A DNA stretch of 36,289 nucleotides, taken from the NCBI GenBank assembly GCA_964351765.1, contig CAYGPY010000002.1, forward strand, positions 1 to 36,289. Direction: 5' to 3'. The position numbers were made by a program, and so were the translations under genes. The notes under the pieces are model-generated. The model saw only the letters and a list, made by a program, of their open reading frames with translations, was not told the origin of the DNA and ran no database searches. Below, in pieces: positions 1 through 36,289 of this stretch. Numbering within the stretch: position 1 is the stretch's first letter; each line of letters begins with the position of its first letter. Source of the stretch: an uncultured Vampirovibrionales bacterium. Lineage in GTDB: Bacteria > Cyanobacteriota > Vampirovibrionia > Vampirovibrionales > Vampirovibrionaceae.

Positions 1-242
1 TTAAACACCAGCAACAAATCGAACAGCTCGACTTGAAACAGCATCAACTTAAGATGGCTCGCACGATCTTAAAAGAAATTAAAATCAGTGAAAACTCTGG
101 GTTTGCCAGCAATCAAGATGTTATCAAAGCTCGCATCGGATTAACCATCGCTTCAGCAGAGTACGTAGCCAGCAAGCTTGACGTGGTCGTTGCCTTTTTT
201 GCACTTACACGCGAAACAGGTGAACTCAACGCACCAAAATAA
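1..242 (+). CDS. C-terminal fragment of an outer-membrane efflux factor (TolC/OEP-like); 5' end lies outside the window
   Basis: Frame 3 is open from the first bases of the window (KHQQQIEQLDLKQHQLKMART...) to TAA at 240-242. The tail (SGFASNQDVIKARIGL...AEYVASKLDVVVAFFALTRETGEL) resembles the last helical repeat of TolC-family proteins. An intrinsic terminator follows. Only ~80 aa are visible, so the family call is tentative. Confidence 0.4.
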   Translation, partial: KHQQQIEQLDLKQHQLKMARTILKEIKISENSGFASNQDVIKARIGLTIASAEYVASKLDVVVAFFALTRETGELNAPK

Positions 243-258
243 TTGATAAAACACCATT

Positions 259-298
259 AAAAAAACCGCCTGCTGTAATTACAAAGGGCGGTTTTTTT
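259..298. terminator. Rho-independent terminator, probably bidirectional
   Basis: CCGCC (266-270) pairs with GGCGG (287-291). The stem is flanked by A7 (259-265) and T7 (292-298). It lies between the convergent genes ending at 242 (+) and 353 (-). Confidence 0.6.
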
Positions 299-352
299 GG
301 TTTTTTTATTTATTCTTTCTTCAATAACAGTAACCACTATGAATAAAATGGC

Positions 353-559
353 TTAATTCAAACTATGCCAAGGCAGCATATCAGCCCAACTATCAGGACT
401 AAAGTTACCAATTTCTTCACGTTGTTTTTGGTTCACCATAAAAATATGTTTTAAATACATAATCTCAGCGCGGAACATGGGATCTACTTTTACTAGATTT
501 TTCTCGGGCTCATTAAGAATACCGAGTGTTAAAGACATTTCTAATTCTGTCATTGGCAT
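353..559 (-). CDS. Small hypothetical cytoplasmic protein (68 aa)
   Basis: ORF of 68 aa with a GAGAGG-like purine tract about 11 nt upstream of the ATG. I recognise no motif. It ends next to the bidirectional terminator at 259-298. Confidence 0.4.
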   Translation of the reverse strand: MPMTELEMSLTLGILNEPEKNLVKVDPMFRAEIMYLKHIFMVNQKQREEIGNFSPDSWADMLPWHSLN

Positions 560-710
560 GGGGCTTGCGACCTCTCTAAACTTATATTGACTCTGACTAT
601 CTAGAGCGTTGAAAGATAAACTAAACTTTTGGTTACGGGGATAACCGGATTGTATAAAATCGATTAACGTGACAATTCATTCGCTCTAATATAAAAAAAA
701 CAATCTTTAA

Positions 711-741
711 GGCAAAATTGCCTATTTTGCCCTATTTTTTT
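711..741 (+). terminator. Orphan terminator-like hairpin with no upstream + strand gene
   Basis: Perfect 8-bp stem GGCAAAAT (711-718) / ATTTTGCC (724-731) with loop TGCCT, followed by CTATTTTTTT (732-741). It sits in the 312-nt gap between the minus-strand ORF 353-559 and the OsmC-like gene. Confidence 0.3.
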
Positions 742-913
742 ACACACTGATACACTTGCATACTTAGCTCATACACCGGCTATTACAGAATTGACCTATT
801 TTTAGGGCTGTTGGTTAAGATAACGCCTTCTAAAAAAGAGAAAAGCCACATACAATAGATATCAAGTTTAAATGTACACACAGAGTATTGTGAACGAGTT
901 GAGGGACTTTATC

Positions 914-1327
914 ATGACATCATCCATTGCCGTATCCGTCGCGTCGACACCGGGTCACGCCTACCGTCAAACTATCAAAGCCGGCAACCACGAATTTATT
1001 GCCGACATCACGCAAAAAGAAGGGGGCGACGATGCCGCAGCATCACCACACCAAATGCTACTCGCCGCCCTAGGTGCGTGTACTAACATGACACTTCAAA
1101 TGTACGCACAGCGTAAAGGCTGGGACGTACAATCGGTTTATACCGATGTGATGGAAAAGAAGGACGACGCCACCGGCAAACCCCACATTATTAAAGACAT
1201 TACGATTACCGGAAACATTACCGAAGAGCAAAAAGTACGCTTAAAGAGCATTGCTGCCAAATGCCCTGTTAATAAAGTGATTACAGGCGAAAAAATTATG
1301 GAAAGCACCTTAGAACTAATGGGCTAA
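914..1327 (+). CDS. OsmC/Ohr-family peroxiredoxin-like protein
   Basis: Two conserved Cys contexts typical of OsmC (AALGACTNMTLQMYA and IAAKCPVNKVI). GAGGGA sits 7 nt upstream of the ATG at 914, so the ORF-track start at 872 is probably too long. Stop is TAA at 1325-1327. Confidence 0.85.
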   Translation: MTSSIAVSVASTPGHAYRQTIKAGNHEFIADITQKEGGDDAAASPHQMLLAALGACTNMTLQMYAQRKGWDVQSVYTDVMEKKDDATGKPHIIKDITITGNITEEQKVRLKSIAAKCPVNKVITGEKIMESTLELMG

Positions 1328-1350
1328 GACAAGTCTTACTCTGACCATCA

Positions 1351-1386
1351 AAAAAGCGCCGATGAAATTCACATCGGCGCTTTTTA
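1351..1386. terminator. Bidirectional rho-independent terminator
   Basis: GCGCCGATG (1356-1364) pairs with CATCGGCGC (1372-1380). An A5 run precedes and a T5 run follows. It lies between the convergent genes ending at 1327 (+) and 1419 (-). Confidence 0.7.
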
Positions 1387-1418
1387 TATTAGAGCTCTTA
1401 AATAAGTCTCGTTAAGCC

Positions 1419-1850
1419 TTATTTAAATTCACCTAAAAGTGCTGGCACATTACGGCAATCAACATTATGGCCAAGTAATCCGGTTCGCGTAACACGGTTG
1501 GTGCTATCAACCCAGAACAAACCAAAGCCGTTAATCATCTTTTGCTTTGGCATGTTGGCCGTACTCGCGTGATGGTATTCTTGCTGAAGCAAGTGACCTA
1601 AAGCAGTACGATCGCTAACCGAAGCGGGTGTGTAATGCACTTCTTCTAAGGCGCCATTTTTTGTACAGCTTTCAACTTTCACCTTGATTTGGTCGTGCCA
1701 CGTTTCATTCACTTTTACTTTTTCGTGTGTCACAGCAACCACTTTACCGGCAACATGTGGCGGTAAATCGGTTTGCGCTTGTACTGATACAGCAACACCG
1801 CTTAAAACGATGGCTGTAACTTGCAAGCTAACTAATAATTTTTTCAACAT
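1419..1850 (-). CDS. Secreted small protein with two conserved Cys, paralogue A (unknown family)
   Basis: Signal peptide MLKKLLVSLQVTAIVLSGVAVSVQA-Q. AAGGAG lies 7 nt upstream of the ATG at 1850, and the ORF-track start at 1874 would include this SD. The mature part aligns with the neighbouring ORF 1922-2479. Confidence 0.75.
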   Translation of the reverse strand: MLKKLLVSLQVTAIVLSGVAVSVQAQTDLPPHVAGKVVAVTHEKVKVNETWHDQIKVKVESCTKNGALEEVHYTPASVSDRTALGHLLQQEYHHASTANMPKQKMINGFGLFWVDSTNRVTRTGLLGHNVDCRNVPALLGEFK

Positions 1851-1921
1851 GGGTTTACTCCTTAAATACTTCAATTATTCAAACCATCGTTGATGATCTG
1901 ATAAAAAATAAAAATTCGTGT

Positions 1922-2479
1922 TTAGAAGCCGAAACGGCCAACACCCGGTACACTAACACCAGTAGGGATTCGACCAAATCCGCCACGACGTTTTGTTGCT
2001 GGAGCCGAGGTTGCAGGTGTGCTGGTGGTTGCACTCGCACCTGTAGACGCTCCGGCACTACCCGTAATGGCATTTTCACCAATATTAGTGCCACATTCAT
2101 AGTTATAACCCCAGAAGGTAGTTTTGTGAATGACATTTTTATCATCCAAATTCAGTGTCACGTGACCGTTAACACTATTCATGTACTGGCTTTTGGTTAC
2201 GGTGTGACGACCCGCCTGAACGGTATCGTTATACAAGAAACCCAATGCATTGGCATCAGATACAGCTCCCGGAGCGTAGCCTCCGGTTACGTATTGAGCG
2301 GAGTTATCACAAGGCTTAACCGTCACGGATACCTTATCGGCCCAGCCGTCAGTTACTTTCACGTGCTCGTGAAAAACAGCTTGAACCTTACCCGTTACTT
2401 CACGGGCAAAACTGGTTGCTGATAATAAAACAATACCAGCCAACATCAATGTGGCGGCTTTTTTAGAACTATGTCGCAT
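1922..2479 (-). CDS. Secreted small protein with two conserved Cys, paralogue B, with an S/T/A/P-rich linker and a G/F/R-rich C-terminal tail
   Basis: Signal peptide MRHSSKKAATLMLAGIVLLSATSFA. An AGGAGAGGGA SD lies upstream. The core (VTGKVQAVFHEHVKVTDGWADKVSVTVKPC...AVSDANALG...YNYEC) is co-linear with paralogue A. The tail reads GSAGASTGASATTSTPATSAPATKRRGGFGRIPTGVSVPGVGRFGF. Confidence 0.75.
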   Translation of the reverse strand: MRHSSKKAATLMLAGIVLLSATSFAREVTGKVQAVFHEHVKVTDGWADKVSVTVKPCDNSAQYVTGGYAPGAVSDANALGFLYNDTVQAGRHTVTKSQYMNSVNGHVTLNLDDKNVIHKTTFWGYNYECGTNIGENAITGSAGASTGASATTSTPATSAPATKRRGGFGRIPTGVSVPGVGRFGF

Positions 2480-2552
2480 TCTATCCCTCTCCTAAAGTCG
2501 ATATTATTTAGATGCTGATATAAACTCGCATCATCATTGACATTAAAACATA

Positions 2553-2598
2553 ATAAAACACCACCGGCTTTGCGCAATGACAAAGAGACGGTGGTGTT
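2553..2598 (-). terminator. Rho-independent terminator of the Clp/Hsp100-like gene
   Basis: AACACCACCG (2557-2566) pairs with CGGTGGTGTT (2589-2598). Read on the minus strand the hairpin is followed by TTTTATTA. It lies 22 nt downstream of the stop at 2620. Confidence 0.6.
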
Positions 2599-2619
2599 TC
2601 AATTCTATTTTAAACGCCC

Positions 2620-5600
2620 TTAAGCACTTAGATTTAATTTTTTAACCCGTGGACCCGATTTCCATTGCGGCATCCAGTTTCCTGACTCAGCGTCGTAGCC
2701 CATAGTGAGCACCGCATTGGTTTTATCACGCGAACTCAGCAACAAACGAGCGACTTTGTTTTCAATCGTCTTCTGGAAGACACGACGAATTTCACGCGCA
2801 CCACCTGGTAAGGCGTCATCAGCCGATGCGGTTGAGCCCGTAGTATCGTTTTCTTTAATGGCAGTTGCAAAACCAATGGCTTGCTTCTTGCTTTCAAGTT
2901 GAACTGTGGCCACACCCAAGTCAATTAAACGCTGCTTGGCATCATCAGTCAATTCAATTTTCAAGTTGCGTTGCTTAAGTGCATCTTGATTATTATAGCG
3001 TTCCACAAAGGTCTGCAAGATACCGTCTACATCGCTCCGTGTTAAATTGCGATATGGCGCAATAAAATCAATCCGGTTCACAAATTCAGGACGGAATTTA
3101 AAACCATTATCAGCCGCCACATTGGACAACAATCCACGAACGTTGCTGTCAAGTTGCATCGATGCGATTTCAGGATCCAGTCCTTTAGAATCAGCCTTAT
3201 GGCTGTTCAACAAATCACGCAACGCTTCTTGGTGAAGGTTACTGGTCATCATCACGGCACAGTTGGAGAAGTCAACAGGCTGACCATGGTTATCAATCAA
3301 ACGACCTTCTTCAAGAATCTGAAGTAGCACGTTAATCACATCGGGGTGGGCTTTTTCAATTTCATCAAACAATACAACCGAATAAGGGTTCTTACGCACT
3401 TTCTCGGTTAAGGCATCGGCACTATCAAACCCAACGTACCCTGGAGGGGCTCCAAGAATTTTAGACACAGCATGTTTTTCCATAAAATCCGTCATATCCA
3501 GCGGAATCAAGTTGCCATGGAAAAACTCTTTAGCAATAACTTTGGCTGTTTCCGTTTTACCCACACCCGTTGGGCCCGGTAACAACATCGAGAACACAGG
3601 ACGATCACCGGCCATATCCAACTCATTGCGAATCGCTAAACTCAGCATCGCTTCACGCACCACTTCAAGCGCTTCAGACTGACCTTCAATTTCTTCAGCC
3701 ACAATGTCATTGGCACGCATAATGCGATCAAGTTCATTCTCATCTAAATCATTAAACGGACTACCCGTTAATACGGCTTTGGCATAACGCAAATGACGAT
3801 CTGTGACATCGGTTTGAGCACCATCTTGACGGGCTTCAAATTCAGCAATCAAATCTGTTTCACGCTGACTCACCTGATCAATATGGTCAGGCAGACCTTG
3901 AAGATCACGCACACTGGCTGGATCAGGCGTCGCATTAGGATTGCGCTGATAATAAGACATGAGCTGATGGTAGCGCATGTTCATTTGTTGTTTCTTATCC
4001 GCAATGCCAGCCAGTTCTGGTGGTTGCCCAACAGCAATACTGGCAGCCAACTGAATCAAGTCAATCGAGCCACTCATCATGTTATCGGGGTTTTCACGCT
4101 GATTAATTTTAAACACTTTTTCAATGGTTTGTGGTGAAAATTCCACATTGTATTTTTTGGCCAGGCGCATCGCCTCTTCACCTAAAATGGTGAGCATTTC
4201 GTCTTTATTGAGGCCGGTCAAAGGCACTTCTTTCATGCGACGCTGAAAAGCAGGATCATTTCTCATTGAAGATTTACGCCAGTCTTCAGGGGTTGTAGCT
4301 CCCAGCATAGAGATGTTTAAATCAGGGTTATCCAATAGCGGTTTTTTGATCAATTCTAAAATATTTTGATTTCCACTGGCTGCAATCGTGTGAATTTCAT
4401 CAATAAAAACAACAACTTTACGTTCAGGATTCTTTTTAGAAAAAGCTGTAATTTCTTTTACCACAGCTTGCACACGTTTTTCCAAGTCACCACGATAGGT
4501 GGTACCTGCTACCAAGGCATTGGTATCCAACTCAAACATCACGGCATCTTTAAGGGGTTCAGGTACTTTACCTTCAAGAATACGTTGCGCCAAACGATAA
4601 GCTGTATAGGTTTTACCTTCACCGGCTTTAGCCAACAATAAGGCATGGCTGCGTTGGCCATCAGCGGCTAAAATAGTTTCTACCTGCTGGGTTGCTGACT
4701 CACGCAAGTACACTTGTGGCAATTCATTATTGTACGCGGCCATCATATAATTGCGACCATATTCTTTGAGGTTTTTAAATTGTTTATCAACCTCTTCTAG
4801 ATCCGTTAAAATCGGATCCTTAGGTGCTTTTACAATATCAGTACCTGGGTTAGCTTTAGGTTTAGTTTTGGGATTCGCTTTTTTGGCTCCCTTAGCGCCT
4901 TGGACTTTACCAGTACCTGTTGCAGGAGGCTCTTCTTCTACGTCTTCTTCAGCAGATGAGTTTGGCACGTTTTTCAATTCAAGCGTAACGTCATTGCCCT
5001 CTTTTTTAAATTCAAAAAGAGAACCCTCAACAGCCACGTTGGATACCCCCAGACTCAGTAATTTATCTCGAACATCCTCAAGTCCAGCATAAGCAAACAT
5101 ACTATACGGTTGTCTAACATTGGAGATAGGTTCACCTTCCCAACCATACTGATAGTACGTCCCATCCAAAACACGCATAAGGTTCACGGCATACTTCATA
5201 GGTGCTTCGTCATACACTTCTTTAGGCATTTCATTGACTAAGCTTTGCATAGCAGGTAACAACCCTGATGGATGGGTGTCACCTAAATCAACAACAAACT
5301 TACCCACTTCTTTATAAAAGTTGCTTTGAAACTCAAATAAATCAATCGGCCCCTTTGTAGCACCCCTCATAACTGCCGTGAAAGCATTATAAAAATTAAG
5401 CTCTTCATTACTAACAGAAGGTGAGGGTCCTTCAGGTGAGTTGTAGTCGATGTAGAGGTCATACGCATTTTTCAGCAACACCGACATAATGTGAGCCGAG
5501 TTCACCGGCACACCCTGTTCTTGAGCAAGGTTATCCGCCTGAAGTAAGGCATCAGCAATAGGAGCCGCAAACTGACCATACAAATCAAAGCGCTCTTCAT

Positions 5601-5814
5601 CATCAAGCTTATCAACATCATCAACTTGTCCAAATCGAACGGAGGAAGCAATTAAATCCTTACCCAAAAAAGCCTGAGGCTTAGATGGTTTCGTTGCTAA
5701 TGCGCTTACACTGCCTTCAAACACAGGCAATGCAGCTTGTTTTTTTACAGCATCCTGCTTTATTGGCGATTGCGCTAAACGATTTAAACCATTGGAACCC
5801 ATTAATGTTGTCAT
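2620..5814 (-). CDS. Atypical two-ring Clp/Hsp100 AAA+ ATPase (ClpB/ClpV/ClpC-like) with a long novel N-terminal extension
   Basis: D1 Walker A is LLLAKAGEGKT (encoded about 4610-4642) and Walker B is VVVFIDEIHTI. D2 Walker A is GPTGVGKT (3553-3579), with Walker B VVLFDEIEKAHPDV and the GYVGF motif. One Clp_N-like repeat (FAAPIADALLQADNLAQEQGVPVNSAHIMSVLLKN) is present. About 350 aa precede D1, including an acidic then K/P-rich linker. Confidence 0.85.
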   Translation of the reverse strand: MTTLMGSNGLNRLAQSPIKQDAVKKQAALPVFEGSVSALATKPSKPQAFLGKDLIASSVRFGQVDDVDKLDDEERFDLYGQFAAPIADALLQADNLAQEQGVPVNSAHIMSVLLKNAYDLYIDYNSPEGPSPSVSNEELNFYNAFTAVMRGATKGPIDLFEFQSNFYKEVGKFVVDLGDTHPSGLLPAMQSLVNEMPKEVYDEAPMKYAVNLMRVLDGTYYQYGWEGEPISNVRQPYSMFAYAGLEDVRDKLLSLGVSNVAVEGSLFEFKKEGNDVTLELKNVPNSSAEEDVEEEPPATGTGKVQGAKGAKKANPKTKPKANPGTDIVKAPKDPILTDLEEVDKQFKNLKEYGRNYMMAAYNNELPQVYLRESATQQVETILAADGQRSHALLLAKAGEGKTYTAYRLAQRILEGKVPEPLKDAVMFELDTNALVAGTTYRGDLEKRVQAVVKEITAFSKKNPERKVVVFIDEIHTIAASGNQNILELIKKPLLDNPDLNISMLGATTPEDWRKSSMRNDPAFQRRMKEVPLTGLNKDEMLTILGEEAMRLAKKYNVEFSPQTIEKVFKINQRENPDNMMSGSIDLIQLAASIAVGQPPELAGIADKKQQMNMRYHQLMSYYQRNPNATPDPASVRDLQGLPDHIDQVSQRETDLIAEFEARQDGAQTDVTDRHLRYAKAVLTGSPFNDLDENELDRIMRANDIVAEEIEGQSEALEVVREAMLSLAIRNELDMAGDRPVFSMLLPGPTGVGKTETAKVIAKEFFHGNLIPLDMTDFMEKHAVSKILGAPPGYVGFDSADALTEKVRKNPYSVVLFDEIEKAHPDVINVLLQILEEGRLIDNHGQPVDFSNCAVMMTSNLHQEALRDLLNSHKADSKGLDPEIASMQLDSNVRGLLSNVAADNGFKFRPEFVNRIDFIAPYRNLTRSDVDGILQTFVERYNNQDALKQRNLKIELTDDAKQRLIDLGVATVQLESKKQAIGFATAIKENDTTGSTASADDALPGGAREIRRVFQKTIENKVARLLLSSRDKTNAVLTMGYDAESGNWMPQWKSGPRVKKLNLSA

Positions 5815-6095
5815 CTTCGAAAACCCTATTTAATCTATTCATAACGCGCATGAAACCGTCATGCGTCTCCACGTGCGCACAATACAGATCAATCGTCATA
5901 AGTGTAAACAGTCATTCCAAACACAGTGATAGGCGATATATATGTTTGACGATAACGAGGCCACAAGCCACGCTATGACTTATTAATCTATGATGAAACA
6001 CGGGATAAAGCTGATAATCAACTTACTCTATTAAACCCCAAACATACCGTGGATTGCCCTGAAACACTTATATATTAAGAGGTATTAAGTCCCTA

Positions 6096-6563
6096 TTATT
6101 GCTGGCCAAAAATGGTCACGTTAGTCCGTGTTTGCGTATTGCCCCCGAATGAATCGGATTGAGTTTGCGTGTTTTGCTGAAGCATCCCTTGAGCCGGATT
6201 CCCCATAAATCCACCCCCACTAAACCGACGTTGCGTTTGTAGGTTTTGATATCGATACGGTGATACCGAGCGACCATAAGGGTGGTTATAGTACTGATAA
6301 GAAGGCGTAATCAAGGCCGTGTTACCTTGAGGAACCGTTGTTCGAATAGGCGTGCGGCGAATAGGTACACCCAAATAGAGTGGTGTACCCGTAATAACAG
6401 ATTGCTGATATGGCACATCATCATACGTTTCAGTATAGGTGGTGCCATTAGGAAACGTCACTTCATAACGTTTATAGGCATGCGCCACAAAGCTCGTTAC
6501 TGCAATGCTCAACGCAATAAAAGCAGCGATAGAAAATTTATAAAATTGTTTTTGTATACCCAT
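6096..6563 (-). CDS. Secreted hypothetical protein with a Q/T/N/G-rich low-complexity C-terminus
   Basis: N-terminal signal or anchor FSIAAFIALSIAVTSFVAHA. A Y/P-rich middle is followed by the tail GNPAQGMLQQNTQTQSDSFGGNTQTRTN. I recognise no family motif. Confidence 0.55.
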   Translation of the reverse strand: MGIQKQFYKFSIAAFIALSIAVTSFVAHAYKRYEVTFPNGTTYTETYDDVPYQQSVITGTPLYLGVPIRRTPIRTTVPQGNTALITPSYQYYNHPYGRSVSPYRYQNLQTQRRFSGGGFMGNPAQGMLQQNTQTQSDSFGGNTQTRTNVTIFGQQ

Positions 6564-6620
6564 ACCACTAGTTTAGCCGATTTCAGACTCAATTTCTAGA
6601 TGTAACGATGGTCTAAAGCT

Positions 6621-7643
6621 CTAATTTTCGTCACGATGCCCTAGGACACGCCAGCTCATTTTATTGCGGTGTGTTATTGAATCCAAAGCAAGTTTGTTAT
6701 CGTGATACCAGCTCAAGAGCGTTTCTTTTTTAAGGTAATGCGTCACGGGTGGAATCAGTTGATCGTTAACCATACCCACCACATACCCAAAGCCATACCG
6801 ACGAAGCCACTGAAAATACTGATAGTGAGGCAGTTTTTCAGACATTCCTTTTAAAGGCCATGGCAAACCCGGGTGATAAAACGTATGAAGAAGCGGATAA
6901 AGAATACAACTCAAGGGCACTGCCAACACAACCCGAACCATCATTACAGGCAGTCGGTGGCAAATCGCGCGTAAGGGCTCCACAATCAAGCGGATAAGTC
7001 GGTTGTTTTCCCAGCCATACACCCAAATAAACACTTGGCCTTGCGCTTTTTTAGCAAGAGGCACAATGGCGTTAAATCCATCAATGGGCTTTGGCAGATG
7101 GTGAAGAACCCCCAAGCTAAACACCAGATCAATGCTCTCTTGTTTAATCGGAGGCTCTAATAAGTCAGCCTGAATAAAGCTTAGATTCGGGTTATCCATC
7201 AACATCGACACACCCGCATCAAGGGCATGGCTAATTTCTAAACCAATGACTTGTTTAGCACCGTATTGAGCAGAATAAGCCGAGAAGCCACCCAGCCCGC
7301 TCCCCATTTCCATCACCACTTTATCTTTAAAGTCATCGGGCTGAAGCGGAAGCACCCAATCTCGAAACTGTTCTTCCATATACGGGTTTACGGTGCGTGC
7401 TTTGGCATAAGCCACCCACGCATCACCAAAATTTTCAGCAATATGTTTTTGCTTCTTAGTAGAAATCGTATCCAGATTAATAAACCGAGGCACATAATCG
7501 GTGATGGGGTATGTATGCTGACATGCTGAGCAAACAAGTTTACCCTGATACACTCTCTCGTGAGCATACTCGGCATCGGTCAGGCAAAGCTCATCATGTC
7601 CGCATGCTAAACAATAGAATAAAGATGTGATTTCGGGGTTCAT
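6621..7643 (-). CDS. Class I SAM-dependent methyltransferase with an N-terminal Trm112-like CxxC...CxxC zinc ribbon
   Basis: Zinc ribbon FYCLACGH...LVCSACQHTYPITDYVPRF. SAM motif I is VVMEMGSGLGGFS, with motif-II-like DLVFSLGVLHHL. The hydrophobic C-terminal extension is W/Y/P-rich. The ATG at 7643 is preferred over the TTG at 7712 used by the ORF track. Confidence 0.8.
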   Translation of the reverse strand: MNPEITSLFYCLACGHDELCLTDAEYAHERVYQGKLVCSACQHTYPITDYVPRFINLDTISTKKQKHIAENFGDAWVAYAKARTVNPYMEEQFRDWVLPLQPDDFKDKVVMEMGSGLGGFSAYSAQYGAKQVIGLEISHALDAGVSMLMDNPNLSFIQADLLEPPIKQESIDLVFSLGVLHHLPKPIDGFNAIVPLAKKAQGQVFIWVYGWENNRLIRLIVEPLRAICHRLPVMMVRVVLAVPLSCILYPLLHTFYHPGLPWPLKGMSEKLPHYQYFQWLRRYGFGYVVGMVNDQLIPPVTHYLKKETLLSWYHDNKLALDSITHRNKMSWRVLGHRDEN

Positions 7644-7746
7644 GTATAAACGTTCATTCCCAACAACAACACTTCTATAATAATACAGAATGGATGTCCT
7701 GTACGACGGCAATGCGAAAGTTAGATATCAAACGTCTCTATAAGGT

Positions 7747-10700
7747 TTAGTAAACCAAGGCACCGTTATCAAAGATATTACCTTGTATACCAACCGTAGC
7801 ACCGTTACCCGTTTGCCCAGCTCTAACATCAAAGTTGCGCCATGGCTGGCCTGCATTGTAGTTATCAATGGATAGGCTACCACTATGGTTCATATTCAGG
7901 ATACCGCCGTTACCACTTACATTACCAGCACCGCGACCGCGACCACCACGCATCATAAAGTATTTAGGATTGGTGTTTGCCGTTGAGTTATTAAAGGTGA
8001 GGTTACCGACTGAGTTTAATGTCACGCTACCGCCGTCGCCACCATTGTAGAGATTACCGCTGCCATAGTTAGCGCCACGGGTGTTAATAAGATTGGCCCC
8101 ACTAAAGTTAAAGACCATGTTACCACCACTCACAATAGAGACGTCGCCACCATAATTAGCACCACCCAAACCTTGGTTTGTGGATGTAGCAACGTTAGTA
8201 AATATTTGACCACCTTGAATATAGTCAGCAGCCGAATTAATGGTAACAGCACCACCATTACCCGGATTGGTAACGCTCGCAGCACGGCCTCGCGCATACA
8301 AGTCTGTTGCTGCGCTCAAGTTGATATCACCACCGGTTGAGGTTAAGTTAATTTGACCACCGGCACTACCGGCTGTACCCCAATTGTCGCCATCAGCGTA
8401 TAGGCGACTGTTTAACTCAATAGTATTGGCTGTAATGTTAATGATGTTATGAGAGCCATCAGCCTGACCTGTGGTACGTAGTGTGGCACCCGTACCACCC
8501 ATCATAGAAAACGTACCCGTTGTCGCTGTAATATCAATGGTGCCGCCATTGGCACCTTGAACACGGCCATCAGCAAAGATGTCGTTAGCACCCGTAATGG
8601 TCACGTTTCGATTGGCTGACACAACGACATCCTGACCCACACCAGAGGAATTACGTGAATCAAGACTAGCGTTTAATGTGATGTCACCACCTGCACCATC
8701 AGCACGGGTTGTAATACCACCTTCACCATAGACAGTCGCATTCACAACAATATCTCCAGAACCTGACGTAAGCGTTGTTGCACCCACAGAGCTTGTTGCG
8801 CCCGTGGTGGTTAAATTACCATTGGTCGCTGTTAAACTAACGCCACCGGTTGTGGCTGTTACAATACCTGAGGTCAAATCACCCGTATCCGCGGTTACAT
8901 TAATGTTGTCAGCCGATGCCGTTAATACGCCACCAATACTACCTGAGGCCATGGAAATATTATTATTGGTTGAAATATCCACATCACCTGTGACTGTGTT
9001 GCCAGCCAAATTGTAGTTACCAGCAGAACCAATATAAACACCTGAGGTACCACCCGGTAAGGATGTTCTACCCGTAATATCATTGGCAACTGTGTTACCG
9101 GTTAAGGCTACTGTTTGATTATTCACCGAAGTCGCACGCAATGTATCTGTGCCATCAATCGTGTTGTTGGTTAGCGTGATATTACGTGAAGCATTAATTG
9201 TTGTTGTGCCGTTGTTACTATCCAAGTTACTTAAGCGCACACCGGCATTACCCGTTGTGGCTGTTAAATTGGAATTGGTTGCGGTTAACTGCGTCACGTT
9301 TAAATCATTGGTGTTATCAATAGAGGTAATGTTTACACCGGCAACGTGGTCGGCAACACCCGTATTACCGTACGCTTGAATGGCGCCAGCAAATTGGTTG
9401 TTTGTTGTTGCCGTAATGGCAGTATCGGCTTGCATTGTGAGCGTGCCGCCACCAATAGTTGCATTAGACAGTGTAAGGGCACTACCCACATCACTAGCAA
9501 CAAGAGAGCTGCTGGTGTTGGTGTTTAACAAGCTTACGTTTAAGTTGCCTGTGGTTTCAGTAACCGCCACAGCACCCGCTGCAGAACCTGTTCCACCAGC
9601 ACCATAGATACGCAGTGAGCCAACGTTAAGTTGGTTATTACTGTTAACCGTAATAGCACCGTTAGCAGATAAATCAAGAACACCGCCCGAATTAAAGGTG
9701 GTGTTGTTACTTGATAAGCTACCCGTACCAGCACGAAGAATGGTGTTGCCTGAAGAATCAATTGTTTGACCGGCGAGAAGCGTTAAGCCACCTGCATTGG
9801 CGTTGATATTAACATTACCAGCCGTAGCGGTTAAGTTACCCAACTGCATTGAGCCTGCTGTGGAGGTCAAGCCGATGGTTCTACCTGTGGCCGTAATAGC
9901 GCCACCAGAGTAGCTCCCTTGCGTACCAGAGATGTTACCGTTATTCGCGGTTAAGTTAATTGATGTACCAGTTAAAGCCGAGTTGGTGGTTAAGTTACCC
10001 GTACCGGACTCCATAGAAAGGGCGCCCGTAGAGGAAACCGTTCCGCCATTAGCGGTAGTTAGATTACCGTTTGACGCTGTTAATGTTGTATTACCGGCTG
10101 TTGAAGTTACTGTATCCGTATTCAAGTTACCTGAGTTTGCTGTAATAACAATACTTTCAGCGTTACTACTAACCAAGCCATTAAAGGTACCACTGGCAAT
10201 CACATTACCGTTGGCTGCATTCAACTGAATATCATCCGAATTATACGTGGCGTTTGTTGTCACATCACCGGTTGTGGCACGTAAGGTAATATCACCATTG
10301 TTACTGGTTAACGTAGCGTTGTTATTTACGTCACTACCTTCAAATACCATTTGACCGCCGGCTGCCGTACCTGAACTATTATAGACTGAACTTGCATCAA
10401 CGGTCATAACACCGCCAGAAACCATCTGGATTAAACCACCCGAACCAGCAGTACCGCTTGCTAAGAATTGGCTACCGCCAAAGTTAATGGTGTTACCGGC
10501 ATCAATATCAATGTTACCGCCCACACTACCTGAGGCATCCAATATGTTACTGGCAAAGGTGACATCATTGGCCGCAGCCACATTCATAATGCCACCCATA
10601 TTACCCAACACACCTGCAGAGGATAACATGGCGCCATTAAGGATATTGATGTTACCCGTTAAACTTTGTAGGTAAATCGCACCACCAGCACCACCTAAGT

Positions 10701-12441
10701 CAAGATCGCCCCACGCCTCTAAGCTGGCGGTTGAACGTAAGGTCATTAAGTTGTTGGCTGTAAAACTAATTCGGCCGCCGTCTTGGGCATCGTTACGACC
10801 GTGTGCTAAGTAACGACCATCAATGTCCATGTTATTAGCTGTAATATCAATGACGTTTTGCGTAATGGTAGGCCCTGTATATACACGTGCACCACCCGCG
10901 TTTAAAATCACATTAGAACCGGCTGTGTAATCACCACTAGCGTTAATATCAATCACACCACCATTACCAATATCACCACCACCCATGTACTGAGTACCGT
11001 AAGCACGCATTTTAGCTGCACCGTTTAAAGTCACATCTGTGGCGTTCACTGTAATCGTACCGCCATTTGATCCGGTGTTTGTGGTGTCGTGCTCAGAAGC
11101 ACGTGTAGTGAGATAACCATTGTTATTAAGGGTGAAATCACCGGAAGCGTTAATGGTAAGGCTACCCGCATCATACGTATGAATACCTTCAGAACCAATG
11201 ATACCGTTTACCGTAACATTGGCACCTTGCACATCAAAGGTGTTGGTATTATCACCATACGTTACAATGTTACCGCCATTACCAATGTTCACATCACCGG
11301 TGTTACTACGCATGACGATCGAGCCACCTCGGCCATAGTTACGCATAATACTGTAGGTGGCATCTAAGTCGCCACTTGTGGCACGGATATCAATGGCACC
11401 ACCATTACCCGTTCCATTCGATAGTTTTGAACCTGAAGAATCAATTTTAATACCACCACTAACTTGGTTTAAGGTCACGGTACCGGTGTTAATGGTTATC
11501 GTTCCGCCATTGGAAGCCGCCGCACTACTTTGACCCAGCGCATAAATACGCCCGTTACCACTATTGGTAAACTGGCGGTTTGCCGCACCCGTAATCACAA
11601 CACTACCACCTGTTCGGTTACCCGAACCAGCCGAAGCGTTAATCACACCTTGGTTGGTGGCGTTACCCGTAATGGTAATAGAACCACCGTCGTTATTAAC
11701 GTAACCCGCTGCAATCAACTGACCGGTGGAACCAATATTAACTTGGTTACCCACATCGGTTGCGGTTAATATAATCGTACCGCCATCAGCCGTACCACGA
11801 CTTTGTGCGTTGAGCACACCACTAATATTGACGCCCGCACCTTGAATATCAATCAAGTTATTAGAAACACCCGAAGCACCTTTGGTACTAAGCTGAGCGC
11901 CACTACTAATAGTGACCAAACCAGAAGAGTTAATATCAATCACACCACCAAGAGCATTAACCTGACCTGATAGAGCACTAACGCTTGCTGTCGAAGCCAT
12001 ATTGAGCGCATCGGTATTGATTGTAATGGTACCACCGCCACCGCCGGCACCAAGGCCATTTGCCTGAATAATACCGTTAATAAAAATTGAACTCGCATCG
12101 AGTACTAAAATACCGCCATTACCACCAATAATAGTACCGTTGATGATAATACGGCCGGTTGAACCAAGGGTAATCGTACCTGCTGTCGAGGTCAGGTTAA
12201 TCGTTGCCCCATTACCGGTTAAAGCGCCACCAGGCATTGTTTTTTCAAATCCTTGGAGAGTACCATTAATAATAATGTTACCAGCCGTACTGTAGTTATA
12301 AGGGTTGCCAGCACTACTTTCAACAGTCATCGTGTCGCCAGCATTAATCGTAAACGCAAAAGAAGCCGGCACGCCAAAAACGGCGGTACAAGCCAATGCT
12401 AGAAGGGAAGCGATCCCTTTTTTAAATGCTGGATGTCTCAT
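7747..12441 (-). CDS. Giant secreted G/N/T/S-rich parallel beta-helix repeat protein (adhesin-like), Sec signal peptide
   Basis: Signal peptide MRHPAFKKGIASLLALACTAVFGVPASFA. GAGGAA SD lies 9 nt upstream. Dozens of rung motifs of the type GG(T/A/S)I(T/D/V)I(N/T) occur. The central part is rich in T and N with repeated GNLT motifs. There is almost no K/E/C and no TPS domain, and no obvious C-terminal barrel. Confidence 0.85.
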   Translation of the reverse strand: MRHPAFKKGIASLLALACTAVFGVPASFAFTINAGDTMTVESSAGNPYNYSTAGNIIINGTLQGFEKTMPGGALTGNGATINLTSTAGTITLGSTGRIIINGTIIGGNGGILVLDASSIFINGIIQANGLGAGGGGGTITINTDALNMASTASVSALSGQVNALGGVIDINSSGLVTISSGAQLSTKGASGVSNNLIDIQGAGVNISGVLNAQSRGTADGGTIILTATDVGNQVNIGSTGQLIAAGYVNNDGGSITITGNATNQGVINASAGSGNRTGGSVVITGAANRQFTNSGNGRIYALGQSSAAASNGGTITINTGTVTLNQVSGGIKIDSSGSKLSNGTGNGGAIDIRATSGDLDATYSIMRNYGRGGSIVMRSNTGDVNIGNGGNIVTYGDNTNTFDVQGANVTVNGIIGSEGIHTYDAGSLTINASGDFTLNNNGYLTTRASEHDTTNTGSNGGTITVNATDVTLNGAAKMRAYGTQYMGGGDIGNGGVIDINASGDYTAGSNVILNAGGARVYTGPTITQNVIDITANNMDIDGRYLAHGRNDAQDGGRISFTANNLMTLRSTASLEAWGDLDLGGAGGAIYLQSLTGNINILNGAMLSSAGVLGNMGGIMNVAAANDVTFASNILDASGSVGGNIDIDAGNTINFGGSQFLASGTAGSGGLIQMVSGGVMTVDASSVYNSSGTAAGGQMVFEGSDVNNNATLTSNNGDITLRATTGDVTTNATYNSDDIQLNAANGNVIASGTFNGLVSSNAESIVITANSGNLNTDTVTSTAGNTTLTASNGNLTTANGGTVSSTGALSMESGTGNLTTNSALTGTSINLTANNGNISGTQGSYSGGAITATGRTIGLTSTAGSMQLGNLTATAGNVNINANAGGLTLLAGQTIDSSGNTILRAGTGSLSSNNTTFNSGGVLDLSANGAITVNSNNQLNVGSLRIYGAGGTGSAAGAVAVTETTGNLNVSLLNTNTSSSLVASDVGSALTLSNATIGGGTLTMQADTAITATTNNQFAGAIQAYGNTGVADHVAGVNITSIDNTNDLNVTQLTATNSNLTATTGNAGVRLSNLDSNNGTTTINASRNITLTNNTIDGTDTLRATSVNNQTVALTGNTVANDITGRTSLPGGTSGVYIGSAGNYNLAGNTVTGDVDISTNNNISMASGSIGGVLTASADNINVTADTGDLTSGIVTATTGGVSLTATNGNLTTTGATSSVGATTLTSGSGDIVVNATVYGEGGITTRADGAGGDITLNASLDSRNSSGVGQDVVVSANRNVTITGANDIFADGRVQGANGGTIDITATTGTFSMMGGTGATLRTTGQADGSHNIINITANTIELNSRLYADGDNWGTAGSAGGQINLTSTGGDINLSAATDLYARGRAASVTNPGNGGAVTINSAADYIQGGQIFTNVATSTNQGLGGANYGGDVSIVSGGNMVFNFSGANLINTRGANYGSGNLYNGGDGGSVTLNSVGNLTFNNSTANTNPKYFMMRGGRGRGAGNVSGNGGILNMNHSGSLSIDNYNAGQPWRNFDVRAGQTGNGATVGIQGNIFDNGALVY

Positions 12442-12706
12442 TAAATGAGTTTCCTCGACAGGTGGTTAATTTAATTATGACGATTTGCTTTCTAGCCCAC
12501 ATGACTCATGTATATGATTCTTCTGGTTTAACAATATCGGCAAAAGAATGAAATACTTTAATCCGTCTAAAACCCCCGCACCTAAAGAACCTTCTACTCT
12601 GCTCTTTAACCAAGGGTTAATTCTCTCTCATTCATTGAAAGGATATAGAAACCATCCACTTCTTTTAGACTGAATTTATACAGATTGAACTAAGGAGATA
12701 TAACCT

Positions 12707-13042
12707 ATGCAGGCAAGCAACGCTGATATTGTCATTACCAATATCGAAACCATTCCAGGACGCCAGATGACGCAACATTTTGGCTTGGTATGTGGCAGCA
12801 CGGTTAAATCCAAGCACTTTGGCTCAGACATGATGGCGGGCCTTAAAAACATTGTGGGTGGTGAATTAGGTGGTTATACCGACTTACTTAACGATGCTAG
12901 AAACACAGCCATGGAACGCATGACTGAACAAGCTCGCTCATTAGGCGCCAACGCCATTGTATACGTCCGTTTTTCAACGTCTTCTGTTGGCTCCTTTGCT
13001 GCTGAGATTTATGTATATGTGACAGCCGTTTTAGTAAGTTAA
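12707..13042 (+). CDS. YbjQ/UPF0145-family protein
   Basis: Co-linear by eye with E. coli YbjQ (GLVCG...AGLKNIVGGELGGYTDLLNDARNTAMERMTEQARSLGANAIV...). AAGGAG lies 9 nt upstream of the ATG. Confidence 0.8.
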   Translation: MQASNADIVITNIETIPGRQMTQHFGLVCGSTVKSKHFGSDMMAGLKNIVGGELGGYTDLLNDARNTAMERMTEQARSLGANAIVYVRFSTSSVGSFAAEIYVYVTAVLVS

Positions 13043-13074
13043 ATCGATCTAAATTAAGGAACATACTTCATCTT

Positions 13075-13650
13075 ATGGAATTAATTTTTACATGTATACT
13101 TCTTATTGTTGCCTATGTATCAGGCACCGTAATCGAGAAGAATCACTATAAAAAAATCAAAGAACGAGAACATCATCTGATTGATATTCCCGCAATCCCG
13201 TCCAAGTTAGAAACAGCCCTTCCAGATCAGCGTGATCAACAGCGCATTGTTTCGTCAAAGTTGGTGATGGGGAGTTGTGTTATTTCTGACGATTATTTTA
13301 AGACCTTTATTGCAGGCTTAAAAACTTTATTTGGTGGTCATCTAACCACTTACGAAAGCTTGGTTGATCGTGCTCGTCGTGAAGCAAGCATTCGAATGAA
13401 AGACGAAGCCTCTCGAATGGGGGCCGATATGATCGTAAACGCAAGGATTGAAACATCGAGTATCGGCGGTGGTTCAGCAGGAAGTAAAAACGGTATTTGT
13501 ACCATTGAGGTACTAGCCTATGGAACAGCTCTTCACTTTGGCAATCAACCACCCGAATCACCTCAGCCTCAAGCCCAAGCTCAGACTCAGGCTCCACAAA
13601 CTCAAACCCAATCAGATCCTGATACTCAGCGACCATCTATGTTTTCATAG
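13075..13650 (+). CDS. Membrane-anchored YbjQ-domain protein with a P/Q/T-rich tail
   Basis: N-terminal TM helix ELIFTCILLIVAYVSGTVI. The YbjQ core reads FIAGLKTLFGGHLTTYESLVDRARREASIRMKDEASRMGADMIV...IEVLAYGTAL. The C-terminal low-complexity tail is QPPESPQPQAQAQTQAPQTQTQSDPDTQ. Confidence 0.75.
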   Translation: MELIFTCILLIVAYVSGTVIEKNHYKKIKEREHHLIDIPAIPSKLETALPDQRDQQRIVSSKLVMGSCVISDDYFKTFIAGLKTLFGGHLTTYESLVDRARREASIRMKDEASRMGADMIVNARIETSSIGGGSAGSKNGICTIEVLAYGTALHFGNQPPESPQPQAQAQTQAPQTQTQSDPDTQRPSMFS

Positions 13651-13665
13651 GTCTCATTTACAACC

Positions 13666-14481
13666 ATGAAATACACGCCACCCACACAGCCACCTGTCGA
13701 GAATAATATCACTGACGTGCACCCACTTTTTGATGCCTTTCGTTTGGTCGGTGGGTTATTGGCGGCATTTCTACTCGTCTATATTGTATTGGGAACTAGT
13801 ATGGATTGGGCCGTGATGAATATCACGGAAGAAACCGAGGACAAATATTTATCAAGCTTGGGTAAAGCATCCATTCCATTTAAAAAAGGGGAGTCCTCTC
13901 ATCCACGAGAGCAGGACTTACAAGTGATGATCACAAAACTAGCCGATGTAATCCCGATGAACAAAAAAGAGACTTCCAGCTATCATCGAACGTACCGTCT
14001 TAGTGTGTATAACAGTGATGAAGTGAATGCTTTTGCGTTACCCGGTGGTGAAGTCATTGTGCTGAGCGGCTTAATCGACAAGGCTCACTCTGATGACGAA
14101 ATCGCCTTTGTCCTGGCTCATGAACTCGGTCACTATAAAAGCAAAGATCATTTACGAGGCATGGGCAGAGGGATTGTATTACTGTCACTCAGTATTTTAG
14201 CTGGTGGCGAGAATAATCCTGCGGCGCCGTTTATTGTGAGTTCACTCAGTCTAAAAGACAAACAATTCAGTCGCCAACAAGAATCCGTTGCCGACAGCTT
14301 TGCACTTCGCTTAATGCAAGACGCGGGTTATGACCCCAATGGCGGTATCGAGTTTATGGAAACACTTCTTGAAGATTCAAGCAAAACATCCATCGAATCC
14401 GCACTAGAGATCCTCTCAACACACCCCGCTTCATCCAATCGCATTGAGGATTTACGCAACGAAATCAAACTTCTTGACTAG
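13666..14481 (+). CDS. M48-family zinc metallopeptidase, N-terminally membrane-anchored
   Basis: HExxH in the M48 context (NAFALPGGEVIVLSGLI...IAFVLAHELGHYKSKDH). TM helix LVGGLLAAFLLVYIVLG. It starts 15 nt after the preceding stop, which suggests an operon with the two YbjQ genes. Confidence 0.8.
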   Translation: MKYTPPTQPPVENNITDVHPLFDAFRLVGGLLAAFLLVYIVLGTSMDWAVMNITEETEDKYLSSLGKASIPFKKGESSHPREQDLQVMITKLADVIPMNKKETSSYHRTYRLSVYNSDEVNAFALPGGEVIVLSGLIDKAHSDDEIAFVLAHELGHYKSKDHLRGMGRGIVLLSLSILAGGENNPAAPFIVSSLSLKDKQFSRQQESVADSFALRLMQDAGYDPNGGIEFMETLLEDSSKTSIESALEILSTHPASSNRIEDLRNEIKLLD

Positions 14482-14745
14482 TTGAATACCTCTAATCACG
14501 GCAGTATTTCATCACTGTGTTGTATTCTGTTGTGTTGTTTAGCTGCTCTATTTCTGACCAGCTCACCCCCTATTAGCAACCCAGGGTGTCACATTGATCA
14601 TGTCGTGGCATCTATTTGGTTATGGCTTTGTATAGACACCTAGCTACCGTATTATCACTAGGTCACTGATGTAAGTCGCCCTGAAATTCTCTATAGTAAG
14701 AATATACACCTCACAACAGGTTTTAACTGAAAGGACTTACATCTT

Positions 14746-15201
14746 ATGAGTATGCTTTACACAGAAAACACGCACGAATGGCAACAGGATTGTAGCACCG
14801 TGGTGCTAAATGAAATTGATATGCCGTTGCCGGCTTTTAACAAGCGTAAAACCAATAGCAAGGTCTTTTTAGTTTCTCGTTATTTCAGACGTCTGTTCGA
14901 ACAATCTCAGCACACTAAAAAATGCACTTATCTCGTAATACCTCCAATGAGACGCTTAGCAAAATTCTTAGGCGTTAATATCTCTCAAATTCAACATGCC
15001 TTAGAGGACTTATCAACCAAAGGTTATGCATACCGTATTGATATGAATACCAGTTACGTTCGTATCTGGGATCCGTTAACTGAAGAGTTTGAAACCGATA
15101 CAACACCACAAATTTGGAACTATCTAACACATTACATTACCAAACCGGGCACACCTTACAGCCCTGCGACAAATCGAGTGAATGCTATTCCAAAACTATA
15201 A
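14746..15201 (+). CDS. Stand-alone GntR-like winged-HTH protein with no effector domain (paralogue 1)
   Basis: The segment LVIPPMRRLAKFLGVNISQIQHALEDLSTKGYAYRI fits the GntR HTH pattern (LPS.R.LA..lgVS..tv..Al..L...G). It is preceded by ~55 aa and followed by ~50 aa with no recognisable ligand-binding domain. Confidence 0.55.
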   Translation: MSMLYTENTHEWQQDCSTVVLNEIDMPLPAFNKRKTNSKVFLVSRYFRRLFEQSQHTKKCTYLVIPPMRRLAKFLGVNISQIQHALEDLSTKGYAYRIDMNTSYVRIWDPLTEEFETDTTPQIWNYLTHYITKPGTPYSPATNRVNAIPKL

Positions 15202-15273
15202 TTGCATCACTTTAACAAAAATTGGAATACTGTCCTTTAACGAATATACAGACAGTGCTCAGGAGTAACCACC

Positions 15274-15669
15274 ATGTCTATACAAGAAGAACCAAAAGAA
15301 AATTTAAACATCGATACCGGTAAGGTTAAGATACAGATGCCTTTACAAGAAATGCCTAACTTCCATGTCAGAAACTATGAGCAGCCACTTGCAGAGCAGA
15401 TTGCCTATTATATTGATAGAGCGCTGCAATGGAAGGCCACGCTTAAGTTTAGGAATCACTCGGTCATTAAAAAAGACAAGGTTGAGTTCATTCTGCCTTC
15501 AGTTAGAGTACTAGCAAACTTTTTCGTCTGCCCAATGTCTACAATAGTAAATGCCCTTGTTAACCTACGTGACAATGGCTACAGGTTTGAAGTAAAAGGG
15601 TTTGACCTCCCACTTCGTGTGGAGCCTGTACGTTCAATACAGACTATTCCCATCAAAAATAACATCTAA
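15274..15669 (+). CDS. Stand-alone GntR-like winged-HTH protein with no effector domain (paralogue 2)
   Basis: The segment FILPSVRVLANFFVCPMSTIVNALVNLRDNGYRFEV shows the same HTH pattern at the same relative position as in 14746-15201. AGGAG lies upstream of the ATG. Confidence 0.55.
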   Translation: MSIQEEPKENLNIDTGKVKIQMPLQEMPNFHVRNYEQPLAEQIAYYIDRALQWKATLKFRNHSVIKKDKVEFILPSVRVLANFFVCPMSTIVNALVNLRDNGYRFEVKGFDLPLRVEPVRSIQTIPIKNNI

Positions 15670-15720
15670 CATCTTATTATAATTCTAGCTTTATTCAAGA
15701 AACTCAAGGAGACATTATTT

Positions 15721-15867
15721 ATGTTTATGACAATTTTTATTATTCTTTTAGCACTTTGGTTCTTGGGCATCGTTTCTGGTGTAACCCTTGCTAACTATGT
15801 TCACTTACTGCTCATCATTGCATTAGTTATGCTTGCTGTCCGCGTTATTCGTGGTCAAGCAGTATAA
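15721..15867 (+). CDS. lmo0937-family small membrane protein (48 aa), absent from the ORF track
   Basis: My hand translation gives MFMTIFIILLALWFLGIVSGVTLANYVHLLLIIALVMLAVRVIRGQAV-stop. This matches the conserved lmo0937-type pattern (two TM helices ending in ...IRG...V). AAGGAG at 15706-15711 lies 9 nt upstream. Confidence 0.75.
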   Translation: MFMTIFIILLALWFLGIVSGVTLANYVHLLLIIALVMLAVRVIRGQAV

Positions 15868-15982
15868 TTAGAGAACACTAAAATTGATTATCTAAAAGTT
15901 GACTGAAGGAAGTTATAACCCCGTCTAAATGGTGTTAAAGCTTCCTTTTATTCTTCAAGTATTTAAACAAGGAGTTCAACCG

Positions 15983-16198
15983 TTGAAACTATTAGCCTTC
16001 GCCTTAATCGCCGTAAGCATCGTTTACTTTGCAGTAGCGCAAATTAAATTTGAGAAACAAGAAAAAGTGCTTGATATTGGTCCAATTACAGCAACAAAAA
16101 CAAGCCAAGAGAGTATTCCCTTCTCTCCATTATTCGCCGGGGCTTTACTCGTCAGTGGGACAGGCTTACTTATTGTCCACACAATGAAACAACGATAG
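15983..16198 (+). CDS. Small two-TM membrane protein (DUF3185-like by eye)
   Basis: AAGGAG (15969-15974) lies 8 nt upstream of the in-frame TTG at 15983. This gives LKLLAFALIAVSIVYFAV...EKVLDIGPI...PLFAGALLVSGTGLLIV. The ORF-track start at 15929 lacks an SD. Confidence 0.6.
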   Translation: MKLLAFALIAVSIVYFAVAQIKFEKQEKVLDIGPITATKTSQESIPFSPLFAGALLVSGTGLLIVHTMKQR

Positions 16199-16202
16199 TA
16201 GA

Positions 16203-16229
16203 CAAGTGGCTATTTTCTTTAGCCACTTG
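16203..16229 (+). terminator. Hairpin immediately downstream of the small membrane protein gene (weak terminator)
   Basis: CAAGTGGCT (16203-16211) pairs with AGCCACTTG (16221-16229) around a 9-nt T-rich loop. No T-run follows, so terminator activity is uncertain. Confidence 0.35.
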
Positions 16230-16540
16230 TGAAGATCAAATTAATCGCCGAAAACGCTAAACTATAACTATAAGCTTTATTTGTAGAGCTTTTCAGGTAT
16301 TAGTAACTCAATTCGGTGCAATATTGTGTCTTTTCTTAAATCGCCACAACATTTATTTATTATAGGCTTAATTTTAATAGCCTTATTTCTGCTGTTGAGT
16401 TACGGCATCCTTCTTAATTAGCTGTTCAGGCTTACAACCTCCAATTATTAAGATTCGGCTGCGGGCCTATGAAATGACTATGTTAATCATATAATTAAGT
16501 CATCACAAGGTTTTTATTACTTTTTTAGGAGATGTGTTTC

Positions 16541-17200
16541 ATGCCCACGGCGACTGATAAGATTAGCGTATTTGTGGTGGAGGACTACAAACTTGTTCGT
16601 GTTGGATTACTATCGGTCTTACGTACTGACACCGAATTAAAAGTTCTAGGCGAGTCAGATACGGCTGAAGGCGCCTTGGTCCAAATCAAGGGAATGAAAC
16701 CCGATATCGTATTAATGGACATTGGCCTTCCTGGTATGAACGGTATTGAAGCCACAGAACAGGTTAAAGAACACTGCCCTGATACAAAAGTAATTATGCT
16801 AACCTCTCATGATGAAGAAACCGAAGTACTCGCTGCAATGAGTGCTGGTGCCAACGCATTTTGCTTAAAAGACATTCCTTCTGACAGTTTAATTGAGGTT
16901 ATCAAGTCCGTTCACAACGGAGCGATTTGGCTGGATCCTCAAATTGCTAAAATTGCAATGAACCTTTTTGCCAATAATGACCCCGCCGATATCAATACAG
17001 ACTTAAAAAACCAACTTACCGAAAGAGAACAACAGGTTTTAGAACTCATTGTTGAGGGTAAAAACAACAATGAGATTGCTGAGGTGGTTCACGTCAGTGT
17101 TCACACGATTAAGGTACAAGTTAGCAGCATCTTAGAAAAACTTGCTGTTAATGACCGTGTTCAAGCAGCCGTTAAAGCGGTTAAAGAAGGTATCGTATAA
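16541..17200 (+). CDS. NarL/FixJ-family response regulator (REC + LuxR-type HTH)
   Basis: Receiver motifs VVEDY, DIVLMDIGLPGMNG, IMLTSHD and CLKD. The LuxR HTH reads LTEREQQVLELIVEGKNNNEIAEVVHVSVHTIKVQVSSILEKL. AGGAGA lies 8 nt upstream of the ATG at 16541, whereas the track start at 16532 overlaps the SD. Confidence 0.9.
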   Translation: MPTATDKISVFVVEDYKLVRVGLLSVLRTDTELKVLGESDTAEGALVQIKGMKPDIVLMDIGLPGMNGIEATEQVKEHCPDTKVIMLTSHDEETEVLAAMSAGANAFCLKDIPSDSLIEVIKSVHNGAIWLDPQIAKIAMNLFANNDPADINTDLKNQLTEREQQVLELIVEGKNNNEIAEVVHVSVHTIKVQVSSILEKLAVNDRVQAAVKAVKEGIV

Positions 17201-17203
17201 ACG

Positions 17204-19045
17204 GTGTTAACGGTTGAAACAGTGAAAAACGCCAATAATACCCTCGTCAATCAAATGGAATGGCGATTTAATATCGTAACCATTGTGTTGATTGTTATTG
17301 CGTTAATGAACTTTTTGATTATTGGGTATCAAATTAATATCAACGACCTCTACGATGATCTCACCACCGATGTAGAACAACAGAAAACGCTAATACTATA
17401 CCTTGCAGATCAGTCCGACCAACTGGTGGAAGCACGCACAGAGGAAGAAGTGAATACAGCTCGCCTTGAATTAATGGTGAGCTTAAACCAACTGGTTAAA
17501 ACTTATGGGTACGTCAAAAGCGGAAAAAAAGGGCTTTTTGTCAGTGTTAAGCCTTCTAAAAAAGTGGACTCTTTATTATATGAACCGCCTCATATTATTG
17601 ATGCCCGCATGGAAACCTTCATTCAAGAAGTGAGTGCCTTTTCCGAGTCAAAAGATCGCGATCTGCATTCAACCAACCTTCATTATGAAAACATTTCACG
17701 ATTCATCAAACGTCAAAAATTAGCCACCGAACTTGACGGTCTAATCAAAGAATATCAGAACGAAGTTGAAGTGAAAACAGAAAACCTTAAACAACTTAAT
17801 AACATCAACTTTATTGTGATTGTTGTGATGGCCATGATGGCCAAGATCTTTATTTTTCACCCACTCATTAACCTTTCAAGAGGGAGTTTGGATCAGATAT
17901 CAGAAGAACTCCAAAAAAGGCAAAAATCAGAACTTCAGTTAAAGCGTAACCAACGTCGCCTAAGACAAATGATGAACTCGGTTCCAGAGAGCGTAATGGT
18001 GATTTCACACGAGGGGAGCATTAAATACATTAATCCCTCCTCTGAACGCCTATTTGAGTATTCATCTGAAGAACTAGAGCAACTTAAACTAGAGACCCTT
18101 GTCTCCTCCATTACTGTGGACGAGAAGGGTGAGATTGATACCTCGGTATTTCTGAATGACATCCTTGAAGAAGTACCTGATGAAGAGCGTGTCATTTGTA
18201 ATTTTACAGGCATAACTAAATCAGGGGATACCTTTCCGGGTCAGTTGTCTATTGTTAAACAATCCGATCAGGAAGATCGCTATACGGCCGTTCTTTGGGA
18301 TATGACCTCTGAGATTGCAGCCGCCAAGCAAAAAGAAGTGTTTGTCGCAACGTTAACCCACGATTTAAAAACACCCATTAAGGCAGAATATCGTGTGTTT
18401 GAAGAAATGAAGCGAGGTACCTTTGGAGATCTGCCGGAGGGTGTGATGGACGTGCTTGACGAATTAATTAAATCCAATCGATTTGTTCATAACATGGTAG
18501 AAAACCTCCTTGCTAACTACCGCTATCAAGCCGGTGTGGTTAATATTGTTAAAAAAGATGTTAATCTCAATGAAATGATTCAAGAGATTGTAGCCAGTGA
18601 TTTGCGTCTGTTAGCCAGTGAGAAAAATCACGAAATTAAACTTTCACTTGATAAAACCATTGGTAAGATCCCCTTAGACCAAGTGGAGATGAAACGCGTT
18701 ATCTATAATCTGCTACAAAATGCCATCAGCTACACGCCACCTGATACAGTTATCACAATTGGTACAAAAACGACAAAAACACATGGCATTATCACTATTG
18801 AAGATAACGGCCAAGGTATTTCCCCTGAAAATGTGGCCTCACTATTCGAACCGTTTCAATCTCAGGCTAAAAAATACAAACAAATTGGTTCAGGCTTAGG
18901 ACTGTATCTATGCAAACAGGTCGTTGATTATCATGGTGGCGAGATCAACGTGGATTCAAATGTAGGCAAAGGTACTATTTTCACCATCAACCTTCCCCTA
19001 ACATCCGCGATTAATACTGAAAATGAGATAGCCTCAATGGCATAG
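17204..19045 (+). CDS. Sensor histidine kinase (2 TM, ~155-aa extracytoplasmic region, PAS, HisKA, HATPase_c)
   Basis: H-box VATLTHDLKTPI, N-box VIYNLLQNAISYT, G1 IEDNGQGI and G2 GSGLGLYL. The PAS-like segment is MNSVPESVMVISHEGSIKYINPSSERLFEY. TM helices lie near aa 22-45 and 200-220. The GTG start is 4 nt after the regulator stop. Confidence 0.9.
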   Translation: MLTVETVKNANNTLVNQMEWRFNIVTIVLIVIALMNFLIIGYQININDLYDDLTTDVEQQKTLILYLADQSDQLVEARTEEEVNTARLELMVSLNQLVKTYGYVKSGKKGLFVSVKPSKKVDSLLYEPPHIIDARMETFIQEVSAFSESKDRDLHSTNLHYENISRFIKRQKLATELDGLIKEYQNEVEVKTENLKQLNNINFIVIVVMAMMAKIFIFHPLINLSRGSLDQISEELQKRQKSELQLKRNQRRLRQMMNSVPESVMVISHEGSIKYINPSSERLFEYSSEELEQLKLETLVSSITVDEKGEIDTSVFLNDILEEVPDEERVICNFTGITKSGDTFPGQLSIVKQSDQEDRYTAVLWDMTSEIAAAKQKEVFVATLTHDLKTPIKAEYRVFEEMKRGTFGDLPEGVMDVLDELIKSNRFVHNMVENLLANYRYQAGVVNIVKKDVNLNEMIQEIVASDLRLLASEKNHEIKLSLDKTIGKIPLDQVEMKRVIYNLLQNAISYTPPDTVITIGTKTTKTHGIITIEDNGQGISPENVASLFEPFQSQAKKYKQIGSGLGLYLCKQVVDYHGGEINVDSNVGKGTIFTINLPLTSAINTENEIASMA

Positions 19046-19292
19046 GCTCCATCAAATTCTCAGTAATTAAAAAGCTTGTGAGTCGTGCTTTCCAAGAGTA
19101 TATACAAACAGCCTAACCACTTGGCTACTGACTTATAAATACATGAGGAATACGGATTGAGGTGTGTAAAGGCTATAGTTAATACATTGAAGTTCGGTTA
19201 TCAGTCATTTCGAATCTATCGATGACATCTGACTGAACTATCAAACAAGTTTAACTAGCCACTCTCTCAATTAAGAAAATCCTGAAACCCTT

Positions 19293-19332
19293 AACCAAGG
19301 AGTGGGAATCCTGCTCCTTGGTCTTTCTTTTT
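19293..19332 (+). terminator. Rho-independent terminator about 250 nt downstream of the kinase stop
   Basis: AACCAAGGAG (19293-19302) pairs with CTCCTTGGT (19314-19322) around an 11-nt loop. The T-rich run CTTTCTTTTTC follows. Confidence 0.6.
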
Positions 19333-19523
19333 CAAGAGACAAACTAGCAAAAAACAAGAAAATTCAATATTAGTGAACTTTTTAAATTTTTTAAGTCCTT
19401 ATACATAGTTTAAAATACATACAGGTCTAAACAATTACATGGCACAAAAGATAACAGTTACCGTTAAAGTTAGAAATCACACATAATTCATTTTATTAAA
19501 TCGTTTAATTAGGAGAAACCCAC

Positions 19524-20828
19524 ATGAAATTCAATACCATTAAATTAGCAGCACCAATGCTTGCTTTAGCTGTCTCAGTTCAAATGATTGGTGCAAGTAG
19601 CGCATTAGCCGCCAACTTTACCGATACAAACAACCACTGGGCTGAAACCAACATTAGTGTTCTCAGTGACGCTCAAGTTATTGGTGGCTACCAAGACGGC
19701 TCATTTAAGCCTGAAGGCTTGATTACCCGCGCTGAGTTTGCAACCATCCTCTCTAAAGCGATGCGTTTAAATGTACAGAGTTCTTACAGTCTGTTTGCTG
19801 ATGTTGATAATGGCTTTTGGGCGACCCCCCATATTAACGCTGTTAAGAATGCGGGTTTGATTTCTGGATACCCAGGTAACCAGTTCAAGCCTAATAAATA
19901 CATCAGCCGTGCTGAAGTAATGACCATTTTATCCAGTGCTGATAAAGGTGCCTTACCAGCTAACTTCTCAGCTGATAACATCTTGAACCATCACCCTGAT
20001 GGTAGCCAAGTACCAACTTGGGCACGTGAGTCCGTTGCTGAAGCAGCCTTTAAAAATGTAATGAAGAATGAGCCATCACGTGCTAATTACATTGATGCTA
20101 ACGACCTAGCCACCCGTGGTGAAGTTGCAGCAATGATTTATAGCATGGGTAACAACATGCCTAATCTTGCGTTCAACGCTTCAACCAACACACAGGCTAG
20201 CAACAACAATAATAATAGCAATACAAACAATAACGCTCTTCAAGCGCGTATTGTAACCGTACCTGCGACGACTGAGTTTGCTGCCACACTTGAGACAGCC
20301 ATTCACTCTGAATTGTCCCGTGAAGGCGACCAAGTGGTTGCTATTATTGCCCAACCATTGTTGAGCTTAGACAAAACCGCTATCGTTGTTCCATCAGGCT
20401 CCAAAATGATTGGTAAAATCATGATGGTTGAAGATGCCGGTCGTATGGGCAAAGATGCGAAAATGCGTATTGAGTTTACCGAACTTGTATTACCAAACGG
20501 TGAAAAAACCACGCTAAGTGCCCGCATTGCAACCGAAGACGGCTTGCTTAAAGGCGGTACAACAAAAGGGCGTGTTGGCGAAGCTGCTCTTAGAACAGCC
20601 GTAGGCGCCGGTTTAGGTGCTGCTGTAGGTACAGCAATGGGCCCATTGTCGGGCGGTAAAGTTGGTAAAGGTGCTATCTATGGTACTGCTGTAGGTGCTG
20701 GTTTAGGTGCTGCTTCAGCCGGTATCGATAAAGGTAGCGACGTTATCATTAAGACAGGTGAGCAGCTTAAAATTCAGTTGACTCAACCGATTACCTTAAC
20801 GGCTAACCAGTCAGCCACCGTTCAATAA
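19524..20828 (+). CDS. Secreted SLH-domain protein (3 SLH repeats) with an N-rich linker, a TrbI/VirB10-like-looking beta domain and a glycine-zipper tail
   Basis: Signal peptide ...VQMIGASSALA. SLH repeats include FTDTNNHWAETNISVLSDAQVIGGYQDGSFKPEGLITRAEFATILSKA and FADVDNGFWATPHINAVKNAGLISGYPGNQFKPNKYISRAEVMTILS, plus a third degenerate repeat ending TRGEVAAMIYS. The linker is SNNNNNSNTNNN. The Gly zipper reads VGAGLGAAVGTAMG...GTAVGAGLGAASAG. A strong AGGAGA SD is present. Confidence 0.8.
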   Translation: MKFNTIKLAAPMLALAVSVQMIGASSALAANFTDTNNHWAETNISVLSDAQVIGGYQDGSFKPEGLITRAEFATILSKAMRLNVQSSYSLFADVDNGFWATPHINAVKNAGLISGYPGNQFKPNKYISRAEVMTILSSADKGALPANFSADNILNHHPDGSQVPTWARESVAEAAFKNVMKNEPSRANYIDANDLATRGEVAAMIYSMGNNMPNLAFNASTNTQASNNNNNSNTNNNALQARIVTVPATTEFAATLETAIHSELSREGDQVVAIIAQPLLSLDKTAIVVPSGSKMIGKIMMVEDAGRMGKDAKMRIEFTELVLPNGEKTTLSARIATEDGLLKGGTTKGRVGEAALRTAVGAGLGAAVGTAMGPLSGGKVGKGAIYGTAVGAGLGAASAGIDKGSDVIIKTGEQLKIQLTQPITLTANQSATVQ

Positions 20829-20840
20829 TATATCCATCTC

Positions 20841-20886
20841 AAATAGCTGGGTTTGACTTATTTCTTAAGTCAGCCCAGCTATTTTT
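20841..20886 (+). terminator. Rho-independent terminator of the SLH-protein gene
   Basis: AAATAGCTGGG..GACTTA (20841-20860) pairs with TAAGTC..CCCAGCTATTT (about 20866-20884) with a small internal bulge. A T-run follows to 20886. Confidence 0.75.
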
Positions 20887-20919
20887 AAATCAATTATTTT
20901 AATCAGGAGATCTTACATT

Positions 20920-21438
20920 ATGAAAAATTATATTTTATTCGCATTAGCAGGCACAATCATTTTTAACGGTTGTGCAACAAGCACCACTACATCAGATTCA
21001 GATCAACCAAATGGTTCCGATGAATCCACATTAACCGTTGAATTTAATAAAGACGACTTCAAAAAAGATGTTGAAGAAATTGGTAATCAAGCAGAAAAGC
21101 AAGTTGATGAAATTGCTGCATCGATACAACTAAATTACGAGCAAATGATGGGTGATATTAATCAAGAAATTGACGTACTTCAACGTCAGGCTCGCACCGC
21201 ATCTTCAGATGTATCTTCAGATCTAAGCGCACGTATCGATGTATTTGAACGCAAAAAAGAAACCATTAAAAATGACTACAATGCCATTACCATCAAAACG
21301 CCAGACAAGGTCTCTGTCAAAGTAAATAATGAGGGCTGGAACAATGTAAAAGCGGATATGGATACATTGTGGTCCGATCTTAAAAAAGAAGTCGATAACG
21401 GTGTCACTGTGACGGTTAAAACAGAGGGAAAACAGTAA
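20920..21438 (+). CDS. Lipoprotein, hypothetical (charged, helical, coiled-coil-like)
   Basis: Lipobox-like MKNYILFALAGTIIFNG-C, followed by an S/T/D-rich linker and a K/E/D-rich sequence. A CAGGAGA SD is present. Confidence 0.7.
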   Translation: MKNYILFALAGTIIFNGCATSTTTSDSDQPNGSDESTLTVEFNKDDFKKDVEEIGNQAEKQVDEIAASIQLNYEQMMGDINQEIDVLQRQARTASSDVSSDLSARIDVFERKKETIKNDYNAITIKTPDKVSVKVNNEGWNNVKADMDTLWSDLKKEVDNGVTVTVKTEGKQ

Positions 21439-21439
21439 T

Positions 21440-21784
21440 ATGTTAACGATGCTATTACACTGGCTTATCTCAGCTGTCGCCTTAATGATCGTTGCTTATA
21501 TTTTACCAGGTATCGCGATCAGTGGCTTAGGCGTGGCGATGATTGCCACCATCATTATGGGGCTTGTTAATATTTTAGTTAAACCTATAATGCTACTGTT
21601 AACACTGCCCATATCGATTTTAACGCTAGGGTTATTTACCTTTGTAATCAATGCTGCTATGTTTGGCTTAGCAGCATGGTTTGTTCCTGGTTTTTCTGTA
21701 ACAGGCTTTTGGAGCGCTTTATTTGGCTCGATATTATTAACGTTCATCTCAGGGGCGTTTAATAAATTTGCTGATGCCAAATAG
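21440..21784 (+). CDS. DUF360/YvlD (phage-holin-4-like) family membrane protein
   Basis: Four hydrophobic segments with the family-typical pattern (WLISAVALMIVAYILPGI...GLVNILVKPIMLLLTLPISILTLGLFTFVINAAMFGLAAWFVPGF). It starts 1 nt after the lipoprotein stop. Confidence 0.75.
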   Translation: MLTMLLHWLISAVALMIVAYILPGIAISGLGVAMIATIIMGLVNILVKPIMLLLTLPISILTLGLFTFVINAAMFGLAAWFVPGFSVTGFWSALFGSILLTFISGAFNKFADAK

Positions 21785-21807
21785 TCAAAAAAATGAAACA
21801 CATTCAA

Positions 21808-21845
21808 AATAAGGACGACTTTAAACAAGGCGTCCTTATTTTTTA
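21808..21845. terminator. Bidirectional rho-independent terminator
   Basis: AATAAGGACG (21808-21817) pairs with CGTCCTTATT (21831-21840), followed by T5. It lies between the convergent genes ending at 21784 (+) and 21846 (-). Confidence 0.7.
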
Positions 21846-22850
21846 TTAAATTGAATCCACTATTTTTTTAAATGAGCTAAATGTATCATCAATAACCGCT
21901 TGTAAGTTATGCGTATTTTCAGGACACAATATAGGAAATGACGTTCTGCTAGATTGCACACGGAACTGAGTATCAACGTGAGGAGTATGTGCTTCTGAGG
22001 CAATAGTAATTATATTTCCATCCGCCTGAATAGGAATCGATTTCAAGCTGGAAATATTAAAGTGGGTTGATTCAAAATATAAGAAATAAGGGCTGTCTAT
22101 TTCATCTATCGTGCCACGCATAACATGGTAAAAAATCGTAAGCAAATCCTCTGAAAATCCAGGGAGTAGAACAAGTGCATCTAAATGAGGTTTGAGCGTT
22201 TCTTCTTTTGAAAACAGCCCAAATATATTTTGAACGTCAAAATGTTGGATAAACATAATACCGCTACATAAGCCTTCATAAAGATTATCCAGTTTCCCAC
22301 TTGTAATTTCACCTTCTAAGATGACGTCATAATTCAAATCAGTATCAATCACACTAAACCCTTTTAATACATAAGCAAGTATACCTATTTCGCGTTTAAT
22401 GTTTTTGTTGGTTTTTTGCATCACGTCTGCATCAAATCCAATACCTGCAGAAATAAAGAATGGTGTGTTATTCAAATGTGCGGGGTTCAATTGGCGCGTA
22501 TAGCCCTCAGTGATGATTTTTAATGCCTCTGGAATCGTTTCAGGGATATTTAGCATTTTTGCCAACAAATTACCTGTTCCCAATGGAATAAGTCCAATTA
22601 TTAATTTTTGATTCGAAGCATAAATATCCAAGGCCGTTTGAAGTGTCCCATCACCACCACAAACAATTAAAGTATCGATATGCGGATTTGTTTTAATATG
22701 AGCGAGTGTCATCTCAAGAGCAGCGCGTTCCGAATCTTCGACAACTAGCGTATAGCTATCCGTAGGCAATAAACGCTCGATACAAAGTTTTAAGAACGGG
22801 ATATCAGCACTACCCGCATGAGGGTTGGCAATAATAAGATAATGAGACAT
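21846..22850 (-). CDS. Diacylglycerol-kinase-family lipid kinase (YegS/BmrU-like)
   Basis: DAGK catalytic-domain motifs are present: IIANPHAGS, LIVCGGDGTLQTALD and LIPLGTGNLLAKML. Confidence 0.8.
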   Translation of the reverse strand: MSHYLIIANPHAGSADIPFLKLCIERLLPTDSYTLVVEDSERAALEMTLAHIKTNPHIDTLIVCGGDGTLQTALDIYASNQKLIIGLIPLGTGNLLAKMLNIPETIPEALKIITEGYTRQLNPAHLNNTPFFISAGIGFDADVMQKTNKNIKREIGILAYVLKGFSVIDTDLNYDVILEGEITSGKLDNLYEGLCSGIMFIQHFDVQNIFGLFSKEETLKPHLDALVLLPGFSEDLLTIFYHVMRGTIDEIDSPYFLYFESTHFNISSLKSIPIQADGNIITIASEAHTPHVDTQFRVQSSRTSFPILCPENTHNLQAVIDDTFSSFKKIVDSI

Positions 22851-23410
22851 GGAGACGAATAACCTATACTGTAACTATTTACTTTGCCCATTATATCCTT
22901 AAAACAAAAATGAGTACTTCATCGTTATTCATCCTTTTTTGAGTTAAAAAACAGGTTAATCCTATTTTAATGAGTGATGTATTTAGGTGTTCAAAGGCCA
23001 AAGAGAAATACTCTCTAAAATCAAAGCCGCTGAATGGCATGCAGCTCAATAGATATTGAGTTCCATAGTAATTGCATCCTTATAATGCAAAGCGATTTTC
23101 ACATTACAGCAAATCGTTGATTTTTGCTGTTAAAAATACAATGTTTACATTAATTATTTGTGCAAAAAAAACAGATTAATCATACGCACCAAGGTGACTA
23201 TAGAGGCATAAACAAATTACAATAAAAGGGAAGGATACATATATCTGCCTCAAAAGCTAAAGGTTTAGCAAGTTTTGCCGATATTACCTACATCAGTACC
23301 TAAGTACCTATTTCAATGGTGTTTTAATCAGGGTACTGAAAGCTTAAACACAATTTTCAGAAATCCAGTCAAGTCTAATATTACCAACCCTTCAGGTCGT
23401 TTTTATTTTT

Positions 23411-26400
23411 ATGGGTTATACACCTCGTAAACTAAAGCACACCTACCGTCGAGCAGTATCGGCGTTTTTAGCCATGTTGATTGTATTTACCTATAGCGCT
23501 GCAGGTGTTCTCACGGCTCAGGCACTACCAACAGGGTGGAACGTTGTTGAAGGTAACGTTTCTGTGGATATTACTGGTGATATTATGACCATTACCAGCA
23601 CCACGGATACAGCCATCATCAGCTACATCAGTTTTGATCTAGCCAATGGTGAAACCATCAACTTTATTATGCCTGGGGCCTCAAGTTCCATCATTAACCA
23701 AGTCATTGGTGGCAATATCAGTAACATTGCTGGAACCATTAACGCCAACGGTATTATTGGTCTTCAAAATACGGCAGGTATTCAAATTGCAAATTCAGCG
23801 CAAATTAATGCGGCTGCTTTATTAGCAACCACCCTCAACATTGGTAATTTTGATGGCAACAGTATTGGATTGATGAAAGACGCCGGTCAAGATGGTGCCG
23901 CCATTGTGAACGAGGGTGATATCAATGTTAGTAAATACGCTATTTTAGCAGGTTCTGGCATTGCTAACATGGGTAGCATTATTGCTGAAGATGGTACGAT
24001 TCACTTAGCCGTTGGTGATTCTATGACGTTTCACTTATCGGACAACCAAAGTATTTCAGTCACGATTGATGACGGTATTCAAGACACCATTGATGGTTTA
24101 AACGCCACAATTACTAACTCAGGCACAATGGAAGCGCATCAGGTTGAGTTAAAAGCCAAGCTTGCCGATCAGGTGATTGCCCAAGCCATTAACAACGATG
24201 GCGTGATTGAAGCCACGCAACTCAATAACAACGGCGGAACCATTGTTATTGAAGCCATCGGTGGCACACACACCGTTATGAATAGTGGTACCTTAATGGC
24301 CACAGGTAATGCCAATCAATCCGGCGGTGCCATTCATGTGCTGGGTCAAAACATTACTCACCAAGGTGCAACACTCGATGTAAGTGGTGGTACCGGTGGT
24401 GGTAACATCCTTATTGGTGGTGACTATCAAGGCAAGGGTTCCGTTCAGAATGCATTAAACACAACGATCGATGAAAATACTGCGATCAAAGCTAACGCCA
24501 CAAGTGCTGGTGATGGCGGACGTATCATTGTTTGGGCTGATGAGAGCACTGTATTTAAAGGTGATATTTCTGCCACCGGTGGTGCTGTCTCTGGTGATGG
24601 TGGCTTTGCAGAAGTTTCAGGTAAACAGGATCTATTATTCTCAAATTTAGCATCAGCTAATTTAACTGCAACTAATGGCTCTACGGGTACATTGTTGCTT
24701 GATCCAACCAATATTGATATTTATAATGGTGCAGGTACTGATACGGCCAGTGTGTTTTATGAACAAAACCTAGAAACTCTATCTTTAAGCAGTAATATTG
24801 TTTTAATGGCAGATGATAATATTCGTATGCGTAACCTAGCCGATAACGTTTTAGGTCTAGGCGCCAACGATATTACATTGACGACAACCAATTTAGATAT
24901 TTACTTTGATGATGTAAACGATACCATCCGAACTGAAGGCGGTAACATTAATATTACAGCCGGTGATGATATTCGTGTTGGCAGACTAAATACAACCGGT
25001 GCCGCTAGTAATGTGGCTGGTGGTGTTATTGATGTGCGAGCAAACCATGACTTGCAAATTCGAGGCATGAACGCCATTGCAGGTATTACCGCTATTGCTG
25101 ATAACAATAGCAACAATGTTGGTGAATTCCGATTGTATGCTGGTGATGATATCAATACGGGTGGATCCGCTCTAAATGTCCAAGGTGAATTGGTTCGCTT
25201 CTATGACGATGTGTCAACCAGTGGTGGAAGCATTACTGTATTAGGTGACCGTGCTGGTGATGGTACGGGCTTTATTGACTACGCCGCTACAGGAACCGAT
25301 ATTAGTTCAGGCGGTGGTACCATCACCATGACCGCCGATCGTATTTTAATGGATAGTGCCACAAGTACACTGTCTTCGGGTGGCGGTGATATTAACTTGA
25401 TTGATGATGGCGTCAATGACAACGAAGATATCCGTTTAAATAGTGATTTTGCACTTAGTGGACGCAATTTAACCGTGACCACGGCACAAGATTTTGAGAT
25501 GTATGGTACATCAAGCGTAAACATGACGGGTACCGTCTTAGTAAATGCCGATGACGATATTTTGGCCAACGGAAGCACCGTTGGTATTCAAGCAGCGGGC
25601 AATGTGATTTTAAACGCCGATGATGCATTAAACAGCGGTGATGTAACCAGCACAGCAGGTACCATTACTTTATCAGCCGATCATGATGCCAATGGCGTGG
25701 GTAATGCCACTATCTATACAACCACCGATTTAGATGCCAGTGGCAATGACATTACTATTTATGGTCAAACCATTACGTTAAGTAATACCGCAATGACAAC
25801 CAACGGCGGCAATATGTATTTATATGGTAACCGTGCTGGTGTTGGGGCTGGTGTTGTTGATTTTGGTACGAATGCCTTTATCACTACAGGTAATGCAAAC
25901 TTAACGATTCAGAGTGATCAAATGCATTTAGATGGTGGTGCGAGCAGTGGTATTAATGTGGGTACCGGAACACTAACCCTTACTGATAATGGTGCTATTG
26001 ATAACAACGACATTTTAATTAACGGTGGCTTTGCTATCACTGGCCGAAACTTAGTTGCCAACAGTAATCACGATATTAATTTAGCGGGTAACTCGACTAT
26101 CAATATGACCGGCACGATTAACATGAACGCGCTTGATGAGATTACGGCTCAGGGTGGTGATATGACTGCCACGGGTGATATAAACCTCACTGCTGGTGAT
26201 CATAACTATGTGCGTCAAGTGGTAACCACAACGGGTAACATTAACATCATTGCTGATAACAATAATGATGATGTGGGCAACTTTACTATTTATGATGGTA
26301 ATGATGTTGATACTAACGGTGGTAATTTAACCGTACGTGCTGAAAATATTATTATTGCCGATGATGTCTACACCGATGGCGGTAACATTATTCTTGAAGC

Positions 26401-29400
26401 GGATAAAAATAATAATGGTGTGGGATATGTTAACTTTGATACTGATGCCCGTTTGTTTACCACGAATGGTGATGCCACTTTGAGTGGTGACCGTTTGTTA
26501 CTTGATGGTGGTGCACTCAGTGGTATCTTTACCGGCACTGGTAACGTGATACTTACCGATGATGGTTCTACTGACAACGAAGATATTCAGTTGAATACTG
26601 GCTTTACTATCACTGGTCAGCAGATTACAGCCACTAGTAACCATGGCTTAAATATTTATAACAACTCCTCATTAAATTCAAACACCACAATCAGCCTAAC
26701 GGCTGCAACCGATCTCAACGCAAGCTCTGGTGATATGACAGCGGTTGGTAATATTGATGTTTTCTCAGGCAATCATCTCTATGTTAGAGGCGTGACAACC
26801 ACCACGGGTGACATTCAGCTTGTTGCTGATAATAACAACAGTAACGTGGGTAACTTCCGTATTTATGCGGGTACCAACCTCAACACCAATGGTGGTGACT
26901 TAACCGTTCGTGGTGAGAATGTTATTTTGGATGATAACATTGCCAGTGCCGGTGGTAACGTAACACTTGAAGCCGATAAAAATGGGAATGGTTCAGGTTA
27001 TGTTCAGTTCTTAAATAATTCTCAAATTAACACCGCCAACGGTCATGTAAATTTGAGTGGCGATAGATTGCTTTTATATGGCGGTGCAACCAGTGCCATT
27101 AATGCCGGTACAGGTAACGTAACGCTTACTGATGATGGTGCCACAGATAACGAAGATGTTTATCTTGCCAATGGATTCACCATTACCGGTAATCAATTAA
27201 TAGTAAATAGTAACCACGATTTTGAAGTGCGTGATCTATCGACGGTTAACATGACAGGAAACGTGACAGCAACTGCTAGTGATGATGTATTAGCCAATAC
27301 AGGTATTATTGGTTCAACGGGTGGTAATGTTCAACTCAATGCTAATGACTTAGTATACGTGGCTGAAGTAACCACAGGTGGTGGTAGTATTACCTTATCA
27401 TCAGATCACGATAATAATGGCGTGGGTAACTTTATTTTATATGACGGTAACAACATTGATAGTAATGGTGGTGCCTTATCTATTTTGGCTGAGAATATAA
27501 CAATTTACGATGATATTGATACCGATGGTGGTGTTATTACGTTAACAGCCAACCGAAACAATGCTGGTAATGGTACGTTTAACATTGAAGATAATATCAA
27601 TATTGTTTCAGGCAACGCCGATATTAACATCCGAGGTGCTGATATTGCTCTTGATGGTGTTGGTGGCGACGTTGGTGGTAGTATCAATTCGGGTACAGCC
27701 GATATTACAATTACAGAAAACGGTGTTACTGATAGCACCGATGTCTCGATTAACCGTGGCTTTGGTCTAATTGGTCGTAATATCACCATTGATAGTAATC
27801 ATGATATTGAACTCCATAATTCAGCAACCATAACAGCTTCGGGTACCGTTGACTTGGATGCTGTTGATGACATTTACTCGACTTCCGGAACCATTACCAG
27901 TGCGGGTAATATGACAGCCGATGCGGATGATTATATTCAATTAGAAAACGTAAGCGTAACGGGTTTAAACAACACCGTCTTAATGACAGCCAACAACGAT
28001 GTGCGTGTGGATAATGTAACCACCAATAGTGGTGATATTACTTTACGTGCCGATAAAGATGCCAACGGTGCAGGTAACTTCAGATTGTATGTAGGCAACG
28101 TGATTGATACCAATGGTGGTAACTTACGTCTTGAAGGGGAATATGTTCAGCTCGATGATAATGCGTTTGCCGATGGTGGTGATATTAATTTTATTGCTAA
28201 CCGAGACAATGCAGGTAACGGAACATTAACGCTAAACTCATCCTCAATCGATTCGGCCAATGGTGATATTACCCTTCAAGGTGCTGATATGTACTTTAAT
28301 GGTACAGGTGGTAACACCATGAGCGCAGGCACGGGCGATATTACCCTCATTGAAAATGGTAGTGTTGATACAACCGATTTGTACTTTACCAATGGCTATA
28401 CCGTAACAGGTCGTAATTTAACCGCAACCTCTAACCACGATATTGAAGTGCGCCTTGGGTCGCTTATCAATATGACAGGTACTGTCAATATGACGGCAGC
28501 TGATGATATCTTTGCTCAAGACGGCGACATTCGTGCCGCAGGTAATATTGACCTCTTTGCGGGTGACCATTTGTATACCCGTGAAGTGACCACAACAGCT
28601 GGTAATATCCAACTGGTTGCCGATAACAATAATGACAACGTGGGCAACCTAAGCTTTTATGCTGGTAATAATATCAATACCAATGGCGGTAATTTAACCG
28701 GCCGTGGTGAACTTGTGATTATTCAGGATGATATTATTTCTAATGGTGGTAACGTAACACTTGAAGGTGATAAAGCGGGTGACGGCACTGGCTATGTTGA
28801 TTTTTATAATGATGCTAGTATCACCACCGCTGGTGGTAATGTTCACCTGAGTGGTGACAGGTTGCTATTAGATGGCTCAGGTACGTCTGGTATTTCAGCC
28901 GGAGCCGGTAACGTTACCTTGATTGATGATGGTGCGACCAACAACGAAGACATTAGTTTAAACAATACGTTTACCATTACCGGTAACAATTTAACGGCCA
29001 CGTCTAACCACGATTTTGAAATGTATAACGATGCATCCGTAAATATGACAGGCACGGTTTTGGTTAATGCTGATTTAGATGTTGCCGCAAACTCGGGTGA
29101 TATTACCGCTGTGGGCAATATTACTTTAAATGGTGATGATGATGTTCGAGTTCGTGGTGTGGCCAGTACCAATGGTAACGTCACACTTTCTGCCGACACT
29201 GATGCCAGTGGCGTGGGTAGCTTTATTCAATACGCTGGTACCAACATTGCCGTAACTGGTGCCGGTAGAACACTTAGTATCTTGGGTGAAAACATTACGC
29301 TTTATGATGACTTATCTACCAATGGTGGTGTAATGACATTCACCGCAAACAGAAATAATGCGGGTGCAGGTACGTTTAACGTTGAAAGCAATTTAAACAT

Positions 29401-31513
29401 TACCTCTAACAACGCTAACATCAACATTAGTGGTGCTGATGTATTGCTTGATGGTGCTGGTGCTTTAACCGGTGGTGGTGTTAATTCTGGCACGGGTGAT
29501 ATCTCAGTTATCTCAAACAACCCTGCTGATGGTAATGATATTTTGCTGAACCGTGGTTATGGGCTAACAGGCCGAAACCTAACTATGAACTCCACATTTG
29601 ATGTTACGGGTTACAATGATTCAACCATTAATATGACAGGTACCGTTGATATCACAGCCGCTGATGATATTGATTTTAATGGATTGGATATTGTTGGTGC
29701 TTCTGCAATTACACTTAATTCGGGCGATCATATGAATTTCCGTGATATTACCTCAACAGGTGGCGGTAATATCACTTTAAATGCAGATTCAGATTCTAAT
29801 GATGTGGGCAACATCAACTTTGCTGCGGGTGATAACGTTATTACCAACGGCGGTGATTTAATAGCTCGTGGTGAAACCATTACATTAAGTGAGAACCTTA
29901 ATACCTTAGGTGGTGATGTAACTCTGAATGGAAACCGTAATTCGGGTGGTGGTAATGGCGTGATGGACTTTGCCAACAATGCCTTTATTAATTCTGGCAA
30001 TGGTAATGTCTTAATTACCGGTGAAAGCATGCACTTGGATGGCGGTTTAGCCAGTGGTATTGCTTCTGGCACAGGTGACATTACATTAACGGACAATGGC
30101 AACATTAACGGTAATGATATTTATATTCATCAAGGCTTTACAATGACAGGTCGTAATTTAACAGCAACAACCAACCATGATATTAATATGTATAACTCGA
30201 ACGACACCATTACAATGACCGGTGACGTTATTATGGATGCAGGTAGCACGATTGCCCTTCGAAATGTAATTGCAGGTGGCAACATTGGTATTGAAGCAGA
30301 TAGTAATATTAGGGTTTACAACAACGGCTTAACGGCAAATGGTAGCACAGGTTTAAATGGTGCTGCTGATGAAACATTAGCTGTTGTTAGTAAAGCTGGT
30401 AACATTATTGGTGATAATTTTATCACTACTGGTGCAGGTAACACACGTATTCAAGCCGGTACGTTTGATTCGATTACACCAACGTCTTATATTAACGTAA
30501 ACAACGTTCAGGCTAGTGGCAATGCAGCCTTTTACACCACCTACAGTGGTACCGGTAATGGTATTGTTGTCGATAGCAATAGTAGTGTTGCAGGCCACAT
30601 AACGGCTGCTGGATTAAATGCATCTAACTTCTGGCAAGGTGTTAACGGGGGCGTTGTGCTCGATATGGCTTCTGGAAATGCAAACACAGCACTTGTGTGG
30701 ACTAATAATGGTGGCGATATCAACGTAACTGCTCGCAACGGAAGTATCACTCAAGATTTAAGTTACGGTGCCTATGTAAATGGCAAAACGTTACGCGCCA
30801 ATGGCGCCAATGCCGATGTTAATTTACGCGCTTACGGCGGTGCTGGATCGTATATTAGCACCGGTGTGATGGCTCTTGGTGCTGGCTCCGATGTATTGGC
30901 CGAGGCCTTTGGCCAAAGTGGTGGTGGCACCTCTGTTCAGTTATTTGGACGTAGTGATGGTAACACAACTGTTCGCCGATACGGTGGCGGTGGTACTGAT
31001 GGCGATGTGTTCTTAGGTACAAATATTGGTGACCCACTCGATCTGAACGATGTGTATACCGTTTATGACACGTGGGGCAACGCCAATATTAACTCGTTAG
31101 GTGCTGTTCAAATTCACGGTAGTGTATTAGGCAATACCACTATTACTGCAACACGCTTTACAGGCCGGTACGATAAAGAAAATTTAAATGTCAGTAACAT
31201 CACCACAACCGGTGCTGGTGGCGTAGGTATCGATGCTCAGGTACTTCGAGGCAGAATTACAGGTAATAACATGAGTACCGCTGGCGGTGCCAACATGATT
31301 TTACAAGCGGGTAGCCAGTTCCCTCGTGACAAGATGAGTTATATCACGGTGACCAACGTCAACACATCAGGAAATCTAAGCATCAAAGTGGCTGGTAGTA
31401 CTACCGGTGATGGCTCAGGAAACTCTGTCGTTATTACAGGTTCCACAGGAGGTGGTACCACCGTTACCAATGAATCAGGTGGCGCAGCGATTGGCACGGT
31501 TACCACACCGTAG
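23411..31513 (+). CDS. Giant TPS-domain exoprotein (TpsA / filamentous-haemagglutinin-like), 2700 aa
   Basis: Basic and hydrophobic leader, then a TPS/haemagglutination-activity-type domain from about 23525. It reads LPTGWNVVEGNVSVDITGDIMTITSTTDTAIISYISFDLANGETINFIMPGASSSIINQVIGGNISNIAGTINANGIIGLQNTAGIQIAN. The motif GGRIIVWADESTVFKGDISATGGAVSGDGGFAEVSGK...GTLLLDPTNIDI follows. After that come tandem ~190-aa modules and a ~380-aa C-terminal module. No SD lies in front of the ATG. Confidence 0.9.
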   Translation: MGYTPRKLKHTYRRAVSAFLAMLIVFTYSAAGVLTAQALPTGWNVVEGNVSVDITGDIMTITSTTDTAIISYISFDLANGETINFIMPGASSSIINQVIGGNISNIAGTINANGIIGLQNTAGIQIANSAQINAAALLATTLNIGNFDGNSIGLMKDAGQDGAAIVNEGDINVSKYAILAGSGIANMGSIIAEDGTIHLAVGDSMTFHLSDNQSISVTIDDGIQDTIDGLNATITNSGTMEAHQVELKAKLADQVIAQAINNDGVIEATQLNNNGGTIVIEAIGGTHTVMNSGTLMATGNANQSGGAIHVLGQNITHQGATLDVSGGTGGGNILIGGDYQGKGSVQNALNTTIDENTAIKANATSAGDGGRIIVWADESTVFKGDISATGGAVSGDGGFAEVSGKQDLLFSNLASANLTATNGSTGTLLLDPTNIDIYNGAGTDTASVFYEQNLETLSLSSNIVLMADDNIRMRNLADNVLGLGANDITLTTTNLDIYFDDVNDTIRTEGGNINITAGDDIRVGRLNTTGAASNVAGGVIDVRANHDLQIRGMNAIAGITAIADNNSNNVGEFRLYAGDDINTGGSALNVQGELVRFYDDVSTSGGSITVLGDRAGDGTGFIDYAATGTDISSGGGTITMTADRILMDSATSTLSSGGGDINLIDDGVNDNEDIRLNSDFALSGRNLTVTTAQDFEMYGTSSVNMTGTVLVNADDDILANGSTVGIQAAGNVILNADDALNSGDVTSTAGTITLSADHDANGVGNATIYTTTDLDASGNDITIYGQTITLSNTAMTTNGGNMYLYGNRAGVGAGVVDFGTNAFITTGNANLTIQSDQMHLDGGASSGINVGTGTLTLTDNGAIDNNDILINGGFAITGRNLVANSNHDINLAGNSTINMTGTINMNALDEITAQGGDMTATGDINLTAGDHNYVRQVVTTTGNINIIADNNNDDVGNFTIYDGNDVDTNGGNLTVRAENIIIADDVYTDGGNIILEADKNNNGVGYVNFDTDARLFTTNGDATLSGDRLLLDGGALSGIFTGTGNVILTDDGSTDNEDIQLNTGFTITGQQITATSNHGLNIYNNSSLNSNTTISLTAATDLNASSGDMTAVGNIDVFSGNHLYVRGVTTTTGDIQLVADNNNSNVGNFRIYAGTNLNTNGGDLTVRGENVILDDNIASAGGNVTLEADKNGNGSGYVQFLNNSQINTANGHVNLSGDRLLLYGGATSAINAGTGNVTLTDDGATDNEDVYLANGFTITGNQLIVNSNHDFEVRDLSTVNMTGNVTATASDDVLANTGIIGSTGGNVQLNANDLVYVAEVTTGGGSITLSSDHDNNGVGNFILYDGNNIDSNGGALSILAENITIYDDIDTDGGVITLTANRNNAGNGTFNIEDNINIVSGNADINIRGADIALDGVGGDVGGSINSGTADITITENGVTDSTDVSINRGFGLIGRNITIDSNHDIELHNSATITASGTVDLDAVDDIYSTSGTITSAGNMTADADDYIQLENVSVTGLNNTVLMTANNDVRVDNVTTNSGDITLRADKDANGAGNFRLYVGNVIDTNGGNLRLEGEYVQLDDNAFADGGDINFIANRDNAGNGTLTLNSSSIDSANGDITLQGADMYFNGTGGNTMSAGTGDITLIENGSVDTTDLYFTNGYTVTGRNLTATSNHDIEVRLGSLINMTGTVNMTAADDIFAQDGDIRAAGNIDLFAGDHLYTREVTTTAGNIQLVADNNNDNVGNLSFYAGNNINTNGGNLTGRGELVIIQDDIISNGGNVTLEGDKAGDGTGYVDFYNDASITTAGGNVHLSGDRLLLDGSGTSGISAGAGNVTLIDDGATNNEDISLNNTFTITGNNLTATSNHDFEMYNDASVNMTGTVLVNADLDVAANSGDITAVGNITLNGDDDVRVRGVASTNGNVTLSADTDASGVGSFIQYAGTNIAVTGAGRTLSILGENITLYDDLSTNGGVMTFTANRNNAGAGTFNVESNLNITSNNANINISGADVLLDGAGALTGGGVNSGTGDISVISNNPADGNDILLNRGYGLTGRNLTMNSTFDVTGYNDSTINMTGTVDITAADDIDFNGLDIVGASAITLNSGDHMNFRDITSTGGGNITLNADSDSNDVGNINFAAGDNVITNGGDLIARGETITLSENLNTLGGDVTLNGNRNSGGGNGVMDFANNAFINSGNGNVLITGESMHLDGGLASGIASGTGDITLTDNGNINGNDIYIHQGFTMTGRNLTATTNHDINMYNSNDTITMTGDVIMDAGSTIALRNVIAGGNIGIEADSNIRVYNNGLTANGSTGLNGAADETLAVVSKAGNIIGDNFITTGAGNTRIQAGTFDSITPTSYINVNNVQASGNAAFYTTYSGTGNGIVVDSNSSVAGHITAAGLNASNFWQGVNGGVVLDMASGNANTALVWTNNGGDINVTARNGSITQDLSYGAYVNGKTLRANGANADVNLRAYGGAGSYISTGVMALGAGSDVLAEAFGQSGGGTSVQLFGRSDGNTTVRRYGGGGTDGDVFLGTNIGDPLDLNDVYTVYDTWGNANINSLGAVQIHGSVLGNTTITATRFTGRYDKENLNVSNITTTGAGGVGIDAQVLRGRITGNNMSTAGGANMILQAGSQFPRDKMSYITVTNVNTSGNLSIKVAGSTTGDGSGNSVVITGSTGGGTTVTNESGGAAIGTVTTP
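24900..30250 (+). repeat. Intragenic tandem array of about nine diverged 191-212-aa (573-636 nt) modules within the 2700-aa gene
   Basis: The in-frame anchor motif ([ST]-x-[HQF]-D after ...GRNLT..) recurs at 25481, 26063, 26636, 27209, 27794, 28430, 29003, 29591 and 30170. The spacings are 582, 573, 573, 585, 636, 573, 588 and 579 nt. One more copy lies upstream of 25481. Nucleotide identity between copies is only moderate by eye. Confidence 0.85.
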
Positions 31514-31646
31514 AATGGCTTTAAATAAAGCCAATCAGCCAGATAAGAGAATTAAAGTTCTGTCACTAGCTGCCGATACTTATTATGGTGATATATGTCC
31601 TTTTTAGGATGTATTACAGCCAATTATGCCGTTTCTAGTATCGTAA

Positions 31647-34565
31647 GTGGGTATTATGCCGTTAATACCAAAAAAATCAAGCACAAAGCTTGGTATCAAA
31701 CGATTTTGTCGTTTTCTTGCCAGTGCTATTGCGATGTTGATTGTATTTTCAGCATCGGCTTTTGCCCTGCCCACAGGTTGGAATGTGGTTGAAGGGAACG
31801 TGACGGTTGATATCACCGACAACATTATGACGATCACCAGCATCAGTGATCAAGCTATTATTAGCTACGTGAGCTTTGACTTGGCCAGTGGTGAAACCAT
31901 TAATTTTATTATGCCTGGTGCATCAAGCAGTATTATTAATAAAGTAATCGGTGGCAATATCAGTAACATCGCAGGATCCATTAACGCCAACGGAATTATC
32001 GGTCTTCAAAACACAGCAGGGATTCAGATTGCAAACACGGCTCAGATTAATGCCGCCGCCTTACTGGCCAGCACACTTAACATTGCCAATATGGACGCAA
32101 ACCGTATTGATCTAATGAAAGACCCCGGTACTAATAATGCCGGTATTTTAAACGAAGGTCAGATTGATGTAAGTCAGTTTGCCATTATTGCAGGCTCTGG
32201 CGTGGCAAATTTAGGTAGTATATTTGCAGATGATGGCACCATTCACTTGAGCGTGGGCGATAAAATGTCGTTCCATCTGAGTAACAACACCACCGTGGAT
32301 GTGGTGATTGATGAAGGTATTCATCAAGTTATTGGTAGCTTAAACACAGGCATTCACAACAAAGGGTTATTAGTCGGGCATCAAGTAGAACTTCGTGCTC
32401 GATTGGCGGACGAAGTTATTTCTCAAGCCATTAATCAAGACGGCATGATTCAAGCCACCCACTTAAACAACGAGGCAGGCTCCATTGTATTAAAAGCAGA
32501 GGGCGGCAATAATTTAGTCACCAACACAGGTATCTTATTTGCAGGAGCTTCAGCCAATGAAGATGGTAGATTAGCTACTACTAGTATTAATCAAGAAGCT
32601 GGTCGCATCACCATTCAAGGCACGGCAGCCTTGAACTCGGGCGTTGTGATTGCAACAGGGGGAATGAACGAAAAGGGCGGTACTGTTCACATGTTTGGTG
32701 ATACGGTCATTAATGATGGGTCGTTGATTGATGTATCTGGCGATATCGGTGGCGGTGAAGTCCTTATTGGTGGCGATTTTCAAGGTACAGGTGTTGCACC
32801 ACGAGCAACACTGAACGTGGCCTCTAACGATAGTATTGTCTTTGCCGATGCGATGAGTGAAGGTGATGGCGGGCGTGTTATTTTTTGGAGTGATGAAGAT
32901 ACCTTCTTTTCTGGTGGTATTTCAGCTCGCGGTGGTGTGCTTTCAGGTAACGGTGGGTTTGCTGAAGTATCGGGTAAAAAATATTTAGACATGCAGGGCG
33001 TTGCTGATTTAACGCCCGGTAACGATACAGGTGTTAAAGGAACGTTGTTACTTGATCCAACCAACATTAACATTGTGGAATTTGATCCCAATGATTTGAA
33101 TCCGGTACTGTGGCTAGACGGCAGTGACGCAAGTACCATTTCAACATCAGGATCCTTTGTTACGCAATGGCGCGATAAATCCGGCAATAATAATCACGCG
33201 AACCCACAAGCTGTCGCTAACCGACCACAAACAGGGGTAAGCAGCCTAAATGGAAACAATGTTCTTACATTTGATGGTGGTGATGATGTCCTAACGATTA
33301 CCGACCATGCTTCTTTAGATAACTCAAACGGTATGAGTTTCTTCACCGTCGTTACTCCCAAGGATAGTGATAGTAATCCTCGTGGCATCTTTGCTAAGCG
33401 TGTCAGCTCAGGTTCCCCAGCATCTCAATATGGCTATACACTTTTCTACTGGCACAGTAACCGACTTTATGCCGATTTTCATACGCAAAACAATCGATTT
33501 AACACGAGTAATGCTTACGCACCGAATAACACCTATATGCACTCAATGATTTATGACGGAACACAAACCAGTGCCCTTCGCATGAGCCTGTATGACAACA
33601 CCGTGCTCAATAGAAATGCCACGGAAAGTAGTGCAACGATTCCTGATACTGCAGCAAACTTTTACGTGGGCATGCTCAACTATAACTACGGCGCTGGCGG
33701 TCACTTGGGTGATATTGCTGAAATTCTCATTTACGGCTCGGCTTTAAACACCAATGATCGCTATTTGGTCAATCAATATCAAGCCGCCAAGTGGGGTCAA
33801 ACATTAGGGACGACACTAAATCAGTTTTCAGAAATTACCGATGGTTATTTAAAATACCTAACCGAAACGGCAGATGTGTCCTTACTTGCCGATCAAAATA
33901 TCACCATTGAAAATATGAGTGATAACTTACTGGATTTAGGAAACCGTAATCTAACCCTAACAGCCACCAACGGAAACATTGTATTTAACGATACCAATGA
34001 TGTGTTGCGCACTGAAGGTAGCAACATCACAATGACAGCCGGTGGCACCATGACTTTAGGCACCTTAAGCACGCGCGGAGCCAGTGGTGCATTAAACACA
34101 GGTAATGTACTACTCACCAACACAGCAACAAATAACATCACGTTAAACGGGGGTGCCGTTGGTGGAAATTTAACCGTTGATGGCTTTGCTGGTAGCCAAG
34201 TCGTTGTAAATAACACAACAGTGATTGGTAACACAGACATTGATATTAACGGCTCCAACGGTGATATAACCGGAACCGGCAATGTATTTACCGGAACCAG
34301 TCGACTAGACACCAACGATTATAACGGTGGAAACATCACAATGACCGGTAATTTTATTGGCGGTGTGGATCTTAACGGCGATCAACTTACCATCACGGAT
34401 ACCGTTGGTGATTTACTTGTCACAAATTTAATCAGTGGTTCACGCGTTGCAAACAGTGTTATTAGCGCCACCGCAGCAGGTGCTGATATAACCCTTAGTA
34501 CCTATGATATTGGTAGAGGTGGTGGTGGATATTTAGAAGACAATGCAAATGACAATGTTAACTAA
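31647..34565 (+). CDS. TPS-domain exoprotein paralogue, N-terminal 972-aa part, with an inserted LamG/ConA-like domain
   Basis: GTG at 31647 (or ATG at 31656). From 31767 the TPS domain is roughly 75-80% identical by eye to that of the 2700-aa protein. The shared GGFAEVSGK...GTLLLDPTNINI block is present. It ends at TAA 34563-34565, and the same frame reopens after a second TAA. Confidence 0.85.
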   Translation: MGIMPLIPKKSSTKLGIKRFCRFLASAIAMLIVFSASAFALPTGWNVVEGNVTVDITDNIMTITSISDQAIISYVSFDLASGETINFIMPGASSSIINKVIGGNISNIAGSINANGIIGLQNTAGIQIANTAQINAAALLASTLNIANMDANRIDLMKDPGTNNAGILNEGQIDVSQFAIIAGSGVANLGSIFADDGTIHLSVGDKMSFHLSNNTTVDVVIDEGIHQVIGSLNTGIHNKGLLVGHQVELRARLADEVISQAINQDGMIQATHLNNEAGSIVLKAEGGNNLVTNTGILFAGASANEDGRLATTSINQEAGRITIQGTAALNSGVVIATGGMNEKGGTVHMFGDTVINDGSLIDVSGDIGGGEVLIGGDFQGTGVAPRATLNVASNDSIVFADAMSEGDGGRVIFWSDEDTFFSGGISARGGVLSGNGGFAEVSGKKYLDMQGVADLTPGNDTGVKGTLLLDPTNINIVEFDPNDLNPVLWLDGSDASTISTSGSFVTQWRDKSGNNNHANPQAVANRPQTGVSSLNGNNVLTFDGGDDVLTITDHASLDNSNGMSFFTVVTPKDSDSNPRGIFAKRVSSGSPASQYGYTLFYWHSNRLYADFHTQNNRFNTSNAYAPNNTYMHSMIYDGTQTSALRMSLYDNTVLNRNATESSATIPDTAANFYVGMLNYNYGAGGHLGDIAEILIYGSALNTNDRYLVNQYQAAKWGQTLGTTLNQFSEITDGYLKYLTETADVSLLADQNITIENMSDNLLDLGNRNLTLTATNGNIVFNDTNDVLRTEGSNITMTAGGTMTLGTLSTRGASGALNTGNVLLTNTATNNITLNGGAVGGNLTVDGFAGSQVVVNNTTVIGNTDIDINGSNGDITGTGNVFTGTSRLDTNDYNGGNITMTGNFIGGVDLNGDQLTITDTVGDLLVTNLISGSRVANSVISATAAGADITLSTYDIGRGGGGYLEDNANDNVN
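33102..33797 (+). other. LamG / concanavalin-A-like lectin (Laminin_G_3-type) domain inserted in the neck of the second TpsA-like protein
   Basis: The start PVLWLDGSDASTISTSGSFVTQWRDKSGNNNHA and the end FYVGMLNYNYGAGGHLGDIAEILIYGSALNTNDRYLVNQYQAAKWG are the characteristic motifs of LamG-like jelly-roll domains in bacterial surface proteins. Confidence 0.7.
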
Positions 34566-34646
34566 ACCAAAGAAGCTTAACAATGGACTCTAGATGAACG
34601 TCTGGTTTTAAATTCAACCAACGGTGGCGACATTACCATCAATAAT

Positions 34647-36134
34647 ATGGTGACCTCTCAACAAATCGAAGCACGCTCGGCAGCCTATGCAGTAGGCACT
34701 GTGGCTAACGGCACCTACGTATCTACAAACGGGGGCGACCTAACCATTAACAATCTTAATTCCACCAGCGATGTGACTGTACTCAGTGGCATTAACAATG
34801 TGAGTGTGGGTAGCGGTGCTGGTAATGCTGTGGCAAATGTAAGGCATTTAAATTTAACAGCCACCGGTGATGCAATTGGGTACGGCTCGATAACAGGTAA
34901 CGTAGGTGCGACAGCAAGCAGAGTGTGGATGCATGATACCAACGGAGATCTTACATCCGTGGGCTTAAGTGCTTCAGGTGCATCGGGTTGGAATGGTGGT
35001 GCTGATGAAACGCTCGTTGCACAAGCCATTAATGGTGATATTAGAGGCGTAGGTTTCACCACAACAGGTGCTGGTAACATGCGCTTACAAGCTGGGTCCA
35101 CAGCCACACTGGGTACTGGTTATAGTGTGGATGTGACGAATGTTAGTGCCAATCAAAATGCAGAATTTCATTCCGCGGGTGCCGATGCAGGCGTTAGTAT
35201 TCGCGTGGGAGGTACCAGCAATGTAGGTGGTAATATCACAGCGACTGGCTACAATGCATCCAACCAGTTTGTTGGTACCACAGGTCGTGTGGATATCACC
35301 ACCACGAGTGGGAATATTGACACAGCCATGGTGTGGAGTGGTGAAGATATTTATTTAACCGCCAATAATGGAAGCATCACTCAAAATACAGCAGCCTATG
35401 GCACAGGCTATAACAACAGCAAAACTTTATACGCTGCCGATGACATTGTACTAACGGCTCAAGGTGCAGGCAGTTCCCATATTGACACAGGCGTACAAAC
35501 CTTAAGTACCACAGGTAACCTAACCGTACTGGCCAACGGTAGCACAGGTGGTACATCCATCCGCGTGATTGGGCGTGTGGATGGCAATGGTACATTTACC
35601 AACACCAGTAACGGAAATACACCAGGCGATATCTGGCTGGGCACATCATTAGGCGGGTCGGTAACCAACTTGGATGACACTAACCAAACCATGGATATTC
35701 GAGGCAATGTTGTTGCCAAATCAAACGGGACAGTTTATATGTATGGTGCCTTTGGTCTTGCGGGCACACTCGATATTATTGGTGATCGCATTGTGGCAAA
35801 TGCTGATAAGTGGAACTTAAATTTCACACGCGCTCAAACCACAGCTACCACAGGGAATGGTATTGACTTAACAGCCTATCGAGGTAACTTACTAGGTACA
35901 AACATCTCCACAGCGGGCAGTGCTAACATTGTTTTACAAGCAGGCAATTCACTTCCTCTGGACAAAATGACGCTTATAAATTTAAGCAGTGTTACCACGG
36001 CAGGTAACTTAAACGCAACGGCTTATGGAAGTAACACGGGCAATCAAACCGGCAATAGCATCACCATTACCGGTAGTACAGGTGGGAGCACAAGTACAAC
36101 ATCACATGTAAATGGTACCGTTAGCACACCCTAA
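34647..36134 (+). CDS. C-terminal part of the second TpsA-like protein (same frame as 31647-34565); probable fragment of a nonsense-interrupted gene
   Basis: The frame is open from 34581 and the first ATG is at 34647, with no SD and no signal peptide. The last ~380 aa are co-linear with the C-terminus of the 2700-aa protein. Shared landmarks are GADETL, TTGAGN.R.QAG, NGSITQ, ILQAG...DKM and ITGSTGG...GTV(S/T)TP-stop. Confidence 0.75.
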   Translation: MVTSQQIEARSAAYAVGTVANGTYVSTNGGDLTINNLNSTSDVTVLSGINNVSVGSGAGNAVANVRHLNLTATGDAIGYGSITGNVGATASRVWMHDTNGDLTSVGLSASGASGWNGGADETLVAQAINGDIRGVGFTTTGAGNMRLQAGSTATLGTGYSVDVTNVSANQNAEFHSAGADAGVSIRVGGTSNVGGNITATGYNASNQFVGTTGRVDITTTSGNIDTAMVWSGEDIYLTANNGSITQNTAAYGTGYNNSKTLYAADDIVLTAQGAGSSHIDTGVQTLSTTGNLTVLANGSTGGTSIRVIGRVDGNGTFTNTSNGNTPGDIWLGTSLGGSVTNLDDTNQTMDIRGNVVAKSNGTVYMYGAFGLAGTLDIIGDRIVANADKWNLNFTRAQTTATTGNGIDLTAYRGNLLGTNISTAGSANIVLQAGNSLPLDKMTLINLSSVTTAGNLNATAYGSNTGNQTGNSITITGSTGGSTSTTSHVNGTVSTP

Positions 36135-36289
36135 ACAATGAATATACTTTTATCAAAAACTTCTCTAATTTAATATAAATACAAAAGATAAAAGGTAAAA
36201 CATCTGGATGAAATGGTAGTTACATTTCTAAACTTGACTGCCCCCCGAAAGTTGATCAAGATCGAACTAGAGGAAATGATCATATCACA

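What the first reader, a model, noticed from the sequence alone, without database searches (positions are those of the whole stretch)
2620..5814. Atypical Clp/Hsp100 ATPase with a ~350-aa novel N-terminal region, a K/P-rich linker and a shortened middle domain
Both AAA+ rings are clear, but D1 Walker A is unusual (AKAGEGKT instead of the usual GEPGVGKT). Only one Clp_N-like repeat is recognisable. It is followed by ~180 aa with no motif I recognise, and then by an acidic patch and a lysine/proline-rich segment (EEDVEEEPPATGTGKVQGAKGAKKANPKTKPKANPGTDIVKAPKDP, encoded about 4845-4940). The segment between the D1 small domain and D2 (GQPPELAG... to ...VTDRHLRYAKAV) is ~75 aa against ~125 aa in ClpB. 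That gives a ClpC/ClpV-length M-domain. I see no obvious hydrophobic-Gly-Phe/Leu ClpP-docking tripeptide in D2. The C-terminus carries an extra ~60 aa. There are no T6SS genes nearby, so it is not a conventional ClpV, and it does not look like a housekeeping ClpB.
Basis: partly seen in the sequence, partly recalled or inferred. Interest (0 to 1): 0.6.

Follow-up and report, generated by a model that had tools for sequence, protein, structure and literature searches.

The report
New tagged Hsp100 unfoldase subfamily
This gene encodes an intact but very unusual protein-unfolding machine (Hsp100/Clp type) that belongs to an undescribed, fast-evolving subfamily found only in relatives of the algal predator Vampirovibrio, and it starts with the same short "address tag" as about twenty unrelated proteins of the same genome.

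Summary
Both AAA+ rings keep every catalytic motif. The M-domain has ClpC/ClpG length. There is no ClpP-docking loop. No named Clp family model reaches its cut-off.

Three things are new.
1. The protein is not a lone orphan. It falls in a clade with 100/100 support together with 10 long (969-1183 aa) Hsp100s from three other genera of the same Vampirovibrionales family. They share the odd D1 P-loop (x-G-E/A-G-K-T/N).
2. A subfamily profile shows that residues 79-126 match the first Clp_N repeat (E 8e-5). The next ~160 aa remain unassigned.
3. Residues 1-63 form a disordered leader that ends in V-R-F-G-Q. The same leader heads two other aberrant Hsp100 genes and about 15-20 unrelated proteins in this genome (NUDIX, methyltransferase, HEAT-repeat). 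Orthologues in other genera keep it. This scan had already noted the same tag on other DNA (e1-5241723).

Canonical ClpB, ClpC and ClpP are also present. The gene appears to be a separate transcription unit, and its neighbours are not conserved.

Best reading: a ClpP-independent unfoldase that carries a lineage-wide address tag. Whether it is exported is open.

The parts
2620..5814 (-). Complete ORF, 1064 aa, two-ring Hsp100/Clp ATPase (P0001)
   Evidence: Coding signal is present in all segments.
5641..5814 (-). Disordered N-terminal leader, residues 1-58. It is S/A/K/P/Q-rich and has no hydrophobic core.
   Evidence: AF2 pLDDT is below 40 for residues 1-63. The region has no homologue by sequence search.
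5626..5640 (-). Leader-end motif V59-R-F-G-Q63 ('RFG' tag), followed by the acidic run DDVDKLDDEE
   Evidence: The same motif lies near the N-terminus of two other aberrant Hsp100 paralogues and about 15-20 other ORFs. [RK]FG[NQSGT] has a density of 2.1 and 1.8 per 10^4 residues in the first 60 aa, against 0.45-0.69 later. The motif is kept in orthologues.
5356..5601 (-). Four-helix unit, residues 72-153. Residues 79-126 are homologous to the first Clp_N repeat.
   Evidence: AF2 with the subfamily alignment gives pLDDT 84-91. hhalign of the subfamily profile against a Clp_N profile gives E 8e-5, prob 61%, and the score beats 30/30 shuffles.
4963..5355 (-). Unassigned part of the N-region, residues 154-284: predicted helices 159-255 and a beta-hairpin at 267-280
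   Evidence: Low-confidence AF2. No Pfam hit, no PDB fold match, and hhalign against Clp_N is not above controls.
4801..4962 (-). Disordered linker, residues 285-338: an acidic patch (EEDVEEE) followed by a K/P-rich run
   Evidence: Read from the sequence. AF2 pLDDT is below 45. Length and charge vary across the subfamily.
4030..4779 (-). AAA+ module D1, residues 346-595, with the subfamily P-loop AKAGEGKT and all catalytic residues kept
   Evidence: The end branch is very long in the D1 tree (7.4 substitutions/site).
3772..4029 (-). Short coiled-coil M-domain, residues 596-681 (two helices, 599-624 and 632-665)
   Evidence: 62 residues are deleted relative to ClpB. The protein aligns in one piece with ClpC 6em9. 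Helices come from AF2.
2734..3747 (-). AAA+ module D2 with its small domain, residues 690-1027. Walker A/B and the GYVG pore loop are invariant in the subfamily. No [LIV]-G-[FL] loop lies between MTSN and RPEF.
2803..2898 (-). 32-aa insertion in the D2-small domain before the sensor-2 GAR (residues 973-1004). It contains A-I-G-F.
   Evidence: Its length and sequence are not conserved in the subfamily.
2623..2733 (-). C-terminal beta-hairpins and tail (residues 1028-1064), ending in ...NLSA
   Evidence: AF2 strands at 1034-1053. The tail ends in hydrophobic-x-[VSFM]-A in 8 of 11 subfamily members.
2553..2600 (-). Intrinsic terminator directly after the stop codon
   Evidence: A hairpin of -27.1 kcal/mol with z -6.2 and 0 of 200 shuffles as stable, followed by a U-run.
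5879..5908 (-). Sigma-70-like promoter candidate (TTTACA-18-TATTGT) in the 281-nt gap upstream
   Evidence: A consensus scan only, and such matches are no more frequent than in shuffles. This is weak evidence.

Best explanation
P0001 is a functional, ClpP-independent, two-ring Hsp100 unfoldase. It belongs to an undescribed, fast-evolving Hsp100 subfamily that was found only in one family of the Vampirovibrionales (non-photosynthetic cyanobacterial relatives, the lineage of the algal predator Vampirovibrio).

Shown:
- D2 is a canonical threading motor.
- D1 in this member keeps its P-loop Lys/Thr, Walker B Asp-Glu, sensor-1, two Arg fingers and the pore Tyr.
- The M-domain is a single two-helix coiled coil, as in ClpC, ClpG and ClpL.
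- No ClpP-docking tripeptide lies at the loop position.

Inferred: the protein forms a hexamer and pulls polypeptides through its central pore without handing them to a peptidase.

Substrate choice and location are set by the N-terminal 345 aa. This region has a disordered leader of about 60 aa ending in V-R-F-G-Q, an acidic patch, one Clp_N-type four-helix repeat, about 130 unassigned residues, and an acidic then Lys/Pro-rich flexible linker.

The leader is a lineage-wide tag. Two other aberrant Hsp100 paralogues and about 15-20 unrelated soluble proteins carry it. I therefore infer that the protein is recognised by the same, still unknown, targeting or export route as those proteins. Whether it works in the producer's cytoplasm or is exported is not settled. 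I put export at about 0.25-0.3.
For: Motifs and architecture.

Coding signal is present in all segments.

Subfamily:
- A search with D1+M finds a third class of hits (107-191 bits, against about 100 bits for ClpB/ClpC) with 974-1197-aa open frames in 10 of the 24 other genomes searched in the same family. None was found in the other two families of the order or in the other 137 genomes sampled from the class.
- P0001 and these 10 proteins form a clade with 100/100 support on a concatenated D1+D2 tree.
- They share signatures: x-G-E/A-G-K-T/N, GATTPEDWRKSS, a short M-domain and a leader.

D2 motifs are invariant across the subfamily, which indicates purifying selection.

Leader tag:
- Enrichment near N-termini.
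- Present in all three aberrant Hsp100 paralogues and absent from canonical ClpB/ClpC.
- Kept in orthologues of four unrelated families.

Clp_N repeat. Confident four-helix unit.

Canonical ClpB, ClpC (with the PTPLGFS loop) and ClpP are present elsewhere in the genome, so this is an extra, specialised paralogue.
Against: - There is no biochemical evidence.
- The AF2 models are poor overall (mean pLDDT 54.6 and 50.4), and the fold search gave nothing.
- D1 is decaying in several subfamily members: the pore aromatic is lost, Walker B is DD, or Arg fingers are lost. The subfamily may therefore run mainly on D2, and D1 activity in P0001 is inferred only from its residues.
- The tag's function is unknown. 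No T4SS VirB4, T6SS or contractile-sheath genes were found.
- The genome is a fragmented MAG (448 contigs, 84% complete).
Confidence: 0.68

Rival explanations
1. It is an exported or injected effector unfoldase. The leader would be a secretion signal, for instance for the second FlhA/SctV-type export gate that every genome of the order carries. P0001 and the other tagged Hsp100s would be delivered, with tagged enzymes, into a prey or host cell. There, ATP is available and they would dismantle protein complexes.
For: - The leader is disordered, has no hydrophobic core, is low in acidic residues near its start, and is shared by heterogeneous soluble enzymes (NUDIX, SAM methyltransferase, HEAT-repeat proteins). 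That pattern is typical of type III-like N-terminal signals (general knowledge).
- Orthologues keep it.
- All 49 order genomes have two FlhA/SctV paralogues.
- The lineage includes a known predator of algae (PMC4451040).
- The protein evolves fast, as effectors often do.
- Another agent of this scan reached the same 'probably export' reading for the tag on other DNA (e1-5241723). That is not independent proof.
Against: - No bacterial Hsp100 is known to be secreted (general knowledge).
- The second FlhA could simply belong to a second flagellar system.
- No needle, secretin or translocator gene was examined.
- There is no co-variation: the gate and the tag occur across the order, while this subfamily occurs in one family only.
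- The lifestyle of this MAG is unknown.
Confidence: 0.25
2. It is a cytoplasmic stand-alone disaggregase of the ClpG/ClpK/ClpL kind. The extra N-terminal region would bind aggregates directly, and the protein would give stress tolerance independently of DnaK. The leader would be a regulatory or adaptor-docking element.
For: - The architecture matches ClpG: an extra N-terminal part in front of a Clp_N-type element, a single-wing M-domain, no ClpP loop, C-terminal extra residues and a Lys/Pro-rich disordered segment (PMC8024975).
- The ClpK model aligns in one piece over residues 347-946.
- ClpK and ClpL are among the best plasmid hits, at 31-32% identity.
Against: - ClpK and ClpG models score 285 and 270 bits against cut-offs of 1900.
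- The tree does not join P0001 to ClpK or ClpL.
- The N-terminal 345 aa contain no Cys, whereas the ClpK reference begins with a Cys-rich stretch (MARKQCQVCGQ...).
- No sHSP, ftsH or other heat-island genes lie nearby.
- No CIRCE element was found.
- This reading does not explain why the same leader heads NUDIX, methyltransferase and HEAT-repeat proteins.
Confidence: 0.3
3. It is a ClpP-coupled protease subunit that docks through a non-canonical element, such as the A-I-G-F in the D2-small insertion or the C-terminal ...NLSA tail.
For: - I-G-F is present at 981-983 in a probably flexible 32-aa insertion.
- x-G-F occurs at the aligned place in 3 other members.
- ClpP paralogues exist in the genome.
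- The tail ends in hydrophobic-x-x-A in 8 of 11 members.
Against: - The insertion is absent or unrelated in 7 of 11 members.
- About two [LIV]G[FL] tripeptides are expected by chance in 1064 aa (own estimate from residue frequencies).
- The canonical loop position holds K-G-L, and no member has a hydrophobic tripeptide there.
- No clpP gene is adjacent.
Confidence: 0.05
4. It is a decaying, functionless paralogue, or an assembly chimera that joins an unrelated 5' gene to a truncated clp gene.
For: - Branches are extremely long.
- The N-terminal region has no match in 1.8-5.8 billion proteins.
- The source is a fragmented MAG.
Against: - The frame is open for 1064 codons with genome-typical codon usage throughout.
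- Every catalytic motif is intact.
- The same leader, N-region and two-ring architecture occurs in 10 relatives, some from assemblies of 7-30 contigs.
Confidence: 0.03

Closest known systems
ClpG / ClpK (stand-alone disaggregases of Pseudomonas and Klebsiella; PMC8024975)
   Same: Two AAA+ rings, an extra N-terminal part ahead of a Clp_N-type element, a single-wing coiled-coil M-domain, no ClpP loop, extra C-terminal residues and a Lys/Pro-rich disordered segment. The ClpK model aligns in one piece over residues 347-946.
   Different: - Scores are 270-285 bits against cut-offs of 1900, and the tree does not join them.
- There is no Cys-rich N1 domain.
- The Lys/Pro-rich segment lies between the N-region and D1, not at the C-terminus.
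- P0001 carries the RFG leader.
- It evolves fast, whereas ClpG is highly conserved.
- It is not in a heat-resistance island.
ClpC (e.g. S. aureus 6em9, B. subtilis 3j3s)
   Same: Best solved-structure match (E 8e-87). The alignment is continuous over residues 348-967 because the M-domain lengths agree.
   Different: - No [LIV]-G-F ClpP loop.
- No Pfam Clp_N double repeat.
- It lies outside the ClpC clade.
- The genome has its own canonical ClpC, with 77-79% identity to Vampirovibrio ClpC.
ClpB (TIGR03346)
   Same: Highest NCBIfam score (366 bits) and the best database hits (32% identity). It lacks a ClpP loop. D2 is 47% identical to Bacillota ClpB over 246 columns.
   Different: - The cut-off is 1232 bits.
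- The M-domain lacks 62 residues, including the second wing that ClpB uses to bind DnaK (function from general knowledge; deletion).
- The D1 P-loop differs.
- A ClpB-type N-terminal/D1 piece (contig C218) is present elsewhere.
Dual N-terminal export signal of early flagellar type III substrates (extreme N-terminal signal plus an F-x-x-x-hydrophobic gate-recognition motif about 30-40 residues in; recalled from the literature, not checked here)
   Same: A disordered N-terminal leader with a short Phe-centred motif some tens of residues from the start. Some tagged proteins read F-T-I-R-F or F-S-I-K-F. Two FlhA-type gates occur per genome.
   Different: The consensus here is hydrophobic-[RKQ]-F-[GAS]-polar. 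The tagged proteins are enzymes and ATPases, not axial flagellar proteins. No binding or export has been shown.

Membership tests
Hsp100/Clp class I (two-ring AAA+ unfoldases) | Two AAA+ modules, each with Walker A, Walker B, sensor-1, an Arg finger and a pore-loop aromatic. D2 is of AAA_2 type with a ClpB_D2-small domain. | tested here: met
   Pfam AAA_2 at 6e-52, two AAA hits and ClpB_D2-small.
ClpB | Score at or above the NCBIfam equivalog cut-off (TIGR03346, 1232 bits) | tested here: not met
   366 bits
ClpB | Long two-wing M-domain (about 120 aa) | tested here: not met
   62 residues are deleted relative to 29 ClpB sequences. AF2 predicts two helices only.
ClpB | Standard double-repeat Clp_N N-domain | tested here: inconclusive
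   No Pfam hit. The first repeat is detectable with the subfamily profile. The second repeat was not demonstrable.
ClpC / ClpA / ClpE (ClpP partners) | [LIV]-G-[FL] docking loop between sensor-1 (MTSN) and the Arg-finger helix of D2 | tested here: not met
   The loop reads HKADSKGLDPE, and none of the 11 subfamily members has the tripeptide there. The genome's own ClpC has PTPLGFS.
ClpC / ClpA / ClpE (ClpP partners) | Placement inside the ClpC clade, or a ClpA model score at or above 993 bits | tested here: not met
   The ClpC clade excludes it. The ClpA model scores 325 bits.
ClpV / TssH | Score at or above the TIGR03345 cut-off (885 bits) and presence of the T6SS sheath it recycles | tested here: not met
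   299 bits. No VipB/TssC and no sheath family was found in the 84%-complete genome. It lies outside the ClpV clade.
ClpG / ClpK | NCBIfam exception models at or above 1900 bits, and a ClpG-specific N1 domain | tested here: not met
   270 and 285 bits. The alignment starts only at residue 347. The N-terminal 345 aa contain no Cys, whereas the ClpK reference starts with a Cys-rich stretch.
ClpG / ClpK | DnaK-independent disaggregation activity | not testable with these tools
   This needs biochemistry.
New Vampirovibrionales Hsp100 subfamily (defined here) | Monophyly with the 10 long Hsp100s of the same bacterial family; the D1 P-loop x-G-E/A-G-K-T/N; a short M-domain; and an N-terminal leader with a hydrophobic-x-F-[GASQ] motif | tested here: met
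   100/100 support. Signatures are shown.
'RFG'-leader tagged proteins of Vampirovibrionales | A disordered leader of about 15-75 aa without a hydrophobic core, ending in hydrophobic-[RKQ]-F-[GAS]-polar | tested here: met
   P0001 has ...DLIASSVRFGQVDD at residues 53-66. AF2 pLDDT is below 40.

The most novel reading that the evidence does not exclude
The RFG-type leader is the signal of an undescribed (or unrecognised type III-like) export route that occurs across the Vampirovibrionales. This genome would send three different Hsp100-type ATPases through that route. They would be the first bacterial unfoldases delivered outside the producer, for instance into algal or bacterial prey, to take target protein assemblies apart.
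Probability: 0.2. Interest if true: 0.88.

Novelty: new variant of a known kind. Interest (0 to 1): 0.6.

Why it matters
Hsp100 proteins fall into a few well-defined, slowly evolving families: ClpA, B, C, E, L, V and G/K. This gene points to a further clade with several unusual properties. It is restricted to one family of uncultured relatives of a predator. It evolves many times faster than its housekeeping paralogues, and its first ring is partly decaying. It carries an N-terminal tag that is shared with about twenty unrelated enzymes.

If the tag is an export or targeting signal, the clade gives a direct experimental way into how Vampirovibrio-like bacteria handle or attack other cells. It would also be the first case of unfoldases acting as cargo.

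Even on the conservative reading, it adds a ClpP-independent unfoldase with a new substrate-selection region. The subfamily-specific P-loop and the modular N-region can be tested by standard biochemistry.

Tried and rejected
1. Sequence searches with the N-terminal 345 aa alone found nothing real: the word-based search of 5.8 billion proteins, full HMMER against 1.84 billion representatives, and 60 relatives' genomes. The single hit, P0121, is a translated tandem repeat whose score is inflated by 11 copies, so I rejected it.

2. A search with the AAA core among 5.8 billion proteins returned only generic ClpB at 31-37% identity. The subfamily turned up only when whole genomes of the order were searched with D1+M.

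3. The single-sequence hhalign of the N-region against Clp_N scored 17.4. This is not above shuffles (up to 15.7) or the reversed sequence (19.8). The subfamily profile superseded it.

4. The fold search of the N-region model against the PDB gave a best E of 0.18, which is meaningless.

5. The 'operon' with the 1564-aa beta-helix gene, the methyltransferase and the small secreted proteins is unlikely. There is a 281-nt gap upstream and a strong terminator downstream. None of these neighbours recurs next to any of the 10 subfamily genes. In one genus the flanks are an oligopeptide ABC ATPase gene and an AMP-binding enzyme gene.

6. A defence-system reading is not supported. PADLOC gives only generic AAA matches.

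7. No plasmid copy was found. The best plasmid hit has 33% identity.

8. I-G-F as a ClpP loop is not supported, because it is not conserved.

9. No CIRCE heat-shock operator lies in the window.

10. A genome-contig scan with paralogue C42 found no relatives.

12. The tag resembles the 'FGLK' motifs of chloroplast transit peptides. This is recalled from memory only and was not tested, so I do not rely on it.


Full report
OBSERVATION

The window holds one long minus-strand ORF at 2620-5814, encoding 1064 aa. A codon-usage log-odds score built from long ORFs of the same genome is positive in frame 0 and negative in the other two frames for all seven segments of the gene. That includes the leader, the N-region and the linker, so the whole frame is coding and native in style.

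Pfam finds AAA_2 (738-916, 6e-52), AAA twice, and a fragment of ClpB_D2-small. It finds no Clp_N and no AAA_lid_9. Nothing appears in the isolated N-terminus even at E<=10.

NCBIfam models all stay far below their cut-offs:
- ClpB 366 bits (cut-off 1232)
- ClpA 325 (993)
- ClpV 299 (885)
- ClpK 285 (1900)
- ClpG 270 (1900)

The best solved structure is S. aureus ClpC (6em9, E 8e-87). It aligns in one piece with residues 348-967. ClpB structures align in two pieces because of the M-domain.

All catalytic motifs are present:
- D1: AKAGEGKT at 395-402, VFIDEIH, YRG at 440-442, GATT, and RR at 525-526.
- D2: GPTGVGKT, GYVG, LFDEIEKAH, MTSN, RPEFVNR and GAR.

Measured against 29 ClpB sequences, P0001 has a large extra N-terminal region, 62 residues deleted in the M-domain, small insertions at 873-877 and 895-905, a 32-aa insertion at 973-1004 before sensor-2, and about 12 extra tail residues.

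THE ORGANISM AND ITS OTHER CLP GENES

The window is contig 2 of a 3.09-Mb MAG with 448 contigs, 84% complete. Its canonical ClpC fragment is 77-79% identical to ClpC of 'Vampirovibrio sp.' and 'Vampirovibrionales' MAGs. The genome therefore belongs to the Vampirovibrionia (Melainabacteria), whose cultured member preys on Chlorella (PMC4451040).

The genome also holds:
- a canonical ClpC, split over contigs C187 and C77, with a PTPLGFS ClpP loop;
- a ClpB-type N-terminal/D1 piece (C218);
- ClpP (C281) and further ClpP-family genes.

The refutation condition 'the only ClpB in the genome' is therefore not met. The genome has three more aberrant Hsp100-type genes: C42 (1023 aa, two rings), C127 (572 aa, a single D2-type ring) and the C397 fragment.

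NOT A LONE ORPHAN: A FAMILY-RESTRICTED SUBFAMILY

Searches with the N-terminal 345 aa found nothing real. The AAA core found only generic ClpB at about 32% identity among 5.8 billion proteins.

Searching the genomes of the order with D1+M (residues 346-700) gave a different picture. As expected, ClpB and ClpC of every genome matched at about 100 bits. In addition there was a third class at 107-191 bits, with collinear coverage and open frames of 974-1197 aa. It occurred in 10 of the 24 other genomes of the same family, in three genera, and in none of the 24 genomes of the other two families. It also did not occur in the other 137 genomes in a 151-genome sample of the class.

On a concatenated D1+D2 tree with ClpA, ClpB, ClpC, ClpK, ClpL and ClpV references, P0001 and these 10 proteins form one clade with 100/100 support on a stem of 1.38 substitutions per site. 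This clade is separate from the ClpC clade and sits in an unresolved group with ClpB, ClpK and ClpV. Without these relatives, P0001 is unplaceable: its end branches are 7.4 (D1) and 2.75 (D2), against medians of 0.13 and 0.32.

The clade shares the following features:
- the P-loop x-G-E/A-G-K-T/N, so the 'unusual Walker A' is a clade signature;
- the GATTPEDWRKSS motif (P0001, L136, L137; L142 has the near-identical GATTPDDWRKSA);
- the short M-domain;
- the lack of a ClpP tripeptide at the loop position in all 11 members.

D2 Walker A/B and the pore loop are invariant. D1 is decaying in several members: the pore aromatic is lost, Walker B is DD, or Arg fingers are lost. P0001 keeps all of these residues.

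THE N-TERMINAL REGION

AF2 on the full length with a ClpB alignment gives a poor model (mean pLDDT 54.6). It predicts two long M-domain helices (599-624 and 632-665) and a disordered stretch at 281-338.

AF2 on residues 1-345 with the 11-member subfamily alignment gives a confident four-helix unit at 72-153 (pLDDT 84-91). Everything else is below 50. The PDB fold search on this model is uninformative.

A subfamily profile of residues 66-128 matches positions 3-51 of a Clp_N-domain profile built from ClpB and ClpC N-domains. The hhalign result is E 8e-5, prob 61% and score 28.8, while 30 column-shuffled controls score at most 10.3. P0001's N-region also aligns collinearly with that of paralogue C42, with a score of 28.0 that exceeds all 30 shuffles (maximum 23.4). 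The alignment is anchored on RFG, the acidic run and the first helices. C42 itself has a recognisable Clp_N domain (prob 74%, E 3e-5).

So one Clp_N-type repeat is present. Residues 154-284 remain unassigned. The acidic then Lys/Pro-rich linker (285-338) is disordered and variable in the subfamily.

THE LEADER TAG

All three aberrant Hsp100 paralogues start with a polar, disordered leader of 45-70 aa that ends in a common motif:
- P0001: ...LIASSVRFGQVDD
- C42: ...SPISLRFGNSSDD
- C127: ...DSFTIRFGNAKK

Canonical ClpB and ClpC lack such a leader. The same arrangement heads at least 15 other ORFs, including HEAT-repeat proteins, a SAM methyltransferase, a NUDIX hydrolase, a coiled-coil protein next to C127, and orphans.

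The statistics are as follows. RFG[NQ] occurs 24 times in ORFs of at least 150 aa, and 12 of those lie in the first 90 residues. Permuted motifs occur 5-11 times, with 1-3 early. [RK]FG[NQSGT] has a density of 2.1 and 1.8 per 10^4 residues in the first two 30-residue bins, against 0.45-0.69 further in. That is 26 observed against about 9 expected. The early enrichment of [RK]GF[ST] in the same table is probably due to prepilin-type leaders; the genome does encode prepilin-type ORFs.

Orthologues in other genera keep a hydrophobic-x-F-[GAS] motif after a non-conserved leader:
- single-ring Clp family: VCFGQ, LQFGT, VLFGT, VRFGS;
- methyltransferase family: PRFGS, VSFGA;
- NUDIX family: PAFGH, LRFGY, VQFGG twice, PRFGG, HVRFAS;
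- the P0001 subfamily: VVRFGN, LVQFQGK, VQFSGG, VKFAAA, LFAGK, V[MV]VFAGRG and VVAFAGRA.

This is therefore a conserved short linear motif of the lineage. After I had found it, a look-up showed that another agent of this scan had described the same 'RFG leader tag' in another Vampirovibrio-like genome and read it as a probable export tag (e1-5241723). That is agreement on the observation, not independent proof of function.

WHICH MACHINERY?

In this 84%-complete genome I found no VirB4, no contractile sheath and no TssC.

There are two distinct FlhA/SctV paralogues, with 30% identity in the cytoplasmic domain. All 49 genomes of the order have two. In this genome the divergent copy is followed by a 123-aa acidic ORF that begins MQMNSIAPQFGATL.

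This fits a type III-like route but does not show one. The second gate may simply be flagellar.

GENOMIC CONTEXT

A 281-nt gap lies upstream of the gene. Directly after the stop there is a hairpin of -27.1 kcal/mol (z -6.2) followed by a U-run. The gene is probably its own transcription unit.

None of its neighbours recurs next to any of the 10 subfamily genes. Those neighbours are the 1564-aa beta-helix protein, the methyltransferase and the small secreted proteins. In one genus the subfamily gene sits between an oligopeptide ABC ATPase gene and an AMP-binding enzyme gene. PADLOC gives only generic AAA hits, and there is no CIRCE element. Context therefore offers no partner.

MECHANISM

Shown:
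- an intact two-ring Hsp100 with a conserved D2 motor;
- a single-wing M-domain;
- no ClpP loop;
- one Clp_N-type repeat;
- a lineage-wide leader tag;
- membership of a new, fast-evolving clade.

Inferred:
- a hexameric, ClpP-independent unfoldase that threads substrates chosen by its N-region;
- regulation through the M-domain as in ClpC, ClpG and ClpL (PMC8024975; PMC11006417, from its title and abstract only);
- recognition of the leader by the same unknown route as the other tagged proteins.

I give 0.68 to this core reading. Within it, a cytoplasmic stand-alone disaggregase role (about 0.3) and export as an effector unfoldase (about 0.25) are both open.

NOVELTY

The protein is a new variant of a known kind: a new Hsp100 subfamily. 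I found no description of the subfamily or of the tag in the held literature. The tag itself had already been noted by this scan on other DNA.

Noticed in passing
Own genome contig C42 (G000:C42, about 320-3390, minus strand; locus L103 covers the 5' part): A second aberrant two-ring Hsp100 (1023 aa). It has the RFG leader (SPISLRFGN), a recognisable Clp_N domain, an insertion of about 45 aa after the D1 Walker A, a long M-domain and an acidic C-terminal tail. Its N-part has no relative in the 49 genomes of the order.
   Followed up: partly
Own genome contig C127 (locus L098) and L099-L102: A single-ring (D2-type) Clp-like ATPase of 535-574 aa with an RFG-type leader, conserved in four other genomes of the order. 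In this genome the gene just upstream encodes a 340-aa coiled-coil protein with the same leader (SVKFGS). In the D2 tree this family groups with ClpV (95/90), which may be long-branch attraction.
   Followed up: partly
Own genome contigs C12, C174, C304 and C376; all 49 genomes of the order: Every genome of the order has two FlhA/SctV (FHIPEP) paralogues, scoring about 880 and about 700 bits. In this genome the divergent copy (C304) is followed by a 123-aa acidic ORF that starts MQMNSIAPQFGATL. Whether the second gate is flagellar or an injectisome was not determined.
   Followed up: partly
Own genome, e.g. C13 (three genes), C79, C96, C100, C196, C222, C338, C5, C73: About 15-20 otherwise unrelated soluble proteins carry the disordered leader ending in hydrophobic-[RK]-F-G-[NQS]. 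They include HEAT-repeat proteins, a SAM methyltransferase, a NUDIX hydrolase and orphans. Several cluster on contig C13.
   Followed up: partly
window 2623-2733 (-) and the C-termini of L136-L145: The subfamily's C-terminal tail ends in hydrophobic-x-[VSFM]-Ala in 8 of 11 members (NLSA, NQVA, SFVA, LAFA, ERMA, SVTA). This is reminiscent of C-terminal degrons or docking tails. It is unexplained.
   Followed up: no
window 2553-2600 (-): A very stable terminator hairpin (-27.1 kcal/mol, z -6.2) separates the clp gene from the two downstream paralogous secreted 2-Cys protein genes. Those genes have their own AGGAG ribosome-binding site.
   Followed up: yes
window 6621-7712 (-): The SAM methyltransferase upstream begins with a Cys-rich stretch (CLACGHDELC...CSACQH) that looks like a zinc ribbon. 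It has a weak PADLOC match to mad2 (1e-11). No link to the clp gene was found.
   Followed up: no
Own genome contig C397: A fragment of another two-ring Clp whose D1 has a degenerate Walker B (ILFLPLIH) and the P-loop GPDGVGKR. Its D1 branch is extremely long (10 substitutions/site).
   Followed up: no

What the first reader, a model, noticed from the sequence alone, without database searches (positions are those of the whole stretch)
23411..36134. Tandem paralogous TPS-domain giant exoproteins with a shared head and tail but no TpsB/Omp85 transporter gene in 36 kb
Both genes open with a leader followed by a ~250-aa block that fits the two-partner-secretion (TPS) domain and is roughly 75-80% identical between the two by eye. 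Both then carry the same GG.I...W.DE.T.F.G.ISA.GG..SG.GGFAEVSGK...GTLLLDPTNI block. They also share a neck (ADDNIRMRNLADNVLGLGANDITLTT...RTEGGNINITAG versus ADQNITIENMSDNLLDLGNRNLTLTA...RTEGSNITMTAG). TpsA genes are normally adjacent to their FhaC/ShlB-type TpsB gene. Here the upstream side is a 560-nt non-coding leader and a divergent lipid kinase. Only 155 nt remain downstream, and no ORF in the window looks like a POTRA plus 16-strand barrel protein. The many synonymous differences between the two heads argue for an old, selectively maintained duplication. This is either an unlinked-transporter TPS system or a different export route for TPS-headed proteins.
Basis: partly seen in the sequence, partly recalled or inferred. 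Interest (0 to 1): 0.7.

Follow-up and report, generated by a model that had tools for sequence, protein, structure and literature searches.

The report
Tandem TpsA adhesin genes, transporter unlinked
Two neighbouring genes encode giant fibre-like surface proteins with a standard two-partner-secretion export head; their outer-membrane transporter gene is not next to them, which is a known if less common arrangement, and the second gene is broken by two stop codons.

Summary
The observation largely holds. Both genes carry a true TPS secretion domain (Pfam PF05860 at 72.7 and 55.4 bits, cut-off 33.5). The predicted head fold matches the EtpA and HMW1 secretion domains. The genes also share a neck and a roughly 400-aa tail.

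Two things were missed:
- The window is the entire 36,289-bp contig, so "no TpsB in 36 kb" says nothing about the genome.
- "Gene 2" is two same-frame ORFs (31647-34565 and 34647-36134) split by two in-frame TAA codons. These fall inside sequence that is uninterrupted coding in an orthologue and five other relatives.

The shared GGFAEVSGK...LLLDPTNI block is not special to this pair. It is the second half of an extended TPS domain found at 583 or more loci.

In 80 surveyed loci of that head family, tpsB lies directly upstream in 59. Here the upstream neighbour is a divergent lipid kinase. In the small clade that also carries this tail, a relative has no tpsB within 10 kb on either side, and the gene 2 orthologue is followed by convergent, unrelated genes.

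The best reading is a TpsA pair served by an unlinked TpsB. The tail is a rare, confidently modelled beta-solenoid with no solved relative, and it also occurs on proteins without a TPS head. Interest is modest.

The parts
21846..22850 (-). Divergent upstream neighbour: a diacylglycerol/lipid kinase family protein (334 aa). It is context only, and shows that no tpsB lies directly upstream.
   Evidence: PF00781 DAGK_cat at 73.8 bits.
22851..23410 (.). 560-nt AT-rich non-coding region upstream of gene 1, presumably the promoter and 5' leader.
   Evidence: No ORF of 100 aa or more. No Rfam family at gathering score. Promoter-like and terminator-like matches are at chance level.
23411..31513 (+). 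Gene 1: an intact tpsA-like gene of 2700 aa. It is rich in Gly, Asn and Thr, has no Cys and has no VENN motif.
   Evidence: ORF. Composition and motif check. 82% identical to P0379 over 1592 codons, with omega 0.08.
23411..23527 (+). Gene 1 leader: a basic n-region plus a hydrophobic stretch ending AQA|LP. This is a Sec-type signal peptide by inspection.
   Evidence: Sequence. The structure model has a helix at aa 12-30 before the beta-helix begins at about aa 41. No signal-peptide predictor was run.
23528..24730 (+). Gene 1 extended TPS secretion domain (aa 40-440), of the HMW1/EtpA type. It includes the GDGGFAEVSGK...LLLDPTNI block.
   Evidence: PF05860 at 72.7 bits and TIGR01901. AlphaFold model pLDDT 88. 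Foldseek: EtpA 8cpk E 8e-24 with target TM 0.89, HMW1 2odl E 1.2e-20. phmmer against PDB: EtpA 3.6e-48.
24791..24970 (+). Gene 1 neck (LMADDNIRMRNLADNVLGLGANDITLTT...RTEGGNINITAG), shared with gene 2.
   Evidence: Local alignment with gene 2 aa 737 onwards, score 216.
24971..30277 (+). Gene 1 stalk: about 9 diverged repeats of roughly 191-212 aa each.
   Evidence: The S[NT][HF][DG] motif, mostly SNHD (STFD at 2061), recurs at aa 885, 1076, 1267, 1462, 1674, 1865 and 2061. No DNA-level tandem repeat was detected.
30278..31510 (+). Gene 1 conserved C-terminal tail module, ending ...IGTVTTP.
   Evidence: 42-45% identical to the gene 2 tail. Member of alignment A2.
31514..31646 (.). 133-nt spacer between gene 1 and gene 2.
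   Evidence: Sequence. No terminator-like site was reported there.
31647..34565 (+). Gene 2, 5' ORF (972 aa): leader, extended TPS domain, LamG-like insert, neck and short stalk. It ends at the first in-frame TAA.
   Evidence: ORF. PF05860 at 55.4 bits. Collinear with the uninterrupted orthologue P0366.
31770..33074 (+). Gene 2 extended TPS secretion domain (aa 42-476), with an extra loop of about 31 aa relative to gene 1.
   Evidence: BLASTP against gene 1: 54% over 492 aa, E 8e-151. The TPS block is 71% identical at the amino-acid level.
33075..33881 (+). Gene 2 insert of about 270 aa between head and neck. It is probably a concanavalin A-like / LamG lectin domain, and is absent from gene 1.
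   Evidence: The window copy has no Pfam or PDB hit of its own. Two of five orthologous inserts aligned with it hit PF13385 Laminin_G_3, best E 2.4e-6.
33882..34061 (+). Gene 2 neck (LLADQNITIENMSDNLLDLGNRNLTLTA...RTEGSNITMTAG).
   Evidence: Conserved in P0366.
34563..34580 (+). Two in-frame TAA codons (34563-34565 and 34578-34580) interrupting gene 2.
   Evidence: Sequence. They are codons 973 and 978 of the 1495-codon frame. The surrounding 240 aa are collinear with uninterrupted coding sequence in P0369, P0371, P0372, P0373 and P0377.
34581..36134 (+). Gene 2 3' part: the rest of the stalk and the conserved tail, ending ...NGTVSTP. The first ATG is at 34647, and there is no leader peptide.
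   Evidence: ORF 34647-36134. The last 400 codons are 79% identical to the orthologue, with omega 0.08. AlphaFold model of aa 66-495 of that ORF: pLDDT 92, pTM 0.92, all-beta. No PDB fold match, best E 0.31.
36135..36289 (.). 155 nt from the gene 2 stop to the end of the contig. It holds no recognisable gene start.
   Evidence: A 25-aa open frame at the very end has no Pfam hit. The contig length equals the window length.

Best explanation
The locus holds two old tandem paralogues of a TpsA-type (type Vb secretion) exoprotein from an uncultivated, sparsely sampled and probably diderm lineage.

Shown:
- Each gene opens with a leader and an extended secretion domain of about 400 aa of the HMW1/EtpA kind, followed by a shared neck.
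- Gene 1 continues with about nine 190-210-aa beta-solenoid repeats.
- Gene 2 carries a LamG-like lectin insert and a short stalk.
- Both end in the same conserved beta-solenoid tail, whose last residue is an invariant proline.
- As assembled, gene 2 is interrupted by two TAA codons. It would give a 972-aa tail-less product, unless the stops are assembly errors.

Inferred mechanism:
- The precursors cross the inner membrane through Sec.
- The unfolded TPS domain docks on the POTRA domains of an Omp85-family TpsB.
- The fibre threads through the TpsB barrel and folds outside as a long adhesin-like filament.
- In gene 2 the lectin domain would sit near the head.
- The tpsB gene is not part of this locus. 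It lies elsewhere in the genome and probably serves both paralogues, as one TpsB is known to serve more than one TpsA in other bacteria.

The function of the tail is unknown. I favour a distal cap or binding module of the fibre.
For: - TPS domain: above curated cut-offs in both genes.
- Head fold and sequence: they match TpsB-dependent EtpA, HMW1 and HxuA.
- Selection on the head: purifying between the paralogues (dN 0.22, pS saturated) and against the orthologue (omega 0.13). The export module is therefore being maintained.
- Head family: its members normally sit beside a tpsB. Of 80 species-representative genome loci, 59 have tpsB directly upstream and 1 has it downstream. The partnership is thus the rule for this head.
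- Window: no tpsB in the 23 kb upstream.
- Tail-bearing clade: no tpsB within 10 kb either side of P0368. Convergent, unrelated genes follow the gene 2 orthologue.
- Diderm hints: a Kdo-transferase gene on the syntenic relative contig L008, and a sub-threshold TolC-like C-terminus at the start of this contig.
- Literature: tps genes are usually but not always in one operon, and some TpsB proteins secrete more than one TpsA (PMC5422565).
Against: - No TpsB of this organism has been seen. Only about 110 kb of this lineage could be inspected (the window, L008, L089, L090 and L091).
- The window is a whole contig, and nothing is known beyond position 36289.
- Both canonical TPS motifs have lost their proline (NPS to NIS, NPNG to NTAG). 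The change is conserved across the clade, so the interaction with a transporter may differ from the models.
- The same tail occurs on proteins without any TPS domain. The tail therefore does not depend on the TPS route.
- Taxonomy is unresolved. One family member is labelled a cyanobacterial MAG. The nearest named neighbour-gene hits are only 33-39% identical.
Confidence: 0.68

Rival explanations
1. This is a conventional tpsA-tpsA-tpsB operon cut by the assembly. The tpsB gene would start just beyond the contig end.
For: The contig stops 155 nt after gene 2. The order tpsA then tpsB exists in this head family: at L001 and L002 tpsB starts about 170 nt after the preceding gene (the TpsA itself in L002), and L031 also has tpsB downstream.
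Against: - The gene 2 orthologue in GCA_964352895.1 is followed by convergent methyltransferase-like and WbqC genes within 1.7 kb.
- P0368 has no tpsB within 10 kb downstream.
- Only 1 of 80 surveyed loci has tpsB visible downstream, although giant genes often run off the held DNA.
- The last 155 nt show no signal-peptide-like gene start.
Confidence: 0.12
2. A different export or anchoring route is used. The conserved tail, which is shared by TPS-headed and TPS-less giant beta-solenoid proteins, would be the module recognised by an undescribed outer-membrane pathway. The TPS head would be accessory or vestigial.
For: - The tail family is small, with 19 clusters at E below 1e-10 among 1.84 billion representatives.
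- It is always C-terminal and always ends G[ST][VT]x[TMIV]P-COOH, on both TPS-headed and TPS-less proteins.
- No tpsB is linked in the clade.
- The TPS motifs are altered.
Against: - The tail models as an ordinary beta-solenoid. It is not a barrel, and it has neither a terminal aromatic beta-signal nor a C-terminal transmembrane segment.
- The head is under strong purifying selection and is a full, well-folded TPS domain.
- No candidate transporter gene recurs next to these genes in the window, L090 or L091.
- A conserved distal domain of an adhesin explains the same facts more simply.
Confidence: 0.08
3. The locus is decaying. These would be non-functional remnants of a TPS system whose transporter has been lost.
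For: Gene 2 carries two in-frame stops inside conserved coding sequence. The gene 1 homologue in the related MAG is also called as two overlapping ORFs. No tpsB is nearby.
Against: - Gene 1 is an intact 8.1-kb ORF.
- Omega is 0.08 for gene 1 and 0.08 for the gene 2 tail against the relative.
- Stops and frameshifts in repetitive giant genes of MAGs are often assembly errors.
Confidence: 0.06

Closest known systems
EtpA (enterotoxigenic E. coli, etpBAC) and HMW1/HMW2 (Haemophilus influenzae, hmw1ABC): TpsA adhesins with an extended secretion domain
   Same: - The roughly 400-aa N-terminal secretion domain is homologous. phmmer gives EtpA E 3.6e-48 over aa 13-444 and HMW1 1.1e-23.
- The folds superpose, with target TM 0.88-0.89 and rmsd about 2.5 A.
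- Both are long beta-helical fibres that serve, or presumably serve, as adhesins.
- Both have a Sec leader.
   Different: - No tpsB (etpB/hmw1B) and no HMW1C/EtpC-type glycosyltransferase gene is adjacent.
- The prolines of both TPS motifs are replaced.
- The body repeats, the LamG insert and the C-terminal tail have no counterpart in EtpA or HMW1.
- No C-terminal cysteine pair is present, since the mature proteins have no Cys at all.
Unlinked or extra TpsA genes served by a TpsB encoded elsewhere (FhaS with FhaC in Bordetella; additional tpsA genes of Neisseria meningitidis)
   Same: A tpsA gene has no tpsB beside it, and several TpsA paralogues are presumably served by one transporter. The review PMC5422565 states that other genetic arrangements exist and that some TpsB proteins secrete more than one TpsA.
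   Different: In those cases the transporter is known. Here it has not been seen at all. Lack of linkage also seems to hold across a small clade, not just for an extra copy. The named examples come from my own knowledge plus the citations in the review.
The wider 'filamentous hemagglutinin N-terminal domain-containing protein' family with the G[DN]GGx[AV]EVSG motif
   Same: The whole 440-aa head aligns at 31-45% identity over about 90% of its length. The family spans Pseudomonadota, Nitrospinota, Verrucomicrobiota, Planctomycetota, a Sporomusa and others.
   Different: In 59 of 80 surveyed loci tpsB sits directly upstream on the same strand. Here a divergent lipid kinase does. None of the GTDB species representatives carries the tail.
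CdiA / contact-dependent inhibition toxins
   Same: A TPS head and a giant beta-helical body.
   Different: - There is no VENN or related pre-toxin motif.
- The C-terminus is conserved rather than polymorphic: 42-79% identity between paralogues and orthologues, and the same domain in 19 clusters.
- No small immunity-like ORF follows gene 1. The next gene is the second tpsA, 133 nt downstream.

Membership tests
TpsA passenger of two-partner (type Vb) secretion | N-terminal TPS domain (PF05860 / TIGR01901) above the curated cut-off | tested here: met
   72.7 and 55.4 bits against 33.5. TIGR01901 46.2 and 45.5 bits against 29.1.
TpsA passenger of two-partner (type Vb) secretion | Right-handed beta-helix TPS fold superposable on solved secretion domains | tested here: met
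   Model pLDDT 88.2, pTM 0.84. EtpA 8cpk E 8e-24 with target TM 0.89. HMW1, HxuA, FHA and HpmA follow in the ranking.
TpsA passenger of two-partner (type Vb) secretion | Conserved NPxL/NPS and NPNG(I) motifs of the TPS domain | tested here: inconclusive
   The Asn and Gly positions are kept (N113, N120 and G123 are invariant in A1). Both prolines are replaced: the window has GNISNI and NTAG where the family consensus has PS and NPNG. NTAG is conserved in clade members P0366, P0368, P0374, P0375 and P0381.
TpsA passenger of two-partner (type Vb) secretion | Sec-type signal peptide ahead of the TPS domain | tested here: met
   By inspection there is a basic n-region and a hydrophobic core ending AQA|LP (gene 1) or AFA|LP (gene 2). 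The model has a helix at aa 12-30. No dedicated predictor was available.
TpsA passenger of two-partner (type Vb) secretion | Cognate TpsB (Omp85 family, POTRA_2 plus ShlB barrel) encoded beside the tpsA gene | tested here: not met
   None in the window. None downstream of the orthologue. None within 10 kb of P0368. Adjacency is usual but not obligatory.
TpsA passenger of two-partner (type Vb) secretion | A TpsB encoded somewhere in the genome, and secretion that depends on it | not testable with these tools
   The window is the whole contig. The source genome is absent from the searchable genome and metagenome collections.
HMW1/EtpA subfamily | Extended secretion domain of about 370-440 aa | tested here: met
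   Alignment to EtpA covers aa 13-444. The fold match spans about 400 columns.
HMW1/EtpA subfamily | Adjacent HMW1C/EtpC-type glycosyltransferase gene | tested here: not met
   No glycosyltransferase family was hit by any window ORF scanned. A GT2 gene follows P0368 in L091, but that is a different family.
CdiA contact-dependent inhibition toxin | Pre-toxin (VENN-type) motif, a polymorphic C-terminal toxin and a downstream immunity gene | tested here: not met
   No VENN-like motif. The tail is conserved across paralogues, orthologues and 19 clusters.
Classical autotransporter (type Va) | C-terminal 12-strand beta-barrel translocator ending in an aromatic residue | tested here: not met
   The tail has no Pfam family. 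It models as a solenoid with no barrel match. It ends in Pro.

The most novel reading that the evidence does not exclude
In this little-sampled lineage, a family of giant beta-solenoid surface proteins shares a conserved C-terminal module of about 430-640 aa that ends in an invariant proline. The N-terminal export module is interchangeable (a TPS head or an unrelated Sec-only head), and the TPS-headed members are never linked to a tpsB. The most novel reading still open is that the tail, not the TPS head, is the handle for an undescribed outer-membrane export or anchoring system. TPS domains could then work, or persist, without a dedicated TpsB.
Probability: 0.08. Interest if true: 0.75.

Novelty: new variant of a known kind. 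Interest (0 to 1): 0.3.

Why it matters
If the main reading is right, this adds a deep-branching, uncultivated lineage to the list of bacteria that keep TpsA adhesin genes apart from their transporter gene. It also defines a rare, well-modelled C-terminal beta-solenoid domain with no Pfam family or solved relative, which travels with either a TPS head or a TPS-less head. That is useful for annotation and for thinking about modular evolution of giant adhesins, but it does not change how two-partner secretion is understood.

There is a practical point for annotation. HMMER's composition filter hid the TPS domain when the whole 2700-aa protein was scanned. It also hid the query's own 2700-aa parent protein (gene 1) in the homology search made with the 460-aa head. 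Giant repetitive TpsA proteins can therefore be missed or mis-annotated by standard pipelines.

Tried and rejected
- **Extending the window.** Exact-protein look-ups of three window proteins and of P0121 failed. Tail-protein scans of the genome and metagenome collections found nothing. A scan of the JGI metagenomes with the tail alignment also found nothing.
- **A false lead.** A Logan contig clustered with the SLH protein (L007) turned out to be an unrelated, eukaryote-like contig matched through a low-complexity stretch. It cost one look-up.
- **Taxonomy.** The ClpB-like protein has no homologue above 31-39% local identity (31% at comparable coverage) apart from itself. The M48 peptidase has one 56% relative and otherwise 33-39% hits to Omnitrophota and Desulfobacterota. 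The only label in the tail family is one "Coleofasciculaceae cyanobacterium" MAG. I leave the lineage unnamed.
- **RNA elements and signals.** Rfam and tRNA scans of the whole window found nothing. Promoter and terminator scans were at chance level, so nothing can be said about co-transcription.
- **DNA tandem repeats in gene 1.** None were found. The repeats are visible only at the protein level.
- **Direct hits for the gene 2 insert and the tail.** Pfam and PDB sequence searches gave none. The LamG assignment rests on orthologues.
- **A local double frameshift as the cause of the two TAA codons.** The +1 frame reads LTKPKKLNNG and one relative has LTKP at that spot. This is a four-residue coincidence and I do not rely on it.
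- **Tail as an autotransporter barrel, and CdiA-type toxin.** Both rejected on the model and on motif checks.

Full report
**What is in the sequence**

The region holds three same-strand ORFs: 23411-31513 (2700 aa), 31647-34565 (972 aa) and 34647-36134 (495 aa). The last two are in the same frame. They are separated only by two TAA codons at 34563-34565 and 34578-34580, and the sequence after the second stop still reads as protein.

Upstream lie 560 non-coding bases and a divergent DAGK_cat lipid kinase. Downstream, 155 bases remain.

**The head is a true TPS domain**

Pfam PF05860 scores 72.7 bits on the first 500 aa of gene 1 and 55.4 bits on gene 2, against a cut-off of 33.5. TIGR01901 also passes in both. 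Scanning the whole 2700-aa protein gave no hit at all. This is a filter artefact caused by the repetitive, biased body.

An AlphaFold model of aa 1-460, built on 39 homologues, reaches pLDDT 88 and pTM 0.84. It superposes on the following secretion domains:
- EtpA: E 8e-24, target TM 0.89.
- HMW1: E 1.2e-20, target TM 0.88.
- HxuA, FHA and HpmA further down the ranking.

By sequence, EtpA matches aa 13-444 at E 3.6e-48.

It is conserved family-wide: 353 database proteins match at 30-45% identity over most of the head, mostly about 80-100% of it. A scan of species-representative genomes with the motif G[DN]GGx[AV]EVSG found at least 583 loci across many diderm phyla.

One peculiarity stands out. 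Both classical TPS motifs have lost their proline here (NIS and NTAG where the family consensus has PS and NPNG), although the invariant Asn and Gly remain.

**The paralogues**

| Region compared | Result |
|---|---|
| TPS block, 251 codons | 71% aa identity, 69% nt identity |
| TPS block, substitution rates | pS 0.72 (saturated), dN 0.22 |
| Head, 492 aa | 54% identity |
| Neck | local alignment score 216 |
| Tails, about 400 aa | 42-45% identity |

The two bodies differ. Gene 1 has about nine protein-level repeats of 191-212 aa. Gene 2 has a 270-aa insert directly after the head. The window copy of that insert has no hit of its own, but two of five orthologous copies hit Laminin_G_3 at E 2.4e-6.

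**The window is the whole contig**

The self-hits of four window proteins all sit on a single NCBI contig of 36,289 bp, which is exactly the window length. The absence of tpsB "in 36 kb" is therefore an assembly boundary, not a statement about the genome. I could not find the source genome or a close relative in the genome or metagenome collections.

**How unusual is the gene order?**

In homologues with long contigs, a ShlB/POTRA_2 gene sits immediately upstream (L003-L006). In L001 and L002 it starts about 170 nt after the gene that precedes it, which in L002 is the giant TpsA itself.

I built a TpsB HMM from those genes, iterated it, and applied it to 80 loci from species-representative genomes:
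- 59 have tpsB directly upstream on the same strand.
- 1 has it downstream.
- 20 show none in the DNA held. Of these, 17 have at least 2.4 kb of upstream sequence.

The upstream order is thus the rule, and the window belongs to the roughly one-quarter minority without it. No ORF of the window scores against this HMM, even without filters.

**The tail defines a small clade, and that clade is unlinked**

An exhaustive phmmer search of the 495-aa tail ORF against 1.84 billion representatives found only 19 clusters below E 1e-10. In all of them the match is at the extreme C-terminus. All of them, and both window proteins, end in G[ST][VT]x[TMIV]P, with the proline invariant.

Family members with a TPS head:
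- P0366, P0368, P0374, P0375 and P0381 have full TPS heads (387-441 bits against my head HMM).
- P0366, P0374, P0375 and P0381 also have the LamG-like insert.
- P0379, an N-terminally truncated fragment, is 82% identical to gene 1.

Family members without a TPS head: P0369, P0370, P0372, P0373, P0376, P0377, P0382, P0383 and P0384 have a signal peptide and a different beta-helical N-terminus, with no TPS hit.

Gene context in relatives:
- In MAG GCA_964352895.1, a gene 1-like gene is followed by the start of a gene 2-like gene (L089).
- In the same MAG, the complete and uninterrupted 1264-aa gene 2 orthologue P0366 is followed by convergent methyltransferase-like and WbqC genes (L090).
- P0368 sits in a 34-kb contig with 10 kb held on each side and no ShlB/POTRA_2 gene, either by the precomputed Pfam hits or by my HMM.

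Lack of linkage looks like a property of this clade.

**Gene 2 is interrupted**

The read-through translation is collinear with P0366 from leader to last residue (59% identity). P0366 lacks about 230 aa of stalk, and this is the segment that contains the stops. The same segment aligns collinearly with uninterrupted coding sequence of five other family members.

The part after the stops is 79% identical to the orthologue, with omega 0.08. It has no leader of its own. The interruption is therefore either recent or an assembly error. As assembled, the product would be a 972-aa tail-less TpsA.

**The tail fold**

With 16 sequences the model reaches pLDDT 92 and pTM 0.92, and it is all-beta. Foldseek finds nothing significant in the PDB. 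The best match has E 0.31, and only beta-solenoids appear among the weak hits. There is no Pfam family and no PDB sequence match.

It is not a barrel, has no terminal aromatic residue and has no transmembrane segment. There is also no VENN motif, and the mature proteins contain no cysteine. This argues against a CdiA-type toxin and against an HMW1-type disulfide anchor.

**The organism**

Neighbour genes have only distant homologues. The one 56% relative of the M48 peptidase lies on a contig with the same YbjQ-YbjQ-M48 order and a Kdo-transferase gene. The first partial ORF of this contig looks like the C-terminus of a TolC-type protein, but below threshold (E 0.005). An SLH-domain protein is also present, and one tail-family member is labelled a cyanobacterial MAG. 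A diderm envelope is likely, but the lineage is not settled.

**Mechanism and verdict**

*Shown:* two TpsA-type genes with a maintained export head, no adjacent tpsB here or in clade relatives, an interrupted second copy, and a rare conserved tail that is also found on TPS-less proteins.

*Inferred:* Sec export, recognition of the head by an unlinked TpsB that serves both paralogues, and folding into a surface fibre, with a lectin domain in gene 2.

Unlinked arrangements, and one TpsB serving more than one TpsA, are described in the literature (PMC5422565). I therefore rate this a variant of a known system, at confidence about 0.68.

Rival explanations:

| Rival | Confidence |
|---|---|
| tpsB lies just past the contig end | 0.12 |
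| A tail-dependent, undescribed route | 0.08 |
| A decaying locus | 0.06 |

Interest is about 0.3. The surprising-sounding part of the finding comes mostly from the contig boundary and from a known minority gene order. The clade-wide lack of linkage, the altered TPS motifs and the new tail domain are real but modest novelties.

Noticed in passing
window 7747-12441 (-): A third giant beta-solenoid protein (1564 aa) with a signal peptide, no Pfam family and no TPS domain. Its first 280 aa or so are 28-34% identical to the N-termini of TPS-less members of the tail family (P0373, P0382, P0384). It lacks the tail itself and ends ...NGALVY.
   Followed up: partly
window 23411-31513 (method note): Pfam on the whole 2700-aa protein returned no family, yet its first 500 aa score 72.7 bits for TPS. 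In the homology search made with the 460-aa head of gene 1, the 2700-aa gene 1 protein itself (P0241, which is in the collection) was missing, and every listed hit was under 800 aa. HMMER's composition filter apparently drops giant repetitive proteins.
   Followed up: partly
window 3-239 (+, frame 3, cut by the contig start): [quoted passage not shown] The match is below threshold (E 0.005, 17.1 bits against 22). It is a hint that the organism has an outer membrane.
   Followed up: partly
window 2620-5814 (-): A 1064-aa AAA+ protein with a ClpB-like D2 module (AAA_2, ClpB_D2-small) but an atypical N-terminal half carrying a P-loop / ResIII-like region. Apart from itself, its homologues reach only 31-39% local identity, and about 31% at two-thirds coverage.
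   Followed up: no
window 12707-14481 (+) and L008 9013-10828: A YbjQ, YbjQ-like and M48 peptidase gene trio. It is syntenic with a Logan contig from sample SRR24075716 (M48 56% identical) that also carries a Kdo transferase and MutS. The same sample yielded the tail-family locus L091.
   Followed up: partly
window 19524-20828 (+): A secreted SLH-domain protein (two SLH repeats, 96.8 bits) with an Asn-rich linker and a C-terminal glycine-zipper-like segment. The low-complexity linker caused a spurious cluster with an unrelated eukaryote-like contig, L007.
   Followed up: partly
L089 2-1258 and 1255-6033; L089 6292-6597; L090 100-3894: In the related MAG GCA_964352895.1, the gene 1 homologue is called as two ORFs that overlap by 4 nt. 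The assembly also breaks inside or next to the TPS heads of both paralogues. This suggests these loci are hard to assemble, and that frameshifts or stops in them may be artefacts.
   Followed up: partly
window 14746-15201 and 15274-15669 (+): Two adjacent small ORFs (151 and 131 aa) that look like paralogues of each other by eye. The first has a weak winged-helix (GntR/TrmB-like) match and the second has no Pfam family.
   Followed up: no
L091 15380-16105 (+): A family-2 glycosyltransferase gene lies 73 nt downstream of the TPS-headed, tail-bearing gene P0368. It might be a glycosylation partner, by loose analogy with HMW1C/EtpC, but it belongs to a different GT family and has no counterpart in the window.
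   Followed up: no

Follow-up and report, generated by a model that had tools for sequence, protein, structure and literature searches.

Two closely spaced in-frame stop codons interrupt a TpsA-type exoprotein gene in a Vampirovibrionales genome assembly

Does a pair of closely spaced stop codons separate two genes, or does it interrupt one? The question arises in the window studied here (the whole 36,289-nt stretch of DNA analyzed, from a Vampirovibrionales metagenome-assembled genome, MAG), where a first-pass annotation described a TpsA-like gene as split by two in-frame TAA codons. Both codons, at 34563–34565 and 34578–34580 with 12 nt between them, were seen again in the window sequence, and the ORF listing places the flanking ORFs (31647–34565, 972 aa, and 34647–36134, 495 aa) in one shared frame. 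This frame is open from 34581 on, with ATG 34647 as the earliest in-frame ATG, GTG, or TTG. Both alternative frames meet stops near the junction and neither links the ORFs, excluding a simple frameshift as the annotation had argued. The two-ORF geometry alone is not unusual, because neighboring genes in this genome are closely packed: at 186 sites, two same-frame open frames of at least 150 codons lie no more than 25 codons apart, many of them separated as TAA..TAA. What distinguishes the 34563 site is that homology to the single ORFs of relatives continues through the stops.

Comparison with intact relatives indicates that the two ORFs derive from a single gene. P0023 (1456 aa), P0024 (1458 aa), and P0004 (1264 aa) are intact single ORFs with the same architecture, namely a signal peptide, a TPS (two-partner secretion) domain, an inserted block of ~240 aa, a neck, a beta-helical stalk, and a conserved C-terminal module. 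Across the junction, P0023 (locus L029) and G012:C70 (L014) align without gaps. Each stop amounts to one base substitution, because these two collinear relatives read TAT (Tyr) and TCA (Ser) at the TAA positions. ORFs in G015 and G002 are likewise continuous across the junction position, and two paralogues in the same genome, gene A (23411–31513, 2700 aa) and one on C115 (2702 aa), are single ORFs that combine a TPS head with the tail module. A two-gene arrangement conserved in orthologues, which the first-pass annotation had named as the contrary case, was not borne out, since the orthologous loci have continuous ORFs with sense codons at both stop positions. The frame is thus continuous in orthologues and collinear homology lies on both sides of the stops, the pattern by which a nonsense pseudogene is recognized. 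Given this collinearity with single ORFs, 31656–36134 is evidently one ancestral TpsA-like gene and the two ORFs are its pieces, as first proposed. The proper annotation is a single interrupted TpsA-type gene (a pseudogene, or a gene with an internal stop), not two genes (Table 1).

Table 1. Features of the interrupted gene and its junction, in window coordinates
Feature	Position	Strand	Remarks
N-terminal piece of broken TpsA-type gene	31656..34565	+	ends at TAA no. 1
TPS (two-partner secretion) domain	31767..32498	+	Pfam PF05860, residues 41–284 of the 972-aa ORF
Short imperfect inverted repeat, CAATGTTAA (15 nt) TTAACAATG	34553..34585	+	right arm holds TAA no. 2
Premature stop TAA no. 1	34563..34565	+	TAT (Tyr) in both intact relatives
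Four sense codons ACC AAA GAA GCT (T-K-E-A)	34566..34577	+	between the stops; collinear with T-K-L-T and T-K-L-A of the relatives
Premature stop TAA no. 2	34578..34580	+	TCA (Ser) in both intact relatives
C-terminal piece	34581..36134	+	second half of stalk module, then conserved ~400-aa C-terminal module ending GTVSTP

The same comparisons bear on the reading that these are two genuine neighbors, a short TpsA gene followed by a separate tail gene or by an orphan cassette of the tpsC or cdiA-CT kind. Same-frame TAA..TAA neighbors are common in this compact genome, and there is precedent in the cassettes without a 5′ secretion domain that PMC3848433 describes downstream of meningococcal tpsA. 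However, homology to single ORFs continues over the junction at unchanged spacing, the upstream piece lacks any C-terminal module that a cassette could substitute for, and the tail module never stands alone. It is present in 20 of 1.84 billion representative proteins, always at the C terminus of proteins of 963–2988 aa or in fragments beginning mid-module, and none of these 20 carriers is a stand-alone tail protein. The one apparent exception, P0002 (595 aa), was discarded as part of a TpsA gene fragmented on a contig of 1.69x coverage. An orphan C-terminal cassette was also rejected, the upstream piece being tail-less and the downstream piece being the family tail, collinear with single ORFs. 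We regard two genuine genes as extremely improbable. Independently of the stops, the tail module is rare, sits on TPS-headed and Sec-only heads alike, and is mosaic between relatives, and the family may merit a study of its own.

The upstream piece has the layout of a secreted TpsA head. Translation probably starts at ATG 31656, or else at GTG 31647, and the piece comprises in order a Sec signal peptide, the TPS secretion domain, the inserted block (~240 aa), the neck, and the first half of a stalk module. The translation includes a hydrophobic leader (...LIVFSASAFA/LPTGW), and the TPS domain scores above cutoff with both PF05860 (E = 1.2e-14, 55.4 bits against a curated 33.5) and TIGR01901 (E = 5e-12, 45.5 bits against 29.1). 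TPS domains usually carry conserved NPNL and NPNG motifs. Here the translation (...GSINANGIIGLQN) has N-A-N-G at the usual NPNG position, with both HMMs still above cutoff. Identity to the intact P0004, P0023, and P0024 is 54% in the head and 64–68% in the neck. The cognate TpsB (Omp85/ShlB-type) transporter is usually encoded in the same operon as TpsA. We found no TpsB gene in the 36-kb window or in the orthologous loci, and ShlB-type TpsB genes lie on C3, C123, and C244 of the same genome (PF03865 above cutoff). The TPS domain has been described as the smallest part of a TpsA protein that suffices for its secretion (PMC5422565).

The downstream piece is a well-preserved tail with no start signal. 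It carries neither a signal peptide nor a TPS domain, and there is no purine-rich Shine–Dalgarno (SD)-like run in the 20 nt upstream of ATG 34647, both in agreement with the first-pass annotation. The further claim that it encodes the conserved C-terminal module of the family also holds, with residues 111–517 78% identical to P0004; residues 1–110 are 71% identical to P0023. Neither Pfam nor NCBIfam profiles match the tail, and the C-terminal module has no match among PDB sequences. An AlphaFold2 model of the 517-aa tail is nearly all beta-strand solenoid (mean pLDDT 83.8), and its top Foldseek neighbors are all beta-helix folds, none of them significant (best EtpA, E = 0.045). The tail shows no decay or relaxed constraint. 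It keeps 71/75 columns that are invariant among six homologues, its tree branch is about equal to that of its intact sister (0.22 and 0.18), and its 517 codons contain no further stops. The break is therefore either very recent or not real. For a pseudogene, such a lack of relaxed constraint leaves room only for a very recent loss.

We find no sign that the stops are recoded. TAA is the commonest stop codon in this genome, ending 692/1050 long ORFs (66%), and its role as terminator of the genes at 1325–1327 and 17198–17200 was confirmed. The search for tRNAs found 31, with no suppressor and no UUA anticodon among them. Together these counts uphold the earlier judgment that codon reassignment is unlikely, and the standard code applies. 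The RNA fold around the junction is unremarkable (z = −0.11), the junction matches no Rfam family, and it has no promoter or terminator signal above chance. For translational bypass, no in-frame matching pair of take-off and landing codons occurs near the junction, and the only AAC that could serve for landing beyond the take-off AAC-TAA lies in another frame and leads into a TAG. Readthrough is very unlikely because two TAA codons occur in succession, they are unconserved in relatives, and the RNA structure is ordinary. Programmed readthrough, recoding, and reassignment were accordingly rejected as candidates, on the TAT and TCA of the relatives, the fold, the lack of an Rfam match, and the lack of a suppressor tRNA.

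Could the break nevertheless be functional? Under this reading either a head-only form is selected, with the second TAA as back-up, or the tail is made separately by re-initiation at ATG 34647 or by low-level readthrough or bypass. The head seems, from its domains, to retain all that export through a TpsB requires, the tail ORF is unbroken, and two close stops would tighten termination. However, no relative has stops at this site, all having sense codons; no SD-like sequence or start lies near 34581; and the RNA structure is ordinary, with no Rfam match, suppressor tRNA, or bypass codon pair. Lacking both a signal peptide and a TPS domain, the tail could not be exported, and serial readthrough of two UAA codons would be vanishingly rare. 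We consider functional truncation improbable. It is highly improbable that the double TAA is a selected allele giving a short secreted head-only TpsA protein with the ~240-aa block, its silent tail restorable or exchangeable by recombination with mosaic paralogues. If true, this would constitute an on/off or length switch, by point mutation or gene conversion, for a Vampirovibrionales surface protein. Overall, neither programmed readthrough nor a pair of genuine genes is a likely reading.

The two stops belong to a cluster of changes. Within about 20 nt we observe TAT to TAA, TTA/CTG to GAA, TCA to TAA, and CCA/CCC to CAA, all inside a motif (Y-T-K-L-x-S-P-W) kept by two divergent relatives. 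Four nonconservative changes fall in 6 columns conserved by both relatives (P = 0.017 Fisher’s exact test, on columns chosen post hoc), and for a gene of 1490 codons the chance that two independent nonsense hits fall within 5 codons of each other would be roughly 1%. Such clustering fits a single local event, and that event could as well have been a burst of sequencing error. One weak lead is a template switch at the 9-nt inverted repeat (Table 1) as the origin of part of the cluster, since the three derived changes in its right arm all increase complementarity; chance alone should produce inverted repeats of this length in the region, and this one leaves TAA no. 1 unexplained. No k-mer of at least 16 nt around the junction recurs in the assembly, and the junction is therefore not a join between paralogues. 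There is also no second copy of the junction 21-mer, allowing up to 3 mismatches. With no shared k-mer of that length and no second 21-mer, paralogue crossover, a DGR-type template, and a repeat at the junction were all rejected.

The chief alternative to a real break is a local error of sequence or consensus in a MAG that is fragmented and of low coverage, the gene being intact in the organism with Tyr and Ser at these positions. The fully conserved tail agrees with this, as do the 110 residues after the stops, which are 71% identical to P0023 compared with 54% in the head, and the clustering of changes in ~20 nt of a motif conserved by two divergent relatives. So does the state of the assembly, which is in 448 contigs, 84% complete, and scaffolded with N-gaps. 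One such gap, of 10 N, imitates a frameshift on C129, where a candidate second broken paralogue was dismissed for this reason. Against an error, both TAA codons lie inside one assembler k-mer, so that the string must have been present in reads, and the site has no repeat or paralogue k-mer from which a chimeric path could arise. Furthermore, the contig is clean elsewhere: ORFs of 2700, 1564, and 1064 aa are intact and no large ORF is broken in the remaining 36 kb, implying a low general error rate. We regard an error as possible but doubtful. Metagenome scans with the tail protein and with a degenerate back-translation of WTLDERLVLNSTNGG returned no same-species sequence, and no short partial protein was found that stops at the junction or extends over it. 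The genus is represented by this genome alone, and the nearest intact relatives have 46–78% protein identity, with synonymous sites saturated.

On balance, we think it somewhat probable that the source population of the MAG carries a nonsense allele of very recent origin at this locus, making it a fresh pseudogene or a truncated gene. The stops would then be present in the DNA of the organism. In this account, two nonsense substitutions of one base each, set 15 nt apart, would have broken a TpsA-type (type Vb) exoprotein gene of about 1490 codons (31656–36134) within its beta-helical stalk: Tyr TAT to TAA (34563–65) and Ser TCA to TAA (34578–80). Translation would halt at 34563 and yield a product of ~970 aa with a signal peptide and TPS domain, lacking half a stalk module and the conserved C-terminal module. 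By analogy with the family, this head fragment would probably be secreted, through one of the unlinked TpsB transporters of the genome. The downstream 517 codons would go untranslated to any useful extent, the event being too recent for decay. Four options had been listed in the first-pass annotation; a fresh pseudogene or a sequence error are favored by the single-base nature of the stops, readthrough is very unlikely, and deliberate truncation, though conceivable, finds no support.

Loss or truncation of large adhesin genes is common, and the break has little importance beyond annotation. If the stops are real, a small, lineage-restricted family of giant beta-helical surface proteins has one member that this bacterium makes without its tail. 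Like the TpsA exoproteins FhaB, HMW1, and EtpA, the protein has an N-terminal Sec signal followed by a TPS domain and a long body predicted to be beta-helical, EtpA being the nearest, nonsignificant PDB neighbor of the tail. It differs from them in its very rare, unmatched C-terminal module, its Vampirovibrionales MAG host, and its interrupted gene, and from usual TpsA systems in having no adjoining TpsB gene, here or at orthologous loci. As in young nonsense pseudogenes of large surface-protein genes, the in-frame stops are single-base changes between open and collinear flanks; unlike in typical cases, constraint is not yet relaxed and the stops, instead of being scattered, lie together in 15 nt. 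Finally, the downstream piece resembles the orphan tpsC and cdiA-CT cassettes of Neisseria and CDI systems in being a TpsA C-terminal ORF without a start signal or secretion domain, but where those cassettes encode a variable toxin tip with an immunity gene, this one encodes the gene’s own conserved tail, parted from the head by nothing more than two nonsense point changes.

Homology indicates that the head and tail reading frames of the second TpsA-type gene belong to a single gene. Among 1.84 billion representative proteins, only 20 are homologous to the tail piece, and in every full-length homologue (963–2988 aa) the tail module is the C-terminal end; short tail matches start mid-module at their own residue 1 and are therefore contig-end fragments. 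A 595-aa match resembling a stand-alone tail was rejected, as it comes from a TpsA gene fragmented on a contig of 1.69x coverage. Three intact relatives (P0023, P0024 and P0004) share an architecture of leader, TPS head, ~240-aa inserted block, neck, stalk and tail, and two paralogues in the same genome each hold head and tail in a single ORF: gene A (23411–31513, 2700 aa), which adjoins the broken gene and has both parts in common with it, and C115 (2702 aa, on another contig). The case for one broken gene stands on this homology rather than on geometry: at 186 sites in the genome, two long open stretches share a frame and are separated by ≤25 codons, many with TAA..TAA between them, and such arrangements are not rare because genes are tightly packed.

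The junction reads GTT AAC TAA ACC AAA GAA GCT TAA CAA TGG (34557–34586). The first-pass annotation had described one TpsA-like gene split by two in-frame TAA codons, and all its factual statements on the junction proved correct when sequence, frames and starts were re-examined, as did its citing of TAA as the stop at 1325–1327 and 17198–17200. The earliest canonical start 3′ of the second TAA is ATG 34647, with no purine-rich Shine-Dalgarno-like run upstream, and neither of the remaining two frames can bridge both ORFs at the junction. Spacing across the junction is identical in the P0023 gene (locus L029) and in a gene from another relative's genome (G012:C70, locus L014), and the site is free of indels, mobile elements and module boundaries. 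Both relatives (2/2) carry TAT and TCA at the two TAA positions; a single base change, T→A in the first and C→A in the second, therefore accounts for each stop. More distant relatives (genomes G015 and G002, and G012:C31) likewise keep the frame continuous; the first stop position is I in them, and the second is T, G or A.

Features of the broken gene, its junction and its relatives (window coordinates unless another contig or protein is named)
Feature	Location	Strand	Remarks
Premature TAA no. 1	34563–34565	+	in frame with ORF 31647–34565
Premature TAA no. 2	34578–34580	+	in frame with open stretch from 34581
Head ORF	31647–34565	+	972 aa
Tail frame	34581 to TAA 36132–36134	+	517 aa; same frame as head ORF
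Inserted block, ~240 aa	33084–33806	+	residues 480–720 of 972-aa ORF
C-terminal module, ~400 aa, ending GTVSTP	34911–36131 and 30206–31510; P0004–P0021	+ (34911–36131)	20 representatives in 1.84 billion proteins
Scaffold gap, 10 N	G000 C129 ~5804–5814 (L009 1501–1511)		
P0023, intact relative			1456 aa; full architecture
P0024, intact relative			1458 aa; full architecture
P0004, intact relative			1264 aa; full architecture minus one stalk module
Window junction			...N-D-N-V-N-stop-T-K-E-A-stop-Q-W-T-L-D-E-R-L-V-L-N-S-T-N-G-G
P0023 junction			...N-N-D-I-A-Y-T-K-L-T-S-P-W-V-L-N-E-R-L-V-L-N-S-T-N-G-G
G012:C70 junction			...N-K-N-I-N-Y-T-K-L-A-S-P-W-T-L-D-E-R-L-V-L-N-S-T-N-G-G

Recoding at the junction stops is very unlikely. 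Of 1050 long ORFs in the genome, 692 terminate in TAA; a UUA anticodon is absent from all 31 detected tRNAs, and neither stop is conserved in relatives. The 161 nt around the stops fold no better than shuffled sequences (z −0.11), no Rfam family matches anywhere in the window, and the junction has no promoter- or terminator-like excess. Meaningful readthrough through two serial UAA codons is implausible. A hop from AAC 34560–62 was also rejected, its sole landing site (AAC 34579–81) being out of frame and followed by TAG.

The broken gene is probably, if by no means securely, a real, very young nonsense allele; a local consensus error in the assembly at both stops is possible but rather unlikely. 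Intact ORFs of 2700, 1564 and 1064 aa elsewhere on the contig imply a low general error rate, which we counted for a real allele, and both TAAs lie inside one assembler k-mer and so co-occur in reads. No k-mer of ≥16 nt near the junction recurs in the assembly and the junction 21-mer has no near-copy, making a chimeric paralogue join unlikely. Against these points, the tail is undecayed: of 75 columns invariant among six homologues, 71 are preserved in it, a retention equal to that of intact members in a leave-one-out comparison, and this counts for an artefact, or at least for a single local event. The same side gains from the tail's terminal branch (0.22 vs 0.18 for the intact sister P0004), from the 110 residues directly past the stops (71% identity to P0023 vs 54% for the head), and from the ~1% coincidence of an independent double nonsense within 5 codons of 1490. 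Four non-conservative changes (Y→stop, L→E, S→stop, P→Q), the stops included, also fall together among six columns conserved in both relatives, against a background of 18/98 such columns (Fisher P = 0.017, for a cluster chosen post hoc). The assembly is scaffolded, and an apparent frameshift between 1268-aa and 372-aa frames in the C129 paralogue (2078–6812) was rejected as a mutation because it is a 10-N scaffold gap. The second TAA lies inside the right arm of a small inverted repeat (CAATGTTAA and TTAACAATG, 15 nt apart), where all three derived bases raise complementarity to the left arm and hint at a template-switch event; a repeat of this size is expected by chance and leaves the first TAA unexplained. 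Two metagenome scans and a partial-protein search found no second assembly of the species.

The head ORF matches PF05860 (E = 1.2e-14) and TIGR01901 (E = 5e-12), both above curated cut-offs, behind a hydrophobic leader in the translation; N-A-N-G (..GSINANGIIGLQN..; translation of 31647–32500) stands at the usual NPNG position of TpsA proteins. PF05860 also matches the first 530 aa of gene A (E = 7e-20). No TpsB gene lies in the window, nor does one flank the intact orthologues (L029, L030), and the lineage's TpsA genes mostly have no adjoining TpsB gene. ShlB-type genes occur in the same 3.09-Mb metagenome-assembled genome (448 contigs, 84% complete, 43.6% G+C; the window is its contig C2 in full) at C3:33374–34306, near a TpsA paralogue, C123:1441–2391 and C244:5–826. 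Relatives with this protein family are titled "uncultured Vampirovibrionales bacterium" in public records, save one "Coleofasciculaceae cyanobacterium" (G015; L020, DATNPJ010000015.1), which is assigned to the family of the Vampirovibrionales metagenome-assembled genomes; its title is probably a naming inconsistency.

The rare tail module has no match in Pfam, NCBIfam or PDB sequences, including by profile search of the latter. The model of the 517-aa tail is a continuous all-beta solenoid of good confidence (pLDDT 83.8, pTM 0.85), for which Foldseek returned nothing significant in the PDB (best, the TpsA adhesin EtpA, E = 0.045). The module occurs both on TPS-headed proteins and on Sec-signal beta-helix proteins in which Pfam detects no TPS domain (G012:C70, G015, G002). 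The inserted block, "LamG-like" in the first-pass annotation, has no Pfam match at E ≤ 0.01 and is not unique to the broken gene, with homologous blocks in C115, P0004, P0023 and P0024 (25–31% identity). The broken gene (31647–36131) is a mosaic. P0004 shares 78% identity with its tail and P0023 only 48%; the stop-bearing stalk module is 58–71% identical to P0023 and has no equivalent in P0004 (just 28% over an overlapping repeat). These identities point to module shuffling among family members. The gene A tail (30131–31510, last 460 aa) is 88% identical to that of P0015, a protein of 1592 aa from another assembly, indicating a much shorter stalk in a close relative.

Should the stops be real, the last residue translated would be 972 (969 counting from ATG 31656), and the product would retain the leader and TPS domain and lose half of one stalk module together with the conserved tail. 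A review describes the TPS domain as the minimal region required for TpsA secretion (PMC5422565), and we infer that a truncated product would still be exported via a TpsB. The broken gene adds a new, interrupted member to the TpsA family, and its lesion (or error) is of an ordinary kind for a large repetitive surface-protein gene; the useful result is its annotation as a single gene containing two internal stops, subject to confirmation from reads. An orphan-cassette arrangement was rejected: unlike tpsC or cdiA-CT orphan cassettes, the downstream piece here is the broken gene's own conserved tail.
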